The notes under the pieces: model-generated
What the model saw: only the letters and a program-made list of their open reading frames with translations
Told to the model about the DNA's origin: nothing
Databases searched by the model: none
From: Escherichia coli
Lineage (GTDB): Bacteria > Pseudomonadota > Gammaproteobacteria > Enterobacterales > Enterobacteriaceae
Assembly (NCBI RefSeq): GCF_041886205.1
Contig: NZ_CP169029.1
Length of the DNA stretch: 64,000 nt
Direction: 5' to 3' (one strand)
Part shown: positions 1 through 64,000 of the stretch, one piece after another
Numbering within the stretch: position 1 is the first letter of the stretch
Layout of the letters: each line of letters starts with the position of its first letter
Made by a program: the position numbers and the translations under genes

Positions 1-710
1 CTGATTAGCCACTGCACGGTTACGGTCTGCATATTCACCGGGCCAGTAACCCGCACCTTTTCGGGGAGGGATAAGCGCGCTGATTTTCTTACGCCGCAGT
101 TCATCGTGACATAGCCGGGTATCGTAAGCGCCATCGGCGGCGGCTGACCTGATTTTCCGGTGGGTTTGCCGGATTAACCCGGGGAAGGCCTCTGAGTCCG
201 TAACGTTGTTCAGCGACAGGTCAGCGCAGATGATTTCATGTGTTTTACTGTCAACGGCGAGATGCAGCTTACGCCAGATACGGCGGCGTTCCTGGCCATG
301 CTTTTTGACTTTCCACTCGCCTTCACCGAAGACCTTCAGCCCGGTGGAATCAATTACCAGGTGTGCGATTTCACCCCGGGTGGGCGTTTTGAAACTGACA
401 TTAACCGACTTTGCCCGCCTGCTGACACAGCTGTAATCCGGGCAGCGTAGCGGAACGTTCATCAGAGAAAAAATGGAATCAATAAAGCCCTGCGCAGCGC
501 GCAGGGTCAGCCTGAATACGCGTTTAATGACCAGCACAGTCGTGATGGCAAGGTCAGAATAGCGCTGAGGTCTGCCTCGTGAAGAAGGTGTTGCTGACTC
601 ATACCAGGCCTGAATAGCTTCATCATCCAGCCAGAAAGTTATGGAGCCACGGTTGATGAGGGCTTTATTGTAGGTGGGCCAGTTGGTGATTTTGAACTTT
701 TGCTTTGCCA
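1..710 (-). CDS. IS903-family transposase, 3' end truncated by window edge (GTG start at 710)
   Basis: Minus-strand translation VAKQKFKITNWPTYNKALINRGS...DGAYDTRLCHDELRRKKISALIPPRKGAGYWPGEYADRNRAVANQ matches IS903 transposase as recalled; not in ORF track because it runs off the window. Confidence 0.8.
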
Positions 711-788
711 CGGAACGGTCTGCGTTGTCGGGAAGATACGTGATCTGATCCTTCAACTCAGCAAAAGTTCGATTTATTCAACAAAGCC
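1..788 (-). mobile_element. IS903-like insertion sequence (IS5 family), one end only; continues beyond window start
   Basis: Terminal inverted repeat GGCTTTGTTGAATAAATCGAACTTTTGCTGAG read on minus strand at 757-788; transposase ORF immediately inside. Confidence 0.8.
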
Positions 789-843
789 GTGCTTTGGCTG
801 AGGAACAGCATTAAATTCAACCATTTTATTCATAGGGATTAAA

Positions 844-1848
844 ATGCAAGATACAGACGTTTACGTATACATAGGCGATGTTCACCGCTCTGGTCATCAC
901 GACATCACCAAAGCGATTAAAGAAAGAAAAACTAACCATGGTTTACAAAAAAATGTTCTTTTTTGCGTCGCTACCTATGGCGGTGATCCCAGCGCAGGAT
1001 ATAGAATTGGCCGCGCTTTGCAACACAACTATGAACACATCACCGTTCTAGTTGTTGGCCCTTGCAAAAGTGCTGGAACCTTGATGGCTGTCGCCGCTCA
1101 TAAGCTCGTGATTGGTGATATGGGTGAGCTTGGTCCTCTAGACATCCAACTTAAGAAAAATGATGAGATCGGCGAATTGAGCTCGGGCCTTGTTATCGCA
1201 ACGGCGATTGATGAAATAAAAGAGTGCGCTATTTCGACCTTTAGATCATACGTACTTGATATAAAGTACAGAAACCAAATTAGCACGAAGATGTCTGCAG
1301 ATATTGCTGCTAAGCTTACTGAAGCAATCATATCGCCGATGGCCTCACAGATAGACCCCATCAAACTCGGGGAGCATCAACGAGCAATGAACATAGCGCT
1401 TTCCTATGGGGAGCGTTTGAATAGTCACTCGAAAAATCTTAAGGAAAGCTCCTTAGGCAAGTTGATCGCTGGATATCCAGCCCATGGTTTTGTGATAGAC
1501 CGTAAAGAGGCGAGGGAACTATTCAACCATGTTGAGAGTCCTACAGACTTTGCAGCCAACCTGTACGAAGTTCTTGGTGAGATGATTTCGTCAGGCGAAA
1601 TCTCTATCTTCGACAAACCGGTGATTAAAGATTTAACTCCTAAAAAACAATATGAAACAACTAACGCAGAGGAAGATTCCCATGACAACAGCAGAATTCA
1701 GGAAGGAGATGAAATCTCTGACCAAAATTCAGGAAGAGCAGAACCGCCAAGGGATGAACCTGTCCAGGGAAGCGATGGAAAACATGCGGAAATTGAAGAA
1801 GAGGCTGGAACCTTACCAGCAGAGCAACCAGATGAAGGCACTCAGTGA
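844..1848 (+). CDS. ClpP/S49-fold serine peptidase-like protein with long acidic C-terminal tail (cargo gene)
   Basis: 334-aa ORF; N-terminal region with GPCKSAGT motif resembling the ClpP nucleophile loop; C-terminus rich in D/E; AT-rich relative to flanks. Confidence 0.45.
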   Translation: MQDTDVYVYIGDVHRSGHHDITKAIKERKTNHGLQKNVLFCVATYGGDPSAGYRIGRALQHNYEHITVLVVGPCKSAGTLMAVAAHKLVIGDMGELGPLDIQLKKNDEIGELSSGLVIATAIDEIKECAISTFRSYVLDIKYRNQISTKMSADIAAKLTEAIISPMASQIDPIKLGEHQRAMNIALSYGERLNSHSKNLKESSLGKLIAGYPAHGFVIDRKEARELFNHVESPTDFAANLYEVLGEMISSGEISIFDKPVIKDLTPKKQYETTNAEEDSHDNSRIQEGDEISDQNSGRAEPPRDEPVQGSDGKHAEIEEEAGTLPAEQPDEGTQ

Positions 1849-1871
1849 ATATTGTAGTTTCTGATTGAGGA

Positions 1872-1900
1872 CCTCGGCTACTACGCCGGGGTCTCTTTTT
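1872..1900 (+). terminator. Putative intrinsic terminator downstream of 844-1848
   Basis: GC stem ~7 bp (cctcggc / gccgggg) with 6-nt loop followed by tctcttttt. Confidence 0.45.
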
Positions 1901-2280
1901 ACATCACTGGGCAGTCATCAAACTCCGCATTCCTAGCATCGTGATGATGTACGTGATTGCTCCGAATATTGAGTGTGAGTAATTGTAGCCACCACCATCA
2001 TCTGGCAGTGCTTCCGTTCTCCAGATTTATCAGGTGGGACTAAGGATGAGTACGATATCGCTTAATCCTGAAACTCCATTTCAGACAGGGACCCTATTAC
2101 AGACCGAAAGACCACAGATAAGTAGTTTGTTCATAAATTAATGCGTAGAATCAATAACGGCTGGAAATCATTCAATACTCGCACTATCGAAAGTTCGCCA
2201 GCCAGCCGCAGCACGTTCTTGCATACGACGTGGCTGCGGCTTCCAACATTAGACAAATAACTCTTTAAATTGCTTTTAAA

Positions 2281-2844
2281 TTATTTCGTTTGAATGCCAG
2301 TAACAGGAAATCGTTTATATAGGGTTGATAGCCCAACGTTATAGATACGTGCAACATAACGCCGTGATTTCCCTGCCGCTATGAGCGCTCCCATCTGTTG
2401 CCACTGCTCGTCGCTAAACTTCGGTCTACGCCCACCAATCCGGCCTTTGGATCTGGCAATAGCCAAACCAGCTAAAGTTCGCTCGCTATTCAAATCAGAT
2501 TCATACTGCGCAGCAGAAAGAATATTACGGAAATTATAGCGACCACTTGCTGTTTTCAGGTCTACACCATCTGTAATACTCCGAAAATTAACGCCTTTTT
2601 CGTGCAGATTTTGAAACATCAATAGCGCATGTAGCACATTTCTCCCTATCCGATCTAGCTTCCAGACAATCAACTCATCTCCACTTTTCATCACCGAAAT
2701 TAATTCCTTTAACACAGGGCGATTAGCTGTTCTGCCACTGGCATATTCTTCATAAATTCGCTCACAGCCAGCTGACTCAAGTGCAAGACGTTGCAACTCT
2801 GTATCCTGATGATTTGTTGATACACGAACATACCCGTAAATCAT
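2281..2844 (-). CDS. Serine-recombinase DNA invertase (Pin/Gin/Hin family)
   Basis: 187 aa; N-terminus MIYGYVRVSTNHQDTELQ with catalytic-Ser motif; C-terminal HTH; adjacent to inverted crossover sites. Confidence 0.9.
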   Translation of the reverse strand: MIYGYVRVSTNHQDTELQRLALESAGCERIYEEYASGRTANRPVLKELISVMKSGDELIVWKLDRIGRNVLHALLMFQNLHEKGVNFRSITDGVDLKTASGRYNFRNILSAAQYESDLNSERTLAGLAIARSKGRIGGRRPKFSDEQWQQMGALIAAGKSRRYVARIYNVGLSTLYKRFPVTGIQTK

Positions 2845-2903
2845 GAGTGCTTCTCCTGTTGTAAAAACAGGAGAAGAGGCGAAATATCACCTGATTCAGA
2901 AAA

Positions 2904-2929
2904 ATATTTGAAAGGTTGGTTTGGGAGAA
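2904..2929. other. Invertase crossover site A (gix/hix-like 12+2+12)
   Basis: atatttgaaagg-tt-ggtttgggagaa; inverted copy of the site at 4814-4839 (15 nt identical in reverse complement) with matching AA/TT core. Confidence 0.7.
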
Positions 2930-3415
2930 GGCTCAGCGTTACCCGTTGGTGTGCCTGTTCCGTGGCCTTCAGCCACACCACCAACAGGCTGGCTGAAATG
3001 CAACGGTGCACCTTTTTCTGCCGAAGAGTACCCAAAACTGGCAAAGGCTTACCCAAAGTTAAAATTACCGGATTTGCGCGGTGAGTTTATTCGCGGGTGG
3101 GATGATGGGCGAGGTGTTGATTCCGCGAGACTGCTGCTTTCAAGTCAGGCAGCATCTATCCTTGAACATAACCATGAAATGCATGGATGGACAGGGAACC
3201 CACTCATGGCTAGAGATGTTGGTGAATTAGGTACATCATCCGTATTTGCGGTGCAGTTGAGCATTGGCGATGGCGGGTTATTGTATTCGTGGAAGGATGG
3301 GAGTGGAACAACAAATGACAGTAAACGAATGGATAGAACAAATCATGTCAGTTCCGGCGCCGGTGATGGTAGCCCGCGAAACATTGCATTTAACTACATT
3401 GTGAGGGCTGCATAA
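2921..3415 (+). CDS. Alternative tail-fibre C-terminal variable segment (promoterless in current orientation; fused to constant part after inversion)
   Basis: ORF begins inside crossover site A; GLGEGSALPVGVPVPWPSATPPTGWLKCNGAPF tail-fibre C-terminal motifs. Confidence 0.65.
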   Translation: MGEGSALPVGVPVPWPSATPPTGWLKCNGAPFSAEEYPKLAKAYPKLKLPDLRGEFIRGWDDGRGVDSARLLLSSQAASILEHNHEMHGWTGNPLMARDVGELGTSSVFAVQLSIGDGGLLYSWKDGSGTTNDSKRMDRTNHVSSGAGDGSPRNIAFNYIVRAA

Positions 3416-4018
3416 ATGGAACAGGCTATTTTGGGAAAAGACGGTTACGCTTTAAATGATGGGGAAATCATCGTACATAACTATGATGGCGAAACGCGGG
3501 AATATATTTCTACATCAACTGAATATCTCGCTGTCGGAGTCGGTATCCCGGCATGTTCCTGTCTGGATGCACCAGGTACACATAAAGCTGGTTATGCAAT
3601 CTGTCGCTCTGTAGATTTAAATTCATGGGAATATGTGCCAGACCATCGCGGTGAAACGGTCTATAGCACCAAAACAGGAGAATCAAAAGAAATCACCGCT
3701 CCGGGTGATTACCCTGAAAATACAACCACTATCGCCCCATTAACGCCATACGATAAATGGGATGGTGAGAAATGGGTGACCGATACTGAGGCACAGCATA
3801 GCGCCGCAGTAGACGCGGCAGAAGCACAGCGCCAGTCACTGATTGATGCTGCAATGGCTTCCATTAGTCTGATTCAACTGAAATTGCAGGCCGGACGTAA
3901 ACTGACGCAGGCAGAAACAACCAGACTTAACGCTGTGCTGGATTACATTGACGCGGTGACGGCAACAGATACCAGCACCGCGCCGGATGTCATCTGGCCT
4001 GAACTGCCGGAGGCGTAG
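3416..4018 (+). CDS. Tail fibre assembly protein (alternative cassette, Tfa')
   Basis: 200 aa, starts 1 nt after the variable segment; C-terminal ...PDVIWPELPEA typical of Tfa family. Confidence 0.7.
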   Translation: MEQAILGKDGYALNDGEIIVHNYDGETREYISTSTEYLAVGVGIPACSCLDAPGTHKAGYAICRSVDLNSWEYVPDHRGETVYSTKTGESKEITAPGDYPENTTTIAPLTPYDKWDGEKWVTDTEAQHSAAVDAAEAQRQSLIDAAMASISLIQLKLQAGRKLTQAETTRLNAVLDYIDAVTATDTSTAPDVIWPELPEA

Positions 4019-4442
4019 GCCATTCAATATCTGGCGCACTGGAGGTATCAACCAGCTCCAGTGCATCCAGATAATCCAGCCACAAATTATATTGCGCCAG
4101 TTCCTCACCTTTCAGACGACCAATAGCGGCTTTACCGGGCCATTGCTTACTGTTCATGTATTCGTTGGCCTGGTTAATTAGTAGCTGTCTTTCTGATTCA
4201 GTAATTTCAATAAGCTCTTCATGCGTGGGTGGAGGAATATCTGCCCACGCAGGCAGCCCATCATCTCCGGCAATACGGATTTTTCCTTGTGGCGGTTCAG
4301 CCATAAACTCACTGATAATATTTTGATTTACTTCCTTAGCGTCTGATAAATCCCATCCCTCTGATTTATATTTATCAATCATATCCACAGGGAAAAAAGC
4401 ATTATGCCTTGCGCTATAAACATATTCGTTCATATAAATCAC
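3990..4442 (-). CDS. Tail fibre assembly protein (Tfa, active cassette)
   Basis: 150 aa; C-terminal ...PDIEWPTPP; 3' end overlaps convergent tfa' by 29 nt. Confidence 0.75.
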   Translation of the reverse strand: MIYMNEYVYSARHNAFFPVDMIDKYKSEGWDLSDAKEVNQNIISEFMAEPPQGKIRIAGDDGLPAWADIPPPTHEELIEITESERQLLINQANEYMNSKQWPGKAAIGRLKGEELAQYNLWLDYLDALELVDTSSAPDIEWPTPPAVQAR

Positions 4443-4453
4443 CCTGAATAAAA

Positions 4454-5116
4454 TTACTCACCAACAGCCCACCAACTGTAATTCATCGATACCGTGTCGC
4501 TGGTTGATGACGTTCTGTAAGCAGAATTAAAGCCGGTTAACGTTGGGCCTTCTGCAGTCATCACGAACCCTCGCCCAGCGCCTAAAGGCGCACCGCCATC
4601 ACCAGAATGAGTAAGCATGGCGCAGTCCGCTTTTTTGGGGAAAGGGATGCTGAATGTAATTCTCATTGTTTGCGTCGATAATGTCGGCGTAACCGCACCA
4701 CGACCATATTGCAGGATTTTCCCGTTGGGTAATTTCATCCATCCATCACCACTGGCAAAAGAGGCCATGTCCGGTATCTGATTTTCCCCTGTCCCCACAT
4801 CCCGTTTTGCCGCTTCTCCCAAACCAAGGTTTTCGAGAGCCGTTTTCACCGTGCCATCCGATTTGATATCGCCAAACGGATTCTTGCGGCTTAACAGCAG
4901 CGCACGAAGCGCGGTAAGCAGCTGGTCATGCCGCCCCTTCTCCAGGCTGGCACCGGATGCCTCCACCACGCTGCAAAGTTCCTCCTGCAACATGTCAAAG
5001 TAGTCATCATCCAGATCGGTGGCAGGCGTGCCGGTCTGGGGGTTACCACGGGTAAAACCGTTCTTACCCGCGCCGAACTTATCCTTCTGCGCGGTTTTCG
5101 TGTCTATACGATGCAT
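4454..5116 (-). CDS. Tail fibre protein (constant N-terminal part + current variable C-terminus)
   Basis: 220 aa; crossover site B lies in frame inside the gene (encodes [11 protein letters not shown]). Confidence 0.7.
4814..4839. other. Invertase crossover site B (gix/hix-like)
   Basis: ttctcccaaacc-aa-ggttttcgagag, close to recalled gix/hix consensus; inside tail fibre gene. Confidence 0.7.
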
Positions 5117-5119
5117 GAA

Positions 5120-5704
5120 TTACTCCGGATATTTAAAAATTACGTAGGTATGCGACGGGCAGAGTTTGTTAAGCACACACTCGACAACGGTGTCGCCCCA
5201 GATACGCAGTGCGGAATCACAGGGATCGCCACATGTCATCCAGGTGGTGTTGGTGGCGGCTGGCATGTTGACCTGCCAGTAATACCGCCATTCCGGCGCA
5301 TTCACAGCGTCAGTGCAGGCTGATGAGCAGGTGAACGTGCTTTTGTCGTATCGCGTGATGGTAGCGTCTGGTCTGCCCAGGGCAGCAAGCTGTGCAAGAT
5401 AAAAATCCTCGTTGATGCCGCCCGCCAGGTTAACCTTCGCATCCAGCCGTTGCTGACGCTGGCGAAGGGTCTGTGTCCCTGCGGGAATACATTCATCCGG
5501 CAGACCGCACAGACGCTCCCAGCGGTTTATCAGTTCAGTGGTGGTGCGCGGATCCAGCTCCCGCATCAGGGCATCCGCACGCTGATGAACGCGGGTTAAT
5601 GACGGTGCCGCACCGGCAATCGCCGGATCGCTGGCTGACCACGCCGGACCGGGGGGCAACAGTGCCGACAACAGACGGATGTAATCATCGTTTGTCACGT
5701 CCAT
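5120..5704 (-). CDS. Mu gp48-like tail protein (YmfQ/DUF2313-like)
   Basis: 194 aa; position between baseplate J and tail fibre. Confidence 0.55.
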
Positions 5705-6753
5705 GAAATCGTCCCCAGTACCGCCAGTTCATTTTTTGCAATGGAGATATTGTCTGCCGGTGCAAGCAACTGATGGCTGTATTCCCCGTTCGCACCGGAA
5801 ATCGCTTCACTGATACGCGACACCTTCAGTTCTCCCTGCGGATAACCATCACGCAGCAGGAACGAACGCAACTCGGCGGTGATGGCAGCCCGTATTTCTG
5901 GTGTATCCGGCGTCACACGGATATGAAAATCCACCGTATGCGCCACCGGCCTGAACACATACAAATCAGAGCCTGCCACCGGGGCCAGTGGCTCGATATG
6001 CAGCCTTGCCGCCGTTTCCGTTGATTCTTCCGGAATGGGATTAATCAGGTCGCTGCTGGCAATCATCACACCGACAGTCCCCGTTCCCATCCAGTGTCGG
6101 TATGTCCATGCGCGGGTAATGCCGGGAACTTCTTTAGCCCAGACGACATAGTCCCCGTCAGCCCCGCCCTGAGGCGTCCAGTAATACCGCTCAATGACGC
6201 GGGCGCGCCACATTTCCAGCTCTTCAGTATCAAATCCACCTGTCAGTGTATCTGCCACGCCGGAAGACGGCAGACCATTCACCGGCGTGACCAGGATTAA
6301 TGACGTACCGTCGTCAGCGTTACCGACCGCGCCTGCACTTGAGCAGGCGATCGGCACGCGCAGGACACCACCGGAGCTGGTTGCATCGGCAGTTGCCGTG
6401 TACTGCACCAGGTCATCGCGCTGAATAACACTCCCGGCGGTCACCTTCAGGCCATCGCTGACACCTTCCCAGCGCATATACCCGCTGGCAGCCGTGGCCC
6501 CCTTGCGCGGACACCGTTTCATCGCAGCATGTCGCGCCAGCCAGGACTCATCGCACAAGTCAGGCAGCATGTTCATTGCCAGATAATCGATGTACCCGTA
6601 AACCGTATGCAGCGCCGCCGCATACACCTTTGCCCGCACGTCTTCATCCATGCGCCGGAGCGTGTCGCTGACGTCCAGCCTGGCGAATAAATCGTTACGG
6701 AGCATACTGATATTTTCTGCCAGCGTCGGGCGCTGAAATTCACTGTCCGCCAT
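5695..6753 (-). CDS. Baseplate J-like protein (Mu gp47-like)
   Basis: 352 aa; position and size; overlapping start/stop with neighbours. Confidence 0.7.
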
Positions 6754-7168
6754 GCGTTATCGCACTCCACAGATCATCAAAAGAAATCATTACCGGTCCG
6801 TCACGACGCCAGAGAGTGATACTGTTACCCAGTTCATTAATCCCGGTGCGGCGGATATCCAGATCAATACGGGACACCACGCCATCATCAATCATCCATT
6901 GCAGGCATTCGCGGATATACCCCCTTACCGTCTGCACCAGCTGATTGGTCAGTTTGCTGCGCTGAAGCAGCCACAGTCGGGAGCCGTAACGGTCATTCTG
7001 TACCGCAGGCCAGGTATCCCCCCACCATCCCATCGGGACGCCGGCGTTGTCATCAGGCTCCGCCCGCCGCCAGGTAAACAGGGAAATCACCACGGCGCGG
7101 GTCAGCGGATCCAGCGGTGCGCTGGCGCAGGTGCGTTTACCGTTCACCGTCAGCCACAGTTCCATCAT
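6740..7168 (-). CDS. Mu gp46-like baseplate protein
   Basis: 142 aa; synteny within Mu-like baseplate cluster. Confidence 0.55.
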   Translation of the reverse strand: MMELWLTVNGKRTCASAPLDPLTRAVVISLFTWRRAEPDDNAGVPMGWWGDTWPAVQNDRYGSRLWLLQRSKLTNQLVQTVRGYIRECLQWMIDDGVVSRIDLDIRRTGINELGNSITLWRRDGPVMISFDDLWSAITHGGQ

Positions 7169-7713
7169 GCCTCCATCGCTTTATCAGGTTTGTCGGTGTT
7201 ACTGCCCTGACCGTTCTCTCTGTGACGATGCCCGTTATAGGCAAGCCGCATCGCTGACATGGTGGTGCCGCCGGAGTCGCACAGGTCTTTCACCTGTCCT
7301 GTCACTTCCAGGTCCATTTCAAAACGTGCCTTAGGCGCATTGCGAAACGTGATCGTTTTACCAGCACCGTCCACCACGATCCCCTCCCGGGTCAGCGTCA
7401 CGGACTGCCCCTGATCGTCATAGACAGCCACCTCCCCAGTCTGCAGCCCTTTCAGGCGGTAGCGACGGTCCGACACCGTAACAACCACCGCATGAGAACG
7501 GTCGCCATCCGGAAACAACACCACCGCTTCCGCACCGCTGTTTGCCCTTGCGGTAAAACCGTAGGGTTCAAGATGTTCAACCCCGGCTTTGGGTTCACCG
7601 GCAATCAGGGACACATCCACGGTCTGACATTTCGTGGCGGCACTGATGCTTTTCACCACGGCCCGCCCAATCAGGCCGAGGAGTTGTCGCTGCATGGCTT
7701 CAATCGTCCTCAT
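7165..7713 (-). CDS. Baseplate assembly protein V / spike (Mu gp45-like)
   Basis: 182 aa; synteny. Confidence 0.6.
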   Translation of the reverse strand: MRTIEAMQRQLLGLIGRAVVKSISAATKCQTVDVSLIAGEPKAGVEHLEPYGFTARANSGAEAVVLFPDGDRSHAVVVTVSDRRYRLKGLQTGEVAVYDDQGQSVTLTREGIVVDGAGKTITFRNAPKARFEMDLEVTGQVKDLCDSGGTTMSAMRLAYNGHRHRENGQGSNTDKPDKAMEA

Positions 7714-8792
7714 CAGAACGGGTCCTCCTGTACTCTGGCTTTTTTCTTTTTCCGCGCGCCGGGGTCTTCAGGTTCAGGCAGATAAGCATCAGGCGGGCCG
7801 ACACGGATTTCCGTCAGGGTGCCGTTCTGGTCCTGAGTAAACGTGACTTCCGAAACAAGCAGTTCGGTATTTTCGAAACCACAGACCGGATCAAAGACAA
7901 TCACCCGCTGGTTGGGCTGCCACAGCGTACCGTTACCCTGTCGCCAGCCCTGCACCACATAGGTGGTTTCATCCGTCCGCGCCGCCCGTTGTCGGGCTTC
8001 AAAGTCCGCACGGGCAATACAGCCTGCCCCCGTAGCCTGCCCTGTCTGCCTGATATACATCGGACGGTAACGGGCAATAAATGCGTCCTCTGTGCGGGCC
8101 CGCAGCGCGGTGGTGGTGGCCTCACCGAAATCATCGTCGTTTCCGGCACGCTGCCCCGCCACCTGGTAAACAGAAAACCGCTCCCGGATACTCTTCTCCG
8201 TATCGCAGGAAAGGATGTTTTCCCCAAGTACCAGCGCGGTATGTGCCCGCGTTGAGCCAATACCGCCAATCACCAGCCTGCCGTGCGGGTCGTCATAAGC
8301 CAGCGCCTGCTGCTGACCGAGTATTTTGTTAATCACCTCGATCACCGTTTCACCGTGATCAGGCTGGACATCAGGAATAACACCCGACGGCGCACCGCTG
8401 TTCACCACCTCAATACCGAAGGGCGCAGCAAGCGCCTGCGCAATCTGTACCAGTGATCGTCCGTTAAACTGTGTCGGTTCGGCTGCACAATCAATCAGGT
8501 CAGCGGTCAGACTGCGTCCGGCAATACCGGTGCTGACCGAACGGGCATCGTAACGAACGGGCGTCGCCTCCACCCAGCCGGTGATCACCAGCTCATCACC
8601 AATCAGCACCTCCACTTTTGAACCGTTTTTAATGCGCGGCTGAAGCATGGTGATACCCTCATCACCCGGCCACTGGCGAGTGATCTCCACACTGAAATCC
8701 CGCGCCAGCCGTTCAATACCGGCACCGATGCGCACCGATGTCCAGCCATTCCACTCCCGGCCATTTACCCGTAGCGTGACATTGTCGTTCAT
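7713..8792 (-). CDS. Mu gpP-like tail/baseplate hub protein
   Basis: 359 aa; follows DNA circulation protein as in Mu-like tails. Confidence 0.65.
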   Translation of the reverse strand: MNDNVTLRVNGREWNGWTSVRIGAGIERLARDFSVEITRQWPGDEGITMLQPRIKNGSKVEVLIGDELVITGWVEATPVRYDARSVSTGIAGRSLTADLIDCAAEPTQFNGRSLVQIAQALAAPFGIEVVNSGAPSGVIPDVQPDHGETVIEVINKILGQQQALAYDDPHGRLVIGGIGSTRAHTALVLGENILSCDTEKSIRERFSVYQVAGQRAGNDDDFGEATTTALRARTEDAFIARYRPMYIRQTGQATGAGCIARADFEARQRAARTDETTYVVQGWRQGNGTLWQPNQRVIVFDPVCGFENTELLVSEVTFTQDQNGTLTEIRVGPPDAYLPEPEDPGARKKKKARVQEDPF

Positions 8793-10162
8793 TGCACTGG
8801 CACCTTCAGAGGGATCACCGGCACAAAGCCGGGATGCGTAATGGCATTACGCCGGATAATGTCCGCGTCACGCGCCGCGTTATCAAACCAGGTCGCTGCC
8901 AGCACCAGCGCGGGTAAAACCTCATCCGGTGTGCGCTGAATGATCCGTGCAGACTGTTCAAGGCGCGTGTTGATATCCGCATTCAGATCTGCTTTCACCC
9001 GGCGCAGCGCCAGAAACAGCGCATCACTGGTTGTACGGGACAACTCCTTATCAATTGCCGTATTCAGTGTGTCGCGAATGTCAGTCAGTTCTTCCCACGT
9101 CGGCAGGTCAACCGTGTTTTTCACCGCCGGTGCATTGTTCAGTGCCGGATGCGTGACGGAAGGCCAGCCAGTGCTCTGCGCGGGTGTTGTTGCCTGCCCC
9201 ACTGCGGAATTCTGCATCACCGCGGAAGTTGTTGGCGCAGGCAATCGGGTGACGGCATACGCCGCTTCGCTGATTGCGGTCGTACGAAGGGTGCTGGCAA
9301 CCACGTTACGCTGCTGCGTAGCCGTGGCGGTGGTTTTACTGTCCGTTTTCCAGACGCCGCGCGGTTGCAGATCGCTGCCGAGGCTGACACCGGAAAGCGT
9401 TTTGATCATGGTGACCAGGTCGCTGGCGTTACCATAAAGGCGTTTCCCGGTACGCCACATTTTCTGCACCTGCTCAACGAAATTTTTGCCTGACGATGGC
9501 GGCGGCAGAAGTACCGAGATATCCCCCTGTAACAGCCTGGCGGCATCCGATACGGCAGAATCCACCACTTTCATCGCATCAGAAACATACCCCAGCATTA
9601 TGCTGGCATTACCGATAACGTCGTTCTGCACGAAATCCGCCACACCATCGATACTGAAACCGCTGAAGCTGTCACTGATGCAGTCATCCAGTGCAGAACA
9701 GGATGACATCAGCGTCTGCGCCGTCGCCGCACCTGATGTGGGGTAAGAGAGCTCTCCTGCTTCGACAAACTTCAGGTCAAAGCGGACAATACGTCCTTCA
9801 CTTTTCGATGTGCTGACCCGAACTTCCCCGTCAACACAGACTTTCAGCTCACCGTATGTCGGATGGACAAGCGTGCCGGGACCGGGTTTATTCAGCGCGT
9901 CAATCAGGCGATCGCGCTGGTCAAAACAGTCATCTCCCACCACATAAGCCGTGATGGACGGGCGGAAAGTGATTTTCCCCAGGTCTTCGGTATAGGGTTT
10001 GTCGCGGTTCGGGTATTCATGTGTTTCTACACGGCGACCGGTTCCCGCACTTTCTTCTTCAACCTTAAACGGCACACCTCGAAATGATGCTTCAAGTAGC
10101 TTTTCACGCCAGCCACTTCGAGAATCAGAGGATAGGTACGAAGAAATATGAGAAAAATCCAT
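8789..10162 (-). CDS. DNA circulation protein (Mu gpN-like)
   Basis: 457 aa; N-terminal ...WREKLLEASFRGVPFKVEEE...GRRVETHEYPNRDKPYTEDLG motif recalled from Mu N family. Confidence 0.75.
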   Translation of the reverse strand: MDFSHISSYLSSDSRSGWREKLLEASFRGVPFKVEEESAGTGRRVETHEYPNRDKPYTEDLGKITFRPSITAYVVGDDCFDQRDRLIDALNKPGPGTLVHPTYGELKVCVDGEVRVSTSKSEGRIVRFDLKFVEAGELSYPTSGAATAQTLMSSCSALDDCISDSFSGFSIDGVADFVQNDVIGNASIMLGYVSDAMKVVDSAVSDAARLLQGDISVLLPPPSSGKNFVEQVQKMWRTGKRLYGNASDLVTMIKTLSGVSLGSDLQPRGVWKTDSKTTATATQQRNVVASTLRTTAISEAAYAVTRLPAPTTSAVMQNSAVGQATTPAQSTGWPSVTHPALNNAPAVKNTVDLPTWEELTDIRDTLNTAIDKELSRTTSDALFLALRRVKADLNADINTRLEQSARIIQRTPDEVLPALVLAATWFDNAARDADIIRRNAITHPGFVPVIPLKVPVQ

Positions 10163-10176
10163 GGCGTCACCTCAAA

Positions 10177-10207
10177 TAAAAACCGCGTGTAAACGCGGTT
10201 TTTTATT
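10177..10207 (-). terminator. Intrinsic terminator (symmetrical, A-run/T-run flanked) after moron gene
   Basis: aaaaaccgcg-tgtaaa-cgcggtttttt perfect hairpin. Confidence 0.7.
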
Positions 10208-10218
10208 AGGTAATAAAA

Positions 10219-10707
10219 TTAACGATCATAATCAACATTATGAGTATCTATTCTACATGATGAATAAGTAATTCCGCTTTCACCACTAATATTTACGCCA
10301 GCCTTTACCTTCCCTGTTTTCGTAACATCAACAAAGAATTGCCCTCTTGGCATTTTAAATGCAAAAGAGAAACCAATAATTTCCGAGTCAAAGTTATTTT
10401 CATCCTCACTAATTGGTACAATAAAAGTCAATGGTGCAGATTGTGAGTTATTTTCAAAATCAAAAGCACCAATGCTTTTATTAAACTCGTAGGATGCTTT
10501 TTTTATTAAAAGAGTTCCACTTGCCGACTTTGCTGGGCATATTACATACAGTCTATTTATTCCCTCTACATCTAGATCTATATTCTTATCCGCTGAAGTT
10601 TTAACGTTATCTATAAAGTATGTAGCAAGCTGCTTTTCCGTTACTGGCTTCGCAAAGGAGTTTAATGGCAGTCCTACAGCCAACAACAATATAAACATTT
10701 TCTTCAT
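10219..10707 (-). CDS. Moron: secreted/periplasmic protein of unknown function (signal peptide MKKMFILLLAVGLPLNSFA)
   Basis: AT-rich ORF inserted between tape-measure and DNA-circulation genes; own terminator; N-terminal hydrophobic signal with SFA cleavage motif; ORF-track start 10740 probably upstream of true start. Confidence 0.6.
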   Translation of the reverse strand: MKKMFILLLAVGLPLNSFAKPVTEKQLATYFIDNVKTSADKNIDLDVEGINRLYVICPAKSASGTLLIKKASYEFNKSIGAFDFENNSQSAPLTFIVPISEDENNFDSEIIGFSFAFKMPRGQFFVDVTKTGKVKAGVNISGESGITYSSCRIDTHNVDYDR

Positions 10708-10771
10708 ATTCTCTCCTACATTCAGCACAAACTTTACCACTCAATAACCCTACTTGATTAAAGTAGTTATA

Positions 10772-12673
10772 TTATCGTCTGAATGGAGAATACCCCACAT
10801 CGTGCGTGATTTTCATCAGGGGATCGGCTTTGCCCGGTACATCAATTATCTTCATACCTGGCGGAGCATTCTCGAACGTGACTTTCAGCTCGCTGTGCTG
10901 TGTCATGGAAGAAGATGGATTCAACAGCGGAACATTGGGTTTGTACTGACTCAGGCTGGCCTGATACTGCTCGTACTCTTTACGATCAAAAAAAGGCGTC
11001 CAGTCTGAAGCCAGAAACAGCCCTTTATTATCCAGCCAGTTAACCGTATCTTCAGGAACAACACTTTCCAGAGTATCTTTAACCGGCTCATACATCAGGG
11101 TTCCCAGAAAACCATATACCCCGGCCTTCCCGATAAAGCCGCGCCCTTTCCCCATCAATCCCGTTTCTGCCGATACCTTCCCCAGCGTACGCATCTCTCT
11201 GGTCACTGCGGTAATGGATTTGGTAACGTCAGCAACCCATTTGGTTGCCATAAACAGGGCAATCGCTTTCAGAACAGTTTCCCATCCCCCCATCGCCTGC
11301 GCCGTTTCATCCACCACGTGCCAGACTTTTTTTATGACAGGACCTACGGTTTCCCAATTATCAATAATGAGGTAAGCGCCACCAACCAGAAGAGCAATCA
11401 GCCCCTTAGCAGGCGTCATATTCATCACACCGCCGAGAACTTTCATGATTCTGGACAAAGAGCCTGCAGCGGCCCCCACTGTCAGTAAAGCCAGACCGAT
11501 TTTAGCAATGGTCTTAACGAGCTCCGGGTTTTCACGGACAAACGTTCTCACTTCCTCAAGGAGCGGTTTTACCGCTTCAAGACCATCATTAACCTCAGGA
11601 AGAAACGTTTCCCCCAGAGTGGAAGAAATGGCATCAAGTTGATTTTGCAGAAGTAAAAGCTGGTTTTCCGTCGTCGCTGCCCTCGAAGCATATTCCTTCT
11701 GCATCGAACTGCCATACTGCTGGGAATCCGCAACCCGCCTGAAGTTGGTACGCAACAAATCAAGGTTAGTCAGCAGAGGTGCTATCGCGCCCAGAGACTC
11801 TTTCCCGAACAGGGCATTCAGCACAGCTGCCTGTTTTTCTTTAGGCACTTTAGACATCGCATCCAGTACAGACAGCATGGTTCCCCGGGCATCTTTCTGC
11901 ATATCAGCAGCTAATTTCTTCGGATTGATCCGCAGAAAACGTAATGCCTGTTTCTGCGATTTTGTCGCGGAATTTCCCGCGGTCAGGGAAAGCATGAAGT
12001 TCTTGATCCCTGTGGCGGCAATTTCTGACTCCACGCCCATCCCGGCAATGGTTGCCCCCATTGCCGCGATTTCGCCGGAAGCCACACCTGCAACACCACC
12101 TAAAGGACCAATACGCGTAACAATATCGGAGATTTTCTTCGCATTCGCCGGACCGGTATTACCAAGGTAGTTGATTTTGTCAGCCAGCCCGGCCACTTCA
12201 TCCTGCGTCATATTAAACGCAGTACGCCACTGGGCCATCATCTGCCCGGACTCTTCAGCCGTGGTATCAAAGGCCACGCCCATCTTCACCGCATCAGTGG
12301 CAAACTGCATCAGTTCATCACGTGCAATCCCGGCCTGACCGCCAGCCGCCACAATTTCCGCGATCCCGTCTGCAGACATGGGAAGCTCAGTAGACAAAGC
12401 GCGTACCTGCTCCGTCATGGCCTTAAACGCATCCGGCGTATCCAGACCGTCCACCACTTTGCGGACATCAGCCATCTTCGATTCAAGGGTGATGGCTGAT
12501 TTTACAGGGAGTGCCAGTGCCCCCATTATTGCAGTACCCGCCCCGGCAGCGCCCAGAGCAAGGCTGGAGACTTCTTTCTGAAACCCCTTAAGCTGACGCT
12601 GCATACCTTTAAGCGGGCCGGATAGCCTGTCAACGGCGGTGATGATGGCTTTCAGCTGAAAATTATCAGCCAT
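10772..12673 (-). CDS. Tail tape measure protein
   Basis: 633 aa, Ala/Gly-rich with hydrophobic central segments, located after tail tube/chaperone. Confidence 0.8.
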   Translation of the reverse strand: MADNFQLKAIITAVDRLSGPLKGMQRQLKGFQKEVSSLALGAAGAGTAIMGALALPVKSAITLESKMADVRKVVDGLDTPDAFKAMTEQVRALSTELPMSADGIAEIVAAGGQAGIARDELMQFATDAVKMGVAFDTTAEESGQMMAQWRTAFNMTQDEVAGLADKINYLGNTGPANAKKISDIVTRIGPLGGVAGVASGEIAAMGATIAGMGVESEIAATGIKNFMLSLTAGNSATKSQKQALRFLRINPKKLAADMQKDARGTMLSVLDAMSKVPKEKQAAVLNALFGKESLGAIAPLLTNLDLLRTNFRRVADSQQYGSSMQKEYASRAATTENQLLLLQNQLDAISSTLGETFLPEVNDGLEAVKPLLEEVRTFVRENPELVKTIAKIGLALLTVGAAAGSLSRIMKVLGGVMNMTPAKGLIALLVGGAYLIIDNWETVGPVIKKVWHVVDETAQAMGGWETVLKAIALFMATKWVADVTKSITAVTREMRTLGKVSAETGLMGKGRGFIGKAGVYGFLGTLMYEPVKDTLESVVPEDTVNWLDNKGLFLASDWTPFFDRKEYEQYQASLSQYKPNVPLLNPSSSMTQHSELKVTFENAPPGMKIIDVPGKADPLMKITHDVGYSPFRR

Positions 12674-12757
12674 GCTTCATCTCCTCATTTATACGGACGG
12701 CCTCTGCCTCCAGATCAGCAAAGTGGGAAATAGCCGTCCGGCGAAGTTCAAGGGGGT

Positions 12758-13081
12758 TTAATTTCCAGAACCACGCGACATTGTAGAATCGCTTCCGGAG
12801 GTCTCTTCCGTCTCCAAGCCGGTAAAAAAACGCATTACAATCATGCCTGCCTTGAAAATATCCAGCTTCGTCATCTGCGCTGCAGACGAGCGCGGGATCC
12901 CGGCCAGAAGCGGGATATATTTCAGCGCTACCTGACTGTCCATTTTCATACCACCATCAGGCGAAACAGAGAAAGGGAACCCCAGCGCCTCAATCTCGTC
13001 ATACGTAGGCTCACGTATTTCCAGCACATGCAGTGTTTCTTTGTGGGCGATGATCGGTTTTTTAAGTACAAGCTCAATCAC
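12758..13081 (-). CDS. Tail assembly chaperone-like protein
   Basis: 107 aa between tube and tape measure. Confidence 0.5.
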   Translation of the reverse strand: MIELVLKKPIIAHKETLHVLEIREPTYDEIEALGFPFSVSPDGGMKMDSQVALKYIPLLAGIPRSSAAQMTKLDIFKAGMIVMRFFTGLETEETSGSDSTMSRGSGN

Positions 13082-13434
13082 TGGTAATCCCCTTCTTCAC
13101 CGTGGAACTCAAGATCAACCGTACCTTCTTCGGCATTATGGTTCGCTTCGCCGTGCAGCCAGGCTGACGACAATACATAGACCTGACCGTTCGCCAGCTC
13201 GGCAGTGATGGTCATCTCATCAGACGAGGTGATTTTGCTCACCGGAAAATTCTTCGGCACCTTGAAGGTCCCTTTGACATAAGGCGCACGGTGAGTTTCC
13301 TTGCGGTCCACTGAACCGTCCAGGCCGATGATGTCATCATTGACCGTCCTGTTCATGGGCACCTCAATGCCGCCGGTCAGCGATAGCTGCTGACCGTCAA
13401 TTTTGAAATAACAGGTTCCCCCGATACGGGCCAT
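13078..13434 (-). CDS. Tail tube protein (Mu gpM-like)
   Basis: 118 aa immediately after sheath gene, overlapping stop/start. Confidence 0.7.
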   Translation of the reverse strand: MARIGGTCYFKIDGQQLSLTGGIEVPMNRTVNDDIIGLDGSVDRKETHRAPYVKGTFKVPKNFPVSKITSSDEMTITAELANGQVYVLSSAWLHGEANHNAEEGTVDLEFHGEEGDYQ

Positions 13435-14930
13435 TATGCAGACTCCTCTGAATACTGAAGACGGAACTGGTTAACCACGGCAAAGACACGCAACTGGTTA
13501 ACATAGTCAGGCGGGAACAGCGTGTTCAGGCGGTTCGGATCGCTGGCATCACGCTCCACAACCAGGTACTGCTTAAACAGTTCGTAGTTTTCCACGATCC
13601 CCGCACGCTCAAGCTGACGGTAGGTTGCCAGCAGTTCCCCTTTGATTACCGCCGGAGTGACAATCGCCTGACCGGGACCAAAGCGGGTACCGTCGCTGGC
13701 AAGCTTGTGACGCCCGTACTTACTGGTAATGACGGATTTCAGTTTGCGCAGTACATACGCACTGGTATGCAGCGTCTCGCTGTCGAGGTAGCTGTTATCC
13801 GCAACCCCGTAAGCATTTTTCCTGTACGTGGTGACATCACGCTGAATGCGCAGCACCCCGCTTTCGACATACGCCGTTGCCACGCCATGAGACAGCAGGG
13901 TCTGTTGCTCGGTCATCGTGAACCGTTTCCCCTTCGGCGCAGGCAGCATCCCCACCAGCTCACCGGTCTGCGTGGGACGTGCCGGATCGTTGCGAATAAA
14001 CACAGCTGCGCGGGCGGTACGGCTTGCCGCCAGCTCGTCGGCTGGCGTCTGAGTGTCTTTTTCGTATCCCGCCAGGGTAATGTGCTGCTGGTTAAACTGG
14101 TCACCTGCGGTCACCAGTTCTGACAGCGTGCCGATCTTTGCCGTATACACATGACCATACAGCTGACGCGCATAGCTCCAGCGACCGCTGGTATCGTTCA
14201 TCTCGGTCACCAGCGTGTTAACGGAGGCCGTGTCGTTGAACGGCAGGCCGATATAATCAAACGGCTCATCCGCCATTGCAGCCACCGCGCCGGTGAGAAC
14301 AGGAGCGCCCGTTCCGGCGGTACCCGTCGCCACGGCAATCTGTACGCCCGCTGGCAGCACTTCGCCCCCACCAAAGCCGTAGTAATTGAGGCTGACAGGA
14401 ATTTCATTCCCGCAAAGCCCCTTATGACGCGCGGTCAGTGTGACCACGCCTGCCGAAGATGAGGCCGTAAACGGCAGGGCCGGAACGGCATTAATGGCAT
14501 CCTGGATACTGCTGGCAATCGTCGCGACGTTATCGCCGTTGGTCACCGGTGCCTGCACGCGGGTACGTCCCACATAAACATTCACCGTGCCAGTTTCGGT
14601 TGCCGCCCCGGTCACCGTCAGCGTAACCGTTGCCGCCGCGCCTGTGGCTTCCGGAACGGCAATCACATACAGCTCGCCAAACGGGTCGGTCTGGCGATAA
14701 GCCTCGACCATACGCGCCAGCTGACTTCCCGCACCACAAATCTGGCGTGCATAGTCTGCCGACGGCATCAGCACCAGACTGTTGGCAACAATCTCTGCAC
14801 CGTTATTGGCGTGACCAATCAGCAACGATGCCCCGCTGTCCTGTGCAGTATTCGCCGCCTGGTTATCCATTTCCGCATAAAACAGCGGAACCAGCGTATT
14901 CGACGGAATGGTGTTAAAGCTTATCGTCAT
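13434..14930 (-). CDS. Contractile tail sheath protein (Mu gpL-like)
   Basis: 498 aa; size/synteny. Confidence 0.8.
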   Translation of the reverse strand: MTISFNTIPSNTLVPLFYAEMDNQAANTAQDSGASLLIGHANNGAEIVANSLVLMPSADYARQICGAGSQLARMVEAYRQTDPFGELYVIAVPEATGAAATVTLTVTGAATETGTVNVYVGRTRVQAPVTNGDNVATIASSIQDAINAVPALPFTASSSAGVVTLTARHKGLCGNEIPVSLNYYGFGGGEVLPAGVQIAVATGTAGTGAPVLTGAVAAMADEPFDYIGLPFNDTASVNTLVTEMNDTSGRWSYARQLYGHVYTAKIGTLSELVTAGDQFNQQHITLAGYEKDTQTPADELAASRTARAAVFIRNDPARPTQTGELVGMLPAPKGKRFTMTEQQTLLSHGVATAYVESGVLRIQRDVTTYRKNAYGVADNSYLDSETLHTSAYVLRKLKSVITSKYGRHKLASDGTRFGPGQAIVTPAVIKGELLATYRQLERAGIVENYELFKQYLVVERDASDPNRLNTLFPPDYVNQLRVFAVVNQFRLQYSEESA

Positions 14931-15092
14931 CGGTGTTCACCTTTTTATTCACGCGCCGGATATCACCCGCTGCTTCACGGCGCAGCCAGTAGTTGTTCTC
15001 GTCAACATTTCGCCCTTCGGTGGGCAAAAGGTCACCGCGGGCAGGGTCAGGCACTGACCGCCCTTTAACAGGTTTCACAAACATGAAGATTC

Positions 15093-15653
15093 TCAGGAAG
15101 GAAGGGTTATTTCGGTGTGATGTTCGATATCGCCGTCAGGCCCGTTACCGGGATCGAGATAATCAACATCAATCGCCAGCGTTCGCAGTTCATCCAGACT
15201 GTTCAGGTCATCCTGCTGGCGGGTATCGTCTTCGGTCAGCTCGCTGATGACCGAAAAATCGAACTGATAAATCAGCTCATGACGATTCAGATCCAGCAGC
15301 GTGCCGCCGTCATAGTTAATCGGGTTACCGCACGCTTCCGGGTTCCAGCCCAGCAGGGCCTTAAAGAGCATCTGCCGGACATCGTCCACCACATCATACG
15401 AGGCAAACTGACCGCGCTCATCACGCCCGTTACTCAGTATGACAACCACGGAGAAGCCCTCTTTCAGCTCCTGCCAGTAGTCGGTATGGCTTTTGTTTTC
15501 TCCCGGAGAATCATCCCCCGGTACCACATATGCCGCCGGGAGTTTCAGCTTTCCGACCTCCGGCAGATTTTTGAACTGGGCCGCGCCTGCCACCCGGTTT
15601 TCAAAATACGGGCAGCGGGCACGCAGCGCAGCAATAACAGGCGTCAGTTTCAT
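15093..15653 (-). CDS. Tail terminator/completion-like protein
   Basis: 186 aa between head-tail joining genes and sheath. Confidence 0.4.
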   Translation of the reverse strand: MKLTPVIAALRARCPYFENRVAGAAQFKNLPEVGKLKLPAAYVVPGDDSPGENKSHTDYWQELKEGFSVVVILSNGRDERGQFASYDVVDDVRQMLFKALLGWNPEACGNPINYDGGTLLDLNRHELIYQFDFSVISELTEDDTRQQDDLNSLDELRTLAIDVDYLDPGNGPDGDIEHHTEITLPS

Positions 15654-16204
15654 GTTTTTTTCCTTCTTACAGGACGTAATGACCGCTGTAACTCACGGGA
15701 CAGTAACTTTTGTGTCCAGTAACGACGCTGGTCGATGACATCAGCCATAAAGTTATTACGTGGTGCCAGCCGCCAGCGGGATGAATGCTGCTTTTTCTGG
15801 CGCTTATCCTTTTTGCTCATCCCGTATGCGGCATGACGCACACCGTAATACAGAAACGCCGGATAATACGCAGAACCTTCAGGAAAACGCCGGTTACCCT
15901 GCCCGTTTTTCTGGTTAGGGGAAATCCTGACCATCAGGCCAGAACGACGGGAGCTTTTACGGGGGACGTAATAACCTATAGAACGCGCAAGTCGTCCGGT
16001 CTGATAGCCGGGGTTTTCACCTGGAGCAGACCGACCACGTCGCATCACCAGCCGCCGGGCATCACGCATATAGACACGCCCGATTTGAACAAATGCCCTT
16101 CGGAGCCTGGCACGATTAAACTCCATCTCCTCCGGTTGTTTGAAATCAACGTGTAAAAATGCTGTCTGCTCCACTGCGTCCTCCCATTTGTTCTTCGGCA
16201 CCAA
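15650..16204 (-). CDS. Head-tail joining protein (HK97 gp10-like)
   Basis: 184 aa basic protein; synteny. Confidence 0.4.
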   Translation of the reverse strand: MVPKNKWEDAVEQTAFLHVDFKQPEEMEFNRARLRRAFVQIGRVYMRDARRLVMRRGRSAPGENPGYQTGRLARSIGYYVPRKSSRRSGLMVRISPNQKNGQGNRRFPEGSAYYPAFLYYGVRHAAYGMSKKDKRQKKQHSSRWRLAPRNNFMADVIDQRRYWTQKLLSRELQRSLRPVRRKKT

Positions 16205-16556
16205 GTTCCGTACACTCCAGCAGCAGAAAGCGCCGCGCCCCGTTCAGATCACGCTGACGTTTCACCCGGTACACACTGTCATCACAGACCACCTCATAAT
16301 CAGCAGTGATCCCCCGGCGGTAGCGAATGGTGATGTAATGGGTGATGGCGTCTCCGATCTGCGCGGTTTCCTGCCAGGTGGTGGCACTGGTCTGGATAAC
16401 CTTCGCCCATGCCCGGAACGCAACCGGGTATTGAGGCTCCACGCCAAAGTTATCCGCGGGCATATCCACCCGCTGGCGGATCAGGACGCGTTTATTCAGC
16501 TCGCCTGGGTCAGGCAGAATGTAGGTTGCGCTGGTCTGCGCCTGACGAATTTTCAT
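16146..16556 (-). CDS. Head closure / head-tail adaptor protein
   Basis: 136 aa; synteny after capsid gene. Confidence 0.45.
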   Translation of the reverse strand: MKIRQAQTSATYILPDPGELNKRVLIRQRVDMPADNFGVEPQYPVAFRAWAKVIQTSATTWQETAQIGDAITHYITIRYRRGITADYEVVCDDSVYRVKRQRDLNGARRFLLLECTELGAEEQMGGRSGADSIFTR

Positions 16557-16921
16557 AGTGGTATAAGGCGATAAGGAGCAACCAACCAGTTAAAGCTCAT
16601 TGGCAACTCCATTTTCTCAACGTCTGTAACCGTTGAGCGGTTTTCGTAGAAATGGCTGACAAGTAGCAGGAGCGCCAGCTTCACATCATCAGATATCACA
16701 AGCCCATCAGGATCATCCGCAGGCCTGTCATCTGCGGTTGCATACAACGTACGGTTAAGGAAGTTTTCCGTCCGACTCTGAGCGGCCTTCCCAAGTAGTT
16801 CAAGCAACTCATCTTCATCAGAGAAATCATCATCCAGACGAAGCTGAAGCTTAATCTCTTCCATTTTTAACAGCATAAAACCTCCTGTGCCCGCCAGAAC
16901 GCGGGCACAAAAAAACCGCAT
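16553..16921 (-). CDS. Head-tail connector protein (gp6-like); true start possibly at internal Met
   Basis: 122 aa ORF directly after major capsid gene. Confidence 0.45.
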   Translation of the reverse strand: MRFFCARVLAGTGGFMLLKMEEIKLQLRLDDDFSDEDELLELLGKAAQSRTENFLNRTLYATADDRPADDPDGLVISDDVKLALLLLVSHFYENRSTVTDVEKMELPMSFNWLVAPYRLIPL

Positions 16922-16954
16922 TACGCGGCGTGCTGTATTACGTAAAAAGACTAA

Positions 16955-18184
16955 TCAACCACCAACGCTACCTTTCCCCACCAGCGCTTTAATGGCAGAG
17001 GTGTCTTCCAGGATACAGTCAAAACGATGGAAGGCCAGAAAACCGGTCTGATCATATTCCGCGTAACGCTCAACCAGACGTTTAAGAATCATGTATCGCA
17101 CACGACGGATAATGAAGCGATCAAAGTCACCACAGAACATGAATTTTTTACCCGCCCCGATATCATCAATTTCCTGATCAATGACATACGGTACATTCAA
17201 CACTGAAGCAGGGGCCACACCAACAATATCCGGCAACCATAAAGGGCGTCCCTGACCGTCTTCCATCTCACTGATCAGTTTCAGCGTATTATCGTTAAAC
17301 GCCAGGCGGAATTTCGGTCCGCGACGATATGCAGGATCAATGCTGTGTTTCAGAGCCAGAATTTCCTGCCACTTCACAGCATTTGCCGCGGCAGTCTGTG
17401 TTGTGCCGGTCACTGATGCTGCCAGCCCTTTGGGTTGTTTAGGCGTACCAGCACCCGTCCCCTGAATCAGATAACGGGCTTCACCACGACCAATACGTTC
17501 AGCAATGCGACGGGCAAGATAAGCTTCCATATCGATCGCGCTGTCCTGCAGCAACTCATTAGACACACGAATTATTTTCGATGTCATTTTGAGCGCCCCA
17601 AGGCTTCCCATACCGAAATCGGTGTCTTCTTCACCGGCTTCTTCATTTTCGCCCAGCAGAACACCAACTTCGGAAGTACCATCAGCTGTTGCCCACTCCA
17701 TAGTGCGACCGTCAGAAGTGGTAAGAATCTGCGCCACACTGGCGATGCCACCGTAGGATTTCATCTTCTCAACAACTTTCGCCAGGAATGTTTCTGGTAC
17801 GGTATATCCACCCTTTTCATCCTGAGCTACGCCCTGGGCACGAAGTTCACGCAACGCCTTTCGTTCTTCTGATGTCAGCTCACTGGCACCGTGACGCATC
17901 CACTTATCAAAAACCTGAGCTCGTTTCTCATCCTGTTGTGGATTGTTTTCCGGATCAAGATTCTGACGCTGCTCTTCCTCATTGCTTTCAATGTACGCCT
18001 GATCCTGACGACGTAGTTCTTCTTCGCGAGCAATTCGTTCATCAAGCGCTTCCAGTTCGGATTTTGCTTTGTTCCACTCAGTGCGCTGCTCTTCCGTCCA
18101 TGCGTTATCACCAATTTTTTCATTCAGGGCGCGCATGTCAGTTGCGATAGTATTACGTTTCTGTTTCAGTTCATGCAGTTTCAT
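16955..18184 (-). CDS. Major capsid protein (HK97 fold) with N-terminal coiled-coil delta/scaffold domain
   Basis: 409 aa; N-terminal charged coiled-coil then capsid body; follows prohead protease. Confidence 0.8.
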   Translation of the reverse strand: MKLHELKQKRNTIATDMRALNEKIGDNAWTEEQRTEWNKAKSELEALDERIAREEELRRQDQAYIESNEEEQRQNLDPENNPQQDEKRAQVFDKWMRHGASELTSEERKALRELRAQGVAQDEKGGYTVPETFLAKVVEKMKSYGGIASVAQILTTSDGRTMEWATADGTSEVGVLLGENEEAGEEDTDFGMGSLGALKMTSKIIRVSNELLQDSAIDMEAYLARRIAERIGRGEARYLIQGTGAGTPKQPKGLAASVTGTTQTAAANAVKWQEILALKHSIDPAYRRGPKFRLAFNDNTLKLISEMEDGQGRPLWLPDIVGVAPASVLNVPYVIDQEIDDIGAGKKFMFCGDFDRFIIRRVRYMILKRLVERYAEYDQTGFLAFHRFDCILEDTSAIKALVGKGSVGG

Positions 18185-18194
18185 GATGTTTCCT

Positions 18195-18812
18195 TTACGC
18201 GTTAAGAAGGGTCAGGACGCGTTCACGCGCCATACGTTGATTAATGGCTTTCTGTAGCGCGCCGCTGTTGCGCGCCTCCTGCCATGCTTTCATGGAGCGA
18301 ACAGCCGAGTCAGCCTCCTGATAGGCAGGATATGTCACAGGACTGACATCCAGCAGACGGGAAAAGCGGGTTATCTCGCGAATAACAACCCCGTCCTCAT
18401 CCTGATACCACTCCTCGCCGTCACGGGCGACACGGAAAGCAAAAGATGACTGGTTAATATCTCCACGTTGCATCGGGGCCAGCACCAGATCACGAATGGT
18501 CTGTGTCTCCGGAGCCTGGATGTCATAGCGCAATCCGCGCTCATCAACTGAAAGATTCAGCGTGCCTGCTGCACTACGCCCAAGAATAAAATTAGGATCG
18601 TGGTTAAACAGTGCGCGTACATCATCACCAAGCACATCGTCAAAAGCGCCGGGCCGGATGATTTCGCGGAATGAACCGAATATCAGCTCAGAACGACAGT
18701 CAAACACCGATCCATAACCGATAATGTGCGCCGGGTTATCGTCATGCCGCTCAGCACGCACCTCACCGCTGTAACAACGGATTTCACGGTCATTCATTGG
18801 TTTTTCCCTCAT
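18195..18812 (-). CDS. Prohead protease (HK97 family)
   Basis: 205 aa between portal and capsid. Confidence 0.75.
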   Translation of the reverse strand: MREKPMNDREIRCYSGEVRAERHDDNPAHIIGYGSVFDCRSELIFGSFREIIRPGAFDDVLGDDVRALFNHDPNFILGRSAAGTLNLSVDERGLRYDIQAPETQTIRDLVLAPMQRGDINQSSFAFRVARDGEEWYQDEDGVVIREITRFSRLLDVSPVTYPAYQEADSAVRSMKAWQEARNSGALQKAINQRMARERVLTLLNA

Positions 18813-20064
18813 CGTTTTTTGGGGGCTTAAAATCTCCTGCCGGGTTAGCAGCGTTCACGCTTACCAGCATCTCATCCAGCCCTTCAACCGGATTCATATC
18901 CTCGAATGCGCGGGCCTCATTACGGCTCATCCATCCATCGGTAATAGCGAAGTGATAGAATTGCGCGCGCTCCTGCGGAGTTCCGCGTAAAAGCCCCGTC
19001 AGATTGAACCTGACGTAATACCCGGCGGCTAACTCAGCGCGGGTAAACAAGCGACGGTTAAGCTCCTGCTCCCAGTTCGTCACCCACGGCATCATCGTGT
19101 AGCGGACAAACTGAATCGCCTGCGCAGAAATATTGGAGAAGGTGGCTTTTTCGAGGTCATTAATCATGTGCGCAGGAATATTGAAAATACCGGCAATCAT
19201 TGAACGGTTCAGTTTCATCATGTCAATGATCTGAGCGTCAACTGGCGACACAGTCAGTGCCTTGTAATCCAGATCGGCTGGCAGCAGCATGGTTTTGTTT
19301 TCCTGGCGGCGTAACGCCTGCGATGCCTTCTGCCACTGATCTTTAAGCCAGCCCCAGCTTTCCTTATTGAGTCCGCTTTTAACGGATACTATCCCCGCCG
19401 GACGGGCATTACCGCTGAAGAAGCTTTCTGTGTACTTCTGACCGCTCATCCCCATGCCTATTGTTTCGGCATGTTGCATAATCGGACTCAGCCCCATCTT
19501 CTGATTATTACCCAGCGCACGGATGTGGATCATATCGTCCGGACTGATCGCAAACGCCCCATATTCGTTGTACAAACCGTAGGTATATCGGCCACCAGTA
19601 TTCATCAGCGTCGTTTCCCACGGCATACAGCAATCCAGGGATATGACTTCACCGCGACGATTACGTTTCACCCAGGTATACCCATTCCCCCAGCCAAGGA
19701 TGTGACGTTGCTTCAGTTCGCGCCATTTGTAGCTGGTTTGCCAGGTATTGGGCTCATCATGAACCAGATAAAACGCCGGATGATCGCGTGCGGGTTCAAC
19801 CTTCCCCTTGTGCCTGCGCATAACATGCAACGGCATCTGGGCAAGGCTGGAAGACAGGACATAGATACAGGAATACACCGCAGCCAGTTTCATCGCAGTC
19901 TCAGGACTGACATAAACGTCTGCCCGGAACAGCCCATCAGTATCAACGGCATCACCGGTTATCGGGGTGGAAGGATTCTCCAGTGATTTACTTCTGAACA
20001 GAGCATCAAGCAGCACGCGTCCCCCTTCTGGCCATAGCCAGTGCGCCCACCAGCAGTAAAGCAC
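18790..20064 (-). CDS. Portal protein
   Basis: 424 aa after terminase large subunit. Confidence 0.8.
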   Translation of the reverse strand: MLYCWWAHWLWPEGGRVLLDALFRSKSLENPSTPITGDAVDTDGLFRADVYVSPETAMKLAAVYSCIYVLSSSLAQMPLHVMRRHKGKVEPARDHPAFYLVHDEPNTWQTSYKWRELKQRHILGWGNGYTWVKRNRRGEVISLDCCMPWETTLMNTGGRYTYGLYNEYGAFAISPDDMIHIRALGNNQKMGLSPIMQHAETIGMGMSGQKYTESFFSGNARPAGIVSVKSGLNKESWGWLKDQWQKASQALRRQENKTMLLPADLDYKALTVSPVDAQIIDMMKLNRSMIAGIFNIPAHMINDLEKATFSNISAQAIQFVRYTMMPWVTNWEQELNRRLFTRAELAAGYYVRFNLTGLLRGTPQERAQFYHFAITDGWMSRNEARAFEDMNPVEGLDEMLVSVNAANPAGDFKPPKNDEGKTNE

Positions 20065-20167
20065 CGGACAAAATCAGAGCCGGAGCCATACCAAACTGCA
20101 GGTAAACCCCGCACGTAAGCAGGCCAAAACCAGCCAGCCCGATAACATCAGCAATTAGTGATTTCAT
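20006..20167 (-). CDS. Small hydrophobic protein (53 aa) overlapping terminase stop and portal start
   Basis: ATGA overlap with terminase stop; [53 protein letters not shown]; below ORF-track length cutoff. Confidence 0.3.
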
Positions 20168-21897
20168 AGAATTAAGAGATCATCGTCCGGATCAAGAGAT
20201 GAGAGGAAATCGTCAGGTTCTTTGAGCATTGCCCGACCGATCGTCATAATCAGTGCAACCGCACCATCGATTTTGTTTTCCGCCTGCTCCTTGACGGGCT
20301 TCACTAAATCATCGTTACCTGGCATGTTTTTGCCGACCACATTACCGATACACCAGGTCATGATGGGATTGCCGTCATGATGAAAGCGTCCCGATTCAAT
20401 CGCTGCTTCCAGCTCTTTCATCGGATCGGACATATTGGCGAAGTTCTGGACGATAGTGACGGGATTCAGATCTTCATCAGCAAGGTCATGTGACAGCCCG
20501 GTCGCCCCGAAGGGGTCGATGGGTGACTCACTGACCGGGCTGATTTTGTTCGCCGCTTTGGCCTCCTCGAGGATGTAGCGATAATCCACCTCTGCACCAT
20601 CGGTAACGGTCAGGACGCCCATTTCCACCCATTTCTGAAAGCGTTCGGCTGTCCGTCTATCTTCATTTTTCTCGACGCTGTACACCGTGTCATACGGTAC
20701 CCAGAAGCGCGGGGCCACACTGTAGTAATGCGTTTTACCGTCAATCTCGCGGGTATAAAGTCGCGCCATGCTGTTCATATCCAGCTTACGCGCCAGGTCA
20801 AAGGCCAGAATGCACGGCTGCCCCTCGAACTGCTCAAGGGTCAGTGATTTATCCTCGCAGCTCTGCCAGCTCACCAGGTTGAAATACGCCGAACGCGCCG
20901 ACACCCAGATATTGAGGTGTTTTGTTTTAAAGACGTTTGCCAGACGGGCGTTATTTTTCGCACGCTGCTGCTGACTTAACAAAAATTCGCGATAAACCGA
21001 CACGCCAATATTTGGATTGGCTTTTTCCAGCACCTGCGGGTCGGTCCAGTCGTCACCTTCATCAACGGTATAGATGATCCCGAACAGTTCATCGTTAGGC
21101 ACCGAGCCGTTGAGCATCTCGATGACTTCCCGCCGCTTGTCGTAGCACGGCCCCTCAATGTTGTACCCGGCGGTGGTGATGGCCCACATCAGTGGCTGAC
21201 GTCGCGCCCCCATCCCTGTAAGCATTGTGGTATAAAGCGCATCGGTGGCGTGCTCGTGATATTCATCAACCACGGCACAGTGGGGTGATGAACCATCACC
21301 GGGATTGCCGATCAGCGGTTCAAACCGCGCGCCATCCTCCGGACGGTTCATGTTTGAGGCGTTAACCTCAATCCCGAACGCTTCCGTCAGCATGGGTGTG
21401 CGTTTACACATCAGTCGCGCCGGGCGAAAGACTTCCCACGCCTGTTTCTCTGTCGTGGCACCGGAATACACTTCCGCGCCAAACTCGTTATCACAGGCAA
21501 AACAATACAGGGCAACACCGGCAGAGATTGCTGATTTGCCGTTCTTACGGGGGATTTCGGTGTACACCTCCCGGAAGCGGCGCAACCGGGTGCCTTTATT
21601 GACCCAGCCAAACGCACAGCAGATCACAAATAGCTGCCACGGCTCCAGCGTGATGGGCATCCGTTTGAATGCCCACTCCCCCTTGGTGTGCGGCAACAGC
21701 TGAATAAATTTCGCAGCCCGTTCAGCCAGGTCCTTATCGAAGCGGTAACGAAACGACTTACTTTTTTCCGCCATCAGGTCATCAAGATGGCGCTGGCAGG
21801 CCTGAATCACAAACTGGCAGGCAACAATCTTTCCGCGCACGACATCCCGGGCATACTGATTGGCAGCATTTACGTTGGGGTAAGATTTCCGGCTCAT
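20164..21897 (-). CDS. Terminase large subunit
   Basis: 577 aa; ATPase/nuclease size, follows small subunit with overlapping stop/start. Confidence 0.85.
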
Positions 21898-22397
21898 GAC
21901 TCGATGATTTTCAGAAACGGGTTAGTGGCTTTCTTCTGCCCCGCCAGGCCAATCAGACGCTGGCGGCTGCTGGGGTCGAGTCCGAGCATTGCCCCCGTGC
22001 TGCTCATCTCGGACTCCTGTTCTTTCTTGGCGGTCAGCTCCGGGTTTTTGACCCTGCCGCCCATTGCACCGGTAATGGTGTTGCCCTGGCTGGCAATATT
22101 TTTCACGGCACGTCGCCAGAACTCATAGGCCACGCACCACCGCTCAAGCACCGCGAGGTCAGTCACGCACAGCAGGCCCTGACCGCAGAGTTCTTTGGTT
22201 GTCAGTTGCCACATGATCGTGGCGAGAGGGAGATCTTCTTCAGCGAACCATTCCGGTGGCTCAACACCTTTGATGGGCGTAAAAACAGGTTCATCTTTAT
22301 TCAGGGCTCGCTTGCCGGGGTTTCCGGCCAGCGCCTTGCGCGCCGTTGGCTTGGGGCGACGCCCGGAACGCCCCGCCGTTCCAGCCATATGCGGCAC
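21894..22397 (-). CDS. Terminase small subunit (P27-like)
   Basis: 167 aa basic N-terminus; precedes large subunit. Confidence 0.7.
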
Positions 22398-22514
22398 TCC
22401 TGGTTAAATTTCATTTTTCGCGGGTATAAAAAAACGATGGGGCGGGCAGTCCGGAAGACGTCAGGTCACAGGGATTTGACCCGCCCCTCCCTCACAGACA
22501 GTTGAGAATTATTA
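22398..22514. other. Candidate cos/packaging-site region between HNH and terminase genes
   Basis: GC-rich inverted repeat ggggcgggc...gacccgcccc; HNH-terminase systems usually place cos here. Confidence 0.3.
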
Positions 22515-22865
22515 TCACTTTAACCGTTCACGGGCCGTCTTCGCCTTATGGCAGGGCCAGCACAGACTCTGCAGATTACTGTCGGCATCAGTGCCGCCAT
22601 GCGCTTTAGGGATGATGTGGTCAACGGTTTTCGCCTCGCGCACCACACCAGCACGCAAACACAACTGACACAGGCCTTTGTCACGCTTCAGTACTCGCAC
22701 CCGGATACCGTCCCACTTCGAACCATAACCACGCTGATGGCGGGACTGGCCCGACTTGTATTGCTTCCAGCCCTCGCTTTTGTGGCTTTCGCAGTAGCCT
22801 GACGGGTCAGTCGTGGTATTGCGGCAGCCGCGAACACGGCAGGCTTTTGGGATTCGAGGAGGCAT
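22515..22865 (-). CDS. HNH endonuclease (terminase-associated)
   Basis: 116 aa with CxxC...CxxC and HxxxH motifs (GCRNTT...CESH; CQLC...HIIPKAHGG...CWPCH). Confidence 0.8.
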   Translation of the reverse strand: MPPRIPKACRVRGCRNTTTDPSGYCESHKSEGWKQYKSGQSRHQRGYGSKWDGIRVRVLKRDKGLCQLCLRAGVVREAKTVDHIIPKAHGGTDADSNLQSLCWPCHKAKTARERLK

Positions 22866-22891
22866 AAATATATTCCTGTTCTTTGTCCAGA

Positions 22892-23164
22892 CTATTTGCC
22901 TGCTGCCAGCAAAGCGTTACGGCGCATCTCGATACTTCGAATTCCCGCTTTGTCAATATTGCATTGTCCCAACGCTGACAACAGACTCACATTCAACTCC
23001 AGACTGGCACCATACGTCAGCGGATTGGGTATAAACGGTACAGGAGTATCAGAAGTCAGGCTGGCTGGCAGTGGTGCCACCGGAACGCTCACGTAAACCG
23101 TTCGCGAATTTCCGCAACCGGTCAGCAGCGGCAGCAGGCACAGGACGTGAAGCACAATCATCAT
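22892..23164 (-). CDS. Rz1-like o-spanin lipoprotein (overlapping Rz in another frame)
   Basis: Internal start MMIVLHVLCLLPLLTGC gives lipobox LLTGC; overlaps 3' part of Rz. Confidence 0.55.
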   Translation of the reverse strand: MMIVLHVLCLLPLLTGCGNSRTVYVSVPVAPLPASLTSDTPVPFIPNPLTYGASLELNVSLLSALGQCNIDKAGIRSIEMRRNALLAAGK

Positions 23165-23441
23165 CCGCAACAGCCACTTTGATATCTTCCTGGGTTCTCT
23201 GTGACTCCAGTGCGATCTGCTGTTTTGCATGTTGATTCGCCTCCTGAATGATGTTCGTTATTGCCATAGTACGCAGAACATTCGCGGTGATAGCCTCAGT
23301 AGAATCAGCTCGCTGTTCCGCAGCGTCAGCACGCTTCTGTTCCTTCAGAAACTTTCCGTGGTAGTGATTAGCTGACCAGACAAGACCACCAGCAATACAA
23401 GCAATAAACGTTAAAATGAGCGCCCAATAACTCATCTTCAT
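23049..23441 (-). CDS. Rz-like i-spanin
   Basis: 130 aa; N-terminal TM helix then coiled-coil; follows endolysin. Confidence 0.7.
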   Translation of the reverse strand: MKMSYWALILTFIACIAGGLVWSANHYHGKFLKEQKRADAAEQRADSTEAITANVLRTMAITNIIQEANQHAKQQIALESQRTQEDIKVAVADDDCASRPVPAAAADRLRKFANGLRERSGGTTASQPDF

Positions 23442-24052
23442 ACCAGCAGCGCCGCCCGCGCCTTGTTGTATCGAACCTTACGATCCTCAATACCGTTCAG
23501 ACCGCCGTTAATGATGCGCGTAACACGATTAATATCAGCACCGTAGACCATGCAGCCTTTAGAGGTGTAGAACCATGCAGCTGAGCGCGCGGCCTGTAGC
23601 TCCTGCTCCAGTTGTTCAGGTGAGGTCACCAGATCTAACTTCAGCGCCGCGCCACAGATGCGATAATTATGAAGGCCAGTGATTTGAATTAATCCTCTAC
23701 CACGATATTTCCAGCCATCACCGGGTGCTTTGTTACCCAGTCGGTTGCTATACACCAGATTGGCAATAGCATCCTGACGAGCTGCATGTCCGGATGTTCT
23801 GCCAAGGGCATCAGCCTGCTGCTGTGTGATCCTCTTTCCGAACGTCGCCACCAGCGCAGATGGTGTGTAGTTAAAATTTTCAACTACGGCGCTAAACCCC
23901 ATCGACTCATGGCCTACCTGAGCGATAAACATTGCCTGATCCGCTGGTGCTGTAATGCCGAATTCCTTCATCGCCGCATCAATGTGCGGAAACCAGCGCG
24001 CAGCCAGCCCGGCGCTAATACCAGCCGCCTTTTGAAATAATTGTTGGTTCAT
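23438..24052 (-). CDS. Endolysin, glycoside hydrolase family 19 (chitinase-like)
   Basis: 204 aa; motifs QVGHESMGF and GRGLIQITG. Confidence 0.8.
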   Translation of the reverse strand: MNQQLFQKAAGISAGLAARWFPHIDAAMKEFGITAPADQAMFIAQVGHESMGFSAVVENFNYTPSALVATFGKRITQQQADALGRTSGHAARQDAIANLVYSNRLGNKAPGDGWKYRGRGLIQITGLHNYRICGAALKLDLVTSPEQLEQELQAARSAAWFYTSKGCMVYGADINRVTRIINGGLNGIEDRKVRYNKARAALLV

Positions 24053-24333
24053 TAGTGCCTCAGATGATCAACCAGACGTGCAACGTTGCCTCTGACGGCC
24101 ACCAGCACGGAAAGAAAAATAGTGTTCGCCACGATAATGGGCCATGAGGAATGAGGATAAATCCCACAGAGATAGGCCAACGGAACAGCACTGTATGTAA
24201 CAGTAATCAGCCAGGCTAAACGTGAAACCCAAGGACGATGCCGCGAATCACCACGACGATAAAACATCAGAGTAATAACAACACAAGCACATAACAGCGC
24301 ATTTATAGTTGCTGTCGGGTCATTTAGCTCCAC
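24052..24333 (-). CDS. Holin/antiholin-like membrane protein
   Basis: 93 aa with multiple TM segments immediately upstream of endolysin. Confidence 0.5.
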   Translation of the reverse strand: MELNDPTATINALLCACVVITLMFYRRGDSRHRPWVSRLAWLITVTYSAVPLAYLCGIYPHSSWPIIVANTIFLSVLVAVRGNVARLVDHLRH

Positions 24334-24706
24334 CTGAACCTCCCCGGCGCGTTATGAGCGCCACCAGCGAGCCGATATCCTGATTATTCAGGAACGTCAG
24401 GATCTTAACGGCTAAAGCAGAGACGATTACGGCACCAATAGCATCCAGAGGTTTATCACTGTATCCGGTCAAGTTCGCCAGCTTGGAGCCAACCAACCCA
24501 GAGCAAAGAATCCCGGCAATATATGACACGATAAAATATGCCAGTCGGCGCGATGCACTCAGATCTGCTGCTGTTGCTATGTAGAATACAGCCCCTGCAA
24601 ATGCGCCAAATACAACGCCGTAATCAGTTCCGGTCAGCAGTCCATAAACACTGGCACCCGTCAGGGCACCACCAGCCAGCCCAGTACCGGAAATCGGATC
24701 GGACAT
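24320..24706 (-). CDS. Putative holin
   Basis: 128 aa Gly/Ala-rich TM protein at start of lysis cassette. Confidence 0.5.
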   Translation of the reverse strand: MSDPISGTGLAGGALTGASVYGLLTGTDYGVVFGAFAGAVFYIATAADLSASRRLAYFIVSYIAGILCSGLVGSKLANLTGYSDKPLDAIGAVIVSALAVKILTFLNNQDIGSLVALITRRGGSGGAK

Positions 24707-24785
24707 TTAGCCCCCTCTTAATTGCTGTTGGTCCTCTCAGATATGAGGGGAAGGGATCTTAATGACAGTCTGTTTATTATTTCAG

Positions 24786-25043
24786 TCAAATACTACCCTG
24801 TTGATGATTTCTCAGAAGCGAACTTGACTCCCAGGGGAAACTCAACTTTCCGTTAAAACCACCAGCAGACATTCGTTCAATTTCCACAGAAATATCACTG
24901 AGCCGTTCTTCAAGCTCTGCTTTTTCTTTTACCAGACGGTTATAGCGGCTTAGATGAAGCTTTTGCTGCTCCAGCCAGTCTTCAAGCTGTTCAACAGTCA
25001 TACCAGGGTTAAAAAAATATGGCTGCTGCTTTTCGCCCTGCAT
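24786..25043 (-). CDS. Hypothetical protein (first late gene; start moved to internal Met with GGAGG RBS)
   Basis: ORF-track ORF 24786-25112 overlaps predicted terminator; internal ATG at 25043 has RBS. Confidence 0.35.
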   Translation of the reverse strand: MQGEKQQPYFFNPGMTVEQLEDWLEQQKLHLSRYNRLVKEKAELEERLSDISVEIERMSAGGFNGKLSFPWESSSLLRNHQQGSI

Positions 25044-25062
25044 TATTGACCTCCAGAAAAGC

Positions 25063-25085
25063 AAAAACCCCGCCGAAGCGAGGTT
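25063..25085 (-). terminator. tR'-like intrinsic terminator with UUCG tetraloop downstream of late promoter
   Basis: minus strand cctcgc-ttcg-gcgggg followed by ttttt. Confidence 0.5.
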
Positions 25086-25130
25086 TGTTATGATTTCGTT
25101 AACGGCAGACATACAAAGCCCATCGTTAGG

Positions 25131-25170
25131 AGAATCCTAACCATATTTTTTGAAAAATGCAAGCATCATG
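25131..25170 (-). promoter_or_regulatory. Candidate late promoter (PR'-like) between Q and lysis genes
   Basis: minus strand TTGCAT - 17 nt - TAGGAT; palindrome ttaggagaatcctaa near predicted start. Confidence 0.3.
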
Positions 25171-25193
25171 TCGCCATCTTCGGCGAAAATCAT

Positions 25194-25946
25194 TTATCTT
25201 GTCACTTTTCTCAATTGTGTCTCTGCATATGCTTCTTCCTGCCAGCACTTTGTAACCAGTTTATCAATGACATCTGCATATCCTTTGTACCACTGATAAT
25301 CCGTCAGGTCTGGTACCAGCTTCTGGACATGATGCCGCGCCAGTGTGGTTGGTAAACGGCTAAACCGGTTTCCATTGCAACGCCCACAAATCTTATAAAC
25401 AGGCGTGCCATGAAGCCGGGTCCTTTTTTCATCCAGGACAATACCTTTACCCTTACACCCTCTGCACGCTGTGCTGACTTCTCCCTTACCATGACAATGC
25501 TGACATAGTTCCTTCACCCACTCTTCCTTGATAACAGATTCCCCGCTTCTGGAGTGTTTCACCACTTCGCGCAATACATTATGAAATCCAGTACCAGCAC
25601 AATGCTCACAGCGAGCCTTACTTGCCGCAGACCTGGAATAATCAGCAAAGGCAAAATTCACAAGGTAAGGAATAATCTGTAGCCGGGTTTCTTCACTCAA
25701 TTTATTCAATGTCGGGCTATCCAGTGCCATCGCGTAATTGAGCAGACCTTCAATCGCAAACTGAGGATCCTGAACACCAACTTTTGCCAGGAATAAGGCA
25801 AACCCAAGCGGTGCTTTCGACTGCACCATCCCCTGCGCAGCCATCACATCCGTAATTGTTAAACCACCAGAGCCTGTCGCCGGTGCGTCATCGCTCAATT
25901 TTGGAGATTTTGGGGAGTAATATTTCGGTAAGGCTTCAAGGTTCAT
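25194..25946 (-). CDS. Late antiterminator Q-like protein (multi-CxxC zinc-finger type)
   Basis: 250 aa with four CxxC pairs; located immediately upstream of late promoter/lysis cassette. Confidence 0.6.
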   Translation of the reverse strand: MNLEALPKYYSPKSPKLSDDAPATGSGGLTITDVMAAQGMVQSKAPLGFALFLAKVGVQDPQFAIEGLLNYAMALDSPTLNKLSEETRLQIIPYLVNFAFADYSRSAASKARCEHCAGTGFHNVLREVVKHSRSGESVIKEEWVKELCQHCHGKGEVSTACRGCKGKGIVLDEKRTRLHGTPVYKICGRCNGNRFSRLPTTLARHHVQKLVPDLTDYQWYKGYADVIDKLVTKCWQEEAYAETQLRKVTR

Positions 25947-25959
25947 GCTCGTTCTCCAC

Positions 25960-26955
25960 TTACGCCAGTACGCCTATTGCCAGCGCACGATCGATAAAAC
26001 GAAATATCAGCTCCAGCTGGGAGCCATACTTCTCTTCAAATGCCACGGTATCCGCATGCAGCTCGTCGTGATGCTTTCTGCACAAAGGCAACACAAAGAG
26101 GTCATGCGCTTTTGTTCCCATTCCACCCTGACCGTGACCTATCAGGTGGTGGGGATCATCAGCAGGCTTTCCACAACATGCACACGGCTGTGTCTTAACC
26201 CAGCGCGTGTACTTTTCATTAACCCAGCGGCGACGTTTTGGGCGTAACATAAAAGACTCCGGCGACTCCGGATCCACTTTCAGCGCCAGCACCTTTTTCG
26301 CTTTATCCTGGATAATGCTGGTGGCAGGAACCGAAGGCACAAGGTCACTTTCCCGGGTGACAGACGGCACAACAGGTTTCGGTAATCTCAGTGCCTTACG
26401 GGCTGCGCTTTCAGGTAAGGCATCCGCCAGGTCATTACGAATCAGCCACCAGCACAGTTCCGGCATTGTCACGGCATGGTTATCATCAAAACCGAGATCC
26501 CGACGGACTACAGACAACACCCAACGGGCACAGTTATCCGTTGCCATTGATTCCAGCCGCTCCGTGAACTGATCACGTAACTGATTATCGCAGTGCCAGC
26601 ACAAACGGATTGCTCCCGGCGCGTGACGCATTGTGGTCATGTTCTCGCTGTGCCAGTCGGAATGAGGCCACTGGCAGCCTTTTTCACGAAGTAACCAGCT
26701 TTCAAGACATTCCACGCCACCAGCACGACGGATCACTGCCTCATTGCGGAACACGGCCCGAACGGCAGGATCATCCGCCAGCGGTTGTGATGCCGCCGGA
26801 ACGGCACCACTGGCGAAAGATGAATAACGCTCCGGCTCAGGCTCCAGCAGGACACGCCCCTGCATAAACAGGGGCATCAGCTCTGAACCTGGCCTGAACA
26901 ATACGATCCCCATACGCGGGGCAATTTCAGGGGTCAGTAGTGCTCTCACGGTCAC
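25960..26955 (-). CDS. DUF968-like phage protein
   Basis: 331 aa; C-terminal Cys/His-rich region; sits next to Q as in some E. coli lambdoid prophages (recalled). Confidence 0.45.
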   Translation of the reverse strand: MTVRALLTPEIAPRMGIVLFRPGSELMPLFMQGRVLLEPEPERYSSFASGAVPAASQPLADDPAVRAVFRNEAVIRRAGGVECLESWLLREKGCQWPHSDWHSENMTTMRHAPGAIRLCWHCDNQLRDQFTERLESMATDNCARWVLSVVRRDLGFDDNHAVTMPELCWWLIRNDLADALPESAARKALRLPKPVVPSVTRESDLVPSVPATSIIQDKAKKVLALKVDPESPESFMLRPKRRRWVNEKYTRWVKTQPCACCGKPADDPHHLIGHGQGGMGTKAHDLFVLPLCRKHHDELHADTVAFEEKYGSQLELIFRFIDRALAIGVLA

Positions 26956-26956
26956 C

Positions 26957-27766
26957 TCAATGAACGGTATCGAGCAGCTTTAACAGCTCAGGGAATCGGG
27001 ATTCGAAGAAATGCGGCTGCGTCTCGCGCGGATTTGCGGGACTGGTGATGTTCTTGCCGAACATGCAACCTTTCGCTGTCAGCGACCAGAATTTTTTGAT
27101 GTTGTTAATCGCGGTACGGCTGTATCGTTCGCGCTGCTCGACGATCCCCAGCTTCACCATCTGGTGATATGCCTGATTAGCCGTCAGGCGGATACCATAC
27201 TGTTTCAGCAGTGCACTCAGTGACAGTGTCGGGCGACTTGAGCCATCAGGCGCGTCAGCAGGAGCATCAATGGCATAGCGCGGTGCCAGATTCGGTAAGC
27301 CAACAGCCTCCTGGAGTTTCTGACAGGCCCCAAGCACAGATGAGTTAGACAGGTTTAACTCCCGACGCATAAAGTCCAGCAGAATCACACCAGCCTGCAT
27401 CTTGTCAGCAGCCTGTCCGGATAATTTTTCCGGTGCACTGGTTACCATATCGAAAGTACGGATCACCTTCAGATGGAATGACGGGCTGATCCACATTGCA
27501 TAGGCATACACCAGTTCTTTGCAGACATACGTCCCCTGGTTATTTCCGCCATTAATGACGCTAACTGGTTGATTTTGTTCCAGAGGCGTAATTCCACCCT
27601 CGGTGAAAAGTTGTTCAATCAATTCACAGGTTTGCTTATTGGAGAGCCAGTATTTCGGGCGGTTTTTTTGTTCTCCCCCGGCTGCCCTGTGCAGATCGTT
27701 CAGGCTGTAACGCCCATAAGCATCACGACGAACTTCAATACCATCAATGACCATCAGATTATTCAT
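26957..27766 (-). CDS. KilA-N domain protein (antirepressor-like)
   Basis: N-terminal MNNLMVIDGIEVRRDAYGRYSLNDLHRAAG... typical KilA-N start. Confidence 0.6.
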   Translation of the reverse strand: MNNLMVIDGIEVRRDAYGRYSLNDLHRAAGGEQKNRPKYWLSNKQTCELIEQLFTEGGITPLEQNQPVSVINGGNNQGTYVCKELVYAYAMWISPSFHLKVIRTFDMVTSAPEKLSGQAADKMQAGVILLDFMRRELNLSNSSVLGACQKLQEAVGLPNLAPRYAIDAPADAPDGSSRPTLSLSALLKQYGIRLTANQAYHQMVKLGIVEQRERYSRTAINNIKKFWSLTAKGCMFGKNITSPANPRETQPHFFESRFPELLKLLDTVH

Positions 27767-27785
27767 ACTTCGTTTCTCCTCTTAA

Positions 27786-28175
27786 TCAGGCGGCTGCACC
27801 CGCCGTTTTCTCGTACTTACTGATAGTGATCTCGACCTTCCCTTCCGGGATAACCGGTCCCCACTCCACCAGCATTCTTTTCACCTGGCTGTCGTCTTCC
27901 CACACACCCGCGTGGGTCAGGGCGTCAAACAGCGCCTTGTTATAGTTGTCCAGATCGCGGATCCGGTTATCCGGAGGAAACAACACGATCTCCACTGAAG
28001 CAAGTACCGACGTTGGTTTTGGCAGACGACGTAACTGCTCAACTATTGCTGCGCACGCCGCGCTCTGGAATTTTCGCCCCGCCGCGCTTATCAGGCTCTT
28101 ACCAGCAAACGCCCCTTTGTTGGGGTGTCGCCAGTACGTGTTCACGCTGGGCGGAAAAGGCAGGATCAGCTTCAT
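27786..28175 (-). CDS. rusA: RusA Holliday junction resolvase
   Basis: 129 aa; MKLILPFPPSVNTYWRH N-terminus characteristic of RusA. Confidence 0.8.
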   Translation of the reverse strand: MKLILPFPPSVNTYWRHPNKGAFAGKSLISAAGRKFQSAACAAIVEQLRRLPKPTSVLASVEIVLFPPDNRIRDLDNYNKALFDALTHAGVWEDDSQVKRMLVEWGPVIPEGKVEITISKYEKTAGAAA

Positions 28176-28498
28176 ACTTTCAGGCCCCTCTCATGTAACC
28201 AGTGGGTTGCACGCAGCCTTGCGTTTTCCTCACCGGCAAGCAGTGCGCGGATAATCCCGACCGCCTCGCTGTCGTCGTCCTTCACCGCGGTATGAAGCGT
28301 TATCCCCCGGGCCACGCCACGCTTTATCGTGATGACGCCTTTTTTCTCCAGTGCGCGAAGATGCTCTACCGCTGCATTCACTGAACGGTATCCCAGCATG
28401 GTTGCCACCTCCTGATTGGTTGGCGGAAAGCCACGCTCTTTCTGATAAGAAATCAGCATATCCAGCACCTGCTGCTGGCATTGAGTTAACGTCGTCAT
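28172..28498 (-). CDS. LexA DNA-binding-domain-like protein lacking S24 peptidase domain (start at internal Met MTTLTQ)
   Basis: Aligns by eye to host LexA residues 1-70 (e.g. GFPPTNQEVATMLGYRSVNAAVEHLRALEKKGVI vs [34 protein letters not shown]); ~108 aa total. Confidence 0.6.
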   Translation of the reverse strand: MTTLTQCQQQVLDMLISYQKERGFPPTNQEVATMLGYRSVNAAVEHLRALEKKGVITIKRGVARGITLHTAVKDDDSEAVGIIRALLAGEENARLRATHWLHERGLKV

Positions 28499-28992
28499 TA
28501 CGCCCCCACGTAATTCCCTGACAGATACCACTCATCACTCGATACAGCGCGCTTGCTGCTTTTCCGTAAACACTGCTCACGACGCGCCAGAAAATTGTTT
28601 CGTTCTGGCTGGGAGTGGCTTTCACGGAATGCCGCCATCCACACCGTTGCAGCACGACGGTATAAGCCCCTGGACTCCAGTTCTTCAGCCTGGCGGGTCA
28701 GGCACAAAATCTCCCGCGGGTCGTTAGTGCCGACATAGAAATTGCGCACAGGTCTGGTTTCACGAACTGGTTGCGGTTCTGCCTCCTGCGCTCTCTCAGT
28801 CAGGCGCGGGAAATGTCTGCGTGTATCCCCTTCACAACGGTGAGCCACACGACCACTCTGACGTAACTTGCTTGCTGACTGCAGAACGCGCTGCCGTGAG
28901 TAACCTGCAAAAGCATCCGCAATGTCTCTGGAAGTACACCCCGGATGGGCTTCAATGTATTTCTGAACTTCATTCAAAAGACTCATGATCAC
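28498..28992 (-). CDS. Winged-helix + PerC-like C-terminal domain protein (possible transcription regulator)
   Basis: 164 aa; C-terminal AEELESRGLYRRAATVWMAAF resembles PerC-family motif as recalled. Confidence 0.35.
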   Translation of the reverse strand: MIMSLLNEVQKYIEAHPGCTSRDIADAFAGYSRQRVLQSASKLRQSGRVAHRCEGDTRRHFPRLTERAQEAEPQPVRETRPVRNFYVGTNDPREILCLTRQAEELESRGLYRRAATVWMAAFRESHSQPERNNFLARREQCLRKSSKRAVSSDEWYLSGNYVGA

Positions 28993-29990
28993 CCCCTGAA
29001 TCCTGCTGGGATCTGGCTGTAGTCCACGTTGTCGTAACTGGCTTTGAAGTACGGGTCTTCGCGTTTTTCTGTGTACGTGCTGACGGACGGCGATAAGCGC
29101 AGGGAAAGCTCATCCCATTTTTCCCGCAGCTTCGACGGGCTGAGCACGTTACGGCACCAGAACGGATCGCGGCTGACGCGGCTGTACATCTCGCAGATTT
29201 GTTTGTGAGTACGACCATCCTGCACACACATCAGGCGAATTTCGTTTGCCCAGGCTGTCCAGTTCGGTTCTTTGGGACGAACCACCTCGCCGTCACATTC
29301 GGCAGCCTGCTCGTACAGGGCGATGATTTTTTTCCAGAGCCACTGTGCGCAGGTCAAATCATCCTGCGTCCCCCACTGGCGCTTTTTAGGGCTGAATACA
29401 ACCGCATCAGGATGGCGAGTTAAAAAATCCTGTTCAGCCGTCTGCGTGTCCGGTTGCGAAGAGTCCGGACGAGAAGGTTTTTTATCTGACGGATCATGTT
29501 TTGATTTTACTGACGGATCCCCGCCAGATTCTGACGGGTGAAAACCCGCTTTTTTGCCAGATTTCGACGCATCAAATTTTGACGGGTCAGATTTTGATGC
29601 GTCAGATTTTGACGGGTCAGATTTTGATGCGTCAGATTTTGACGGGTCAGATTTTGATGCGTCAGATTTTGACGGGTCAGAATCTGACAGTTGAGAAAAT
29701 GCCGCTGCCTGAAGCTTCGCAACGTTAAGCTGATAAACATTCGACGCATTGCGGTTACCCTGGCGACGCGCCTTACGCGTTAACCAGCCTTCTGCTTCCA
29801 GCCGTGCGATAGCCGTTCTGACGGTACTCATCCCCGCGCCAATCTGGCGTGCAATGGTTTCAATTGATGGCCAACACACACCTTCGTCATTACTGAAATC
29901 AGCCAGGCGGGCCATAATTGCCACGCTGGATAGCTTCATGCCTGACGCAGCGCAACCATCCCATACATAGCCGGTTAATTTAGTGCTCAT
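28989..29990 (-). CDS. Replication initiator-like protein with internal iterons
   Basis: 333 aa; N-terminal HTH-like segment; central (DASKSDPSKS)n repeat encoded by tandem DNA repeats. Confidence 0.55.
   Translation of the reverse strand: MSTKLTGYVWDGCAASGMKLSSVAIMARLADFSNDEGVCWPSIETIARQIGAGMSTVRTAIARLEAEGWLTRKARRQGNRNASNVYQLNVAKLQAAAFSQLSDSDPSKSDASKSDPSKSDASKSDPSKSDASKSDPSKFDASKSGKKAGFHPSESGGDPSVKSKHDPSDKKPSRPDSSQPDTQTAEQDFLTRHPDAVVFSPKKRQWGTQDDLTCAQWLWKKIIALYEQAAECDGEVVRPKEPNWTAWANEIRLMCVQDGRTHKQICEMYSRVSRDPFWCRNVLSPSKLREKWDELSLRLSPSVSTYTEKREDPYFKASYDNVDYSQIPAGFRG
29521..29690. repeat. Tandem direct repeats (30-bp unit x3 perfect plus degenerate flanking copies): candidate replication origin iterons
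   Basis: gacgggtcagattttgatgcgtcagatttt repeated at 29581-29670, partial copies either side. Confidence 0.65.
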
Positions 29991-29999
29991 GACCGACCT

Positions 30000-30338
30000 C
30001 TATTTCCCTGAATTTACGACGAAACTGTTCGAGCGGGCTGAAGCACTCATGCTCATAGCCTTCGCGGAGGTAGATAACCCGTTGTGTTTCCGGTTCCCAA
30101 CGAATGACTCTGACGGGCACTCCGTAGTGATCTTTGAACCAGCGGTTAACTTGTTGCAAAGGACTGTCTCCTTCTGCCGGTTGAAATCACCCACAGCCCA
30201 CTCTGCAAAGCTGTGGGTTACAATTTCCCTGTCACCTGGTACATTCACTGCATAGCAATACTCCACCTTCGCTTTTCCACCCGGTACAGGAAGCGCAATC
30301 AGTTGCGAGCGACGGTAGTGTGTTGTTAAACTGTTCAT
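30000..30338 (-). CDS. Hypothetical protein
   Basis: 112-aa ORF filling gap between regulatory gene and replication gene with 4-nt overlaps. Confidence 0.35.
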
Positions 30339-30919
30339 GCGTTAGTTTCTCCACAACCAGAAGCAATCGACGCCACGACGCCCGGAGCTGCACACTCGCG
30401 GGCGTTACTCTTTTCCGGCGCACAAAAAACACGAAATAACAGTGTTAAATGCTCCTGCCACTTCGCCATTACTTGGTAGCTGTTCTCTTCGATTTGCTCA
30501 CGCTCAGCCTGGTCAATAACTCCATCAGCAGTTGCCTTGCGTAAGTACTGGGAATGCTTGCCAATCCATTCTATTGACTCCATCAGCCGCTGATTAATGT
30601 CACCATTGTCAATGTCATCAATGACCACCAGCGGCACAAACACCCCATTACTACGACGGGCTATTGCATCTGTTACATGCCTGGTACCACTGGCATCCTG
30701 TAAAACCATGGCCCACTCAAGTGGAAAAATTTGATCCCCACCGCTACGCAGTCTGTTATGCAATTGATCTTTTGCTGGGGTGATATCATCAGATTTATAC
30801 AAACCAAGAATTTCTGCTGCTTCCTCATAGCCATGAGGTAAATCAGCAATCGTTCTTCGTATTGCTGCCACCAGCCATGCTGGTTGTTTATCAACTTTCC
30901 ATTCAGGTTCTTTACCCAC
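30335..30919 (-). CDS. Early regulatory protein in CII position (YdaT-like, uncertain)
   Basis: 194 aa directly downstream of Cro-like gene. Confidence 0.35.
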
Positions 30920-30946
30920 GGTTAATTCCTCATTTCTGTGGTGTTT

Positions 30947-31144
30947 TTATGCCGCAGCACTGTTAGTCTTTTGATATAAAGACACGTCAACTTTCAGTTT
31001 CCCGTTAGTAATTTTTTCTAACTGGTACGCTCGGCCTTCAGGAATAATCTCAGGCCACTCTGAAACAGACGGATGCTTAATACCTAGGGCTTCGGCGGTT
31101 TTACAAACTCCGCCGAAATAATTAATCACGTCGGATTTCCGCAT
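30947..31144 (-). CDS. Cro-like HTH regulator (YdaS-like)
   Basis: 65 aa; divergent from CI-like repressor across operator region. Confidence 0.65.
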   Translation of the reverse strand: MRKSDVINYFGGVCKTAEALGIKHPSVSEWPEIIPEGRAYQLEKITNGKLKVDVSLYQKTNSAAA

Positions 31145-31239
31145 TTCTGTCTCCCGTTAAATTACGTTAAGCAGAAATGTAGGATATCCAACATGCAAAT
31201 GTCAAGAATCCTACATGGGCATGTGGTAGGATTGCCTAC
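31145..31239. promoter_or_regulatory. OR-like region: 18-bp palindromic operator (31177-31194) inside PR (-35 TTGACA at 31200-31205, -10 TACATT at 31176-31181 on minus strand) plus further half-sites
   Basis: atgtaggatatccaacat operator repeated three times around the repressor gene; promoter hexamers 18 nt apart. Confidence 0.6.
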
Positions 31240-31893
31240 ATGATGAACATGAGTGATCGTATTCGCCAAAGGCGAAAAGAACTGAACCTGACACAACAAG
31301 CACTGGCTGATTTGACTGGTGTGAACCGTGTCACGGTTACTGGATGGGAAAAGGACGACTACCAACCAAATGGAGCCAACCTTCAAGCCCTAGCCAACGC
31401 ACTTAAATGCGATCCTCTGTGGCTTGTTAGCGGAAAAGGCTCGCCTGAACCAAAGATAAATCTAAAACCTGAAATATTCGCAGTTAAAAAAGTCCCCCTA
31501 ATCTCGTGGGTTCAGGCGGGTTCATGGACAATGACGGAGCCTGGTGTCAGGAAAGAAGATGCTGAAGAGTGGGTTTATACTACCGCCCTTGTATCAGAAA
31601 TGGCATTTGCACTACGGGTCCGTGGTGATTCAATGACCAATCCCCTCGGCTCACCATCGATACCAGAAGGTTCTATCGTTATCGTAGAGCCAGATATTAT
31701 TGATACAGAGTGTATTAACGGAAAAATCGTTGTTGCCCATATCAATGGTGGGCAAGAAGCGACACTCAAAAAATTTGTTGAGGACTGGCCGAACAGGTAT
31801 CTCGTCCCACTAAATCCTAACTATAAAACTATTGAATGCGGTGAGAACTGCAGAATAGTTGGTCTTGTCAAACAAGTAATAATGGATTTTTGA
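31240..31893 (+). CDS. CI-like repressor (HTH + LexA-like S24 autopeptidase domain)
   Basis: 217 aa; N-terminal HTH (RRKELNLTQQALADLTGVNRVTVTGWE); C-terminal GDSM serine and downstream Lys typical of S24. Confidence 0.85.
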   Translation: MMNMSDRIRQRRKELNLTQQALADLTGVNRVTVTGWEKDDYQPNGANLQALANALKCDPLWLVSGKGSPEPKINLKPEIFAVKKVPLISWVQAGSWTMTEPGVRKEDAEEWVYTTALVSEMAFALRVRGDSMTNPLGSPSIPEGSIVIVEPDIIDTECINGKIVVAHINGGQEATLKKFVEDWPNRYLVPLNPNYKTIECGENCRIVGLVKQVIMDF

Positions 31894-31955
31894 CACATCT
31901 TCCTCACTATCGCAAAACCGGGGTATCCCCGGTTTTTTTATGAGCCTATCTTTTT

Positions 31956-32009
31956 ATGTAGGATAACCAACATAAACTCTTGACACTCACATGTTGGATA
32001 TCCTACATT
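31956..32009 (+). promoter_or_regulatory. OL-like region: two 18-bp operators (31956-31973, 31991-32008) bracketing PL (-35 TTGACA 31980-31985, -10 TACATT 32004-32009)
   Basis: atgtaggataaccaacat and atgttggatatcctacat; same promoter-operator arrangement as OR. Confidence 0.6.
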
Positions 32010-32352
32010 TGTTTTTAGAGTTGTGGTGAATGCGCAGGCTGATGCGCGAAAGACATTGCAGCTATTGCGGAAAAGAGCTGTTCGGCGGGGCAATTAAACG
32101 CCCGTGAGAGTCTGAAATAACCGCAAGCCGGAGATCAGCACCGGTCACCACAACAGCCACTGCTTTGGCGGTACCAGTTTGTACACTTGCTTCCGGCTGG
32201 TACCGCTCTTTTTACAAAACAGAGAAGAGCATCACCGGACGACGGGCTCATAACCCAATCCATCCGGGCGGCTGCCACCGCAGGTGTTCTTCTCTGTTTT
32301 GTGGAGAAACCAACCGACCTTACAGGGTCGATATGATGAGGAGCAGCAAAAT

Positions 32353-32713
32353 GGCTAGCGAACGCAGTACTGATGTGCAGGCATTTATCGGGGAGCTGGA
32401 CGGCGGCGTATTTGAAACCAAAATCGGCGCTGTTCTCAGTGAAGTCGCTTCCGGTGTGATGAACACGAAAACCAAAGGTAAGGTCTCGCTCAACCTGGAA
32501 ATCGAACCGTTTGATGAGAACCGTGTGAAAATCAAACACAAACTCTCATATGTTCGCCCGACTAACCGCGGGAAAATTTCCGAAGAAGACACCACCGAAA
32601 CGCCGATGTATGTCAATCGCGGTGGTCGCCTGACTATTCTGCAGGAAGACCAGGGACAATTACTGACTCTTGCCGGTGAACCTGACGGAAAACTCCGCGC
32701 AGCAGGTCATTAA
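32353..32713 (+). CDS. Hypothetical early protein (YfdP-like size; start uncertain)
   Basis: ORF-track ORF 32165-32713; shortened to internal Met to give ~120 aa. Confidence 0.35.
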
Positions 32714-32778
32714 TATCGTTCTTAATTAACTGATTATTTATCTCATCACTGAATATCTTTATATAGTGAGGACTTATT

Positions 32779-33603
32779 ATGTCTCAGAACTTAGACGCAA
32801 CCGCAATTAATCAAATCCATGCTCTTATTTCTGCTCAGGGTGTTAATGAAATTATCAGTAAGATTGGTGCCGATGCTGTGGCATTGCCTGAGAATTTCCG
32901 CATTCATGATCTGGAAAAATTTAATTTAAATCGCTTCCGTTTCCGTGGCGCGCTTTCCACTGCCAGCATCGATGATTTTACCCGTTATTCTAAAGATCTT
33001 GCAGATGAAGGCACCCGCTGCTTTATCGATGCTGATAATATGCGTGCCGTCAGTGTGCTTAACCTGGGTACTATTGATGAACCAGGTCACGCAGATAACA
33101 CCGCCACTCTCAAACTGAAAAAGACAGCACCGTTCTCTGCTCTGTTGTCTGTTAACGGCGAGCGTAACTCCCAGAAGTCACTGGCAGAATGGATTGAAGA
33201 CTGGGCCGACTACCTTGTAGGCTTTGATGCTAATGGTGACGCTATTCAGGCAACAAAAGCGGCTGCGGCTGTCCGTAAAATCACGATTGAAGCAAACCAG
33301 ACCGCTGATTTTGAAGATAATGACTTCAGCGGCAAACGCTCCCTGATGGAGTCTGTCGAAGCGAAGACCAAAGACATTATGCCAGTGGCATTTGAATTTA
33401 AATGCGTTCCGTTTGAAGGTCTGAAAGAACGTCCGTTTAAATTACGCCTCAGCATTATCACTGGCGATCGTCCTGTACTGGTTCTGCGCATTATTCAGCT
33501 GGAAGCGATGCAGGAAGAAATGGCTAACGAATTTCGTGATCTGCTTGTTGAGAAATTCAAAGACAGCAAAGTAGAAACCTTTATTGGTACTTTCACCGCC
33601 TGA
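32779..33603 (+). CDS. DUF2303-like early protein (YfdQ-like)
   Basis: 274 aa; size and position relative to HD-domain gene match CPS-53 yfdQ-yfdR arrangement as recalled. Confidence 0.45.
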
Positions 33604-33731
33604 TTTCATTACTGCAAATGCCCCTGCGGGGGCATTTATGGAAACGTAATTAACTCAATAATCACCGGATGGTGAGAGCTTCCTTTTAGCAGAATTCAGC
33701 GCGGTGCAGCGCATATAAAGTGGAGAACGAA

Positions 33732-34268
33732 ATGTCATTTATTAAAACTTTTTCCGGGAAGCATTTTTATTATGACAAGATAAATAAAGACGACATCGTG
33801 ATTAACGATATCGCAGTTTCCCTTTCAAATATCTGTCGCTTTGCAGGACATCTTTCACACTTCTACAGCGTCGCCCAGCATGCGGTGCTTTGCAGCCAGC
33901 TGGTACCGCAGGAATTTGCTTTTGAAGCGTTAATGCATGATGCAACAGAAGCATATTGCCAGGACATCCCCGCTCCACTGAAACGCCTTCTTCCTGACTA
34001 TAAACGGATGGAAGAAAAAATAGATGCCGTAATCCGTGAGAAATACGGGTTACCCCAGGTTATGAGCACGCCTGTGAAATATGCCGATCTCATCATGCTG
34101 GCAACCGAACGCCGCGATCTCGGGCTTGATGATGGCTCTTTCTGGCCTGTACTGGAAGGTATCCCGGCAACAGAGATGTTCAACGTGATTCCACTGGCTC
34201 CAGGCCATGCCTACGGGATGTTTATGGAACGCTTTAACGAATTATCGGAGTTACGCAAATGCGCATGA
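33732..34268 (+). CDS. HD-domain 5'-deoxynucleotidase-like protein (YfdR-like)
   Basis: HD motif (H...LMHDATEAY); ~178 aa from MSFIKT. Confidence 0.6.
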   Translation: MSFIKTFSGKHFYYDKINKDDIVINDIAVSLSNICRFAGHLSHFYSVAQHAVLCSQLVPQEFAFEALMHDATEAYCQDIPAPLKRLLPDYKRMEEKIDAVIREKYGLPQVMSTPVKYADLIMLATERRDLGLDDGSFWPVLEGIPATEMFNVIPLAPGHAYGMFMERFNELSELRKCA

Positions 34269-34771
34269 ATGTTTTCGAAATGGAAGGATTTCTTCGCGGG
34301 AAATGTGTACCGCGAGATCTGAAAGTGAATGAAACGGATGCTGAATATCTGGTGCGTAAATTTGCTGAAGCGGAGGCCAAGATTTCGGCTCTGTCCGAAG
34401 ACCAGCAGAGAGCGATTGAGTCAATTAAGCAGGCTGATGCAGCTGTAAAGTTGACACACGAGAAGTTTTCGGCGCTTGCGGCGGAGAATGAGCTGGCTCG
34501 TAAGGCAGTTCAGGCATTCTGCGATGTTGTTGGCGACAACACCGAGGTTATCGCTGAGGTGGTTGGGAGAGATGGCGTTCTGGTTATTTTGGAGGCCATG
34601 AAGGCAACAGGAAATATGCCTGCCACCGATGCTTTCCTGACTGAAGTCCGGGCGCATGGCGTGGAGATGGCTATGGAGCATATGCAGTCGAGCGGTTCGT
34701 TAACATTTGGAGATTGCTACATATCACTTAACGAGTTCGCCGCCCAGCTTCGCAAAGGAGGCGACCAGTGA
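34259..34771 (+). CDS. Hypothetical early protein
   Basis: 170-aa ORF overlapping neighbours by a few nt. Confidence 0.35.
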   Translation: MRMNVFEMEGFLRGKCVPRDLKVNETDAEYLVRKFAEAEAKISALSEDQQRAIESIKQADAAVKLTHEKFSALAAENELARKAVQAFCDVVGDNTEVIAEVVGRDGVLVILEAMKATGNMPATDAFLTEVRAHGVEMAMEHMQSSGSLTFGDCYISLNEFAAQLRKGGDQ

Positions 34772-35175
34772 GCAAGATTGACTATCAGGCACTGCGTGAG
34801 GCGGCAGAGAAAGCCGGTGAAGATAAGTGGCAGGCTAAAAAAATAAATGGTGATTTTTTCGTTATTCGTCACGGTAGTTATACAAGACAGCATGGCTACA
34901 CATCGTATCAACCCATTGCGGAGATTGATTGTAAGCCAGTCCGGGATTTTGTTGCCAAGGCTAATCCGGCTACCGTGCTGGAATTACTGGATGAACTGGA
35001 AGCAGCAAAAAAGCGCATAGCAGAACTGGAGGAGCGGGAAATACTGCTCCCGGAACGTAGCAGCATGCTTCATCGAACAGATTTTCACGATGATTACCAA
35101 ACGGTAATGGCATACAAAGTTTCTGAAGTCATCGATGCAATCCGCGCTACTGGCATTCGCATCAAAGGAGAGTGA
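34768..35175 (+). CDS. Hypothetical early protein
   Basis: 135-aa ORF, overlapping start. Confidence 0.35.
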   Translation: MSKIDYQALREAAEKAGEDKWQAKKINGDFFVIRHGSYTRQHGYTSYQPIAEIDCKPVRDFVAKANPATVLELLDELEAAKKRIAELEEREILLPERSSMLHRTDFHDDYQTVMAYKVSEVIDAIRATGIRIKGE

Positions 35176-35176
35176 T

Positions 35177-35440
35177 ATGGCAACTTTGACAAAAAAGGAA
35201 CAGGCATGGTTGAGCGAATTACAGAACGTTCTTGATCGCTGCCCGTCACCGAAAAAAATTGGTTTTTACACCATTGGCGATAAAAACATTTACCTGTATG
35301 ACCTACGCCGCATGGATGAAATCATGGAGGCTCTTGATAATCGTTCGTCAATGGATTGGTGTGTTGCTGTCCATGATATGAATGCCGGATTTGAAGAAAA
35401 GATTTTGTTCCCCTCGTCAGTTGAAAGCACAGCGGGTTAA
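35177..35440 (+). CDS. Hypothetical early protein (start at MATLTKK with GGAG RBS)
   Basis: ORF-track ORF 35135-35440 trimmed to Met with RBS. Confidence 0.3.
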   Translation: MATLTKKEQAWLSELQNVLDRCPSPKKIGFYTIGDKNIYLYDLRRMDEIMEALDNRSSMDWCVAVHDMNAGFEEKILFPSSVESTAG

Positions 35441-35450
35441 GGACTAACAC

Positions 35451-36467
35451 ATGACAACGTTCACCGACAAAGAACTGATTAAAGAAATCAAAGAGCGCAT
35501 AGGCAGCCTGGACGTTCGAGACAATATTGAGCGCCGGGCTTATGAAATAGCGTTAGCCTCGCTGGAAGCAGAACCGGTGGCCTGGCTGCATTCAGACAAC
35601 GGCTTAGGTATTCCGGCAATAACCCGGAGTAAAAACATTGCTGACAGTTGGTTATCGAATGGCTGGTATGTTCAGCCGCTATATATAGCCCAGCCAGTAC
35701 CGGTAATTCCTGATGAGGTGTTGTCCGCAATCCGGGAGGTTGCCAGGATTCGCGCCGATTTCGATGATTTTGACGGTGACAGGCGAGGTATCGGTGATTG
35801 TCTGGATGAGGCCGAGCAAGAGCTTATCGTTACCATTAACAAATATGCCAGTCAGTTGGCAGTAGAGCCGGTAGTGCCTGCTGTTCTGGAACGTTTGCGA
35901 ACCATTGTAGCGGACCCACGCGCATTACCTCGCAGAAAAGAATGGGTTAGTGGGCAGCAGTACAGTTACGTACTTCTCGAAAACGTAGAAGCTATGGTTG
36001 ATGAAGCCTGCCACGCTGCCATGCTTCAGGGTAGCCAACCTGTAAGCCAAACTTACAACTTGCCAGAATTAATCGAAGGCATGGAAGTTTCCATTGATGT
36101 AAGCACTTGTGATGCTGATTTAGGTAATCGCTATTTCGGCACCGTCACCGAGGCGTTAGAACTTGATACAGCCAAGAATGGTTACATCCTCCTGGTTCAG
36201 GACGCAGAGCCAAACTTCGATGTAAATGGCAACTCTCCGGGAACTCCGGATAGTTGGATAAGCTGTAGTGATCGAATGCCTGAAAAGGGCCAGAACGTGC
36301 TTATTTCGGTGAATTTCGATAGCTCTCTGGTTGAACCGCTAATATGCTCCGCACGCTATACCGGAAGCACCTTTCGGCGCGGAGATGCAACGATTAAGCC
36401 GGGTAATGGTATTGAGCAAGCAACTCACTGGATGCCGCTACCGGAACCGCCGCAGGAGGTGAAGTGA
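35451..36467 (+). CDS. Early protein with C-terminal DUF551-like domain
   Basis: 338 aa; C-terminal ...ATHWMPLPEPP motif. Confidence 0.35.
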   Translation: MTTFTDKELIKEIKERIGSLDVRDNIERRAYEIALASLEAEPVAWLHSDNGLGIPAITRSKNIADSWLSNGWYVQPLYIAQPVPVIPDEVLSAIREVARIRADFDDFDGDRRGIGDCLDEAEQELIVTINKYASQLAVEPVVPAVLERLRTIVADPRALPRRKEWVSGQQYSYVLLENVEAMVDEACHAAMLQGSQPVSQTYNLPELIEGMEVSIDVSTCDADLGNRYFGTVTEALELDTAKNGYILLVQDAEPNFDVNGNSPGTPDSWISCSDRMPEKGQNVLISVNFDSSLVEPLICSARYTGSTFRRGDATIKPGNGIEQATHWMPLPEPPQEVK

Positions 36468-37039
36468 TGAACAACTTAATGATCGACCTTGAGACGATGG
36501 GGAAAAATAAGGATGCACCGATCGTTTCCATTGGCGCGGTGTTCTTCACTCCAGAAACTGGAGACATCGGACAAGAATTCTATACGGTTGTTAGCCTGGA
36601 AAGTGCTATGGGGCAAGGAGCTACACCTGACGGCGATACCATCCTGTGGTGGTTGAAACAAAGCCCTGAAGCACGAGCTGCAATCTGTATTGATGATACT
36701 TTGTCGATCAGCGATGCTCTCTCAGAACTAAATCATTTCATTAACCGGCACGCAGCCAATACGAAATATTTAAAAGTCTGGGGTAACGGGGCCACCTTCG
36801 ACAACGTAATTTTACGTGGAGCTTATGAGCGAGCAGGACAAATCTGCCCGTGGGCATACTGGAATGACCACGATGTACGCACGATCGTTACGCTTGGGCG
36901 TTCCATCGGATTCGACCCCAAAATGGACATGCCTTTCGATGGCGAACGGCACAACGCCCTAGCCGATGCCCGTCATCAGGCAAAATATGTTTCCGCTATC
37001 TGGCAGAAATTAATTCCTGCCACCAGCACAGAATTATGA
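36464..37039 (+). CDS. DEDDh-type 3'-5' exonuclease
   Basis: 191 aa; MIDLETMG (D-x-E), internal acidic motifs and H-x4-D (HNALADARH). Confidence 0.65.
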   Translation: MMNNLMIDLETMGKNKDAPIVSIGAVFFTPETGDIGQEFYTVVSLESAMGQGATPDGDTILWWLKQSPEARAAICIDDTLSISDALSELNHFINRHAANTKYLKVWGNGATFDNVILRGAYERAGQICPWAYWNDHDVRTIVTLGRSIGFDPKMDMPFDGERHNALADARHQAKYVSAIWQKLIPATSTEL

Positions 37040-37075
37040 TTTTCCCGGGTGCAGCCGGTTTTGATGGAGAAAATT

Positions 37076-37348
37076 ATGAATACCTTGTTTTTACTGATGG
37101 CTGAATTCAATACCCCTAACATTGAACTCTCAGCAGTTAGCCAAAAGTACTTTGGCATGAGTCCAGCCACGGCAGAAGCAAAAGCAAACGCTTGTAAGTT
37201 GCCCGTTCCAACATATCGCATCGGCACATCACAAAAAGCAAAACGTTGCATCAATATTCAGGATCTTGCGGAATACATAGACAAAAGGCGAGAAGAAGGG
37301 CGTGCTGAGTGGGAAAGGGTCAGAACCCATAAACAAAGGCTCATTTAA
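37076..37348 (+). CDS. Small DNA-binding protein, excisionase/PrtN-like (uncertain)
   Basis: ~90 aa from MNTLFLL; FGMSPATAEAKANACKLPVPTYRIG resembles PrtN-type HTH as recalled; last gene before element terminus. Confidence 0.35.
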   Translation: MNTLFLLMAEFNTPNIELSAVSQKYFGMSPATAEAKANACKLPVPTYRIGTSQKAKRCINIQDLAEYIDKRREEGRAEWERVRTHKQRLI

Positions 37349-37356
37349 ATAGAATA

Positions 37357-37388
37357 TGAATAAACCCATCCAAAGATGGGTTTATTCA
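37357..37388. terminator. Bidirectional hairpin terminator between convergent genes
   Basis: tgaataaacccatc-caaa-gatgggtttattca, 14-bp perfect stem. Confidence 0.6.
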
Positions 37389-37852
37389 TAATGTTGAAGA
37401 GCAGCGAGTATCAGTTTTTTATGCCGTTTAACCATAGTTTTAGATATCTCAACTGCACATCGAACTTGTCTCATACAATGATCTGTAATGCGACCTTTTA
37501 GCACGTCACCATATTGGATGGCTATTTTCTCTTTAATAATTTCAAGATCGAAAGCAGCATGAGCCTCAATGCAATTAACAAATGAGTCCCATTTAAGAAA
37601 ATCATGGTCCTCTCTATTAATTTCGACCTGACAAGCCATAAGATCATTGTTTCTCTTAATAAATTCATTTATATCTGAATTTATTAGAAGAACTAAAAGA
37701 GGTTCACAGCAAACAACCACCATATATTTTACTTTAGGTGGGGTCGTAAAATCACAATGAAGATACAATACATCACCGGGTGATATACCTCTTTCACGAC
37801 TAAAATTAGCCTTAAAATCAGGAGGGAAACAATCACCCAGCATAAGTATCAA
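37382..37852 (-). CDS. Unknown 156-aa protein, downstream partner of Panacea-domain gene (candidate toxin/effector)
   Basis: 4-nt overlap with upstream gene; no recognisable family by eye; no predicted TM helix. Confidence 0.4.
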   Translation of the reverse strand: MILMLGDCFPPDFKANFSRERGISPGDVLYLHCDFTTPPKVKYMVVVCCEPLLVLLINSDINEFIKRNNDLMACQVEINREDHDFLKWDSFVNCIEAHAAFDLEIIKEKIAIQYGDVLKGRITDHCMRQVRCAVEISKTMVKRHKKLILAALQHYE

Positions 37853-38430
37853 TATCCGTTCTTCAGATAATCCAGTATTAATTTGCTATTTTTTAGCTGT
37901 GCAACTATCGATTCCAAAGACATCTCACCATTGTGATCTGCCTGTTCCCATGCCGCGTCATGGCTCATGGTTCTGATAGCTTCAAAGGACATGTTTCCAA
38001 GCATCGCGATAGACTTATCAATACACTCTAAATCTGAGTCACTAAAAAAGTCTTCATCAGCTTCACGGCTCGGCACAATCGTCATACCTGATACAGAAAA
38101 TGCTTTTCGCACAGAATCGACATCACAACCATTAGGAATGTAACGTCCATCTCCACGAGCAATTTTTATAATATCGTATGTGTTGCTTGCTACAGGCCCA
38201 TCCTTCATAGCGTTATAGTGATCGCCCGTTATGAGGCGTCCAAAACTTTCAAGGTGAAACCTGTCAGCATAATAAAGAATTTTTCCGACATGATAGATAT
38301 CTGGGATCGGTGCTTTAGAGGCGACGTACAGAATGGCCTCTAAAGCCTTTTCTGAATCAAACCTTACATTTAGCATCAATACACCCTTCATCCAAACAAC
38401 ATCGTCAAGCTCTGGCAAATGCAACCGCAT
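37849..38430 (-). CDS. Panacea/DUF4065 (SocA-like antitoxin) domain protein; true start may be internal Met
   Basis: Segment ALEAILYVASK...VGKILYYADRFHLESFGRLITGDHYNAMKDGPVASNTY fits the Panacea signature (LQKLLYYAQ...GPV) as recalled. Confidence 0.55.
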   Translation of the reverse strand: MRLHLPELDDVVWMKGVLMLNVRFDSEKALEAILYVASKAPIPDIYHVGKILYYADRFHLESFGRLITGDHYNAMKDGPVASNTYDIIKIARGDGRYIPNGCDVDSVRKAFSVSGMTIVPSREADEDFFSDSDLECIDKSIAMLGNMSFEAIRTMSHDAAWEQADHNGEMSLESIVAQLKNSKLILDYLKNGY

Positions 38431-38549
38431 CCGCCTTCTACAATCTTAAAGTCTTCACCTACGCTAGGTCAATTGAAGTGATGAGCAAATGATGCTTTCT
38501 AAGAAGAACAGGTTCCCAATAGGCTCCCACAAAGTGTATAACTACTTGT

Positions 38550-38675
38550 TTTTCAAAAACGGTACATCCTATCGAGCATTGGTGCAACGCTAAACCGACC
38601 ACTCCAGTGAACGTCAGTTTTTTCAGGCATTGCGCTGGTTTGGTTGATTTTTTGCATTTCAGAATTACCGTGCAT
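38550..38675 (-). pseudogene. dusA: Displaced 5' end of dusA (first ~35 codons) at the prophage attachment junction
   Basis: Minus-strand translation MHGNSEMQKINQTSAMPEKTDVHWSGRFSVAPMLD matches recalled DusA N-terminus, then diverges (RMYRF-stop). Confidence 0.6.
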
Positions 38676-38969
38676 TTTCAAATGTAGAGATTATTTTATC
38701 GATATATCATGGGGTTATGTTATTCAGCATCACTGTTCAGGAGGCTCAATAGCGGGGTACTATACCATAACAACAGGAAGCGCCTGTCTCATTGCAAAAG
38801 AAAATTGAGATCCTCTCAAGGCATGAAGCTCTCACGAAGTGATGGAAATAATCTTATTAGCCGTTAACTTTGTTAAGGCCAATGATAAACAATCCAGGTT
38901 CGACGATAAATAAAAAATCACACATTAAACTCCGGTGATATCTCCCCCTGCTAATAGCATTGATAGAGA

Positions 38970-39003
38970 AAAAAGAACCCAATAAATATTGGGTCCTTTT
39001 ATA
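38970..39003 (-). terminator. Intrinsic terminator downstream of 39038-40024
   Basis: minus strand ggacccaata-ttt-attgggttc hairpin followed by ttttttctc. Confidence 0.55.
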
Positions 39004-39037
39004 TAATGCCTTCCATACTATCGAAGAACTTCACATA

Positions 39038-40024
39038 TTATTTCTCCGATTTAACCCCGAACAAATCATAAATTAATTTAGAAGTGTCTGTAAGTATTTT
39101 AATCTCTTCCTTTGAGGTTGGGTCAAACGACTTCGCGAAGCTAATTAATTGTGGTGCAGCATCTCGCATTTTGCTTAAAATATCAGGATCGAGCGTTCCT
39201 TCATTCACCAGATGTGACATCTTATCCAGATAGCCATCAAAATTCATTTCTCCCCCATCAGCCAGACGCTTCATCTCTCCCAGGTACTTCTTCATATCAC
39301 GTTGAGATAATTTTTCAAACTGAGCTTTCAGGTAGCTCTCATTATTTTCATTAATATACACTGTTTCTGATAAATCTGCGTAGGCACTAGAATATGAAAG
39401 TGAAATTAACAGCGAAGCAAATAATTTTAAGCTGTTGTCATCATGTTCCTGGCAGGCATTAACAAACGTTAAAAAACCAGAACCTATTGCTTGAAAATGT
39501 ATATTCGCTAAAGGTTCATTATCCTTAGATTCCTCATAAAATAGCTGAACCGTGGAGGGAAGGTCATTCTTAGTTTCTACATCAAAAGTACATTGTTCAA
39601 TGGGCATTGCATCTTTATTATCCCCAAGATTACATATACTATTAATCGCGAAATGAAAAATAGCCCGGTCAACAACTGATGCAATAAAGTCACGATCGTT
39701 TAAATCCTCATCAGTGCAATCGTCAATATACTTATTGACCCACATTTTGAGATCATTTATTTGCTTAAGTAACATCACATTTTTTTTACGTGCATGCCAT
39801 AAATTATGCGTGATTCGTTGAATAAACAAATCTATTTTTGCAATAATTATATCCCGATGACGCAGCGCTGCATAATCAATAGATTTACCATATATATTAT
39901 TTAATTTACCTTTGATTGAACCTCTATTATCTAATTTATCTTTGATTGCATCTTCATTATCGAATTGATTTGAATTGAGTGTTTTATTAAAGTATCTAGT
40001 TGCACCGGGTATTATCTTCAACAT
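39038..40024 (-). CDS. AT-rich hypothetical protein on host side of att junction (occupies yjbL/yjbM position next to zur)
   Basis: 328-aa ORF, Asn/Lys/Asp-rich, low GC. Confidence 0.4.
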
Positions 40025-40341
40025 GATTCATCTACCTTTTTTGTCGTACCGTGTCCTCCTTATAATTCTTTTGCCATCTGGTCACTATCAAAAATCGCTC
40101 ATAATTTCTGAACTACAGGTATGCGTTTAAACCCAGTTAAATAAATAGCGAGTTAACTTGAAGCAATTTATTTAAAAATGAATTATTAATTATTATCGTG
40201 TTGATAATGGTACGACAAGGCAACACAACACCTTACCTACAAAACAGAAAATCAACATTACGGCAACAATAAGGGTTCTCGGTGTTTTTCCTGGAACATG
40301 GTAAAGTAAGGACATTCTTAACCCCCACTTTGAGGTGCCCG

Positions 40342-40857
40342 ATGGAAAAGACCACAACGCAGGAGTTATTAGCGCAGGCTGAAAAAATCTGCGCGCAGCG
40401 TAATGTGCGCCTGACCCCACAGCGCCTGGAAGTGTTGCGCCTGATGAGTCTGCAGGATGGCGCTATCAGCGCTTATGATCTGCTTGATTTACTGCGCGAA
40501 GCTGAACCGCAAGCCAAGCCGCCAACGGTTTATCGCGCGCTGGATTTTCTGCTTGAGCAAGGTTTTGTGCATAAGGTGGAATCCACCAACAGTTATGTGC
40601 TCTGTCATCTGTTCGACCAGCCCACCCATACGTCAGCCATGTTTATTTGCGATCGCTGCGGCGCGGTGAAAGAAGAGTGTGCTGAAGGCGTGGAAGACAT
40701 CATGCATACGTTGGCGGCAAAAATGGGTTTTGCCCTGCGGCATAATGTGATTGAAGCACATGGGCTCTGTGCGGCATGCGTGGAAGTGGAAGCGTGTCGT
40801 CATCCTGAACAGTGCCAGCATGATCACTCTGTGCAGGTGAAAAAGAAACCGCGTTAA
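40342..40857 (+). CDS. zur: Zinc uptake regulator Zur
   Basis: 171 aa from MEKTTTQELL...; Fur-family; ORF-track start 40282 is an upstream extension. Confidence 0.9.
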   Translation: MEKTTTQELLAQAEKICAQRNVRLTPQRLEVLRLMSLQDGAISAYDLLDLLREAEPQAKPPTVYRALDFLLEQGFVHKVESTNSYVLCHLFDQPTHTSAMFICDRCGAVKEECAEGVEDIMHTLAAKMGFALRHNVIEAHGLCAACVEVEACRHPEQCQHDHSVQVKKKPR

Positions 40858-40898
40858 GAGGGCGTACATCCTTGTACACGTCGGGCAGGAGGGATTAA

Positions 40899-41108
40899 TT
40901 ACCAGCGATATTCATTGCGGGTTTCCCAATCCACGACCTCTTTTTCTGCCTGATCTTTCTGATAACCATAACGTTCCTGGATTTTACCGACCAGTTGATC
41001 ACGTTTACCTTCAATGATCGTCATATCATCATCGGTCAGTTTGCCCCATTGCTCTTTCACTTTACCTTTAAACTGTTTCCAGTTACCGCCGGCTTCATCT
41101 TTATTCAT
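40899..41108 (-). CDS. yjbJ: CsbD-like stress protein YjbJ
   Basis: 69 aa MNKDEAGGNWKQFKGKVKEQWGKLTDDD... Confidence 0.85.
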   Translation of the reverse strand: MNKDEAGGNWKQFKGKVKEQWGKLTDDDMTIIEGKRDQLVGKIQERYGYQKDQAEKEVVDWETRNEYRW

Positions 41109-41223
41109 AATCAAGACCTCATCGTTAGGTTGTGAATAAGAGTACGTTCACTTTTCTTCTGAACGTGAGATTAAGTGTAGTCAGCAATTTGGCTTAGGAT
41201 TATTTATTCAGAATTTTTAACCG

Positions 41224-42603
41224 TCACGTTGCGGCAAACCAGGTACCGTTGCGCCAGTGACGCCGCCAGATAGCCGCCAGAGAAAGCCCGCGCAACGCCA
41301 GAAAGACGGTTAATGCCAGCCACAAACCATGATTACCCAGCCACGGCAGCGTAAGGAGCGTCAGCGCAAAACCTGCGGCGGCCACCGCCATACTGTTACG
41401 CATTTCGGCGGCACGCGTTGCGCCTATAAACATGCCGTCCAGCAGATAACACCAGACGCCAACCAACGGCAAAATCACCTGCCAGATAAGATAGCGGTCG
41501 GCCAGCTCCTGAATCTGGGTTAACGACGTCAGTAACGCAATGATGTGTTCCCCTGCCAGCAAATAAACCACCGAAAACAGTAGCGCTACGATCCCCGACT
41601 GGCGGCACGCTGCCCGCCAGACATCCAGCAACTGGCTACCGTCGCGCGCACCGTATGCCTGACCGGAATGTGCTTCAACCGCGTAGGCAAAACCATCCAG
41701 CGCATAGGCGGTAAAGGTGAGTAGCGTCATCAGAACCGCGTTAACAGCGATAATGTCACTCCCCAGTCGCGCACCAAGTACGGTGATCGCGCCGAAACAG
41801 AGTTGCAACAACAGCGAACGCAGCATGATATCGCGGTTAAGCGCCAGCAAGCGACGGAAGTTTCCTCGCCAGGCAGTTTTCAGCATTTCGCCGGAAATTC
41901 CGCGTAGTTTGAGGATTTTACGCACCATTAGCAGACCAATCAGCAATGTTGCATATTCCGCAATAACCGTCGCCAGCGCCGCGCCCTGCACGTTCATATG
42001 CAGCCCCATCACCAGCCAGACATCCAGCACAATGTTGAGGATATTGCCGACCACTAACAAAATTACTGGCGCACGGGCATATTGCACGCCGAGTAACCAA
42101 CCGAGTAATACCAGATTCGCCAGCGACGCCGGAGCGCTTAACCAGCGGATTTCAAGAAAGCGCCGCGCCTGTTCCAGGACCGCTTCACTACCGCCAACAA
42201 TATGCAGCGCCAGATCGATAATCGGTGTACGCAGCAGCGCAATTAACGCCCCAGCCCCCAACGCCAACAGCAACGGTTGCACCAGCGCACGGGCTAATGC
42301 CTGAGGATTTTTGGCACCATAAGCCTGCGCAGTCAGCCCGGTGGTGCTCATGCGTAAAAACAGCAACAGCATAAAGAGAAAGCTGGTCGCCGTTGCACCA
42401 ACCGCCACGCCGCCCAAATAAACCGGGCTATCAAGATGACCAATTACCGCCGTATCGACCAGTCCCAGCAACGGAACGGTGATATTGGAGAAAATCATGG
42501 GTAAGGCGAGATGCCAGAGTGCTTTATCAGATGAAGTGAGGAATGCCATGCAGACAAGCCTGATGAAGAGAGATGAAAAACAAACCGCGACGCCTGGCGG
42601 CAT
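41224..42603 (-). CDS. dinF: MATE-family efflux protein DinF
   Basis: 459 aa polytopic membrane protein immediately downstream of lexA. Confidence 0.85.
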   Translation of the reverse strand: MPPGVAVCFSSLFIRLVCMAFLTSSDKALWHLALPMIFSNITVPLLGLVDTAVIGHLDSPVYLGGVAVGATATSFLFMLLLFLRMSTTGLTAQAYGAKNPQALARALVQPLLLALGAGALIALLRTPIIDLALHIVGGSEAVLEQARRFLEIRWLSAPASLANLVLLGWLLGVQYARAPVILLVVGNILNIVLDVWLVMGLHMNVQGAALATVIAEYATLLIGLLMVRKILKLRGISGEMLKTAWRGNFRRLLALNRDIMLRSLLLQLCFGAITVLGARLGSDIIAVNAVLMTLLTFTAYALDGFAYAVEAHSGQAYGARDGSQLLDVWRAACRQSGIVALLFSVVYLLAGEHIIALLTSLTQIQELADRYLIWQVILPLVGVWCYLLDGMFIGATRAAEMRNSMAVAAAGFALTLLTLPWLGNHGLWLALTVFLALRGLSLAAIWRRHWRNGTWFAAT

Positions 42604-42621
42604 CGCGGTCTCAGAGATATG

Positions 42622-43230
42622 TTACAGCCAGTCGCCGTTGCGAATAACCCCAACCGCCAGCCCTTCAATGGTGAAGCTCTGCTGACGAAGGTCAACGACA
42701 ATTGGTTTAAACTCGCTATTTTCTGGCAACAGTTCGACTTTATTGCCCTGTTTTTTCAGGCGCTTAACGGTAACTTCGTCATCAATACGTGCGACAACGA
42801 CCTGACCGTTACGTACATCCTGAGTTTTATGCACTGCCAGCAAGTCGCCATCCATAATGCCGATATCTTTCATCGACATCCCGCTGACGCGCAGCAGGAA
42901 ATCAGCATTCGGCTTGAACAAGGAAGGATCGACCTGATAATGACCTTCAATATGCTGTTGCGCCAGAAGCGGTTCACCGGCAGCCACACGACCTACCAGC
43001 GGCAACCCTTCTTCCTCTTCCTGCAACAGACGAATCCCGCGTGATGCGCCGGAAACAATTTCAATAACGCCTTTGCGTGCCAGCGCCTTCAGATGTTCTT
43101 CAGCCGCGTTTGGGGAACGGAACCCCAAACGCTGCGCGATTTCCGCACGCGTCGGCGGCATACCTGTCTGGCTGATGTGATCACGGATGAGATCAAACAC
43201 CTCTTGTTGCCTGGCCGTTAACGCTTTCAT
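42622..43230 (-). CDS. lexA: LexA SOS repressor
   Basis: 202 aa [69 protein letters not shown]... Confidence 0.95.
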
Positions 43231-43238
43231 TCCGCCCC

Positions 43239-43275
43239 CTGGGTGTATATACAGTTATGCTGTGAGTATATACAG
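43239..43275 (-). promoter_or_regulatory. Two LexA boxes (CTGT-N8-ACAG) in lexA promoter
   Basis: ctgggtgtatatacag (43239-43254) and ctgtgagtatatacag (43260-43275). Confidence 0.85.
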
Positions 43276-43339
43276 CAAAAGGCGATTTTGGAACCATAAA
43301 CTGCACAATAAACCAGAGATTTATCGAAATCTGGAAGGG

Positions 43340-43708
43340 TTATCCAAAATGCGACCATAACAGGATGCACCAGGTTATCACGGCGACGATAATCGCAATC
43401 AGCACCGCGGCGGATCCCATATCTTTAGCGCGTCCGGAAAGCTCATGGTATTCAGAGCCAATTCGGTCAACCACTGCTTCGATGGCGCTATTGAGGATTT
43501 CCACAATCATCACCAGCATCACGGAGCTGATAAGCAGCACGCGGGTAATTGCGTCCACATCCAGCCAGCAGGCGATGACCACCGCCAACAATACCGCTAC
43601 GCCTTCCTGACGGAATGCCGCTTCGTTGATCCATGCAGCGCGTAAACCTTTCCAGGAATAGCCAGCAGCTTTGATAATTCGGGTGAATCCAGTGGTATTA
43701 TTGGCCAT
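43340..43708 (-). CDS. dgkA: Diacylglycerol kinase
   Basis: 122 aa MANNTTGFTRIIKAAGYSWKGLRAAW... Confidence 0.9.
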   Translation of the reverse strand: MANNTTGFTRIIKAAGYSWKGLRAAWINEAAFRQEGVAVLLAVVIACWLDVDAITRVLLISSVMLVMIVEILNSAIEAVVDRIGSEYHELSGRAKDMGSAAVLIAIIVAVITWCILLWSHFG

Positions 43709-43878
43709 TGAAAGAACCTTTTTACATTATGAGCGTCAATATCAGTGTACCGTTAAATCCGATGATTCGGGTTTGCGTAACGCCGCGCGAAACATGAGCG
43801 GATACCACAGAATTTCACATGACTTTCTGCTATCCTTGCCGCGCATTTGCATTATTAACCAGAGGCTTTACATCGTTT

Positions 43879-46302
43879 ATGTCCGGCTGGCCACGAATTT
43901 ACTACAAATTACTGAATTTACCATTAAGCATCCTGGTAAAAAGCAAGTCTATTCCGGCAGATCCTGCCCCGGAACTGGGGCTGGATACCTCTCGTCCAAT
44001 TATGTACGTTTTACCGTACAACTCGAAAGCAGATTTGCTGACGTTACGCGCCCAGTGTCTGGCTCATGACTTGCCTGACCCGTTAGAGCCGCTGGAAATC
44101 GACGGCACGCTACTGCCGCGCTATGTGTTCATTCACGGCGGGCCGCGTGTATTCACCTATTACACGCCGAAAGAAGAGTCTATTAAGCTGTTCCACGACT
44201 ATCTCGATTTGCACCGTAGCAACCCAAATCTGGATGTGCAGATGGTGCCAGTATCGGTGATGTTTGGTCGCGCGCCGGGGCGTGAAAAAGGCGAAGTAAA
44301 CCCGCCGCTGCGTATGCTTAACGGCGTACAGAAATTTTTCGCCGTACTGTGGCTCGGTCGCGACAGTTTTGTGCGTTTCTCGCCGTCAGTTTCGCTGCGC
44401 CGTATGGCGGATGAACACGGCACGGATAAAACTATCGCACAGAAACTGGCGCGCGTGGCGCGTATGCACTTTGCCCGTCAACGTCTGGCTGCTGTGGGCC
44501 CACGTCTGCCTGCTCGTCAGGATCTGTTTAATAAGCTGCTCGCCTCCCGCGCCATTGCCAAAGCGGTAGAAGATGAAGCGCGCAGCAAAAAAATCTCCCA
44601 TGAAAAAGCGCAGCAGAACGCGATTGCGCTGATGGAAGAGATTGCGGCGAATTTCTCTTACGAGATGATTCGCCTGACTGACCGTATTCTGGGCTTCACC
44701 TGGAACCGCCTTTACCAGGGCATCAACGTCCATAACGCCGAGCGCGTTCGCCAGCTGGCCCACGACGGTCATGAGCTGGTATATGTGCCTTGCCACCGCA
44801 GCCACATGGACTACCTGCTGCTTTCTTACGTGCTGTATCACCAGGGGCTGGTGCCGCCGCATATCGCCGCTGGGATCAACCTGAACTTCTGGCCGGCCGG
44901 GCCGATTTTCCGCCGTCTGGGAGCGTTCTTTATTCGCCGTACTTTTAAAGGCAATAAACTTTATTCCACCGTTTTCCGTGAGTATCTCGGCGAACTGTTC
45001 AGCCGTGGTTATTCCGTCGAGTACTTCGTGGAAGGCGGTCGTTCCCGCACGGGGCGTTTGCTGGATCCGAAAACCGGTACGCTGTCGATGACCATTCAGG
45101 CGATGCTGCGTGGCGGCACGCGTCCGATTACGCTGATTCCGATCTACATCGGTTATGAGCACGTCATGGAAGTGGGTACTTACGCCAAAGAACTGCGCGG
45201 CGCGACGAAAGAGAAAGAGAGCCTGCCGCAGATGCTGCGCGGTTTAAGCAAGCTGCGTAATCTCGGTCAGGGTTACGTCAACTTCGGTGAACCAATGCCG
45301 TTGATGACCTACCTTAACCAGCACGTACCAGACTGGCGTGAATCTATCGATCCCATCGAAGCGGTGCGTCCGGCATGGTTAACGCCGACGGTCAATAATA
45401 TTGCTGCCGATCTGATGGTACGCATTAACAACGCAGGCGCGGCAAACGCCATGAACCTGTGCTGTACTGCGCTTCTGGCGTCACGTCAGCGCTCACTCAC
45501 CCGCGAGCAGTTAACCGAGCAACTCAACTGCTACCTGGATCTGATGCGCAACGTACCTTACTCCACGGACTCTACCGTTCCTTCAGCCAGCGCCAGCGAG
45601 CTTATCGATCACGCGCTGCAAATGAACAAGTTTGAAGTCGAGAAAGACACAATCGGCGACATCATCATTCTGCCGCGCGAGCAAGCGGTGCTGATGACCT
45701 ACTATCGCAACAACATTGCGCATATGTTGGTGCTGCCTTCGCTGATGGCGGCAATCGTCACCCAGCATCGCCACATCTCCCGCGACGTATTGATGGAGCA
45801 CGTCAATGTGCTTTACCCAATGCTGAAAGCGGAGCTGTTCCTGCGCTGGGATCGCGACGAGTTGCCGGACGTTATTGATGCGCTGGCAAATGAGATGCAA
45901 CGTCAGGGGCTGATTACCCTGCAAGATGATGAGTTGCATATCAACCCGGCGCATTCTCGCACGCTACAGCTGCTGGCCGCAGGCGCGCGCGAAACGCTGC
46001 AACGTTATGCCATCACCTTCTGGTTGTTGAGTGCCAACCCGTCGATCAACCGCGGTACGCTGGAGAAAGAGAGCCGCACCGTCGCGCAACGTCTCTCCGT
46101 GCTGCACGGCATCAACGCGCCGGAGTTCTTCGACAAGGCGGTGTTCAGTTCTCTGGTGCTGACACTGCGTGATGAAGGGTATATCAGCGATAGCGGCGAT
46201 GCCGAACCGGCAGAAACGATGAAGGTTTATCAGTTGCTGGCGGAGTTGATTACATCAGACGTGCGTTTGACGATTGAGAGTGCGACGCAGGGCGAAGGGT
46301 AA
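43879..46302 (+). CDS. plsB: Glycerol-3-phosphate acyltransferase PlsB
   Basis: ~807 aa from [16 protein letters not shown]; HxxxxD acyltransferase motif ([10 protein letters not shown]); ORF-track start 43819 is upstream extension. Confidence 0.9.
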
Positions 46303-46313
46303 TCAGAGAGAAT

Positions 46314-46449
46314 TGCCGGATGCGGCGAAAACGCCTTATCCGGCCTTCCATAATCTGCAAATTCAATAAATTGCGATCTGTTGTGTAGGCCTGAGAAGCG
46401 CCGCGCATCAGGCAACCCAGAAGAAAGCCGGATGATCATCCGGCTTTTT
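46314..46449. repeat. REP/BIME elements plus hairpin terminator between plsB and ubiA
   Basis: gccggatgcggcg...cgccttatccggcc REP consensus; agccggatgatcatccggctttttt hairpin. Confidence 0.65.
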
Positions 46450-46456
46450 TACATCA

Positions 46457-47329
46457 TCAGAAATGCCAGTAACTCATTGCCAGCCCTAAAAATAGTACCA
46501 GACCAACATAGTTATTATTCATAAATGCTTTAAAGCAGGCTTCACGCTCGCGGTTGGCAATCAGTTTTTGTTGATAAACAAACAGCGCGCCAGCCACCAG
46601 AATTGACCAGTAATATCCCCAGCCTAAGCCATTTAACTCACCGATGATCGCCATCAGTGCCAGTACGCCAATCTGCAAAATACCAATAATCAATTTATCG
46701 TATTGGCCGAACAGGATTGCCGTGGATTTAATGCCAATCTTCACATCATCATCGCGGTCAACCATCGCATACTGCGTGTCGTAAGCCACCGCCCAGAGAA
46801 TATTGGCGAGGAACATTAACCAGCAACTCAATGGCACCGACTCACTCACAGCGGCAAAAGCCATTGGAATCGACCAGCCAAACGCCGCGCCCAGCACCAC
46901 TTGCGGTAGATGGGTATACCGCTTCATAAACGGGTACACCCACGCCAGCGCTAGCGCGGCAATCGACAACAGAATGGTCATCGTATTCAGCGTCAGCACC
47001 AGTAAAAACGAAATCAGTACCAGCACGACAAACAGCGCGCGCGCCTCTTTCTCTGTTACCGCGCCGCTGGGAAGTGGTCGGTTCGCCGTGCGCTTAACAT
47101 GACCATCAAACTTGCGGTCAGCATAATCATTCACCACACATCCGGCAGCGCGCATCAGCCAGACACCCGCGACAAACACCGCCAGGATCCAGAGCTGGGG
47201 AACGCCCGGTGTCGCCACCCACAACGCCCATAATGTTGGCCAGAGCAGCAGTAACGCGCCAATTGGCTTATCCGTACGCATTAAGCGATGAAACGCCAGC
47301 AGCTTATTCTGCGTCAGACTCCACTCCAT
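46457..47329 (-). CDS. ubiA: 4-hydroxybenzoate octaprenyltransferase UbiA
   Basis: 290 aa [28 protein letters not shown]... Confidence 0.9.
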
Positions 47330-47341
47330 ATTTTTTTCCTC

Positions 47342-47839
47342 TTAGTACAACGGTGACGCCGGTAAAAACAGTTCTGTTAACAACAGCGGTTTACCGCTTA
47401 ATCGCAGGCGGGAACGTCGCCCCCACAGCCCGGCATCACGGCCTATCTCAATAAAGTCCCGGGTTAATGTCGATGATGTGAACAGATAGCGTCCTAACGG
47501 CGTTTTACCCAATTTTTGTAACGCCAGCTCCGGCCCGCTTAACGTTGACACAGGAACGACGGTACGACCGGCAAGCCACGGTTCACCATCGGCACATAAC
47601 AAAATTTCACGTAACCAGTAACGAGACTCTTTCGGCAGCAGCGGCAGTTCTTCGGGGATTTCATTCTGCTCGACAAACCCTTCGCGGATCATCGTCACGC
47701 TTACCGTTTTTCCCTGCTGTTCAAAACGTTTTGTCATGGAATCCTCCAGCAACAGCCAGTCGAGCAGTTGCGGTTCCAGGGCAGGGATCTCTTTAAAATA
47801 GCGCAGCGCACGCAGTTGCGTTAACGCGGGGTGTGACAT
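47342..47839 (-). CDS. ubiC: Chorismate pyruvate-lyase UbiC
   Basis: 165 aa from [19 protein letters not shown]; ORF-track ORF extends upstream to 47950. Confidence 0.9.
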
Positions 47840-48061
47840 GCCGAACTCTCCGTTACATAACGTAAAGGCATTGTATCGCAGAAAAGTGTTTACGGGAGAT
47901 GTAAAGCAAATTAAGTGATCTAATGCGCAACAAAAACGCAACAATCGCATGAAGTGGTAAAACGCTGTTGAACCTTACGCTTTGCCGATGCCCGTGCTGG
48001 CGAGGGCAACCATAGGGGCATCACCGCCCATGATGCCAGGAACGGTGATGTTTTCCTTTAC

Positions 48062-64000: not shown

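Follow-up and report, generated by a model that had tools for sequence, protein, structure and literature searches.

The gene at 844..1848 (+ strand) of the window, by which we mean the whole 64,000-nucleotide stretch of Escherichia coli DNA analyzed here, starts with ATG and encodes a 334-residue serine peptidase of the ClpP fold, predicted to be of the SDH type. An E. coli prophage that integrates at dusA carries this gene as an optional cassette (moron) of one gene. Its family is most often found directly 3' of a CI/LexA-type repressor gene and in the same orientation, and by analogy with other cargo of this position the likeliest role of the protease, which we propose tentatively, is that of an exclusion or abortive infection (Abi) protease expressed in lysogens.

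A predicted SDH-type peptidase with an acidic tail

Homologs of the window protease were numerous (2850 at E ≤ 1e-3) and public assemblies contain an identical protein, which together exclude a chance ORF; the gene is genuine and intact. What was already known of it is a name and a family: RefSeq calls the protein 'SDH family Clp fold serine proteinase' while the full-length family is PHROG 21683, annotated as 'unknown function'. The first-pass annotation had described the gene as AT-rich. Its G+C content is indeed lower than that of the prophage, but at 44.7%, compared with 53% for positions 5000-30000 of the window (most of the prophage), the ORF is only mildly AT-rich.

The folded domain of the protein comprises residues 1 to ~265 (nt 844-1638, + strand). 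It has the ClpP alpha/beta fold of clan SK (ClpP/crotonase-fold peptidases), with the nucleophilic Ser in the loop after strand 4 and a GG oxyanion motif. The predicted nucleophile, Ser76 (codon 1069-1071, + strand), lies in GPCKSAGT (residues 72-79). Six residues (G46, G47, S76, D100, Q102 and H214) were invariant in 150 of 150 homologs that were 34-81% identical to the query, and Lys75, beside Ser76, was conserved in 142 of the 150. Thus, the catalytic arrangement whose absence had been named in advance as grounds for rejecting a protease is present on alignment, in the form of invariant Ser, Asp (Asp100, codon 1141-1143, + strand) and His (His214, codon 1483-1485, + strand). A PDB sequence search with the single protease sequence gave no match, and only the family profile reached the NfeD/STOPP 1510-N protease and ClpP, with Ser76 aligned to their active-site serine motif, AASAGT / AASMGT.

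The same motifs bear on the type of the enzyme. The segment equivalent to the MIHQP-type His segment of ClpP reads GELGPLDIQ, which contains the invariant Asp100 and no His. Because Asp occupies the position of the ClpP His and an invariant His follows further downstream, as in SDH proteinases (PF01972, NF047768), the catalytic order would be Ser76, Asp100, His214. This is also the order in the Pfam description of the SDH family (PF01972), which is Ser, Asp, His. In comparison with classical ClpP (S14), the triad order appears to be swapped, with Asp100 at the place of the ClpP His and His214 at that of the ClpP Asp. The AlphaFold model further differs from ClpP in a three-helix insertion (residues 115-196) and a 65-residue tail, and, unlike in ClpP, there is no AAA+ partner gene near the protease.

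Among the profiles, PF01972 matched residues 37-106 only (i-E 9.4e-6, 25.3 bits) and NF047768 residues 20-106 only, with 35.9 bits, which does not reach its curated cut-off of 250; the CLP_protease Pfam model gave an E value of only 0.031. The curated SDH models match only residues ~20-106 and thus leave out the helical middle of the protein as well as its His segment, and the long disordered tail of the protease is a further difference from them. Shared with SDH proteinases are the ClpP/crotonase fold, the TxGG oxyanion motif and a nucleophile Ser in a loop of small residues. The top structural matches in BFVD were giant-virus proteins annotated as 'serine dehydrogenase proteinase' (E 1e-9 to 1e-7, TM 0.45-0.6, ~250 aligned columns). 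PDB searches with the single sequence and with the family profile found no solved structure for any SDH family member, and we found no paper that gives a function or substrate for one.

S49-type enzymes were also considered. The NfeD/STOPP 1510-N protease and SppA are anchored in the membrane, and their catalysis relies on a Ser-Lys dyad. Unlike them, the protease has the invariant Asp and His and lacks a hydrophobic segment: no hydrophobic stretch was found in it (maximum 19-residue Kyte-Doolittle mean 1.59) and, in the AlphaFold model, its N-terminus leads straight into the first beta strand. It is therefore predicted to be a soluble, cytoplasmic protein with neither a transmembrane segment nor a signal peptide. 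The order of its conserved residues places the protease in the SDH type (PF01972-like) as neither a classical S14 ClpP nor, as far as its residues indicate, a Ser-Lys S49 enzyme. The ClpP/S49-like nucleophile loop originally noted thus holds for the fold and for Ser76. The clade to which the protease belongs is divergent and mostly phage-borne (PHROG 21683 and 11747), and has the long disordered tail.

This tail (residues 270-334; 1651..1845, + strand) contains 20 D/E and 4 K/R residues and has a pI of 4.05. AlphaFold pLDDT values were 54-63 in the tail and ~97 for residues 1-270, so that the earlier description of an acidic, probably disordered tail of ~60 residues was confirmed, with a length of ~65 residues. 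C-terminal tails of at least 30 residues were present in 132 of the 150 homologs, and 73 of these 132 were net acidic. The disordered acidic appendage is C-terminal in most family members and N-terminal in some. Longer homologs had no globular N-terminal fusion domain, their extensions being merely low-complexity sequence.

A single-gene prophage cassette with IS903B in front of it

The protease gene was expected to have its own terminator, and one is present 3' of it: an intrinsic terminator at 1869..1900 (+ strand) with a hairpin (1869-1894) of a 10-bp stem containing 7 G-C pairs, followed by CTTTTT. Next to it is a non-coding remnant (1899..2072, - strand) with no open frame, whose homolog in APEC O78 is an S24 peptidase pseudogene in the RefSeq annotation, with a frameshift and a truncated N-terminus. 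The remnant had no significant similarity to the repressors that are paired with the protease elsewhere. The 3' end of dinI, together with the terminator region, then occurs a second time (2117..2242, + strand), and this copy matches the dinI flanks in another locus (L001) and in phages. Within this copy, a 62-nt direct repeat (2181-2242) forms the right edge of a 1.6-kb cassette. An intact locus without the IS (L019), which is 99.9% identical to the window across the cassette, has 62-nt repeats at 7735-7796 and 9338-9399 that are 87% identical. A Pin-type DNA invertase (2281..2844, - strand; phrog_125, E 8e-73) is a neighbor and not a member of the cassette.

In intact loci, the upstream neighbor is a dinI-like gene with two LexA boxes of its own and, by our reading of the sequence, probably also its own terminator hairpin. 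We constructed the corresponding empty site by joining dinI directly to the invertase and required that a match cover 80% or more of it. By this measure, dusA-int-dinI-invertase without the protease was present in 64 complete E. coli genomes. ETEC H10407, for example, has such a prophage, with dinI and the invertase directly adjacent, 143 nt apart. The window protease allele was found in 20 of 5426 complete genomes. The lower G+C content, the gene's own terminator, the flanking 62-nt repeats and the absence from sibling prophages are the reasons for regarding the gene as an optional cassette. A prophage cargo position beyond the pin-type invertase, as first suggested, is therefore correct, with the insertion located between dinI and the invertase.

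The left part of an IS903B element (IS5 family) occupies positions 1..788 (- strand) and ends in a terminal inverted repeat at 770-788, 55 bp before the start codon, as the first-pass annotation had stated. Positions 1 to ~788 are 99.3-99.6% identical to annotated IS903B copies. The element had also been called truncated, but nothing shows a truncation: its transposase frame stays open throughout the 237 codons between 711 and window position 1, where it runs off the window, and the element is simply cut by the window edge. Since the frame runs from 711 to 1, the transposase is read away from the protease.

What remains of the native upstream region is a 55-nt segment (789..843, + strand) with an AGGGA ribosome-binding site at 834-838. 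Mapped on the intact locus, window position 789 corresponds to L019 position 7946. Without the IS, 269 nt of intergenic DNA precede the protease gene; the IS903B insertion displaced 214 of these 269 nt, which makes altered expression of the protease plausible. The comparison with uninterrupted loci, which had been recommended, showed that this displaced DNA is intergenic. The idea that the IS removed an upstream partner did not hold: the upstream neighbor in intact loci is the dinI-like gene, and in most other contexts the family occurs without dinI. A promoter scan detected no consensus promoter on the + strand of 789-843, and no hybrid or outward promoter was detected at the IS903B end. In the intact locus, neither a LexA box nor a sigma-70 consensus promoter was found for the protease, the only LexA boxes being those of dinI. 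It is possible that the window copy of the protease is silenced or mis-expressed through the IS903B insertion. The IS903B-protease junction of the window was absent from complete E. coli genomes.

The position downstream of phage repressors

Outside this prophage type, the family has a recurrent genomic context. In IMG/VR loci, S24 (Peptidase_S24) was present in 31 of 55 distinct upstream neighbors of the protease and HTH_3 in 24-28 (a G.SM.P regular expression gave 23/67 S24 repressors, which is an undercount, and the Pfam count was used). These CI/LexA-type repressors lie upstream of the protease and on its strand, and the repressor-then-protease order is common to Klebsiella, E. coli and Bartonella. 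A terminator-like hairpin was rare between repressor and protease (2 of 36 pairs) and frequent behind the protease (31 of 36 pairs). Among 80 viral loci, 68 had such a terminator following the protease gene. One locus (L007) has the order cI, protease, terminator, PL-like promoter, N.

The slot behind the repressor is that of rexAB in lambda and of stk in 933W, and homologs of the protease lie in the same position, after cI and before the terminator, PL and N. RexA/B and Stk have no sequence or fold relation to the protease. In E. coli prophages, an identical 933W-type repressor (WP_000428098.1) is followed either by the protease, or by DUF3024 and a Ser/Thr kinase, or by a HigB-family toxin and an HTH protein. 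We identify this kinase as Stk of 933W, a known prophage abortive infection system (PMC6356687). That the same repressor slot can hold the protease, this kinase or a HigBA module gives indirect support to an exclusion or Abi function. However, toxin-antitoxin and other cargo is found there as well, and position by itself does not prove defense.

Two further placements are cargo sites as well: in a P2-like Burkholderia phage the protease neighbors int, and in Edwardsiella it lies in the nin region with a HigBA-like pair beside it. Some homologs were chromosomal with no phage genes nearby (Neisseria dumasiana), and UmuC-like neighbors occurred in two loci. Downstream neighbors varied in size and strand, with no conserved antitoxin-like partner. 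The same-strand arrangement, the terminator usually after the protease and rarely before it, and the slot shared with Stk and HigBA are features of the family; the window copy, outside this slot, sits between dinI and the tail-fiber invertase. It is not beside a repressor.

Possible roles of the protease

Family members would be transcribed together with the repressor in lysogens and might act as prophage-encoded protective factors, in superinfection exclusion or in abortive infection. The protease would cleave a protein of the incoming phage, or a host protein once infection is sensed, and the acidic tail may be a regulatory or substrate-recruiting appendage. A more specific and more doubtful version is that the family is a new single-gene, protease-based Abi/exclusion system, co-transcribed with CI in many proteobacterial prophages, in which the disordered acidic appendage, as a pseudo-substrate, would hold the SDH-type active site in a latent state or, as a nucleic-acid mimic, would serve another end: it draws basic DNA-binding proteins of the incoming phage for cleavage. 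Among PADLOC-DB 2.0 models of known and candidate defense proteins, no family matched the protease at E ≤ 1, and we found no experiment or publication on the protease family.

The missing PADLOC match would also suit a cargo gene that benefits or addicts the host rather than defends it, such as a peptidase for stress or quality control, or else a toxic, prophage-stabilizing protease. So would a stand-alone gene with its own terminator in cargo slots shared with toxin-antitoxin modules, and the chromosomal, non-phage copies. We nevertheless consider this unlikely, as the family is overwhelmingly phage-borne and occupies a slot typical of exclusion genes, the variable downstream neighbors include no conserved antitoxin-like partner adjoining the gene, and an allele found in 20 of 5426 genomes is a poor fit with a general housekeeping benefit.

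The strong synteny with S24/HTH repressors (31/55 upstream neighbors) raises the question of a partner in the lysis-lysogeny decision, in which the protease would cleave a CI/LexA-type repressor or its fragments as an anti-repressor or commitment factor. Analogies are known: ImmA cleaves ImmR in ICEBs1 and ClpXP clears LexA fragments. The surroundings are SOS-themed as well, with dinI and its two LexA boxes, the S24 pseudogene remnant and UmuC-like neighbors. However, protease and repressor did not co-vary (Spearman rho 0.10): 100% identical proteases follow repressors that are only 25-36% identical, a 98%-identical repressor goes together with a protease that is only 47% identical, and the identical 933W-type repressor works with wholly different cargo in the slot. 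Moreover, many copies are far from any repressor, including that of the window, where 29 kb separate it from the CI of its own prophage, and the protease is absent from sibling dusA prophages. A role in the switch is therefore improbable.

Slightly more improbable still is counter-defense or establishment, in which the phage itself would benefit from proteolysis of an immune or regulatory protein of the host, for example during lysogeny establishment from PRE/PRM. Transcription with cI would imply that the protease is also made during establishment, and phage anti-restriction DNA mimics often contain acidic disordered segments; both points favor this explanation. Yet temperate phages usually express their anti-defense genes early in lytic growth, whereas here the gene is upstream of a PL-like promoter with a terminator between them; in addition, the window copy is at the prophage end, behind late genes, and no similarity to any known anti-defense protein was found.

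A spare structural protease for prohead or scaffold maturation, the paralog that had been named in advance as a refuting outcome, has in its favor weak profile matches (NF045542, ClpP-related head maturation, 28.7 bits against a cut-off of 120; phrog_1684, E 2.6e-6; phrog_53, E 0.012), but it is effectively refuted by the prophage's own HK97-type prohead protease (18198-18812; phrog_80, E 6.5e-72) between the portal and major head genes, and the gene studied here belongs full-length to PHROG 21683 ('unknown function'), lies outside the head module at the prophage end, 16 kb from the head-module protease position, has its own terminator, is absent from siblings and elsewhere stands beside repressors.

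Should the exclusion or Abi role be correct, this would be a widespread prophage defense gene missed by current catalogs (PADLOC) and would provide the first biological role for the SDH branch of ClpP-fold proteases. One 933W-type repressor followed by the protease, a kinase or HigBA offers natural, isogenic-like comparisons, and a systematic survey of the slot behind cI could bring new cargo to light. For the window strain itself, the finding is ordinary: the protease gene is a rare accessory one, and an IS has inserted ahead of it.

Identity, fold and appendages of the peptidase

The protease gene occupies positions 844-1848 (+) of the window, where 334 codons are open from an ATG and residues 72-79 read GPCKSAGT, in line with the 334-aa gene and GPCKSAGT loop of the first-pass annotation. 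In profile searches the N-terminal core alone was recognised: PF01972 (SDH_protease) matched residues 37-106 with an E value of 9e-6, the NfeD1b_N and CLP_protease profiles were weaker, and NCBIfam NF047768 ("SDH family Clp fold serine proteinase") reached 35.9 bits where its cut-off is 250. RefSeq uses this same name for identical and near-identical proteins ("SppA protein" in older records); given the sub-threshold score, it must derive from a rule other than NF047768. PHROG 21683, whose annotated function is unknown, matched end to end (659 bits), and none of the PADLOC models matched. RefSeq and PHROGs thus both have existing, named entries for the protein; its superfamily is known and its sequence is not new.

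An AlphaFold model based on 150 homologues (34-81% identity to the query) was confident for residues 1-270 (pLDDT ~97) and unstructured for residues 271-334 (pLDDT 54-63), in agreement with the disordered acidic C-terminus proposed earlier. The best structural matches among viral models were "serine dehydrogenase proteinases" of giant viruses, and the AFDB matches were entries by the hundred, uncharacterised and titled "SppA protein" or "serine dehydrogenase proteinase", from Proteobacteria and beyond. In the family profile, Ser76 aligned with the active-site serine motif (AASAGT/AASMGT) of 1510-N and ClpP. Residues G46, G47, S76, D100, Q102, S114, Y188 and H214 were invariant in the 150 homologues and K75 was kept in 142; the initial concern that a catalytic arrangement might be missing on alignment is answered by S76, D100 and H214. 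The nucleophile loop had been described as ClpP/S49-like; the closest family is SDH, with the order Ser-Asp-His from which it takes its name. By our reading of the motifs, Asp100 (in GELGPLD) would stand at the position of the ClpP His, whereas His214 (in YPxHGFVIDRxEA) would stand at that of the ClpP Asp. Hydropathy of the sequence revealed no hydrophobic segment, so the protease should be cytoplasmic. It is an intact, soluble and probably active SDH-type ClpP-fold peptidase.

A tail of at least 30 residues follows the fold in 132 of the 150 homologues (median 60), with 82% disorder-promoting residues; by charge, 73 of these tails are net acidic, 50 near neutral and 9 basic. On this comparison the tail is a feature of the family and not a conserved sequence. 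In some homologues an acidic low-complexity segment is N-terminal (P0103, P0119 and P0128): P0103 has such an extension and lacks the C-terminal tail entirely, and the N-terminus of P0128 also contains TEVETEV repeats. Selection thus seems to favour an acidic disordered appendage, whichever end bears it. No fusion to a globular domain was seen among the homologues. The title of SppA entry 4kwb refers to C-termini bound in active sites, which suggests, by analogy and nothing more, that the acidic tail might be autoinhibitory.

IS903B and the optional cassette

IS903B covers positions 1-788 (identity 99.3-99.6%), with a terminal inverted repeat at 770-788 and transcription directed away from the protease gene. 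Its transposase frame is open from 711 to position 1 and continues past the window edge; therefore the element is cut by that edge, and the truncation assumed in the first-pass annotation was not demonstrated. Comparison with L019, an intact public locus of the same cassette without the IS (99.86% identity to window 789-2931), placed the start of native DNA at 789, exactly 55 nt upstream of the protease ATG, confirming the distance first reported. The dinI-protease intergenic region of L019 is 269 nt long and the IS insertion point lies 214 nt into it. The preceding dinI-like gene has its own pair of upstream LexA boxes, both perfect CTGT-N8-ACAG (L019 7424-7439 and 7452-7467), and, as we read it, its own terminator hairpin; therefore the IS removed no partner gene, a possibility raised earlier. 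A scan of the intact locus detected no LexA box or consensus promoter directly upstream of the protease gene, and in the window a promoter scan recognised none at the end of the IS or within the 55 nt that are left. The insertion moved most of the native upstream DNA away from the gene and may have silenced its expression in this strain. The IS903B-protease junction was found in 0 of 5426 complete E. coli genomes.

Downstream, both neighbours named earlier were recovered: the gene's own terminator (1869-1894, +; it starts 20 nt beyond the stop codon and consists of a G+C-rich hairpin of 10 bp and a T run) and the Pin-type invertase (2281-2844, -; phrog_125). The G+C content of the ORF is 44.7%, compared with 53% for window 5000-30000, which covers most of the prophage. 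The prophage is integrated at dusA, with zur, dinF, lexA and plsB at the far side. The identical protein is common in public assemblies, in the order dusA, integrase, dinI-like gene, protease, and then either a lambda-type tail or the invertase and Mu-type baseplate, the window being the latter variant. A 62-nt direct repeat (87% identical), which is the dinI terminator region, flanks the 1.6-kb cassette at L019 7735-7796 and 9338-9399; its second copy corresponds to window 2181-2242 and marks the right edge, within a dinI-derived region at 2117-2242. A constructed empty site, with dinI joined straight to the invertase, was matched by 64 complete E. coli genomes; in ETEC H10407, which does not have the cassette, this gap is 143 nt. 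The window allele is rare, occurring in only 20 of the 5426 complete genomes. Thus, the protease is an optional, self-contained prophage cargo gene ("moron"), and the cargo position proposed beyond the invertase is an optional cassette between dinI and the invertase.

Convergent with the protease gene, window 1899-2072 (-) contains no open frame. On the homologous segment of APEC O78, RefSeq annotates a frameshifted, truncated S24 peptidase pseudogene; no similarity was found between this remnant and the repressors paired with the protease in other loci.

Placement of the family and proposed role

Homologues in Klebsiella, lambdoid E. coli prophages and Bartonella immediately follow a CI-type repressor gene and share its strand. 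Across 80 IMG/VR loci (35-100% identity), the closest upstream ORF with a length of 100 aa or more was taken as the neighbour; of 55 distinct proteins, 31 carry Peptidase_S24 and 24-28 HTH_3. Of 36 repressor-protease pairs, 2 have a terminator-like hairpin in the gap, and 31 have one no more than 150 nt beyond the protease (68/80 over all loci). Locus L007 contains, in this order, cII, cro, cI, protease, terminator, PL-like promoter and N, with the protease in the position of rexAB on the lambda map. A literature search found no published account of a tight link between the protease and this slot. Other homologues are next to int (a Burkholderia P2-like phage), in the nin region beside a HigBA-like pair (Edwardsiella), or near an XRE/ImmA pair and dinI (a Klebsiella phage), which are typical cargo sites too; a few are chromosomal without nearby phage genes, e.g., in Neisseria dumasiana.

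Repressor WP_000428098.1 is identical in three E. coli prophages with a 933W-type immunity region (L113, L114 and L115), whereas the cargo before N differs: the SDH protease; DUF3024, a hypothetical protein and a Stk-like Ser/Thr kinase; or a HigB-family toxin, an HTH protein and a hypothetical protein. The kinase is presumably the Stk of 933W. Prophage-encoded Stk is cited as an abortive-infection system active against HK97, which it blocks (PMC6356687). From gene content, the slot between WP_000428098.1 and N resembles a natural and clean hotspot for cargo. Judged by these gene orders, the protease family prefers the repressor-downstream slot, a hotspot common to a known Abi gene and a toxin-antitoxin module.

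In this slot the protease would be transcribed with cI in lysogens. We tentatively consider a protective role, in which proteolysis would bring about superinfection exclusion or abortive infection, to be the most likely reading. It is also possible that the protease benefits the host or acts in addiction, and an anti-defence role is likewise possible. That it is part of the repressor switch itself is unlikely: proteases 100% identical occur behind repressors only 25-36% identical, and a repressor 98% identical is yet paired with a 47%-identical protease. Such pairing is, on sequence comparison, not specific; protease and repressor do not co-vary (Spearman rho 0.10), the cargo behind one repressor is interchangeable, and some protease copies have no repressor nearby. 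A structural role, initially raised in the form of a prohead protease paralogue, is excluded because a separate head protease is encoded at 18198-18812, between the portal and major head genes. The protease is a good and cheap candidate for experiment.

Additional ORFs of the prophage

Next to the invertase, window 2845-5116 contains opposed tail-fibre and tail-fibre-assembly ORFs (2921-3415 and 3416-4018, +; 3990-4442 and 4454-5116, -), an arrangement resembling an invertible host-range switch of the Mu G-segment type. The CI-type repressor of the prophage itself (31240-31893, +; phrog_4) is followed by three co-oriented ORFs with no assigned function (32165-32713, 32779-33603 and 33720-34268, +; the second is phrog_210). 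These had no PADLOC or NCBIfam match, and therefore the repressor-downstream slot of this prophage may hold other, uncharacterised cargo. The right end, beyond which lies zur (40282-40857), carries an overlapping ORF pair (37382-37852 and 37849-38430, -; phrog_1281) and a 328-aa ORF (39038-40024; phrog_29005), both PHROGs having no assigned function. For the stretch 37382-40024, RefSeq relatives list a DUF2713 protein as well as a "Panacea domain-containing protein", so toxin-antitoxin-like cargo is possible there.

Follow-up and report, generated by a model that had tools for sequence, protein, structure and literature searches.

The locus described here was analysed within a 64,000-nt stretch of Escherichia coli DNA (the 64-kb window). 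It consists of a serine DNA invertase gene, two crossover sites in inverted orientation, and a segment between them that holds two convergent cassettes, each pairing a tail-fibre C-terminus with an assembly chaperone. The coordinates, strands and supporting matches of the features are provided in Table 1.

Table 1. Features of the invertible tail-fibre locus in the 64-kb window.
Feature	Position	Strand	Evidence
Serine DNA invertase gene, 187 aa, diverged Gin/Cin/Pin/Hin lineage	2281..2844	-	ORF, Pfam, PHROG, Gin alignment
Putative positional counterpart of the classical recombinational enhancer	2755..2826	-	Gene nt +19 to +90, from the P1 cin annotation
Perfect 11-bp leader hairpin over the Shine-Dalgarno AGGAG	2850..2876	-	dG -19.3 kcal/mol, z = -4.35
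Site A, invertase-proximal crossover site	2904..2929	.	ATATTTGAAAGG TT GGTTTGGGAGAA, core 2916-2917
Invertible segment, 1908 bp between core dinucleotides	2918..4825	.	In-silico inversion and natural loci
Silent promoterless tail-collar-type fibre C-terminus cassette (StfE/Sv'-like)	2921..3415	+	ORF; PHROG 523 tail collar fiber protein, 6.2e-62
Tail-fibre assembly chaperone (TfaE-like), partner of the collar cassette	3416..4018	+	PHROG 105 tail fiber assembly, 7.1e-96; tfaE in annotation of relatives
Tail-fibre assembly chaperone, partner of the present fibre cassette	3990..4442	-	PHROG 188, 2.2e-64
Site B, crossover site within the fibre gene	4814..4839	.	TTCTCCCAAACC AA GGTTTTCGAGAG, core 4826-4827, codes ...LENLGLGE
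Present fibre gene, 220 aa	4454..5116	-	ORF; PHROG 1396 tail fiber protein, 9.3e-92

A first-pass annotation of the window had described a flanked segment of about 1.9 kb with two convergent cassettes and an invertase beside it; the segment was measured at 1908 bp, the cassette ORFs were recovered as described, and the invertase gene was found to adjoin the site A side. All four cassette genes are intact ORFs and match tail-fibre or chaperone PHROG families. The present fibre gene is made up of a constant N-terminus (4840-5116), site B, and a gp53-like variable C-terminus (4454-4813). Its chaperone (3990-4442) likely starts at the ATG at 4433, and the homologues in relatives are 441-444 nt long. 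The two convergent tfa genes share 29 nt at their 3' ends. Site B had also been read as lying in frame inside the fibre gene, which was borne out (...ENLGLGE|AAKRDV...): inversion in silico joined the constant N-terminus in frame to the collar cassette (...ENLGLGE|GSALPVGVPVPWPSATPP...), giving an ORF of 262 aa compared with 220 aa at present. The collar cassette (2921-3415) is predicted to be expressed solely after inversion. In the annotation of relatives (e.g., L001-L003), the silent collar cassette is carried as a stand-alone "tail protein."

The two inverted 26-bp gix/hix-like sites with an AA/TT core, also proposed earlier, were both located. A repeat search of 2000-5400 returned 2911-2930 and 4813-4832 as the top inverted repeat pair (20 nt, 90% complementary). 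Sites A and B have an exact 14-mer in common that includes the core (TTCTCCCAAACCAA), and this 14-mer has exactly two exact matches in the window, on opposite strands; with up to two mismatches allowed, shuffled sequences gave a mean of 0.41 matches. Scanning the whole window for gix-like 26-mers with two half-sites returned sites A and B only, compared with 0-1 in each shuffle. Both sites are imperfectly palindromic, inverted, and identical in their 2-bp core, as are the sites of the Din family. Multi-site inversion of the Min/p15B or shufflon type was ruled out because the window has two crossover sites only. Site B is the same as the site inside e14 stfP, and every related locus examined has it too. 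In its outer half, site A is weak and agrees with the classical half-site consensus at only 5 of 11 positions, and the sequence of this half (CCTTTCAAATAT, other strand) is peculiar to the invertase lineage of the window, the corresponding half-site of Pin-type loci being CGTTTATGAAAA. The position of site A is constant: in most of the 80 related loci it begins 85 nt ahead of the invertase ATG.

The invertase has an N-terminal catalytic domain with a serine nucleophile and a C-terminal helix-turn-helix (Pfam Resolvase, 2.8e-36; HTH_7, 1.4e-11; PHROG 125 DNA invertase), the domain order of the Din family. It aligns end to end and without gaps to Gin (3UJ3, E = 8.5e-57) and far less closely to gamma-delta resolvase (1e-21). 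An origin from a Tn3 or gamma-delta resolvase or transposon was ruled out with the protein so much nearer to Gin, as was a resolvase-type res arrangement with single crossover sites that are inverted and not directly repeated. A catalytically dead invertase had been named at the outset as part of the grounds for abandoning the switch; the full catalytic set (Y5, R7, S9, R42, D64, R65, R68, E121, and R122) is present. The divergence of the enzyme from Pin, noted in the first-pass annotation, was confirmed at 54% identity to e14 PinE; identity to Pin, Cin, and Gin is 51-57%, compared with 76-87% among those enzymes themselves. The divergence is strong in the catalytic core and helix E. The DNA-binding domain is Pin-like, with 71% identity to that of PinE and an identical recognition segment (STLYKRFP), which fits inner half-sites identical to those of e14. 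The ORF is full length and differs by one residue from the widespread WP_000639149.1, and the lineage is common in Escherichia, Salmonella, Citrobacter, Klebsiella, Enterobacter, and Serratia. Neither the invertase nor the fibre proteins have an equivalog in NCBIfam (best matches were under the cut-offs), PADLOC had no match for the invertase or the adjoining protease, and a literature search returned nothing on this invertase lineage, SKA5, WP_000639149, or natural Fis-independent invertases. A truncated invertase remnant with a lone proximal site was seen in phi458. Matches of O157 genomes to the window invertase begin only at 2747, and pinE is annotated beside the fibre module there.

The predicted flipped arrangement was found in nature. 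The fusion of the constant part with the collar cassette was present as a single contiguous 791-nt match (98.6-98.9% identity) in six complete E. coli genomes. In two strains, CT02 and APEC37, the silent position is taken by the gp53-like cassette next to a 99.5%-identical invertase, both strains being collinear with the sequence flipped in silico, and the same diverged invertase joined to the gp53-like cassette was found in an IMG/VR locus (L025). The homology of CT02 and APEC37 to the window breaks at 2916-2930 and 4813-4827, which is the 15-bp shared repeat made up of a half-site and the core; loci L010, L011, and L025 are likewise collinear with the flipped version and have their breakpoints within this repeat. 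At the population level, then, both junction types occur, some of them alongside the same invertase, and the breaks in homology fall at the sites. Of 60 E. coli records listed, about 30 have the AAK-type cassette beside a window-type invertase and the others a different cassette there, and at least six cassette classes adjoin the proximal site across 80 viral contigs. An evenly sampled search with the native invertase and cassette as the query returned mostly unrelated tail-collar matches and gave no orientation ratio.

Homologous recombination or cassette replacement, in place of site-specific inversion, could in principle have produced the opposite arrangements in other genomes, and the cassettes are indeed mosaic and exchanged between prophages with different invertases. 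Such an origin is considered very improbable, since the breakpoints coincide with the 15-bp repeat exactly at the half-site and core, and the whole interior is inverted as one block at 94-95% identity. A repeat of 15 bp is too short for efficient RecA recombination. Orientation differences between genomes could also have been made in trans by other Pin-type invertases, because the inner half-sites are those of e14 and PinQ flips the e14 segment (PMC12529663).

Taken together, the locus very probably works as a switch between two states by site-specific inversion, as do the e14 P-segment, Mu G, and P1 C systems; it is carried by a prophage of about 36 kb at dusA, and the copy in the window is presumed to be active now. 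The module is the homologue of the e14 P-segment and is placed at the left end of the prophage, which combines a Mu-like tail with a lambdoid early region. It aligns collinearly with the phage record SKA5 (about 97% identity), and its tail-gene set is apparently complete; a search of the window for tRNA genes gave none. The left arm is unlike that of relatives, with a protease gene (Clp-fold) and an IS5-family fragment (1-780) where relatives have an integrase and DinI, so excision of the prophage may no longer be possible, in which case a host-range phenotype would be of no consequence. This left arm, a scan that called no invertase promoter, and the degraded invertase-module remnants seen elsewhere (phi458 and the O157 match from 2747) would suit a fossil or locked switch in a decaying prophage, with this copy no longer inverting or inverting only through other invertases. 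We consider that improbable with an invertase of full length, one residue from WP_000639149.1 and complete in its catalytic residues, with both sites intact and identical to those of loci found in either orientation, with both cassettes and both chaperones intact as ORFs, and with the remainder of the prophage collinear with SKA5.

In the favoured mechanism, invertase dimers would bind the 26-bp sites A and B, cut both at the central AA/TT, rotate one subunit pair by 180 degrees, and religate the ends, leaving the 1908-bp segment inverted. With site B in frame at ...ENLGLGE, the constant 98-residue N-terminus, the baseplate-anchoring part, would be joined to either of two tips. The present state would give the 220-aa fibre with the gp53-like tip and the chaperone at 3990-4442, and the flipped state the 262-aa fibre with the tail-collar-type tip and the chaperone at 3416-4018. 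Among the virions released by a population of lysogens, each would bear one tip or the other as a host-range bet-hedge. Since inversion exchanges the fibre tip, it probably alters the host range of the phage. A benefit mainly to the host, with the flipped fusion of the constant part and collar cassette acting as an analogue of StfE2 and blocking adsorption of other phages, is suggested by analogy with e14, whose fusion protein StfE2 was shown to keep T2 from adsorbing (Kirigo et al. 2025, PMC12529663). The module is homologous to that of e14, with about 4804-6482 96% identical and the fibre-internal site identical, but the collar cassette is only about 75-85% DNA-identical to e14 stfE, over part of its length. 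Here the tail genes around the module also appear complete and run collinear with the genome of a deposited phage, which makes virion host range the simpler function, and a role mainly for the host is judged unlikely by a wide measure.

The control of the switch was examined at the 5' end of the invertase gene, where the first-pass annotation had suggested looking for a Fis-dependent enhancer. The P1 record places the cin enhancer at gene nt 19-90, and the Fis 15-mers of the classical genes were placed by position only, from the P1 annotation. The first Fis-like 15-mer is kept (GTATCAACAAAtCAt), and 15-16 of 17 lineage variants retain its rare codons GTA-TCA-ACA. Conservation does not extend to the second element: the G at nt 71 is absent from 17/17 lineage variants and present in 9/9 classical genes, the Gly26 codon occurs in all four synonymous forms in the lineage compared with GGA in 9/9 classical genes, and synonymous sites in this element drift freely. 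Synonymous-site diversity along the invertase gene is lower at nt 1-45 and normal at nt 46-90, which decides for an enhancer neither way. Any enhancer function of this stretch is putative.

Six Hin residues (K47, K/R48, K/R51, Q151, R154, and L155) are uniquely conserved in Fis-dependent invertases (McLean et al., PMC3798978). The window equivalents are K46, E47, S50, Q150, A153, and L154, with three of the six kept and three replaced; eight classical relatives have all six, and YpM44, a more distant invertase, has five. In the lineage as a whole, every variant examined is non-basic at position 50, position 153 is variable, and R47 is kept by most members. At the dimer-lock positions, Hin F105 and M109 correspond to N104 and I108, H107 to R106, and Gin M114 to Y114. 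The substitution F105N in Hin gives robust Fis-independent cleavage (PMC4513852). Upstream of the gene, folding of the strand returned the leader hairpin, with 0 of 200 shuffles equally stable; it is conserved in the lineage and specific to it, with one compensatory change of an outer pair (C:G to U:A). The hairpin would sequester the Shine-Dalgarno sequence, act as a brake on invertase translation, and keep output low. The promoter and terminator scan called no sigma-70-like site for the invertase, and the number of sites in it was not above that of shuffles; a candidate overlapping site A (TTCAAA-18-GATATT) agreed at 8/12 positions only and is not claimed.

These differences raise the possibility, rated here as rather unlikely, that the switch is genuine but its control differs in this lineage, with the Fis/enhancer checkpoint weakened, rewired, or lost and the inversion rate set mainly by hairpin-limited translation of the invertase. 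The loss of three of six marker residues, the Asn/Ile pair at the dimer lock, the second Fis-like element without the nt 71 G in every lineage variant, and a strong leader hairpin peculiar to the lineage point that way. Weighing on the other side are the retention of the first Fis-like element (GTATCAACAAA) with its rare codons, of K46, Q150, and L154, and of R47 in most lineage members, and the degeneracy of Fis sites, the first site of cin itself being without the +7 C and placement in the classical genes being positional only. Stated in full and held tentatively, the proposal is that of a widespread enterobacterial invertase branch whose Fis/enhancer checkpoint may have been relaxed or replaced, through loss of the helix-B basic patch and of the Fis-contacting Arg in helix 1 of the DNA-binding domain, change of the helix-E Phe/Met lock to Asn/Ile with compensating changes in the Phe88 pocket, and a second Fis site that is not conserved, leaving the flip rate to be set by the leader hairpin. 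If true, nature would here have produced an equivalent of the hyperactive Hin and Gin mutants made in the laboratory.

Tail-fibre switching by inversion, familiar from Mu, P1, and e14 onwards, is routine in E. coli prophages. The switch as such is textbook biology and adds little alone. Both states of the locus can now be given at base-pair resolution, which should help assembly and, because relatives have the silent cassette annotated as a gene of its own, annotation. Whichever invertase type they carry, the prophages recombine at one and the same fibre-internal site and draw on a common pool of cassettes, an indirect hint that the two types may be interchangeable in function. Host-range modules can therefore move between prophages whose invertases are quite different. 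Because the lineage differs at exactly the residues of Fis-dependence and the dimer lock, it offers a cheap natural test of how control evolves and might supply engineers with invertases that work without Fis.

Among the closest known systems is the e14 P-segment of E. coli K-12 (ymfQ-stfP-tfaP / tfaE-stfE-pinE), for which inversion has been demonstrated experimentally (PMC4272514, PMC12529663). The two loci agree in gene order and orientation, in an invertase that is read outward from the segment, in a second site placed 55-60 bp ahead of the invertase ATG, and in a 29-nt overlap of the convergent tfa genes. The 96%-identical block covers the constant fibre N-terminus and the upstream ymfQ and baseplate genes, and the identical fibre-internal site (TTCTCCCAAACC AA GGTTTTCGAGAG) lies in the ENLGLGE codons. 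In contrast, the invertase shares only 54-56% identity with PinE and is not its orthologue, the invertase-proximal outer half-site is CCTTTCAAATAT compared with CGTTTATGAAAA (pix) in e14, the segment is 1908 bp compared with 1797 bp, and the variable cassettes differ. The e14 element is defective and located at icd, whereas the window prophage is full length and at dusA. The Gin/Mu G and Cin/P1 C segments have the same two-domain serine recombinase, 26-bp sites, and 2-bp core, and in both, as predicted for the window, inversion exchanges the fibre C-terminus along with its chaperone. Compared with these, the constant part of the window fibre is much shorter, and the invertase is 51-54% identical to Gin and Cin (classical members being 76-87% identical mutually), with half of the Fis/enhancer markers replaced, helix E heavily replaced, and the second Fis-site-like element not conserved. 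Close relatives also include SKA5 (OR670062) and the dusA prophages with WP_000639149.1, which have a 99.5%-identical invertase and the same site pair and layout, and differ from the window in partly different variable cassettes and in the int-DinI genes to the left of the invertase.

The invertible module consists of two convergent fibre-tip and tail-fibre assembly (tfa) cassettes with an adjoining invertase gene, and on this anatomy of 2281-5116 the open reading frames and family matches agree with the first-pass annotation. The convergent chaperone genes share 29 nt at their 3' ends (3990-4018). Two inverted 26-bp gix/hix-like sites with an AA/TT core had also been proposed, site A next to the invertase and site B in frame within the fibre gene. 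Both proposals held: 2911-2930 and 4813-4832 form the top inverted repeat in a search of 2000-5400, a scan of the window for gix-like 26-mers of two half-sites returned sites A and B only (shuffles gave 0-1 each), and the reading frame is kept on in-silico inversion. The sites have in common an exact 14-mer, TTCTCCCAAACCAA, made up of one half-site and the central dinucleotide, of which the 64-kb window has exactly two copies, one on each strand.

Coordinates of the invertible module, its crossover sites and flanking features
Feature	Position	Strand	Remarks
IS5-family transposase fragment	1-780	-	Runs off window edge
SDH-family Clp-fold serine proteinase, 334 aa	844-1848		Left of invertase, at the place of dusA-int-DinI in relatives
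187-aa recombinase	2281-2844	-	Pfam Resolvase and HTH_7; PHROG DNA invertase
Leader hairpin	2850-2876	-	Perfect, 11 bp; between site A and invertase ATG
Site A	2904-2929		26-mer, ATATTTGAAAGG TT GGTTTGGGAGAA
Tail-collar cassette, promoterless	2921-3415	+	PHROG tail collar fiber
Tail-fibre assembly chaperone	3416-4018	+	PHROG tail fiber assembly
Tail-fibre assembly chaperone	3990-4442	-	PHROG tail fiber assembly
220-aa tail fibre	4454-5116	-	PHROG tail fiber
Site B	4814-4839		26-mer, TTCTCCCAAACC AA GGTTTTCGAGAG; in frame in fibre gene at ...LENLGLGE
dusA 5' fragment	38467-38678		Right end of prophage

Inversion of 2918-4825 in silico left the frame intact and gave a new fibre of 262 aa, with a predicted junction of ...GLGE-GSALPVGVPVPWPSATPP... 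in place of the present tip sequence. The expectation that inversion swaps the fibre C-terminus was borne out by this in-frame flip and by both predicted junctions being found in other genomes. The fusion of constant part and collar cassette (791-nt query) had a single contiguous match at 98.6-98.9% in six complete E. coli genomes, where the gp53-like cassette is silent and adjoins an invertase of the classical Pin type. The other junction, running from the invertase through site A into the gp53-like cassette (1135-nt query), was matched over its full length in CT02 and APEC37 at 98.6-98.9%, both with an invertase 99.5% identical to that of the window. Pairwise BLAST showed both loci to be collinear with the in-silico flipped sequence; against the native window, 2121-2930 and 4813-7000 align directly and 3375-4827 on the opposite strand. 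The alignment limits at 2930, 4813 and 4827 place the breakpoints within the 15-bp shared repeat, which is where a core-dinucleotide crossover should leave them. These breakpoints effectively exclude homologous recombination as the origin of the alternative arrangements. The IMG/VR locus L025 has the same arrangement as CT02 and APEC37. Sequence comparison thus indicates that the segment flips, the evidence being at the population level, from other genomes, and not of present-day flipping of the window's copy.

Among the matches listed for the 1135-nt query, about 30 of 60 records carry an AAK-type cassette beside the window's invertase; the other listed records, mostly annotated "phage tail protein", stop matching where the shared repeat ends (query position ~650) and so carry a different cassette. 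At least six cassette classes adjoin the proximal site across 80 viral contigs with an invertase of this lineage; in most of these loci the site lies at a constant distance from the invertase ATG. The classes abutting it in IMG/VR loci L014-L093 include one marked by GANWVMLPGG, and in some of these loci the second site follows at a spacing of just 217-863 nt, pointing to shorter segments or multi-site variants. The outer half of the proximal site tracks the invertase type: loci of the window's lineage have CCTTTCAAATAT or CCTTTTTTATAA, Pin loci CGTTTATGAAAA. Both types draw on one cassette pool and have the same fibre-internal site. In three loci (L024, L052, L061) the outer half of the proximal site is the lineage-specific one but the inner half, TGTTCGAAACG, resembles that of Mu gix, which is suggestive of cassette exchange with G-segment-type fibres.

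The module has the architecture, and the protein the catalytic residues, of the DNA-invertase family. The alignment with Gin is gapless (E = 8.5e-57; gamma-delta resolvase, 1e-21). Residues Y5, R7, S9, Q13, S36, R42, D56, D64, R65, R68, E121 and R122 are kept, so the catalytically dead invertase that the first-pass annotation named as a refuting condition does not apply. That the switch is a locked fossil, inherited but no longer inverting itself, is considered improbable. The divergence from E. coli Pin noted earlier was confirmed, with 51-57% identity to Pin, Cin, Gin, pro483 and Kp4870 versus 76-87% among these and 79-88% within the window's lineage. Identity to PinE is 71% in the DNA-binding domain (136-180; Pin versus Cin, 67%), where the STLYKRFP recognition segment is the same, 49% in the catalytic core (56-100; Pin versus Cin, 98%) and 46% in helix E (101-135; Pin versus Cin, 89%). 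These values mark the window invertase as a distinct lineage that has diverged unevenly along the protein. Proteins of this lineage, annotated merely as "recombinase family protein", are common in Escherichia, Salmonella, Citrobacter, Klebsiella, Enterobacter and Serratia.

Fis-dependent invertases uniquely conserve Hin K47, K/R48 and K/R51 in helix B and Q151, R154 and L155 in helix 1 of the DNA-binding domain (McLean et al., PMC3798978). All six markers are present in eight classical comparators, and YpM44, a more distant invertase, has five. The window protein, with K46, E47, S50, Q150, A153 and L154, is without the full set. The Hin dimer-lock residues F105 and M109 correspond to N104 and I108 in the window, Hin H107 to R106 and Gin M114 to Y114. 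Hin F105N shows Fis-independent DNA cleavage and poor ligation (PMC4513852). The lining of the Phe88 pocket is also changed (L66I, L76M and V77F in the Gin alignment), and we infer that the pocket, by its looks, has co-adapted with helix E. The cin enhancer is annotated at gene nt 19-90 in the P1 record, and nine distinct classical genes each have one G-N13-C element at nt 22-36 and another at nt 71-85, the latter with invariant flanking G and C; Gly26 is GGA in all nine. The lineage keeps the first Fis-like element, GTATCAACAAA, with its rare codons GTA-TCA-ACA in 15-16 of 17 variants (T replaces C at nt 36 in the window); all four synonymous codons are in use for Gly26. An altered Fis dependence, by which the lineage would be regulated differently, is favoured by the differing marker residues E47, S50 and A153 and by a second element without G at nt 71 in any of the 17 variants. 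However, the first element is retained, and because Fis sites are degenerate and the elements were placed by position from annotation, not from footprints, this reading is held to be possible but rather doubtful.

The Shine-Dalgarno AGGAG of the invertase lies within the 3' arm of the leader hairpin (dG -19.3 kcal/mol, z = -4.35). The lineage conserves this hairpin, one outer pair having changed in a compensatory way (C:G to U:A); upstream of pin and gin it is either much weaker or missing. The hairpin would throttle invertase translation, so that flipping stays rare. The promoter scan called no promoter for the invertase.

The window is E. coli chromosome (plsB-lexA-dinF-zur 99.8% identical to other strains), and the switch stands at the left end of a prophage of ~2121-38678, collinear at ~97% with Escherichia phage SKA5 (OR670062), with a Mu-like tail and baseplate and a lambdoid early region. 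In relatives, dusA-int-DinI lies directly left of the invertase; the window's prophage may be without its integrase arm. The 334-aa protease had no match in a PADLOC search; in other strains, an S24/LexA-like gene accompanies the Clp-fold protease at the same cargo position. Phage phi458 (OP434518) has, beside IS1 (5916-6279), a proximal site on its own and an invertase that breaks off after ~92 aa, a decayed remnant of the window's module within a lambdoid phage genome. Three loci (L007-L009) with a classical Pin-type invertase, 51-54% identical to that of the window, agree with the window in the fibre-internal site, are 97% identical to it in the constant fibre part and have nearly the same cassettes, which argues that invertase and fibre modules recombine independently.

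The evidence supports an invertible host-range switch of the e14/Mu/P1 type, ordinary in kind; a host-benefiting adsorption block is considered improbable as its main benefit. The switch is of a known kind and comes from a diverged invertase lineage. By sequence, the fibre module is the homologue of the e14 P segment, whose inversion was demonstrated experimentally (Goldberg et al. 2014, PMC4272514; Kirigo et al. 2025, PMC12529663). The two have the same gene order, 96% DNA identity from the constant fibre part through the upstream genes and an identical fibre-internal site, and tfaP and tfaE of e14 overlap exactly as the chaperone pair of the window does.

Follow-up and report, generated by a model that had tools for sequence, protein, structure and literature searches.

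An Escherichia coli prophage of the SfV/SfIV/SKA5 group with genes for an HK97-type head and a Mu-type contractile tail

The window, a 64,000-nt stretch of Escherichia coli DNA from whose start all coordinates are counted, holds a prophage of ~39 kb. An earlier note had described lambdoid, HK97-type and Mu-like modules side by side at 5120-20064, an interval that spans the gp48-like through the portal gene only, with HNH, TerL, TerS, the lysis genes, Q, RusA, Cro and CI lying outside it. All gene classes named there were found in the window by Pfam and tblastn, with HK97-type head and packaging genes, a Mu-type tail and lambdoid regulation; they lie on the minus strand, except for CI on the plus strand, and their matches are far beyond chance. 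The left part of the prophage contains the following features.

1-800, part copy of IS903B (IS5 family), 99% identical over query positions 1 to ~800 to annotated IS903B transposase loci in many E. coli
844-1848, plus strand, SDH-type Clp-fold serine proteinase, an accessory gene (moron) (phrog_21683, E 2e-198; PGAP name in relatives)
2281-2844, minus strand, Gin/Pin-type serine DNA invertase (Pfam Resolvase and HTH_7)
2911-4832, invertible tail-fibre segment (Pfam Collar, Caudo_TAP)
2921-3415 (plus strand) and 4454-4812 (minus strand), alternative fibre C-termini
3416-4018 (plus strand) and 3990-4442 (minus strand), fibre-assembly genes
4454-5116, minus strand, tail fibre gene in its current orientation (63% identical to SfV orf21; Pfam Gp53-like_C)

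Because the window begins inside IS903B, the left end of the prophage, which carries the integrase in relatives, is out of view, and prophage-type matches begin at 789. The proteinase scored under the curated cut-off against Pfam PF01972 and had no PADLOC match. The invertase is 51% identical to Mu Gin (E 1e-59) and 99% identical to the SKA5 invertase, and the segment beside it lies between gix-like inverted repeats (2911-2930 and 4813-4832), with 20-nt arms that are 90% complementary and a site that matches Mu gix at 23 of 32 positions. The constant N-terminal part of the fibre (4833-5116) joins in frame to either C-terminus in both segment orientations, and the flipped junction was found in 513 E. 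coli genomes. The Gin-like invertase would act on the gix-like sites, allowing the fibre C-terminus to switch. This layout of a constant N-terminus, alternative C-termini and assembly genes is common to the Mu G segment, but the fibre and assembly proteins show no relationship to Mu S and U and resemble Stf and Tfa of HK97 and lambda (54-88% identical to HK97). SfV lacks both the invertase and the invertible segment, while the fibre C-termini and assembly proteins of SKA5 are 54-66% identical to those of the prophage.

The tail genes that follow are all on the minus strand.

5120-10162, minus strand, Mu-type baseplate block (29-44% identical to Mu gp48, 47, 46, 45, P and N), made up of the next six genes
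5120-5704, minus strand, gp48-like protein (PF10076, E 9e-27)
5695-6753, minus strand, baseplate J/gp47-like protein (31% identical to Mu gp47, E 2e-38)
6740-7168, minus strand, GP46 (Pfam)
7165-7713, minus strand, gp45/V-like protein (Pfam)
7713-8792, minus strand, gpP/gp44-like hub (35% identical to Mu P, E 2e-53)
8789-10162, minus strand, DNA-circulation gpN-like protein (Pfam), unmatched by P2 tail proteins
10219-10740, minus strand, 173-aa open reading frame between the tape-measure and gpN-like genes (phrog_5586)
10772-12673, minus strand, tape measure (Pfam PhageMin_Tail)
12758-13081, minus strand, tail assembly chaperone (Pfam Phage_TAC_7)
13078-13434, minus strand, tube (PF10618, the family of Mu M)
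13434-14930, minus strand, sheath (Phage_sheath families; 36% identical to Mu L over 500 aa, E 3e-85)
14914-15084, minus strand, gp38-like DUF2635 protein (PF10948; 40% identical to Mu gp38)

Judged from the sequence, the tail is Mu-type, not P2-type. Between 5120 and 15084 lie minus-strand genes, arranged as in Mu, whose products are homologous to Mu gp38, L, M, gp41, the tape measure, N, P and gp45-48 at 29-44% amino acid identity (tblastn), and the Mu-type tail proteins were assigned to Mu-specific Pfam families, so that the module is collinear with Mu (NC_000929) from gp38 to gp48 and shares its families; the baseplate block carries PF10076, PF04865, PF07409, PF06890, PF21683/PF22255/PF21929 and PF07157. 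In SKA5, the tail genes are annotated as Mup38 to Mup47. The baseplate proteins are 96-100% identical to those of SfV, SfIV and SKA5, the baseplate, sheath and tube are 98-100% identical in SfV, and SfIV (NC_022749) has 96-100% amino acid identity in all tail proteins between the gp48-like one and the neck. A P2-type tail, to which we give practically no credence, could draw on the sheath (PF04984 and PF17482) and Baseplate_J (PF04865) families, which are broad and also include P2 homologues, and on a weak match of the tape measure to P2 gpT (27% over 244 aa, E 1e-9), but apart from that match no P2 tail protein hit the window at E<=1, except for fragments at chance level. None of the tail proteins fell in the three P2-type Pfam families checked (PF04985, PF05954 and PF09684), to which P2 FII, D and I were assigned in control runs that placed Mu M in PF10618; instead, the tube, hub and gp48-like proteins belong to PF10618, GpP-like families and PF10076, and the genes run in the order of Mu gp38 to gp48, the gpN-like one included. 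We rejected the P2-type tail, the alternative that the earlier note itself had named, as Pfam families, sequence matches and gene order are all Mu-type.

Within the tail module, the tape measure is 99.4% identical to that of SfIV at the amino acid level and only 24% to that of SfV, and the chaperone is 98% identical to SfIV and 44% to SfV, while SKA5, unlike the prophage, carries the SfV allele of this cassette. A −1 slippery site, T TTT TTT, lies at 12830-12824 in the chaperone gene, and the −1 frame has 54 open codons with a stop that overlaps the tape-measure ATG.

Between the tail and the packaging genes lie the neck and head genes.

15093-15653, minus strand, tail terminator (PF23840, phrog_209)
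15650-16204, minus strand, neck/tail-completion protein (phrog_879)
16146-20064, minus strand, HK97-type head module: gp7-like head closure, gp6-like connector, capsid, protease and portal (Pfam)
16955-18184, minus strand, HK97-family major capsid protein (Pfam)
18195-18812, minus strand, S78 prohead protease (Pfam)
18790-20064, minus strand, portal (26% identical to HK97 gp3, E 4e-40)
20164-21897, minus strand, TerL (Pfam; 26% identical to HK97 gp2)
21894-22397, minus strand, P27-family TerS (Pfam)
22515-22865, minus strand, HNH endonuclease (Pfam; 36% identical to the HK97 HNH gene at 39054-39413)

The head module falls in the Pfam and PHROG families of HK97 gp4-gp7, and HK97 shares with the prophage the families of gp2-gp7 and an HNH gene adjoining the terminase. 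The portal and TerL are only 26% identical to their HK97 counterparts, and HK97 gp4 and gp5 had no BLAST match among the window proteins, so that the capsid and protease are called HK97-type by shared Pfam family only. The siphoviral tail genes of HK97 and lambda (V, H, M, L, K, I and J) are absent from the prophage. In SfV the connector, capsid, protease, portal and TerL have counterparts of 99-100% amino acid identity, TerS one of 98% and HNH one of 96%, and the head-closure protein is 96% identical to SfIV and 87% to SfV. By contrast, SfIV carries another HK97-family head allele: its portal and capsid share only 25-28% identity with those of the prophage, and its protease had no match. The genome ends (cos) of SfV map to 22455/22456, where SfV positions 1 and 37074 adjoin. 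The neck proteins at 15093-16204, at the interface of head and tail modules, belong by Pfam and PHROG to neither parental family; in control runs Mu gp36 and gp37 fell in phrog_195 and phrog_490, and HK97 gp10 and gp11 in phrog_5 and phrog_347. A picture of two parental modules is therefore a simplification. For the neck protein at 15650-16204, identity to SfV is no more than 61%.

The remainder of the prophage carries lysis, regulatory and early genes.

22892-24706, minus strand, lysis cassette (lysis genes listed at 23049-24706): two holin-family genes, a GH19-type endolysin and Rz/Rz1-like spanins (PF16931, PF05449 and PF00182; spanin phrog_214)
25194-31893, lambdoid late/early regulation and replication (Pfam)
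25194-25946, minus strand, Q antiterminator (35% identical to lambda Q)
27786-28175, minus strand, RusA (Pfam)
30947-31144, minus strand, Cro (Pfam)
31240-31893, plus strand, CI (34% identical to lambda CI)
32165-38430, early-left/accessory region: YfdQ/YfdR-like, Ea22-like, DUF551, 3'-5' exonuclease and PrtN-type excisionase-like genes
37849-38430, Panacea-domain protein, with a partner of no assigned function at 37382-37852
38572-38678, displaced dusA 5' fragment at the right prophage end (att), 84% identical to the dusA 5' end of RM9088

By homology, the regulation is lambdoid: identity to the lambda/HK97 counterparts is 34-38% for CI, Q and RusA, and the block at 25194-31893 has ~97% nucleotide identity with the lambda-like siphovirus mEp460 and with Stx2c phages, the early region being 96-99% identical to mEp460 at the amino acid level. 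The block also holds DUF968/HNH, KilA-N, LexA-like, PerC-like, O-like replication and CII-like genes; no homologue of the N antiterminator was detected in the window. Q, DUF968, KilA-N and RusA are 98-100% identical to those of SfV, whereas the CI/Cro immunity and holin/endolysin genes differ from SfV. The immunity genes are 99-100% identical to those of SKA5, as are the holin and endolysin genes, which have no SfV match, and the spanins are 76-92% identical to SKA5 and 64-88% to SfV.

The dusA fragment marks the right edge, and in CFS3292 the equivalent position carries a PGAP-annotated partial tRNA-dihydrouridine synthase gene, with zur, dinF, lexA, plsB and ubiA after it. At the corresponding end of SKA5 (OR670062) a dusA fragment is followed by integrase, DinI, invertase and invertible fibre, an order (dusA-int-DinI-invertase) repeated in RM9088 beside an intact dusA; RM9088 and ETEC H10407 both carry dusA-integrated E. 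coli prophages. The SfV integrase had no match in the window, and the relatives in dusA carry another, dusA-associated integrase. As the earlier note had stated, a Mu transposase is lacking: MuA and MuB homologues were not found in the window at E<=1 except for an 11-residue chance match, and Mu c/ner, Mor/C and head genes (gp28-30, I and T) are also absent from it; the Mu neck proteins gp36 and gp37 belong to families other than those of the prophage.

Taken along the genome, the CI/Cro switch and Q lie upstream of a same-strand late run of lysis genes, HNH-cos-TerS-TerL, portal, protease, capsid, connectors, two neck proteins specific to the lineage, and tail, the last comprising the gp38-like protein, sheath, tube, frameshifting chaperone, tape measure, gpN-like protein, gpP-like hub, gp45-like spike, gp46/47/48-like wedge and fibre. 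By analogy with lambda, the late genes may form one Q-dependent operon, and packaging would proceed from cos with HNH assistance as in HK97. Integration and excision would be carried out by a tyrosine integrase just left of the window, as in relatives, and not by transposition, the lifestyle of Mu. The myovirus SfIV has a head of 55 nm and a contractile tail of 101 nm; its head proteins are of the HK97 family and its tape measure is divergent (PMC3851460). The virion encoded by the genes seen here would likewise have a contractile tail, ~100 nm long, and an isometric head of ~55 nm, like those observed in SfV and SfIV.

Intactness and integration mode are read from relatives because the integrase and left att fall outside the window, and with IS903B at the left edge the element could instead be a decayed, non-inducible remnant or a tailocin-like tail cluster, for which a passage of PMC4542187 gives a precedent in Mu/SfV-type tail clusters co-opted as R-type syringacins. 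We consider this unlikely, as the head, packaging, lysis, regulation and replication reading frames are full-length and 96-100% identical to those of SfV, SfIV and SKA5, which have been isolated as phages (spanins 76-92% to SKA5), the reading-frame map has no frameshifted structural gene, and a tailocin would be without head and replication genes. We are highly confident that this element is a temperate prophage of E. coli, belongs to the SfV/SfIV/SKA5 group and lies in the dusA 5' end, with lambdoid genome logic and a myovirus virion.

Its sequence makes the prophage an ordinary E. coli member of that well-studied group. Some 22 kb of it have 96-97% nucleotide identity to Shigella phage SfV (NC_003444; Allison et al. 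2002, 2003), whose architecture and gene order are the same, and about three quarters of both halves have 97-98% identity to SKA5; over 78% of its length, the 15-kb interval at 5120-20064 is 97.5-97.8% identical to both. Each protein encoded there except that of the 173-aa frame has a counterpart at least 96% identical in SfV, SfIV or SKA5. Matches at 98-99% over 80-100% of the interval were found in 97 complete E. coli genomes, and 2001 of 5426 E. coli genomes contain the interval at least in part. The SfV O-antigen genes gtrA/B/V had no match in the prophage, and SfIV carries gtrIV with an SfV-type integrase and immunity region.

Membership of this group means that the head/tail junction is not peculiar to the studied genome. 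A tail only 29-44% identical to Mu beside HK97-family head genes, and a GC content that ranges from 0.45 to 0.58 along the structural region, might suggest that an HK97-like siphovirus and a Mu-like phage recombined recently and in this genome alone, but the low-GC patch is simply the SfIV allele of the tape-measure cassette, and the head-tail arrangement is identical in SfV (sequenced in 2002), SKA5 and the 97 complete genomes. It recurs more distantly in phiP27, ST64B and Salmonella phages, with 74-76% nucleotide identity in the tail region, extending into the head genes in Salmonella phage F1055. We rejected this fresh exchange, very improbable in our estimate, because related phages and genomes already have the arrangement; the HK97-head/Mu-tail joint is an old, fixed feature of the SfV-group lineage. 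The mix of lambda-like control, HK97-type head and Mu-type contractile tail was published in 2002-2003, and a passage of PMC4542187 citing Allison et al. 2002, with the title of Allison et al. 2003, describes SfV as having a Mu-like tail and structural genes of two phage families.

The earlier note had allowed that a match of the whole genome to a single known phage lineage would undo its reading, and the prophage does belong to one such lineage (SfV at 96-97% over ~22 kb, SKA5 at 97-98%). Its description of a Mu-type tail, HK97-type head and lambdoid control stands, but the value it saw for tracing module exchange does not, and as such a tracer the prophage contributes nothing new. The recent exchanges visible in it are swaps between known relatives only: the head is SfV-type, the tape-measure cassette and neck are SfIV-type, and the immunity and lysis genes SKA5-type.

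Compared with SKA5 and the dusA relatives, the prophage differs in its IS903B left edge, the SDH-proteinase moron and the frame between the tape-measure and gpN-like genes. This 173-aa frame had no Pfam or PADLOC match and was not found in SfV, SfIV or SKA5, and is probably an accessory gene. It lies in a low-GC stretch, and RM9088 has a frame annotated as hypothetical in the equivalent slot.

In the open reading frame map of the window, minus-strand genes form one long run that starts near 25,900 and continues to 3,990; a divergent regulatory region at around 31,000 comes before it. DNA searches showed that the host is E. coli and that the element is a prophage. The earlier note had described this element as a lambdoid phage in which an HK97-type head is joined to a Mu-like tail. 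We compared the open reading frames with Pfam families and, by tblastn, with SfV, Mu, lambda, HK97 and P2, and reciprocally searched the window with Mu, P2 and HK97 proteins. Every gene class named in that description was found in the window (Pfam, tblastn and reciprocal search), and the description of lambdoid regulation, HK97-type head and Mu-type tail is correct, confirming the observation. The interval originally drawn around the mosaic, 5120-20064, holds the genes from the gp48-like gene through the portal gene, but the terminase, HNH, lysis and regulatory genes lie outside it, at 20164-31893.

The tail genes, all on the minus strand, were as follows.

Tail genes and their relation to phage Mu
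5120-5704, minus strand, gp48-like protein, 29-30% identical to Mu gp48; PF10076
5695-6753, minus strand, gp47/Baseplate J protein, 31% identical to Mu
6740-7168, minus strand, gp46-like protein, 40-44% identical to Mu
7165-7713, minus strand, gp45/V-like protein, 29-30% identical to Mu
7713-8792, minus strand, gpP/gp44 hub, 35% identical to Mu
8789-10162, minus strand, gpN DNA-circulation protein, 40-43% identical to Mu in the N-terminal domain only
10772-12673, minus strand, tape measure, no BLAST match to Mu
12758-13081, minus strand, chaperone, PF10109, common to Mu gp41
13078-13434, minus strand, tube, PF10618, the family of Mu gpM
13434-14930, minus strand, sheath, 36% identical to Mu over 500 aa (E 3e-85)
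14914-15084, minus strand, gp38-like protein, 40% identical to Mu

These genes follow the Mu order from gp38 to gp48 exactly, giving the ordered tail and baseplate set that characterizes Mu-like phages, and the GenBank record of Escherichia phage SKA5 (OR670062) itself labels its tail genes Mup38 to Mup47. A P2-type tail, which the earlier note had allowed would overturn its reading, was rejected on two grounds. In the reciprocal tblastn no P2 tail protein matched the window except the tape measure, a weak match of 27% over 244 aa. As Pfam controls, P2 FII, D and I fall in PF04985, PF05954 and PF09684, whereas the tube of the window belongs to PF10618, its hub to GpP-like families and its gp48-like protein to PF10076; the P2-like combination of a PF04985 tube, a PF05954 gpD hub, PF09684 gpI and a split V-operon/F-operon order was not found. 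The tail is therefore of Mu type and not of P2 type, as the Mu matches and the P2 Pfam controls both indicate. In addition, the chaperone gene contains a T TTT TTT heptamer at 12830-12824 (minus strand; region 12663-12830). Its -1 frame has 54 open codons, ending in a stop that overlaps the tape-measure start codon, and this arrangement resembles the G/GT-type programmed frameshift conserved in the genes of tail assembly chaperones.

The DDE transposase MuA and the ATPase MuB, which mark phages that replicate by transposition, gave no matches in the window, which excludes the left end of the prophage, in agreement with the earlier statement that no Mu transposase is present, and none of the Mu head genes (gp28 TerL, gp29 portal, gp30, the I protease and the T capsid) matched at E ≤ 1. 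Instead, Pfam placed upstream of the tail a gp7-type head-closure protein, a gp6-type connector, a PF05065 capsid, an S78 (PF04586) protease and a PF04860 portal, and beyond the portal TerL, a P27-family TerS and an HNH endonuclease. These genes belong to the same Pfam and PHROG families as HK97 gp2-gp7; portal and TerL are each 26% identical to their HK97 counterparts, and the HNH protein, encoded adjacent to the terminase, is 36% identical to the product of the HK97 HNH gene at 39054-39413. Capsid, protease, portal, connectors and an HNH gene beside the terminase together make up an HK97-type head and packaging module. Chainmail cross-linking of the capsid and cleavage of its delta domain are further features of modules of this type. 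The capsid and protease had no direct BLAST similarity to those of HK97, and their link to HK97 is one of family-level membership only. The SfV (NC_003444) genome ends abut at 22455/22456, between HNH and TerS, which locates the packaging (cos) site there.

The HK97-family head and packaging genes are followed directly by the Mu-type contractile tail, the order annotated for SfV orf1-orf22, with two genes at the junction.

Genes at the head-tail junction
15093-15653, minus strand, tail terminator, PF23840, phrog_209
15650-16204, minus strand, neck protein, phrog_879

We considered whether Mu homology extends into the neck and rejected this, as the terminator and neck proteins, Mu gp36/gp37/G and HK97 gp10/gp11 all fall in different PHROG families. 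Because both junction proteins fall outside the Mu gp36/37 and HK97 gp10/11 families, the module boundary stays at 15084-16204: the Mu-like block can be detected as far as 15084, and the HK97-like block begins at 16146.

Regulation is lambdoid. The genes for CI (S24+HTH) and Cro diverge from each other within 30947-31893, and Q is a PF03589 protein. Identity to the lambda counterparts is 35% for Q and 34% for CI, and RusA matches the HK97 protein at 38%. At the nucleotide level the early region is ~97% identical to that of mEp460 and of Stx2c phages, which are siphoviral lambdoids. The prophage thus combines the divergent CI/Cro switch, Q-type late antitermination, lambda-like order of functions and ability to recombine with other lambdoids that define the group; tblastn of the window found no homologue of the lambda or HK97 N proteins, which are short and divergent enough that such a search may miss them. 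Lambdoid CI/Cro regulation is also known in SfIV (PMC3851460), and serotype-converting Shigella phages have been termed lambdoid (PMC4406740). Among the products of the lysis cassette at 23049-24706 (minus strand), two holin-family proteins (PF16931, PF05449) and a GH19-type endolysin match their SKA5 counterparts at 99-100%, and the Rz/Rz1-like spanins match theirs at 76-92%. By contrast, SfV carries lambda-type S/R lysis genes.

The Q antiterminator gene lies upstream of an unbroken same-strand series of lysis, HNH, cos, terminase, head, neck, tail and fibre genes. By analogy with lambda, HK97 and Mu biology, we infer that this series would be transcribed late as one Q-dependent operon, that HNH-assisted cos cleavage would accompany packaging into an HK97-fold capsid matured by its protease, and that the contractile tail would be assembled separately and then attached to the head. 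The baseplate would follow the Mu plan, with a gp44-type hub, a gp45-type spike and gp46/47/48-type wedges, while the 633-aa tape measure would set tail length and the terminator and neck proteins would form the interface of the two modules. The 98-100% identical sheath, tube and baseplate proteins suggest a particle with an isometric head and a ~100-nm contractile tail; electron microscopy exists for SfV (PMC4542187) and for SfIV, a myovirus with a 55-nm head, a 101-nm contractile tail and HK97-family head proteins (PMC3851460).

The earlier note had also held that its view would fail if the whole genome matched a single known phage lineage, and this is what we found: the element belongs to the SfV/SfIV/SKA5 lineage, with ~22 kb of the whole prophage aligning to SfV at 96-97% nucleotide identity, and SKA5 matching at 97-98% with 74-78% coverage. 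Of the interval 5120-20064, 78% aligned with SKA5 and SfV at 97.5-97.8% identity and 73% with SfIV (NC_022749) at 98%. Some E. coli genomes, among them ETEC H10407 and RM9088, carry the entire interval at 98-99%. At least 80% of it was covered in 97 genomes, and some of it was present in 2001 of 5426 complete E. coli genomes. The high identity and synteny of both structural and early regions place the prophage among the SfV-like temperate myoviruses, a group made up of SfV, SfIV, SfI, SfII and SKA5. The SfV alignment gap at 10094-13052 corresponds to the tape-measure cassette, which carries the SfIV allele (99.4% aa identical), a difference between SfIV and SfV already remarked upon (PMC3851460).

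Closest relatives in the per-gene comparison
Connector, capsid, protease and portal: SfV and SKA5, 99-100%
Head-closure gene: closer to SfIV, 96%
Neck (15650-16204), chaperone and tape measure: SfIV, 98-99%
CI, Cro, holins and endolysin: SKA5, 99-100%
Genes from Q to RusA, and those of the YfdQ/YfdR region: SfV, SfIV and mEp460, a lambda-like siphovirus, 96-100%

This further member of the group shows routine shuffling of alleles between known relatives, combining the head of SfV with the tape measure of SfIV and the immunity and lysis genes of SKA5. For tracing module exchange, the use suggested earlier, the prophage contributes nothing further, as the only exchanges that can be followed are swaps of alleles between relatives sequenced before. 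To find lambdoid regulation together with an HK97-family head and a tail of Mu type is textbook phage modular evolution; this combination in SfV was published in 2002-2003 by Allison et al., as cited in PMC4542187, and the SfV mosaic has since been used as a point of reference, among other things in tracing where R-type syringacins came from (PMC4542187). Mosaicism in this lineage, which is very common in E. coli, has been recognized for more than twenty years; the present element is one of its ordinary members, and the architecture, being already known, holds nothing new in itself. The finding matters little beyond correct annotation, with practical value limited to prophage typing of the host strain.

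The gtrABC serotype-conversion cassette was sought through SfV 17858-21815 (gtrV, gtrB, gtrA, int), to which nothing in the window aligned. A gtrABC cassette by int defines only the Shigella serotype-converting subset of the SfV-like group. In place of the SfV gtr/int genes, this prophage has an invertase with a fibre switch and a dusA site, as in SKA5. The serine invertase (2281-2844), 51% identical to Mu Gin, adjoins a 1.9-kb segment (2911-4832). Inverted repeats of 20 nt (2911-2930 and 4813-4832) delimit the segment and match Mu gix at 23 of 32 positions; one of them lies inside the tail-fibre gene. In both orientations the constant N-terminus (5116-4833) continues in frame into a different C-terminus, and each C-terminus has an assembly gene of its own behind it. 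An invertase beside ~26-bp inverted crossover sites, one of them in a fibre gene so that inversion exchanges both the C-terminus and the assembly gene, is the arrangement of Din-family switches (Mu G, P1 C, e14 P), and this segment, judged from its sequence, has the organization of the Mu G segment; inversion in this strain is predicted. Both orientations occur among E. coli genomes, the flipped junction being present in 513 complete ones. The fibre and assembly proteins are HK97/lambda Stf/Tfa-like (54-88% identical to HK97) rather than Mu S/U. The prophage adds another example of a Gin-type host-range switch in a phage other than Mu.

Accessory genes lie at several positions.

Accessory genes
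844-1848, plus strand, SDH-type Clp-fold serine proteinase, phrog_21683, between the IS copy and the invertase
10219-10740, minus strand, 173-aa open reading frame, phrog_5586, low-GC stretch, no Pfam or PADLOC match
37382-37852, minus strand, 156-aa open reading frame
37849-38430, minus strand, Panacea-domain (SocA-like antitoxin) protein, directly upstream of the 156-aa frame at the right prophage end

The 173-aa frame, the only one in 5120-20064 without a counterpart in the compared phages, occupies a slot flanked by the tape-measure and gpN-like genes. Neither SfV nor SfIV has it, and SKA5 carries an unrelated frame in this slot, which therefore seems to be a variable site for morons within the tail operon. 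The SDH-type proteinase gene is present in some related prophages, and the Panacea-domain protein and its neighbour may be a toxin-antitoxin pair. PADLOC returned no defence-system match for ten candidate accessory frames, the Panacea pair included, and we consider it improbable that these small non-SfV inserts represent accessory or anti-phage functions not yet described, carried by an otherwise common prophage.

At the right prophage end, the 107 bp at 38572-38678 match the start of dusA (its 5′ end) at 84% identity, a displaced fragment that marks the right attachment site and identifies a dusA-targeting element; a displaced dusA 5′ piece is the signature of the family of elements integrating at this end (PMC4482086). 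A tRNA integration site was ruled out, as the window holds no tRNA genes and has the dusA fragment instead. At the left edge, the first ~800 bases (1-800) are part of an IS903B (IS5-family) copy, and because the window opens inside it, the left prophage end, integrase and attL are out of view; IS903B may have separated or disrupted the integration module. The corresponding left end of SKA5 and RM9088 carries dusA, a tyrosine integrase, DinI and then the invertase. With the integrase outside the window, integration would be by site-specific recombination into dusA, and this copy is one more example of dusA-targeting integration. To the right, the host genes run in the order partial dusA, zur, yjbJ, dinF, lexA, dgkA, plsB, ubiA and ubiC. 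Two host stretches, 39038-40024 and 48000-50000, have low GC (0.35-0.37), the first being a DUF2713 gene in relatives.

Follow-up and report, generated by a model that had tools for sequence, protein, structure and literature searches.

The window (the whole 64,000-nucleotide stretch of E. coli DNA that was analysed) carries a phage tail module in the order sheath-tube-chaperone-tape-measure-N-P-gp45-gp46-gp47-gp48, and a short gene for an exported protein lies between its tape-measure gene and its Mu N-like gene. An open reading frame of about 160 codons between the tape-measure and DNA-circulation genes had been pointed out in a preliminary description of this DNA, and it was recovered here as a coding sequence for 162 amino acids. 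The features of the junction, in the direction of transcription, are as follows.

10772–12673, minus strand: tape-measure gene, the upstream neighbour (phrog_28, E 2e-142).
10708–10771, minus strand: spacer of 64 nt from the tape-measure stop to the ATG of the 162-aa gene, with a Shine-Dalgarno sequence (AGGAG, 10713–10717) and a weak extended −10.
10219–10707, minus strand: coding sequence of the 162-aa exported protein (phrog_5586), from the ORF read, a profile match and composition.
10651–10707, minus strand: signal peptide, codons 1–19, of the Sec/SPase-I type, read directly from the sequence.
10177–10206, minus strand: intrinsic-terminator-like hairpin, from sequence and folding.
8789–10162, minus strand: Mu gpN-like DNA-circulation/baseplate hub gene (N), the downstream neighbour (phrog_184/17109).

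Although the mechanical open reading frame of the 162-aa gene opens with a GTG at 10740, translation more likely starts from the ATG at 10707, since AGGAG lies 6 nt upstream of it, it yields a canonical signal peptide, and it is the RefSeq start of the identical gene in E. coli RM9088 (489 bp). The gene had also been described as AT-rich against GC-rich tail genes, and the composition profile agreed: its coding sequence has a GC content of 0.34 and a GC3 of 0.26, against 0.52 and 0.54 for the tape-measure gene, 0.55 and 0.58 for N, and 0.52–0.55 and 0.54–0.65 for the tail genes overall. About 3% of the 489-bp segments of the window match it in AT-richness.

The hairpin reads AAAAACCGCG-TGTAAA-CGCGGTTTTT, and its stem has a GC core (CCGCG/CGCGG) lengthened by A-U pairs, with UUUUUAUUU after it. 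The stop codon of the 162-aa gene precedes the hairpin by 12 nt, and the ATG of N follows 15 nt on. The 56-nt intergenic segment that holds it (10163–10218) folded, as minus-strand RNA, with −20.4 kcal/mol (z = −5.5), and none of 200 shuffled sequences folded as well, in keeping with the earlier reading of this element as a perfect hairpin terminator following the gene. The hairpin was not reported by a simple terminator scan, probably as its A/U pairs carry the stem on into the U-tract. Matches of the region to Rfam were all below the gathering score (Leu leader and RNAI, on both strands); an identity with either was rejected, as the matches were sub-threshold, fell on both strands and reflect the terminator hairpin only. 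The Rfam models matched at this level themselves end in terminators.

A promoter of the gene's own had been presumed at 10741–10771, and this part of the preliminary description was not confirmed. A sigma-70 promoter scan gave no site at threshold in that interval or near the gene, and the best candidate of a lenient scan was a weak extended −10 (TGgTAAAGT, 10739–10731, minus strand) with a poor −35. The candidates from the lenient scan were weak and not conserved. At one homologous locus (L010) the gene starts 16 nt after the tape-measure stop, so that any promoter there would have to be inside the tape-measure gene.

A cleavable signal peptide and two cysteines, both noted earlier, could be read in the protein. 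Its N terminus is MKKMFILLLAVGLPLNSFA, continuing with KPVTEK after the putative cleavage site; the signal peptide has an n-region with KK, a hydrophobic core (FILLLAVGLPL) and a cleavage motif, SFA followed by K, and contains no lipobox. In the full-length homologues, an N-terminal hydrophobic segment likewise ends in small-x-A and is followed mostly by Lys, otherwise by Gly. The product is predicted to be exported by Sec, cleaved after SFA and folded in the periplasm, with a mature part of about 143 aa (15.8 kDa, pI 5.2). The cysteines, C57 and C151, are the most conserved positions of the family: in mature numbering, C38 is present in at least 90% of the sequences and C132 is invariant.

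For structure prediction, AlphaFold was run with an alignment of 11 sequences of the mature protein, which gave a pLDDT of 89.3 and a pTM of 0.85 and replaced a run with a 3-sequence alignment that was unusable (pLDDT 39). The model consists of a helix (5–22) and then eight strands; superposed on the AFDB model available for a Salmonella protein of 99% identity, it gave a TM score of 0.99. The predicted fold is an N-terminal helix followed by an eight-stranded, antiparallel, up-and-down closed barrel of lipocalin-like form. One cysteine site is where strand 1 ends and the other is within strand 8, and these two strands adjoin in the barrel; a C57–C151 disulfide would close the barrel and would fit folding in the periplasm. 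The most conserved motifs, SASG, MPxGQFF and GESG, map to the loops between strands 1 and 2, 5 and 6, and 7 and 8, and because these loops share one end by barrel topology, the model suggests a binding face there. Structural matches were generic, avidins, designed barrels and MoaF-like proteins scoring at least as high as PliC/MliC, and no lipocalin sequence family was matched in Pfam by any of 11 family members.

Comparison with closely related phages showed that the gene belongs to a replaceable segment.

10115–10781, no strand assigned: exchangeable block of 667 bp, in place of which Shigella phage SfIV and E. coli MB19 have 91 bp.

Both neighbouring genes reach into the block, the tape-measure gene with its last codons and N with roughly its first 16. 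In SfIV, 24 nt separate these two genes. The DNA flanking the block in SfIV and MB19 is 97–99% identical to the window on both sides, with 98–99% for SfIV, and the same 91-bp empty state was found in 30 IMG/VR loci. At the protein level SfIV and the window share 99% identity in P, 96% in N, 99% in the tape-measure protein and 100% in the tube protein. SfIV has been isolated as a myophage, its tail being contractile, and it forms plaques (PMC3851460); as the gene is absent from this viable phage with a near-identical tail, it is not needed to build or use the tail. No obvious repeats flank the block. Since it takes in codons of both neighbouring genes and lacks such repeats, the cassette appears to move via homologous recombination in the flanking tail genes and not by site-specific insertion. 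Among 5426 complete E. coli genomes, about 100 had the cassette and about 1090 the related N gene. A search of phage collections with the protein returned one record, vB_EcoM-720R4, and a literature search found no paper mentioning that phage. Phages of this family are frequent in E. coli, Shigella and Salmonella, with ETEC, APEC and STEC isolates among their hosts.

Homology and structure searches had been proposed earlier as a check, and they placed the protein in the phrog_5586 family (E 7.2e-85, residues 1–161 on positions 1–161 of the 161-position profile) and gave the barrel model described above. phrog_5586 (PHROGs v4) is the protein's own family and carries no assigned function, so membership says nothing of the mechanism. 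It is a small family, found only in Enterobacterales, in phage and plasmid-like contexts. An exhaustive profile search of 1.8 billion representatives returned 17 matches, one of them (P0025, a 2363-aa repeat protein, E 9e-4) rejected as a compositional or repeat artefact, and another round of homologue searching, with the family profile, brought in no new diversity. With 11 members searched against Pfam, no family was found at E ≤ 0.001; the sole match, a pectate-lyase-like family at E 0.05, was rejected as not significant, as was a Na/Ca-exchanger from a PDB sequence search (E about 0.5). NCBIfam held no relative of the protein, PADLOC-DB 2.0 gave 0 families at E ≤ 1, and no match at E ≤ 0.001 was obtained among the BFVD viral structures.

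Four homologues (P0007, P0012, P0013 and P0015; 35–49% identity) occupy the same tape-measure/N junction, in loci L003, L005, L008 and L010. The tail proteins of these loci are 48–89% identical to those of the window, which makes the inserted gene the most diverged of its module. All of the junction homologues are AT-rich relative to their flanks (GC 0.37–0.42 versus 0.47–0.57). A hairpin terminator follows the gene in all five loci, in four different hairpin sequences; an apparent lack of one in L010 was rejected, since a mis-called N start had swallowed the hairpin. As judged from these comparisons, the family is long associated with the tape-measure/N junction. Conservation at this position in related Mu-like modules, as a structural component of the tail, had been named beforehand as grounds for giving up the accessory reading. 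Homologues at the same position were indeed found in such modules, but a structural role was not borne out, SfIV being viable without the gene.

More distant relatives (P0018, P0020 and P0022; about 25–30% identity) lie outside tail modules on three plasmid-like contigs, next to genes for ParA-like, CI-like repressor, toxin-antitoxin and IncFII RepA proteins. One further relative follows a tape-measure gene, along with a HIRAN-domain gene. Between close alleles, the gene has 8.5 nonsynonymous to 2.5 synonymous changes, versus 4 to 17 in the flanks (Fisher p 0.002–0.006). This pattern, together with the fast divergence, fits an arms-race or conflict-type gene or a relaxed accessory gene, and the near-neutral dN/dS between close alleles is also compatible with weak selection. 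Truncated or internally deleted variants of the family occur in databases and are likewise compatible with weak selection.

The junction was then surveyed in 80 IMG/VR loci whose N gene is 96–100% identical to that of the window, a sample biased to the window's close relatives. The gene studied here (cassette A) was present in 15 of the 80, unrelated genes occupied the site in others (cassette B in 11 and cassette C in 14), and at least 32 were empty, with a gap of 10–30 nt. Cassette B encodes a 164-aa protein starting MRIFVFFISALLSFNLAAEEC (phrog_8976, GC 0.32), and cassette C a protein of 176 aa that bears a hydrophobic anchor at its N terminus (phrog_5485, GC 0.34). No relationship among the three cargoes was found by BLASTP or hhalign, and PADLOC gave no match to any of them. 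As with cassette A, cassettes B and C are each closed by a terminator of their own, which lies directly ahead of the N ribosome-binding site; cassette C also has a reasonable promoter-like site, TTGTAA-16-TAGAAT with TG. Because an AT-rich gene for a signal- or anchor-bearing protein plus a terminator recurs here with unrelated cargo, the tape-measure/N junction is, on the sequences compared, a moron slot with a recurring design and different cargo.

A moron, in the Juhala/Hendrix definition, is an extra gene between genes that are adjacent in relatives, with deviant composition and its own promoter and terminator, expressed from the repressed prophage (PMC3594210). At the sequence level, extra DNA between otherwise adjacent genes, deviant composition and a terminator were all found, and the hairpin at 10177–10206, as read from its sequence and folding, is the gene's own putative terminator. 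The layout of a gene plus terminator set into a tail cluster, which the preliminary description had recognised as that of a moron, is supported by the empty sites, the foreign composition and the hairpin. The cassette is dispensable for a viable phage, compositionally foreign and present in a minority of near-identical tail modules, and we consider it very probable that it is an accessory moron encoding an exported barrel protein.

The cluster had been called Mu-like, a correct name as far as the tail goes; the regulation of the whole phage is lambdoid, and its type is SfIV/SfV. The same prophage also encodes an antiterminator.

25194–25946, minus strand: Q-like antiterminator gene (phrog_127, E 1e-108).

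Downstream of this gene, on the same strand, come those for holin, endolysin, spanins, terminase, head and tail. Terminators do not stop the Q-modified polymerase of lambdoid phages. Read-through of this kind is stated for SfIV (PMC3851460), and it would explain how a terminator within the tail operon is tolerated in lytic growth: Q-modified RNA polymerase would pass the moron terminator, leaving the insertion non-polar. In the lysogen, the moron would be transcribed on its own, and the terminator would shield the baseplate genes from that transcription. Given that a terminator follows every cargo gene, the cargo would most simply also be transcribed while the late operon is silent. The protein would then bind a partner in the periplasm or envelope of the lysogen, and our preferred guess is that it excludes incoming phage at the periplasmic stage or inhibits an envelope-attacking enzyme, to the benefit of the lysogen. 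The conserved place beside the tape-measure gene is a point against a lysogenic role, as it could mean a role late in the lytic cycle.

The best explanation of the whole, in our judgement somewhat better than an even bet, is a horizontally exchanged cassette of ribosome-binding site, gene and terminator in a temperate myophage of the SfIV/SfV type, whose prophage is part of an E. coli-type chromosome. A protective role in exclusion or inhibition specifically is a good deal more doubtful, and we put it forward tentatively; no similarity to a characterised exclusion, immunity or inhibitor protein was found in PADLOC, Pfam, NCBIfam or PDB sequences. The probabilities that we attach to the different readings overlap.

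Several other roles were weighed. That the protein is a structural or assembly component of the Mu-like tail is suggested by the position of its gene between the tape-measure and baseplate hub genes and by the same-position homologues in related modules; we regard this as extremely improbable, given the absence of the gene from viable SfIV, whose neighbouring tail proteins are 96–100% identical, the junctions that are empty (at least 32 of 80) or filled by unrelated genes among the close loci, the distant relatives outside tail modules, and the Sec signal peptide. A more serious contender is a late gene transcribed with the tail operon under Q only, its product being exported late in infection. 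In the dying cell's periplasm the product might, for instance, modulate lysis, or it might mask receptors or debris and so keep progeny phage from being lost to them, as T5 Llp does. The strong ribosome-binding site, the promoter unsupported by scans, the gap of just 16 nt in L010, and the same orientation and conserved late-operon position in five diverged modules all agree with a late gene. Against it, a terminator stands right after the gene in all five loci, its function kept while its sequence is not; cassettes B and C also end in terminators, which is hard to explain if the cargo is only co-transcribed with the baseplate genes; and the plasmid-like relatives adjoin maintenance and immunity genes, not late genes. 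A late gene, including its receptor-masking and lysis variants, seems unlikely to us, if far from fanciful.

The barrel model raises two further roles, both for a protein acting in the lysogen. A lipocalin-type carrier of a small hydrophobic or envelope lipid ligand could change surface properties and so affect serum resistance, colonisation or membrane homeostasis, as a lysogenic-conversion factor unrelated to conflict between phages; the lack of a match to a lipocalin sequence family and the restriction of the family to phage and plasmid-like contexts in Enterobacterales count against such a carrier, and we hold it to be rather improbable. A periplasmic inhibitor of peptidoglycan hydrolases, like PliC/MliC or like T6SS or colicin immunity proteins, could guard the lysogen from host lysozyme, from competitors' effectors or from the tail lysins of incoming phages. 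It is more improbable still: aligned sequence identity is 4–14%, the MliC Pfam family was unmatched in any of the 11 members, and since the scores of avidins, designed barrels and MoaF-like proteins equal or exceed those of the inhibitors, the likeness is one of barrel folds generally. Compared with PliC/MliC structures (PDB 3oe3, 4mir and 7dpy), the protein shows 8–14% identity without a sequence-family match, and it differs in its cysteine pattern and in having one more helix, at the N terminus.

To return to the exchanged moron cassette, a bolder extension of that reading would make the junction a slot dedicated to envelope-acting exclusion factors and phrog_5586 a new class of periplasmic anti-injection proteins. 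The disulfide-closed barrel would intercept the tape-measure protein or tail tip of an incoming myophage in the periplasm, with cassettes B (phrog_8976) and C (phrog_5485) as functional substitutes directed against other phages. We think this extension unlikely.

The closest known arrangement is that of HK97 gene 15, a moron reportedly described by Juhala et al. in 2000 and by Cumby et al. in 2012. Its product, gp15, is encoded next to the tape-measure gene and confers superinfection exclusion, with a specificity that maps to the tail of the incoming phage (PMC3594210). Both are deviant extra genes with a terminator, set in the late tail operon of a temperate phage with Q antitermination, and both adjoin the tape-measure gene, are missing in close relatives and have an envelope-directed product. 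HK97 gene 15, however, precedes the tape-measure gene, whereas the gene here follows it; gp15 is a small inner-membrane DNA-entry blocker of the YebO family, in contrast to the soluble exported barrel of about 143 aa predicted here; and unlike in HK97, the promoter and lysogen expression are hypothetical in the present case.

Signal-bearing envelope proteins that alter the lysogen surface or exclude phages are encoded by lambda bor and lom, phi80 and N15 cor, and T5 llp. Like them, the gene described here is an accessory signal-peptide gene placed within or next to tail genes. Three of the products, Bor, Cor and Llp, are lipoproteins and the fourth, Lom, is a barrel of the outer membrane, whereas the present protein has neither a lipobox nor membrane-barrel features, and no homology to Bor, Lom, Cor or Llp was found. 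The old, tin and fun loci of P2 are accessory or defence hotspots at fixed positions in temperate-phage genomes. As with these hotspots, the junction between conserved structural genes holds unrelated AT-rich cargo or nothing; unlike them, its cargo comprises three uncharacterised, envelope-targeted proteins that are PADLOC-negative, and an anti-phage role for these is hypothetical.

What is new here is the junction-associated family, the multi-cargo slot and the predicted periplasmic lipocalin-like barrel; the kind of element itself is well known. The result is a useful experimental lead that would not surprise a phage biologist. Morons are the main way in which temperate phages pay their hosts, and most are functionally uncharacterised. 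This one is a tractable case, with a defined 667-bp block, natural empty-site controls, a confidently predicted fold and a predicted periplasmic location. If the cargo does not consist of exclusion or immunity factors, the gene is an ordinary hypothetical prophage gene. If it does, soluble periplasmic effectors would join a list in which membrane proteins and lipoproteins predominate.

The junction between the tape-measure gene and the Mu-N-like gene (N), at 10115-10781 in the window, was found to be filled in close relatives (IMG/VR loci) by two further AT-rich cassettes, termed B and C:

Cassette B, L066 2952-3446: 164-aa signal-peptide protein, phrog_8976
Cassette C, L068 2903-3433: 176-aa protein with an anchor at its N-terminus, phrog_5485

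Each of these cassettes has its own terminator, and they and the window's gene, a member of phrog_5586, represent three mutually unrelated cargoes. Cassette B is also present in Escherichia phage SKA5, and a counterpart at 42% identity was detected in Pantoea phage AH07. On a metagenomic contig (L014, 2387-3423), a gene for a 195-aa HIRAN-domain protein comes after the tape-measure gene, with the phrog_5586 family member P0019 next in order; the slot is therefore able to hold two cargo genes. At another homologous locus, L010 (5471-5510), a terminator hairpin (AAACCCGCCTTAGGCGGGTTTTC) is swallowed by the N gene as called by the gene caller, and the true start of this gene is probably the ATG at 5511 (MAFFSSNDWRDRL...).

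A near-identical copy of the prophage, including the cassette and with a dusA fragment at the integrase end, was located in E. coli APEC E18005 plasmid pEND_Eco 18005 (NZ_CP126947.1 173482-199082). This copy is recorded on a 205-kb plasmid, not on the chromosome, a placement that could reflect either translocation of part of the chromosome or a problem with the assembly. In one genome, E. coli PEC122 (NZ_CM168021.1 4438458-4439985), an IS1B element interrupts the 751-bp cassette region, leaving it in two parts. Three metagenome-derived protein variants (P0002, P0003 and P0004) have lost 17-41 residues in-frame, mid-barrel; these internal deletions may mark alleles in decay or stem from errors of assembly.

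More distant phrog_5586 relatives (about 25-30% identity) were found on three plasmid-like or phage-plasmid-like contigs, one of which comes from Pantoea:

L007 2919-3413: distant phrog_5586 member
L011 740-1270: distant phrog_5586 member
L013 1-452: distant phrog_5586 member

The genes encoding these proteins are not AT-rich. Adjoining genes on the contigs include those for ParA-like proteins, a CI-like repressor and MazEF or Gp49/HTH toxin-antitoxin systems, as well as IncFII RepA and a RecA-dependent nuclease. No match for the elements carrying them was found in the plasmid or phage collections.

Elsewhere in the window, a chromosomal AT-rich island (47900-49500, GC about 0.30-0.33), adjoining ubiC/ubiA and plsB, encodes a 442-aa SopA-family/YjbI-like protein (NF007264, full score 1017). 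The prophage has a second AT-rich island (37150-40000, GC 0.30-0.40) at its far end, beside zur (40282-40857), with the following ORFs:

37382-37852: ORF
37849-38430: ORF, phrog_1281
39038-40024: ORF, phrog_29005

None of the three gave a PADLOC or NCBIfam match, and the island may constitute additional prophage cargo. The tail-fibre end of the prophage and the sequence just beyond it were annotated as follows:

844-1848: 334-aa ORF just beyond the tail-fibre end, phrog_21683
2281-2844 (-): serine recombinase/invertase gene
2921-4018 (+) and 3990-4442 (-): tail-fibre/tail-fibre-assembly ORFs

The product of 844-1848 is weakly similar to serine proteases, either ClpP-related or of the SDH family (E 5e-9, falling far short of the curated cut-off). 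The tail-fibre ORFs lie on opposite strands and adjoin the recombinase gene, and the region 2281-4442 looks like an invertible host-range segment of the Gin/Cin type.

Follow-up and report, generated by a model that had tools for sequence, protein, structure and literature searches.

A frameshift in the tail assembly chaperone gene is a well-known strategy of phages such as P2 and lambda, yet it is unannotated in all public records examined for the group of phages to which SfIV, ST64B and phiP27 belong. The P2 record annotates the E protein (91 aa), a joined E+E' product with a 'site of −1 translational frameshift' on a T6G run, and the T gene, the frameshift itself being credited to Christie 2002 in PMC3931495. 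For P2-like phages of Stenotrophomonas and Xanthomonas (Smp131), chaperone sites of the T7G and T7C types have been proposed by analogy with P2 (PMC3931495); these phages form a separate lineage of true P2-likes, and their sites are likewise predicted. In lambda, a siphovirus, a short product (gpG) and a −1 extended product (gpGT) are made from the heptamer G_GGA_AAG, and for the tail chaperone of Mu a −2 frameshift has been reported (PMC5009743). Here we describe a locus in a stretch of 64,000 nt of Escherichia coli DNA (contig NZ_CP169029.1; the whole stretch is called the window below) that very probably carries a programmed −1 ribosomal frameshift of the G/GT type (P2 E/E+E' type), in a contractile-tail prophage of the SfIV/ST64B/phiP27 group. 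From the sequence comparisons presented below, we put the probability of this reading at roughly 0.88. The features of a G/GT-type site are found together at this locus: a position between the tube and tape-measure genes, a heptamer in phase, a shifted ORF devoid of a start codon, and conservation of both the site and the coding of the shifted frame. Biologically, this would be an ordinary representative of its type, with nothing new for recoding mechanisms; the main value of its description is the correction of annotations in a prophage type that is common in E. coli.

The tail operon and the probable slip site

The prophage in the window is of the SfIV-like type with a Mu-like tail; Shigella phage SfIV and prophages of E. 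coli match the window at 99% identity. All relevant genes lie on the minus strand and, based on the ORF list and Pfam, follow each other along transcription in the order sheath, tube, chaperone, tape measure and DNA circulation (Table 1). Of 5,426 complete E. coli genomes, 235 have the SfIV-type chaperone/tape-measure region (at least 80% of a 1-kb query present) and 1,094 a related tail module (part of the query present). The stop codon of the tube gene overlaps the GTG start of the chaperone gene (GTGA). The chaperone, which ends at a TAA (12760..12758), is a protein of 11.7 kDa with a pI of 5.3, named 'phage tail assembly protein' in RefSeq (WP_000571713.1). It scores 32.1 bits against PF10109 ('Phage tail assembly chaperone proteins, E, or 41 or 14', the P2 E / Mu gp41 family), above the gathering threshold of 25 bits that decides on membership, its residues 5–86 being aligned with profile positions 3–78 of 79. 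Between the chaperone stop and the tape-measure gene lie 84 nt that appear to be non-coding, and the Shine-Dalgarno sequence of the tape-measure gene, 7 nt before its ATG, falls within the putative −1 extension of the chaperone.

Table 1. Tail genes of the window and elements of the predicted frameshift locus
Feature	Coordinates	Strand	Basis or properties
Tail sheath	14930..13434	minus	PF04984, PF17482, PF17481
Tail tube, 118 aa	13434..13078	minus	PF10618 Tail_tube, E = 2.4e-33
Tail assembly chaperone in the 0 frame (G/E-like product), 107 aa	13081..12758	minus	PF10109 Phage_TAC_7
Slippery heptamer T_TTT_TTT (mRNA U_UUU_UUU)	12830..12824	minus	in X_XXY_YYZ phase
Putative −1 extension (T/E'-like segment), 52 codons YRLGDGRDLRKRFYNVAWFWKLNPLELRRTAISHFADLEAEAVRINEEMKHG plus TGA	12666..12824	minus	frame reading, comparative coding signature
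Predicted fusion CDS, 138 aa	complement(join(12666..12824,12824..13081))		15.9 kDa, pI 8.9
Tape-measure Shine-Dalgarno sequence GAGGAG	12681..12686	minus	read from sequence
Tail tape measure, 633 aa	12673..10772	minus	PF10145 PhageMin_Tail, E = 1.1e-42
DNA circulation gene	10162..8789	minus	PF07157

The heptamer consists of the last base of Arg84 (CGT) followed by Phe85 and Phe86, in the context ATG CGT TTT TTT ACC. It lies 66 nt before the 0-frame stop and coincides with the C-terminal edge of the PF10109 domain (residue 86). A −1 slip at this point gives ...GMIVMRFF and then YRLGDGRDLRKRFYNVAWFWKLNPLELRRTAISHFADLEAEAVRINEEMKHG, a segment from which FYNVAWFWK, LNPLELR and TAISHFADLEAEAVR are predicted as specific tryptic peptides. 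The −1 frame ends with ...EEMKHG and a TGA (12668..12666) that lies 3 nt past the tape-measure ATG (12673..12671), in an overlap of 8 nt (ATGGCTGA). The original prediction, made from this DNA alone, had seen the −1 frame open past the chaperone stop down to precisely this overlap, which we confirm. It had counted about 30 open codons from near the stop; the openness holds, but the length was underestimated, since the frame is open for 96 codons (12956..12669), 52 of them downstream of the slip site. In relatives, the frame is interrupted before the heptamer, and its openness there is not meaningful. The same prediction had found no X-XXY-YYZ heptamer, whereas the in-phase T_TTT_TTT is located 24 nt outside the interval that it covered. 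A second in-phase heptamer, C_CCT_TTC at codon 35, was rejected: the −1 frame closes 7 codons further on, and the motif is not conserved.

In the frameshift that we propose, most ribosomes would read the chaperone ORF to its TAA, which yields the 107-aa product. On a minority of ribosomes, with UUU UUU in the P and A sites, the two tRNA-Phe molecules that decode these codons would move back by one base on U_UUU_UUU and re-pair perfectly. Translation would then proceed through another 52 codons in the −1 frame and stop 8 nt into the tape-measure gene, for a fusion of 138 aa. If the two chaperone domains have the roles described for gpG and gpGT of lambda (PMC5009743), the tape-measure protein would be coated by the N-terminal domain common to both products, and the C-terminal domain encoded in the −1 frame would bring in the tube protein. 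Tail assembly would depend on a set ratio of the two products, and the virion would contain neither of them; the ratio of ~30:1 of lambda may not apply to the prophage of the window. We found no paper on SfIV, SfV, ST64B or phiP27 that reports two such products in a fixed ratio, both required for tail assembly.

Comparison with P2, lambda and Mu

The locus resembles that of P2 in several respects. P2 is a contractile-tail phage as well, with its site (G GTT TTT TG) in the FETUD tail operon, between the tube and tape-measure genes, in the same phase, at codon 84 (85 in the window) and with a shift in the same −1 direction. The PF10109 match ends at the slip site in both (residues 7–85 in P2 E+E', 5–86 in the window), and in both the downstream ORF lacks a start and its stop overlaps the start of the tape-measure gene (T in P2) by 8 nt. 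In addition, MAFFT sets P2 E' in register with the −1 peptides of the family found in the window. Yet the heptamer is T_TTT_TTG in P2 and T_TTT_TTT in the window, the 0-frame tail after the site counts 6 codons in P2 versus 21, and the tail module of the window is Mu-like (with the DNA circulation protein PF07157) rather than P2-like. No significant similarity was found by BLASTP between the fusion of the window and P2 E+E' (E = 4.8), so that P2 is linked to the window by the Pfam profile and by the geometry that the two sites have in common. When the −1 domain of four family members was compared to PF06528 (Phage_P2_GpE), there was no match at E ≤ 10, while P2 E' itself scores 76 bits; a profile–sequence alignment with hhalign gave a probability of only 20% and E = 1e-3, with the residues paired in the register that MAFFT had also returned. 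These alignments are suggestive of a possible homology between the −1 domain and P2 E'. The −1 peptide matched no family in Pfam or NCBIfam, and the family profile returned nothing meaningful among PDB sequences (best E = 0.27).

The likeness to lambda is one of organization: the same gene position, a short product and a −1 extended product that ends at the tape measure, and no stimulatory RNA structure as far as detectable in the window. The heptamer of lambda and its siphovirus morphology are different, and its proteins share no sequence homology with those of the window. Mu, in turn, has homologous neighbors (the sheath L, the tube M, DUF2635/gp38 and the DNA circulation protein). Its gp41 scores 24.7 bits on PF10109, just under the 25-bit cut-off, and is found in PF23746, whereas the window protein matches only PF10109 and not PF23746. 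In Mu (NC_000929; gp41 4053..4487, gp42 at 4632), gp41 has no in-phase T-run heptamer, and a T-like peptide (…ILKSGPEWALSLPL…) is encoded in the +1/−2 frame, which agrees with the −2 shift reported for this phage. The situation is opposite in the window, where the +1 frame is closed and the −1 frame open. Since the T-like ORF of Mu is in the +1/−2 frame, homologous Mu-like tail modules differ in the direction of recoding, and the sequences indicate that a Mu-like tail module such as that of the window can use a P2-style T-run −1 site instead of the −2 shift of Mu.

Conservation, coding signature and alternative readings

The pattern NNT TTT TTN is kept in phase, at codons 83–89, in 14 lineages that span E. 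coli/Shigella, Salmonella, Yersinia, Pantoea, Edwardsiella, Pseudomonas, Burkholderia and P2. The site reads CGT TTT TTT in the window and SfIV, in phiP27 and in the IMG/VR variant L086, AAT TTT TTT in ST64B and the IMG/VR variants L089 and L097, and GGT TTT TTT in Yersinia YeP1. It is GGT TTT TTC in SfV, Pantoea AH07, Edwardsiella EPP-1 and Burkholderia BgVeeders33, AGT TTT TTC in Pseudomonas DVM-2008, CCT TTT TTG in Pseudomonas PG1, and GGT TTT TTG in P2. The codon before the T-run encodes R, N, G, P or S, yet its third base is T in all 14 lineages. Among the SfIV/ST64B-type and SfV-type loci of IMG/VR, the site is intact in 78 of 80 and 77 of 80, respectively (155 of 160 overall), the exceptions being +1 indels that fuse both frames (T8, extra G) and one T-to-G substitution. 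The −1 peptide is steady in length in the enterobacterial relatives (52–53 codons, ending at the tape-measure start) and keeps the motifs Y/F-W-R/K-x-N-P and A-x-R-I in all relatives; its terminus RINEEMKHG, together with the overlap ATGGCTGA, is conserved in relatives, and its identity falls to 28–41% in phages of Yersinia, Pseudomonas and Burkholderia, where it is still conserved. The 0-frame tail past the site varies from 3 to 21 codons, is not conserved and is unrelated between subgroups. One record departs from this scheme: in Paraburkholderia phage IPK (PV588664, labeled UNVERIFIED; chaperone at 1495..1800), the site reads GGC TTC TTC, the −1 frame is closed after it, and a T-like ORF opens three codons before the 0-frame stop (GAG GGC GCG TAA). 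The T-run is missing from this record, which either contains an error or stems from a phage that shifts at another, non-canonical site.

The conservation of the site also bears on transcriptional slippage, in which the polymerase would stutter on the T7/A7 run and leave an extra U in some mRNAs, so that the same 138-aa fusion would arise. A single inserted U does yield an identical protein, as natural T8 variants show, and genes of E. coli contain UUUUUUU far less often than expected in each of the three phases, a shortage that has been ascribed in part to transcriptional slippage or indel mutation (PMC4066793). However, some homologues have just six Ts (T6C in the SfV group, Pseudomonas and Burkholderia, T6G in P2). 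Runs of six Ts are shorter than those known to support efficient polymerase slippage. Moreover, polymerase slippage does not depend on phase, yet the T-run stays constantly in X_XXY_YYZ phase; the codon in front of it ends in T throughout, although it encodes five different amino acids; and the P2 record labels its own site as a translational −1 frameshift (discussed in PMC3931495). We consider transcriptional slippage unlikely as the source of the fusion, although a minor contribution of it at the T7 run of the window is possible judging from the sequence.

The coding signature of the −1 frame was assessed in a gap-free comparison of the window to phiP27 and ST64B, at 74–78% nucleotide identity. 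Over the 84 nt past the 0-frame stop, 4, 3 and 19 variable columns fall on positions 1, 2 and 3 of the −1-frame codons (binomial p = 5e-5), and the ratio of synonymous to non-synonymous codon differences is 33/13 in the −1 frame, versus 4/50 when the 0 frame is read and 2/51 for the +1 frame (−1 versus 0, Fisher p = 1e-11). Within the 66 nt where the two frames overlap, the −1 frame is again the more constrained one, with 16:21 versus 9:29 synonymous to non-synonymous differences, and the trio of SfV, Pantoea AH07 and Edwardsiella EPP-1 gives the same picture (43:58 versus 9:95). Both the codon-position and the synonymous patterns indicate that the 'intergenic' 84 nt are translated in the −1 frame; as far as alignments can tell, their conjunction with conservation in relatives is not something that chance can explain.

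A locus without any recoding, where only the 107-aa protein would be made and the open −1 frame would be accidental or kept by a constraint at the nucleotide level (tape-measure ribosome binding site, mRNA features), accords with the fact that no structure or stimulator was found, that no public record carries the join (0 of 14 examined), and that an open frame of 52 codons arises in 8% of shuffles, which makes openness weak evidence when taken alone. It conflicts with the third-position wobble and the synonymous excess, which are specific to the −1 frame over the 84-nt gap, as well as with the conservation of the −1 peptide and of the in-phase heptamer; the codon-position statistics rule out a frame left open by accident, and we regard the absence of recoding as very improbable. 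Least probable of all is an independent small gene in the −1 frame, a view encouraged by the weak match of the −1 peptide alone to PHROG 32181 (E = 4.8e-6), due to which some phage annotations call such ORFs separate genes, but the 96 open codons of the window contain no ATG, GTG or TTG other than an ATG 4 codons before the stop and the ORF list has no ORF of at least 30 aa in this frame, so that independent initiation is excluded and the −1 ORF can be reached only from the chaperone ORF.

A programmed ribosomal frameshift that extends the tail chaperone, as put forward in the original prediction, is thus the reading favored by the heptamer, its place at the domain edge, the conservation, the coding evolution of the −1 frame and the lack of a start of its own. 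The idea had been rated as weak at the time and is now better supported, the heptamer being both present and conserved. A slippery sequence that varied among homologues had been named as an argument against it; the site turned out to be conserved in 14 lineages, with the UNVERIFIED IPK record as the one exception.

Efficiency, annotation and natural variants

In E. coli, the H_HH.U_UU.Y class of shift sites, which includes both U_UUU_UUU and U_UUU_UUC, is among the most efficient (PMC4066793), and U_UUU_UUU is the motif with the highest frameshifting among the U6N motifs (PMC4066793 Table S3). In that dataset, −1 shifting without a stimulator amounts to 0.33% for UUUUUUU and to 0.12% for both UUUUUUC and UUUUUUG, and reaches 10.2, 7.6 and 0.8%, respectively, with the IS3 pseudoknot. 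We looked for stimulatory elements of this kind around the heptamer. The downstream structure that had been proposed as a point to check was not found: the 86 nt from the heptamer fold at −19.2 kcal/mol, which equals the mean of shuffled sequences (z = 0.0), and the RNAalifold consensus of 9 relatives reaches only −1.8 kcal/mol, with no meaningful covariation. An Rfam scan of 12500..13200 returned nothing at E ≤ 1, and no SD-like stimulator is visible in the 17 nt upstream of the heptamer. With no stimulator detected, the basal efficiency could be low, and frameshifting could stay well under 1% unless context elements exist. A hairpin 24 nt downstream (UCAGAA…UUCUGG) is the only one that recurs; it shows no compensatory changes, lies in doubly coding sequence, and was rejected as a stimulator. 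We also observed that a (T)CGGAGACGG element, 9–18 nt downstream of the heptamer (12806..12815, minus strand), contains an SD-like GGAG and is conserved at the nucleotide level in all 8 aligned sequences of SfIV/phiP27/ST64B type, the window itself having TTGGAGACGG. The coding constraint from two frames may be enough to explain this conservation.

The 138-aa product is annotated in 0 of the 14 annotated public records examined, which include SfIV, SfV, SfI, phiP27, ST64B, F1055, AH07, EPP-1, YeP1, PG1, DVM-2008, BgVeeders33 and RefSeq E. coli. The genome paper of SfIV terms ORF-12 hypothetical and does not mention a frameshift, and this cluster is absent from the list of E. coli prophage candidates of Sharma et al. 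2014. As a consequence, an essential tail-assembly protein is probably missing from the proteomes of these phages, and a coding stretch of 84–141 nt is labeled as intergenic.

The exact sequence of the fusion would be absent from databases were it not for a few assemblies with T8 in place of T7 at the slip site, namely E. coli GCA_024546825.1 and GCA_900449425.1 (positions 1501..1917), and IMG/VR contig L018. In these copies, the chaperone and the −1 extension form one ORF of 138 aa (WP_250113089.1, 'phage tail assembly protein'). Either the T8 run comes from an error in sequencing the homopolymer, or it marks a real 'GT-only' mutant; such a mutant should be tail-defective by analogy with lambda. 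Other IMG/VR contigs deviate at or near the same place: the two frames are fused by an extra G located 30 nt downstream of the heptamer in L019 (CCGGGAAAC) and directly before the T6 run in L100 and L101, while L120 (GGGTTTTTCC) has a broken heptamer of which a U_UUC tetramer is left. Wild fused variants thus amount to 2 E. coli assemblies and 1 IMG/VR contig with T8, and 3 contigs with a +1 indel at or near the site. They evoke a more speculative role of the T7 tract, beyond ribosomal slippage, as a heritable and reversible T7/T8 mutational switch or as a site of polymerase stuttering, which we hold to be quite improbable. If it were true, the prophage would flip between 'G plus a little GT' and 'GT only', and this would produce lysogen subpopulations able or unable to build tails.

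A last observation concerns the gap between the tape-measure and DNA circulation genes of the window (10163..10771), which consists of ~600 bp at 34% GC versus ~50–55% in its flanks. This low-GC segment carries an ORF (10219..10740, minus strand) for a protein of 173 aa with a hydrophobic, signal-like N-terminus and without any match in Pfam. In SfIV, just 24 nt separate the same two genes, so that the segment resembles a moron-type insertion within this operon.

Follow-up and report, generated by a model that had tools for sequence, protein, structure and literature searches.

Results

A small gene between the terminase and portal genes of an SfV-like prophage

The window, by which we mean the whole 64,000-nucleotide stretch of Escherichia coli DNA that was analysed, carries an open reading frame (ORF) of 53 codons on its minus strand, co-directional with the genes for the large terminase (TerL) and the portal. 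Its neighbourhood is that of a standard HK97-type late operon, and the host element is an SfV-like prophage that combines an HK97-type head with a contractile tail. A first-pass annotation of the same DNA had reported this small ORF together with its translation, and both are found in the sequence exactly as quoted, the strand being an addition of the present analysis. The features of the locus are as follows.

23438–24052 of the window: GH19 ORF
22515–22865, minus strand: HNH endonuclease
21894–22397, minus strand: P27-type small terminase
20164–21897, minus strand: TerL, with ATPase and nuclease domains
20167–20223, minus strand: last 19 TerL codons, a variable tail that is exchanged with the small ORF and the portal type
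20164–20167, minus strand: ATGA overlap of the small-ORF ATG (20167–20165) with the TerL TGA (20166–20164), a termination-reinitiation geometry
20006–20167, minus strand: small ORF, 53 codons plus TGA; phrog_7105 two-transmembrane hairpin, identical to the RefSeq WP_000838376.1-type 'hypothetical protein'
20093–20146, minus strand: predicted transmembrane helix 1, codons 8–25, with invariant Gly13 and Gly20
20030–20086, minus strand: predicted transmembrane helix 2, codons 28–46, with invariant Gly35
20020–20029, minus strand: portal Shine-Dalgarno AGAAGGGGGA, within small-ORF codons Arg47-Arg48-Gly49 and separated by 3 nt from the GTG of the portal downstream
18790–20016, minus strand: portal (PF04860), 408 aa, from the corrected start GTG 20016–20014 (mechanical ORF, 18790–20064)
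18195–18812, minus strand: S78 protease
16955–18184, minus strand: major capsid protein
13434–14930: tail sheath gene

The small ORF has already been catalogued, as a RefSeq hypothetical protein and as PHROG 7105, and is therefore not new as an object. Its peptide is 100% identical to that of Shigella phage SfV, the same sequence occurs in many E. coli prophages, and the 801-bp junction has prophage matches at 99.8–99.9% identity in many E. coli genomes. The public records of this junction are in conflict. PGAP (RefSeq) calls both the small ORF, as WP_000838376.1, and a 408-aa portal from the equivalent of GTG 20016, whereas the 2002 GenBank record of SfV (U82619) has a 424-aa portal from the equivalent of GTG 20064 and leaves the small ORF out of its annotation. 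What we add here is the corrected portal start, a link to YmfR and a strict coupling to the portal module.

As the first-pass annotation had pointed out, the small ORF begins in an ATGA overlap with the terminase stop, and this 4-nt overlap with TerL is kept in 45 of 46 distinct junction haplotypes. No Shine-Dalgarno-like sequence is present upstream of the small-ORF ATG, which suggests that the gene may be expressed at a low level. A scan for promoters and terminators returned sites no commoner than in shuffled sequence, with none flanking the small ORF, and folding of the junction RNA gave no unusual stability (z = -1.0), leaving a structured regulatory element unsupported. Because the small ORF lacks signals of its own and overlaps with both of its neighbours, we regard it as a translationally coupled late-operon gene rather than an autonomously expressed moron.

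Comparative data place the portal start at GTG 20016

GTG 20064 is merely the first start codon in the longest portal ORF, and comparison with relatives indicates that the portal begins at GTG 20016 instead. Read upstream from the 20016 equivalent, the portal frame of these relatives runs into stop codons at varying positions, the closest of them three codons away, and several have an ATG precisely at the 20016 equivalent, followed by the conserved L-L-D-A-L-F-R-S. It is also from here on that the N-termini of the portals align. Relatives also have AGGGGG or AGGAG in the place of the portal Shine-Dalgarno. Based on the stops, the ATG and the strong Shine-Dalgarno, we favour the PGAP annotation over the 2002 SfV record. 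This choice settles the annotation conflict, in that the SfV record and longest-ORF calls add a spurious 16-residue N-terminus to the portal and omit a real gene.

The overlap with the portal that the first-pass annotation described does exist, but the annotated start at 20064 is not upheld: counted from GTG 20016, the overlap is 11 nt (20006–20016), not 59 nt, and an 11-nt overlap is seen in 41 of 43 junction haplotypes. The Arg-Gly richness of the C-terminal tail of the small protein probably reflects in part the portal Shine-Dalgarno that is embedded in its codons.

Conservation and selection

The small ORF is intact in all 81 of the IMG/VR loci that were recovered using it. Its dN/dS is 0.28, compared with 0.92 and 2.6 in the two alternative frames (32 distinct sequences), which shows purifying selection on the peptide sequence. 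Over 73 distinct loci the small ORF has a value of 0.30, TerL one of 0.16 and the portal one of 0.08. We conclude from these comparisons that the small ORF is in all likelihood a genuine late phage gene. The suggestion that it might be an artefact of portal start choice fails on several counts: the ORF is conserved, it is under purifying selection, its position is fixed from Enterobacterales to Vibrio and Ralstonia phages, and the long portal frame is stopped in relatives.

The phrog_7105 HMM (PHROGs v4) matches the small ORF with an E value of 3.2e-22, aligning residues 1–52 with profile positions 1–52 of 52, and it is also matched by the homologues from Ralstonia, Evi and F1055. We found 202 clusters at 90% identity for the family, and a profile search without an index of 1.84 billion representatives gave 248 clusters at 50% identity. 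Among the 150 matches listed of these 248, nearly all are 45–70 aa long, most span nearly the whole profile, and every one that is named is 'hypothetical' or 'uncharacterised'. The named sources of the family are many Enterobacterales genera, together with Ralstonia and Vibrio phages. A Pfam scan of the peptide returned no family at E <= 1, and scans with NCBIfam and with the defence models of PADLOC returned no meaningful family. Our search of the literature on a small membrane protein between terminase and portal, on ymfR and on SfV found no functional study of this family or of the YmfR family described below.

A predicted inner-membrane hairpin

The first-pass annotation had likened the product to a two-helix membrane peptide, and modelling bears this out. 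AlphaFold2, run on a 43-sequence alignment, predicts a helical hairpin with helices at residues 2–25 and 27–48 (mean pLDDT 83). Across the 43 family members, the two hydrophobic segments of about 18 residues each contain a mean of 0.02 K+R and zero D/E per segment, charge is almost absent from the loop (consensus YLQFG), and the C-terminal tail has an average of +2.5 K/R. In 43 of 43 sequences the residue at position 7, just upstream of helix 1, is acidic, and Gly13 and Gly20, seven residues apart, lie on the same face of helix 1. Based on this charge pattern and the positive-inside rule, the small protein is predicted to span the inner membrane as an N-in/C-in hairpin, its short YLQFG turn facing the periplasm and its basic tail the cytoplasm. 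Almost nothing of the predicted hairpin would lie outside the bilayer, the cytoplasmic parts amounting to about 7 residues at each end. A Foldseek search of the AlphaFold2 hairpin against the PDB returned nothing at E <= 0.001, as expected for a hairpin of 53 residues. With conservation, selection and predicted structure in agreement, we consider it very probable that the small ORF is a real membrane-protein gene and that it is translated.

The small ORF travels with the portal gene

Among loci recovered with TerL, a single TerL body (residues 1–566, 97–99% identical) is joined to three alternative downstream modules. In the first, it is followed by the small ORF and a portal of type A; in the second, by a YmfR-type hairpin of 58–63 aa and a portal of type B (28% identical); in the third there is no small ORF, and the ATG of a type C portal overlaps the TerL stop. 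The A/B breakpoint falls just after the TerL residues ...GRAML, upstream of which the sequences are 98.7% identical and downstream of which they are unrelated, so that the last 19 TerL residues, the small ORF and the portal are swapped as one block. In Klebsiella phages, vB_EcoS-733R5 and Evi, TerL is about 37% identical, while the portal is 83–86% and the small ORF 55–64% identical.

The small ORF lies directly upstream of the PF04860 portal in the window, in the named phages compared and in each of the eight distant family members that were checked. This adjacency persists where other genes part the small ORF from TerL (loci L169, L174 and L183), as well as in loci that have an S49 instead of an S78 protease. 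This head module is partnered by a contractile tail here but by a siphovirus tail in vB_EcoS-733R5. Roughly 77 records of the phage database have a portal at least 56% identical, and about as many, roughly 72, carry the small ORF. The pattern of gene neighbourhoods thus indicates that the small ORF is linked to the portal module and not to the TerL body or the tail. A packaging-associated membrane protein, as put forward in the first-pass annotation, is a possible reading of the gene.

In lambda, the C-terminal tail of TerL is the part that binds the portal. As the small ORF lies between a co-adapted TerL tail and portal, its co-inheritance with them is by itself no proof of interaction with the portal. 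The presence of the small ORF also does not track conservation of the first 35 portal residues, gut phage NatCom_3357 keeping this N-terminus while having no small ORF.

The gene is absent from type C portal loci, from Klebsiella phage KLB24, Serratia phage Bonzee and NatCom_3357, and from HK97, in all of which TerL runs straight to the portal; HK97 assembles its proheads without such a gene. Because many HK97-type phages do without it, its role should be accessory rather than universal, and whatever this role may be, the hairpin is an accessory of particular portal lineages.

A probable relative of YmfR

In the cryptic prophage e14 of E. coli K-12, ymfR (b1150, IPR020297) is flanked by remnants of the TerL gene (aaaE) and of the portal gene (beeE). 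YmfR matches phrog_502 ('membrane protein') with an E value of 2.5e-28, and proteins of its type are present in phiP27, ST64B (Sb3), SfI, SfII, SfIV and PY54. Like the small protein, YmfR is a two-transmembrane hairpin whose gene is placed after TerL and before a PF04860 portal, and both proteins have the motif G-x2-G-x6-G in their first helix and a glycine in their second. The two types differ in several respects. YmfR-type proteins are 58–63 aa long with a longer, non-basic, Gly-rich tail (...SVGGGK or ...TGGD), whereas the small protein has 53 aa and ends in RRGTRAA; YmfR lacks the conserved acidic residue at position 7; ymfR has its own Shine-Dalgarno, unlike the small ORF; and the partner portal of YmfR is only 28% identical to that of the small ORF.

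Profile comparisons connect the two families tentatively. The small ORF matches phrog_502 with an E value of 5.7e-6 and YmfR matches phrog_7105 with an E value of 0.022, both figures being weakened by transmembrane composition bias, and hhalign aligns the families end to end with their glycines in register (probability 44%, E 2.3e-4), where the same bias weakens the figures. In Vibrio phage K231, a 67-aa hairpin in the TerL/portal slot matches both families (3e-5 and 2e-4) and looks, by these matches, like an intermediate between phrog_7105 and the YmfR type. We propose that the two probably belong to a common superfamily. In phage genomes, YmfR-type proteins are annotated as 'putative integral membrane protein' or, by some automated pipelines, as 'head-tail joining protein W', the latter most likely being a positional misannotation. 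For ymfR, the literature reports no more than its induction along with the remainder of e14 and a single non-specific screen by overexpression.

Comparison with other small phage proteins

The small ORF shares with the gene for lambda gpW its small size and its place, with the large terminase on one side and the portal on the other. gpW, however, is a soluble head-completion protein, whereas the small protein is a predicted hydrophobic hairpin with two uncharged 18-residue segments and no Pfam match. Class II holins and pinholins (e.g. S21 68) resemble it in being small two-transmembrane phage proteins with small-residue helix faces. The small protein matches no holin HMM in Pfam, and its PHROG matches are not lysis families. 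It also differs from holins in its setting, as it lies not beside the endolysin but between TerL and the portal, and its presumably weak, coupled translation speaks against bulk pore formation. A related prophage in ETEC H10407 has two holin-family genes, a GH19 endolysin and an Rz1-like lysC upstream of its HNH/terminase genes. Morons and superinfection-exclusion proteins of the HK97 gp15 and T4 Imm type are a further comparison, from which the small ORF differs in lacking its own promoter and terminator and in overlapping both neighbours. A possible small gene (DUF1056) of Lactococcus phage r1t was considered as a Gram-positive parallel and rejected, as the r1t gene order did not match.

Discussion

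A proposed portal-linked role at the inner membrane

Based on the portal linkage, the hairpin design and the precedent of T4, we tentatively favour a reading in which the small protein is a putative portal-linked membrane accessory factor, acting as a tether or an assembly helper. Ribosomes that terminate on TerL would start the small ORF through the coupled ATGA, and its last codons contain the ribosome-binding site and GTG of the portal. The resulting hairpin would act together with the portal at the cytoplasmic membrane. By keeping newly made portal at the inner membrane, it would bring the initiation of the prohead, or the packaging vertex, to that site. In function this would be comparable to the gp40-dependent, membrane-bound portal initiator of T4. 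There, the membrane-bound gp20 portal initiator depends on the phage-encoded gp40 (PMC9958956). The analogy to the small ORF is a functional one only, with no sequence relationship detected. The gp40 and portal genes are presumably not adjacent in T4. HK97-type phages are not known to have a membrane step.

Several observations weigh against such a tether. The small ORF may merely hitch-hike with the portal, since it is enclosed by the TerL tail on one side and the portal on the other, and HK97 builds proheads without the gene. The roughly 7 cytoplasmic residues at each end offer little surface to bind a portal. The lack of a Shine-Dalgarno, with the low expression that it suggests, is a further point on this side.

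Alternative explanations

The small protein may instead be a late membrane effector unrelated to the portal, which would act on a host inner-membrane protein, lysis timing, the membrane potential or DNA entry and would hitch-hike in a slot protected from recombination. We consider this explanation about as likely as the portal-linked one. Many small two-transmembrane phage proteins, such as T4 Imm and the pinholins, are membrane effectors. The category that PHROGs assigns to its relative phrog_502 is 'moron, auxiliary metabolic gene and host takeover', many lineages do without the gene, and the invariant Gly13, Gly20 and Gly35 faces would suit packing in oligomers or with host transmembrane helices. 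The case for hitch-hiking comes from the GRAML breakpoint, at which the TerL tail, small ORF and portal are exchanged as a block. Against an effector stand the promoter and terminator scans, which gave no signal above chance, so that the gene is no classical moron, and the lack of any match to holin Pfam families or PADLOC defence models. A lysis function is further disfavoured by the complete lysis cassette that the related ETEC H10407 prophage has elsewhere, and an exclusion protein directed against the phage's own kind would be expected to co-vary with tail type, which the small ORF does not. Finally, the small ORF stays fused to the portal start even when it is apart from TerL.

It is unlikely that the small ORF serves mainly as a translational coupling device, in which reinitiation carries ribosomes from TerL to the portal and sets their ratio while the peptide matters little. 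The geometry would suit such a device well: an ATGA overlap with no Shine-Dalgarno upstream of it, a portal Shine-Dalgarno and GTG inside the small ORF, and a very strong conservation of both overlaps. The peptide itself argues otherwise, since its amino acids are under purifying selection, Gly13, Gly20 and Gly35 never vary, position 7 is acidic in all 43 sequences, and the two-transmembrane design is kept in families that have diverged almost beyond recognition. Furthermore, no unusually stable RNA sequesters the portal ribosome-binding site (z = -1.0), and in HK97 and the type C loci TerL is coupled straight to the portal with no small ORF in between.

We also think it rather improbable that the hairpin is a minor component of the virion or prohead, perhaps on the portal channel, that is later released into the host membrane. 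P22 and T7 are known to eject hydrophobic proteins, and the linkage to the head/portal module whatever the tail type would fit a particle component. In long-tailed phages, however, passage through the membrane is generally the task of the tape-measure protein, the distribution of charges is in keeping with a protein that resides in the inner membrane, and we found no virion proteomics data.

Very improbable, lastly, is that the small ORF is not a gene, the portal starting at GTG 20064 as in the longest ORF and in SfV record U82619, or that a programmed frameshift yields a membrane-anchored portal isoform, for which the portal frame is +1 relative to the small ORF beside an AGGGGG run that resembles the prfB frameshift site: in relatives, stops interrupt the portal frame on the way from the 20064 to the 20016 equivalent, several have an ATG exactly at the latter, and selection over that stretch acts on the small-ORF frame and not on the portal frame. 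A conserved +1 frameshift fusion was set aside as unlikely, as the frame of the portal relative to the small ORF varies, being -1 in Ralstonia phages with an ATGA overlap.

Implications

The portal-linked reading can be extended, speculatively and with considerable doubt, to a large clade of HK97-type phages of Proteobacteria, in which a putative portal-coupled hairpin of the phrog_7105 or YmfR type would tie the assembly of the portal, the initiation of the prohead or the packaging vertex to the inner membrane. In this extended reading, the invariant glycine faces could allow a ring that matches the portal oligomer. If this were true, membrane-initiated head assembly, so far a peculiarity of T4, would extend to simple temperate phages. 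Should the hairpin be needed for head assembly or packaging, HK97-type morphogenesis would include a membrane step; should it not be needed, the hairpin would be another dispensable small membrane protein of phages. In either case, a very widespread and entirely uncharacterised family of small membrane proteins is firmly attached to the portal gene in numerous temperate phages that infect Enterobacterales, Vibrio and Ralstonia, and a probable relative of it, YmfR, resides in E. coli K-12 itself.

The TerL tail and the portal type

At the sequence level, the 19 C-terminal residues of TerL, the large terminase subunit, are a swappable cassette.

20167-20223, minus strand: last 19 residues of TerL (L089 and L097 compared, around locus position 4150)

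When the modules of loci L089 and L097 are compared, the upstream part of TerL is 98.7% identical at the DNA level, and identity collapses immediately past the motif GRAML. The window has its own version of the tail; a second version, YEKEDTLSDHIESYGIRSL, is paired with the e14/phiP27-type portal, and another, PETRQSLKGFFENPIMVGF, is paired with a third portal type. This abrupt loss of identity, together with a tail version that follows portal type, fits a role for the TerL tail as a portal-docking element that would co-evolve with the portal.

YmfR in e14 and the annotation of hairpin genes

YmfR, the hairpin protein probably related to the product of the small ORF, is encoded in the TerL-portal slot of the cryptic prophage e14.

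L088 (E. coli K-12 e14), 9550-9732: ymfR, intact

Both of its neighbours, the terminase gene aaaE and the portal gene beeE, are truncated in e14; ymfR itself is not. Induction of ymfR alongside other e14 genes has been described in one transcriptome study (PMC10012262).

The small ORF is absent from the reference annotation of phage SfV (U82619.2), in which the portal carries a 16-residue N-terminal extension that stems from the choice of the longest-ORF start. This record appears to need re-annotation.

SfV U82619.2 (L187), 2289-2450: small-ORF region
SfV U82619.2 (L187), 2392-3666: portal

In some automated phage annotations (e.g. ON470603.1, ON470584.1 and PQ793804.1) the YmfR-type hydrophobic hairpin goes by the name 'head-tail joining protein W'. 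This label was probably assigned wrongly, on the strength of gene position and the analogy with lambda W.

Accessory genes and the prophage end

Streptococcus phage Javan255 is one of the phages compared.

Javan255 (L178), 1-2113: terL region

Here 'terminase large subunit' is annotated on two CDSs (1-896 and 1583-1753), which flank one hypothetical gene and one toxin gene, and the gap ahead of the portal holds two more ORFs of 97 and 114 aa. The arrangement looks like a cargo insertion within or beside terL. Phage vB_EcoS-733R5 (L182), which has its head module in common with the window prophage, carries an annotated retron-type reverse transcriptase (4333-5817) in its accessory region.

844-1848, plus strand: 334-aa ORF near the prophage end

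This ORF gave only a weak match to ClpP-like SDH-proteases, which at 27 bits stayed below the cut-off of 31.3, and no integrase match. The integrase of the relative in ETEC H10407 is located near the corresponding prophage end.

Loci without a hairpin gene

In five loci (L147, L153, L154, L156 and L163) the third portal type, beginning MNKNKQPG..., directly follows a TerL that is ~82% identical to that of the window, with no small ORF between.

L147, L153, L154, L156 and L163, about 4225-4260: TerL/portal junction, TGATG overlap

These loci are natural 'no hairpin' comparators.

Follow-up and report, generated by a model that had tools for sequence, protein, structure and literature searches.

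Probable cos site of an SfV/SfI-type prophage between the HNH endonuclease and small terminase genes in Escherichia coli

The window considered here (that is, the whole stretch of DNA that was analysed, 64,000 nucleotides from Escherichia coli contig NZ_CP169029.1) includes, on its minus strand, a run of phage genes that leads from the lysis functions through an HNH endonuclease into the terminase and portal genes. The HNH gene (22515..22865, minus strand; 116 aa; Pfam HNH PF01844, E = 2.2e-16) is the last of the late operon before the site described below, and upstream of it lie the genes for Rz1/LysC, Rz, a family-19 glycoside hydrolase endolysin and holins. The original prediction, that a 116-aa HNH protein with paired CxxC and H-N-H motifs immediately precedes the small terminase, is borne out by the open reading frame, by the PF01844 match and by the motifs themselves (C66-x2-C69, C102-x2-C105, H83, N97 and H106), none of which varies when the protein is aligned with six homologues. 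What that prediction did not mention is an N-terminal segment resembling a zinc ribbon (C9-x4-C14 ... C25-x2-H28); the protein has a [CxxC]2 HNH core with an extra N-terminal zinc ribbon, the combination by which zinc-ribbon HNH nickases are recognised (Xu & Gupta 2013). It is 95.7% identical to SfV orf53 (about 95-96% to the SfV and SfI proteins generally), aligns over its full length (residues 1-114) with the HNH endonuclease of phage GVE2 in structure 5h0m (E = 3.9e-13), and shares 38% identity over 65 aa with HK97 gp74.

Beyond the gap, and on the same strand, comes the small terminase TerS of the P27 family (21894..22388; 164 aa from an ATG at 22388; Terminase_4, E = 1.1e-20), which passes the curated cut-offs both of TIGR01558 (73.8 bits against 45.6) and of PF05119 (74.3 bits against 24.7) and is 98% identical to TerS of SfV and SfI. 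It is followed by the large terminase TerL (20164..21897, minus strand; 577 aa), with ATPase and nuclease domains (Pfam TerL_ATPase and TerL_nuclease; 26% identity to HK97 gp2 over 520 aa, E = 1.7e-30), and by a portal protein of HK97 type (18790..20064, minus strand; Pfam Phage_portal, E = 3.3e-98; E = 4e-43 against HK97 gp3). The proposal that this is an HNH protein of the kind associated with packaging fits well with this company, namely a P27 TerS, a TerL matching PF03354/PF20441 and an HK97-type portal, in an order that is the same in HK97. A module of this composition, with the portal matching PF04860 and with an HK97-family protease and capsid annotated in the closely related PigCaeca_1 prophage (see below), corresponds to what is reportedly a recognised class, the HNH-dependent cos packaging module of HK97 type after Kala et al. 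2014.

The size of the gap between the two genes depends on which TerS start is chosen. A gap of 117 bp (22398-22514), as first described, is obtained if TerS is taken as the longest open reading frame, with a GTG at 22397; the start given in the RefSeq, SfV and SfI records is the ATG at 22388, which is preceded by AGGAG, and with this annotated start the gap is 126 bp.

The evidence that bears most directly on the function of this gap comes from phage SfI. Its virion ends were sequenced directly and compared with the prophage, and ten nucleotides, 5'-TGCCCGCCCC-3', were found to be absent from the virion reads; the DNA was linear by restriction analysis, and the authors concluded that packaging uses cos sites and is not of the headful type (PMC3636060). 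The SfI record ends in ...GGACTGCCCGCCCC and starts with GTCGTTTTTTT, and the junction so formed falls exactly at the corresponding site of the window, which on the phage strand reads ...CCGGAC TGCCCGCCCC ATCGTTTTTTT... and in which the cohesive end occupies 22439..22448 (minus strand). This cos pattern has a single match in the 64-kb window, and the SfI primer cos-R, GGCTTGGGGCGACGCCCGGA, matches exactly at 22348-22367. A family comparison was made of 76 sequences including that of the window (48 of them distinct over a 161-nt segment, the relatives being 92-97% identical), and GGACTGCCCGC is invariant in the 48 distinct relatives. From the SfI ends, the bottom-strand nick would lie at 22448/22449 and the top-strand nick at 22439/22438.

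The ends of HK97, which are known to be 10-nt 3' overhangs (PMC9410871), point to the same place. Once the ends of the HK97 record had been verified against published numbering (T16, C:G at 21 and a 9-bp A-tract from 23; PMC11331095), its junction could be aligned with the window without gaps, whereupon the last ten bases, CGCCGCCAAA, fall on TGCCCGCCCC; the GAC just before the cohesive end is common to both, and upstream a G-run and TCAAATC occupy the same columns. The mapped ends of SfI and the ungapped alignment of HK97 therefore place cos in the gap between the HNH gene and terS, where the original prediction had put it, with the SfI-mapped end unchanged at 22439-22448; for the window the cohesive ends are read across from SfI, which at about 98% identity is nearly the same sequence. 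As to the polarity of the overhangs, the decamer is absent from both run-off reads, so that both 5' ends must be recessed, and we infer from this that the overhangs of the SfV/SfI family are 3'.

Some care is needed with the SfV record itself (U82619.2), position 1 of which corresponds to window position 22455, that is, 7 nt upstream of the nick mapped in SfI, so that the deposited SfV "ends" differ from the experimentally mapped cos of the family. The packaging mechanism of SfV was described by the SfI authors as "postulated" (PMC3636060), and SfI is for this reason regarded here as the only member of the family with mapped ends.

The wider comparison leaves little room for doubt as to the kind of phage concerned. 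Over window positions 21800-23000 the DNA shares 97.5-98% identity with four serotype-converting phages of Shigella flexneri, SfV, SfI, SfII and SfIV, an identity that extends across terS and cos within the packaging and structural module and is of the level expected within the SfV/SfI group, and 95% identity with Escherichia phage vB_EcoM-720R4. The cohesive end TGCCCGCCCC with its flanks, the lysis genes and the combination of a Mu-like tail with an HK97-like head module are all shared with the Sf phages, from which the window differs in its host (E. coli), in integration at dusA (the Shigella phages use proA/yaiC), in the cargo of the early region and in single bases around the cut, +1 (counted from the first base downstream of the cohesive end) being A in the window but G in SfI, and TCAAATCC in the window standing in place of TCAAATCT. 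Phages of the group carry genes for O-antigen modification (gtr) beside int/attP; neither gtr nor int appeared among the window proteins scanned, in a scan that was not directed at either. From this region, a stretch of 491 bases is present in 1299 of 5426 complete E. coli genomes, in which RefSeq labels the two genes "HNH endonuclease" and "phage terminase small subunit P27 family"; three genomes are identical over all 491 bases, among them that carrying the PigCaeca_1 prophage. The late region of this prophage looks complete (Mu-like tail, HK97-family protease, capsid, portal, terminase, HNH, lysis genes and antiterminator), and it is 98.5% identical to the window across the 22.7 kb of the structural module. 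On all these comparisons, the segment 22389-22514 (minus strand) very probably contains cos of a temperate phage of SfV/SfI type that has integrated into the E. coli chromosome.

Whether that site is still in use is a separate matter. The prophage adjoins a dusA fragment and the yjbM-zur-dinF genes. Between the dusA fragment and the early region (a PrtN-like gene and a 3'-5' exonuclease) lies a toxin-antitoxin pair, consisting of a gene for a Panacea/SocA-domain antitoxin (37382-38430, minus strand) and a partner open reading frame at about 38500; PigCaeca_1 has a YafO toxin system at the same place. At the left edge of the window, positions 1-790 (minus strand) carry a fragment of an IS903/IS5-family-like transposase (recognised by eye from the translation), the frame of which runs off that edge, and in the E. 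coli genomes that match best these positions and the neighbouring prophage DNA do not adjoin one another. Elsewhere in the prophage, a DUF968 protein of the Nin/Q region (25960-26955, minus strand) gives a weak HNHc_6 match (26.9 bits against a Pfam cut-off of 26.6), and an open reading frame of the replication region (28989-29990, minus strand) encodes a tandem repeat of the peptide DPSKSDASKS, the underlying repetitive DNA (about 29500-29750) also opening long reading frames in other frames.

No integrase was found in the 64-kb window, and this, with the IS-type fragment at its left edge, means that the prophage may be defective and not inducible. One could accordingly suppose that cos, the HNH gene and the terminase are all intact but never used, the site being a relic, and the toxin-antitoxin pair beside the dusA fragment, at the end of the early region, could be counted on the same side. 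Such a reading seems unlikely, though not negligible. Every packaging open reading frame is of full length, and the 78-nt core from the G-rich box described below to +27 is the commonest variant in the family comparison (30 of the 76 sequences, the window counted); the close match of the structural module to PigCaeca_1, given above, likewise speaks against it. Moreover, the left boundary of the prophage probably lies outside the window, so that the integrase may simply be out of view.

The gap also contains a GC-rich inverted repeat, which had been put forward as the mark of cos. The repeat itself is exact, GGGGCGGG (22439-22446) and CCCGCCCC (22480-22487) being complementary at 8 of 8 positions with the arms 33 nt apart, and no other 8-nt inverted repeat made up entirely of G and C occurs in the 64-kb window. 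However, a perfect repeat of at least 8 nt arises in 6.6% of 5000 dinucleotide-preserving shuffles of the gap, so that taken by itself the repeat is only suggestive, and such meaning as it has comes from comparison with other phages. That comparison splits the claim in two: one arm does indeed lie within the cohesive end (the downstream arm, 22439-22446), but the pairing structure is not conserved in the relatives. The upstream arm, 22480-22487, is the G8 part of a longer G-rich box. Support for the pairing of the arms by covariation was looked for and rejected, the changes being non-compensatory in the 76 sequences compared and in distant phages. The two arms are better seen as separate conserved elements, each of which happens to be G/C-rich.

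The same observations bear on a different reading, according to which the repeat together with the ATCG-T7 that follows it is an intrinsic terminator, or some other RNA hairpin, that ends the lysis/HNH transcript and is no packaging signal at all. Seven T residues do begin 4 nt after the stem on the phage strand, and the RNA folds with a 10-bp outer stem at -28.3 kcal/mol. This fold is not exceptional for its composition, however (z = -1.41, with 20 of 200 shuffles folding equally well); the loop is 33 nt long, a terminator consensus scan calls no terminator here, and Rfam yields just two far-sub-threshold chance matches. Comparison with relatives also tells against the hairpin, in that HK97 has no such complementarity and the Klebsiella and Vibrio relatives have only a weak one, even though the box and the cut site are kept, and within the family the variants of the box (GGGG-AGG) and of the overhang (CCTC) do not compensate one another. 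In addition, the head genes are reached only if late transcription crosses cos. A terminator is for these reasons improbable, and the gap is better read as a cos site with a conserved element upstream of it.

This upstream element, which will be called the G-box, is GGGGCGGGTCAAA on the phage strand (22475..22487, minus strand), with its start 39 nt ahead of the bottom-strand nick. Aligned without gaps, the box keeps this offset in SfV and SfI, in Klebsiella, Vibrio and Burkholderia phages, in HK97 and in Bacillus phage z1a (Wbeta-like), the record of which runs ...GGGGCGGGTCAAAAAAC...CCCGTAC up to its boundary and begins with CGCCGCCCCC. The distance from the end of the HNH gene to the box is some 270 bp in HK97 as against 30 bp in the window, so that the fixed relation of the box is to the cut and not to the gene. 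To see how widely the element occurs, viral contigs were scanned with the 14-mer GGGGCGGGTCAAAA, a variant of the box ending in AAAA that excludes the window's own family; this gave at least 121 occurrences in at least 120 stretches, and the counts that follow are all among the matches listed. An HNH gene lies no more than 900 nt upstream on the same strand at 73 of the 121 listed occurrences, compared with none on the opposite strand upstream, one downstream on the same strand and none downstream on the opposite strand. A P27-type TerS is found downstream at 60, and one or both of HNH and P27 TerS at 84, of the same 121. The HNH proteins at the listed sites are 27-72% identical to that of the window (median 40%). 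In the 57 distinct HNH-linked contexts listed, 54 have AC^YR (the caret here and below marking a nick) at an offset of 37-40, with a decamer of 77% G+C after it and a T-rich stretch beyond that. No description of the G-box string in a phage was found among the matches listed in the searchable literature, most of the key papers lying outside that search.

For proteins resembling the HNH endonuclease of the window, a part in packaging is on record in two phages: HK97 gp74 stimulates cos cleavage by terminase (PMC9410871; PMC11331095), and a packaging-linked HNH protein is essential in the lactococcal Skunavirus sk1 (PMC12967558). For the SfV family the assignment is by analogy with gp74 and with sk1 HrdP, and the authors of the SfIV study guessed instead at a role in the timing of lysis (PMC3851460). 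That the gene is a free-standing, selfish homing endonuclease which sits beside the terminase by chance and has no part in packaging is, despite this guess and despite the label "homing endonuclease" borne by its homologue in several phage records, very improbable indeed, given that over 1000 phage records contain a homologue, in most cases with no further gene between it and cos and terS, that the gene is kept beside the P27 TerS in the 1299 E. coli genomes, that an HNH gene lies upstream on the same strand at 73 of the 121 listed G-box sites, as against none on the opposite strand and one downstream, and that gp74 and HrdP have demonstrated packaging roles.

On the other side of the cut, the segment from +1 to +50 (22389..22438, minus strand) consists of the T7 tract, ATACCCGCGAAAAATGAAATTTAAC and the TerS ribosome-binding site, and is a candidate recognition region for the small terminase, comparable to cosB. 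An indication in this direction comes from mosaic relatives, in which the downstream half of cos follows TerS and not the HNH gene. In Klebsiella phage ST101-KPC2phi6.3, TerS is 87% identical to that of the window, and the sequence between about +5 and the start codon is common to both. The upstream half of cos and the HNH protein (86% identical) of ST101-KPC2phi6.3 resemble instead those of Klebsiella phage Kp4873-4, in which the downstream half and TerS (72%) in turn match Vibrio phage Pm34. The mosaic junction in ST101-KPC2phi6.3 is thus at or beside the cos cut. This pattern fits a TerS site downstream of the cut, but physical linkage alone could give the same pattern. In HK97, TerS binds 15 bp at +15 to +29 and TerL stalls there, the site including an A/T tract (PMC11331095). 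The TerS of HK97 is not detectably related to the P27 TerS, so that any transfer of the position of the binding site is by analogy only. A likeness between the HK97 TerS site, ACCCGATTTTTT (+18 to +29), and ACCCGCGAAAAA (+14 to +25) of the window was set aside and not used, the two TerS proteins being unrelated.

How cleavage might proceed can be pieced together from these parts, by comparison with better-known phages. Late in infection, the P27 TerS would recognise concatemeric DNA by binding the T-tract and the ACCCGCGAAAAA region (about +5 to +45), and TerL together with the 116-aa HNH protein would make two nicks 10 nt apart to yield 10-nt 3' cohesive ends of sequence TGCCCGCCCC, the bottom-strand nick lying at 5'-GGGCA^GTCC-3' (on the plus strand of the window, 22448/22449) and the top-strand nick at 22439/22438 (CCCC^ATCG). 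Packaging would then run rightwards from terS until the next cos. The G-box, 31 nt upstream of the nick, would help to position the cleavage complex, as cosQ does in lambda, a role that is suggested by analogy.

For HK97 a division of labour has been proposed in which TerL may cut one strand and gp74 the other (PMC11331095; PMC9410871). In the present case the bottom-strand nick would most likely be made by the HNH protein and the top-strand nick by TerL. CG^GT, or equivalently AC^CG, is where the zinc-ribbon HNH enzymes from phages of Bacillus and Geobacillus nick (PMC3592412), and the bottom-strand nick is CG^GTC in HK97, in the Klebsiella phages and in Pm34, and CA^GTC in the window and in a Burkholderia phage, so that the CA^GT of the window is one base off the CG^GT measured for the Bacillus enzymes. 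It is this nicking specificity, together with the full-length alignment to 5h0m, that favours the HNH protein for the bottom strand. The assignment of strands is tentative, however, in that the purified packaging HNH proteins HK97 gp74 and sk1 HrdP cut non-specifically in vitro (PMC12967558).

Set beside the systems on which this scheme draws, the locus shows both likenesses and differences. It shares with HK97 the order HNH - cos - terS - terL - portal, a TerL and a portal of the same Pfam families, a 10-nt GC-rich cohesive end following GAC, a G-box with TCAAATC at the same offset and an A/T tract downstream. However, HK97 gp74 has neither the zinc ribbon at its N terminus nor the second CxxC, and the HK97 TerS has no Pfam match and does not belong to the P27 family; the overhang, CGCCGCCAAA, is also different. 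The N-terminal CxxxxC...CxxH ribbon links the HNH protein instead to N.phiGamma and to the HNHE of GVE2 (5h0m), and genes of this type adjoin cos and terminase genes (PMC3592412). The CG^GT site of the Bacillus and Geobacillus nickases coincides with the cos nick in HK97, the Klebsiella phages and Pm34 and with the boundary of the z1a record; the window differs from these enzymes in the context of the nick (CA^GT), and nicking by its own HNH protein is a prediction. As for lambda, whose cos comprises cosQ, cosN and cosB, the points in common are a staggered site-specific cut, a TerS site downstream and a possible cosQ-like element upstream, but the 12-nt 5' overhangs of lambda are made by gpA alone, with no HNH protein and by an unrelated terminase family, as opposed to the 10-nt 3' overhangs deduced for the window.

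A more speculative suggestion, which we advance tentatively and would at present sooner doubt than rely upon, is that HNH-dependent cos sites share a deep, position-fixed layout that extends from E. coli prophages and HK97 to Wbeta-like phages of Bacillus. Such a layout may consist of the G-box GGGGCGGGTCAAA, then, some 31 nt along, the nick at AC^CG in the bottom strand, an overhang that is GC-rich and about 10 nt long, and a T-rich segment specific to the type of TerS. The nick would then reflect the intrinsic CG^GT specificity of the zinc-ribbon HNH nickases, which would give the bottom-strand cut to the HNH protein and that of the top strand to TerL, and the G-box would be a cosQ-like element read by the conserved pair of TerL and HNH protein and not by TerS.

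In itself the locus, with the cos and the HNH-terminase module of a prophage of SfV/SfI type, is ordinary, already known and routinely annotated, and the G-box/AC^CG layout is the only part that might repay more work. For E. coli, the result is that the packaging origin is fixed for a very common type of prophage, the annotation of its HNH and P27 small terminase genes being sound; the exact position of cos, 22439-22448, lets the ends of induced virion DNA be predicted, and it also helps to pick out satellites or plasmids with the same cos, which could be mobilised. If the shared layout were true, the G-box and AC^CG could together provide a simple sequence rule for finding cos in the genomes of uncultivated phages, and a testable assignment of each strand to the nuclease that cuts it.
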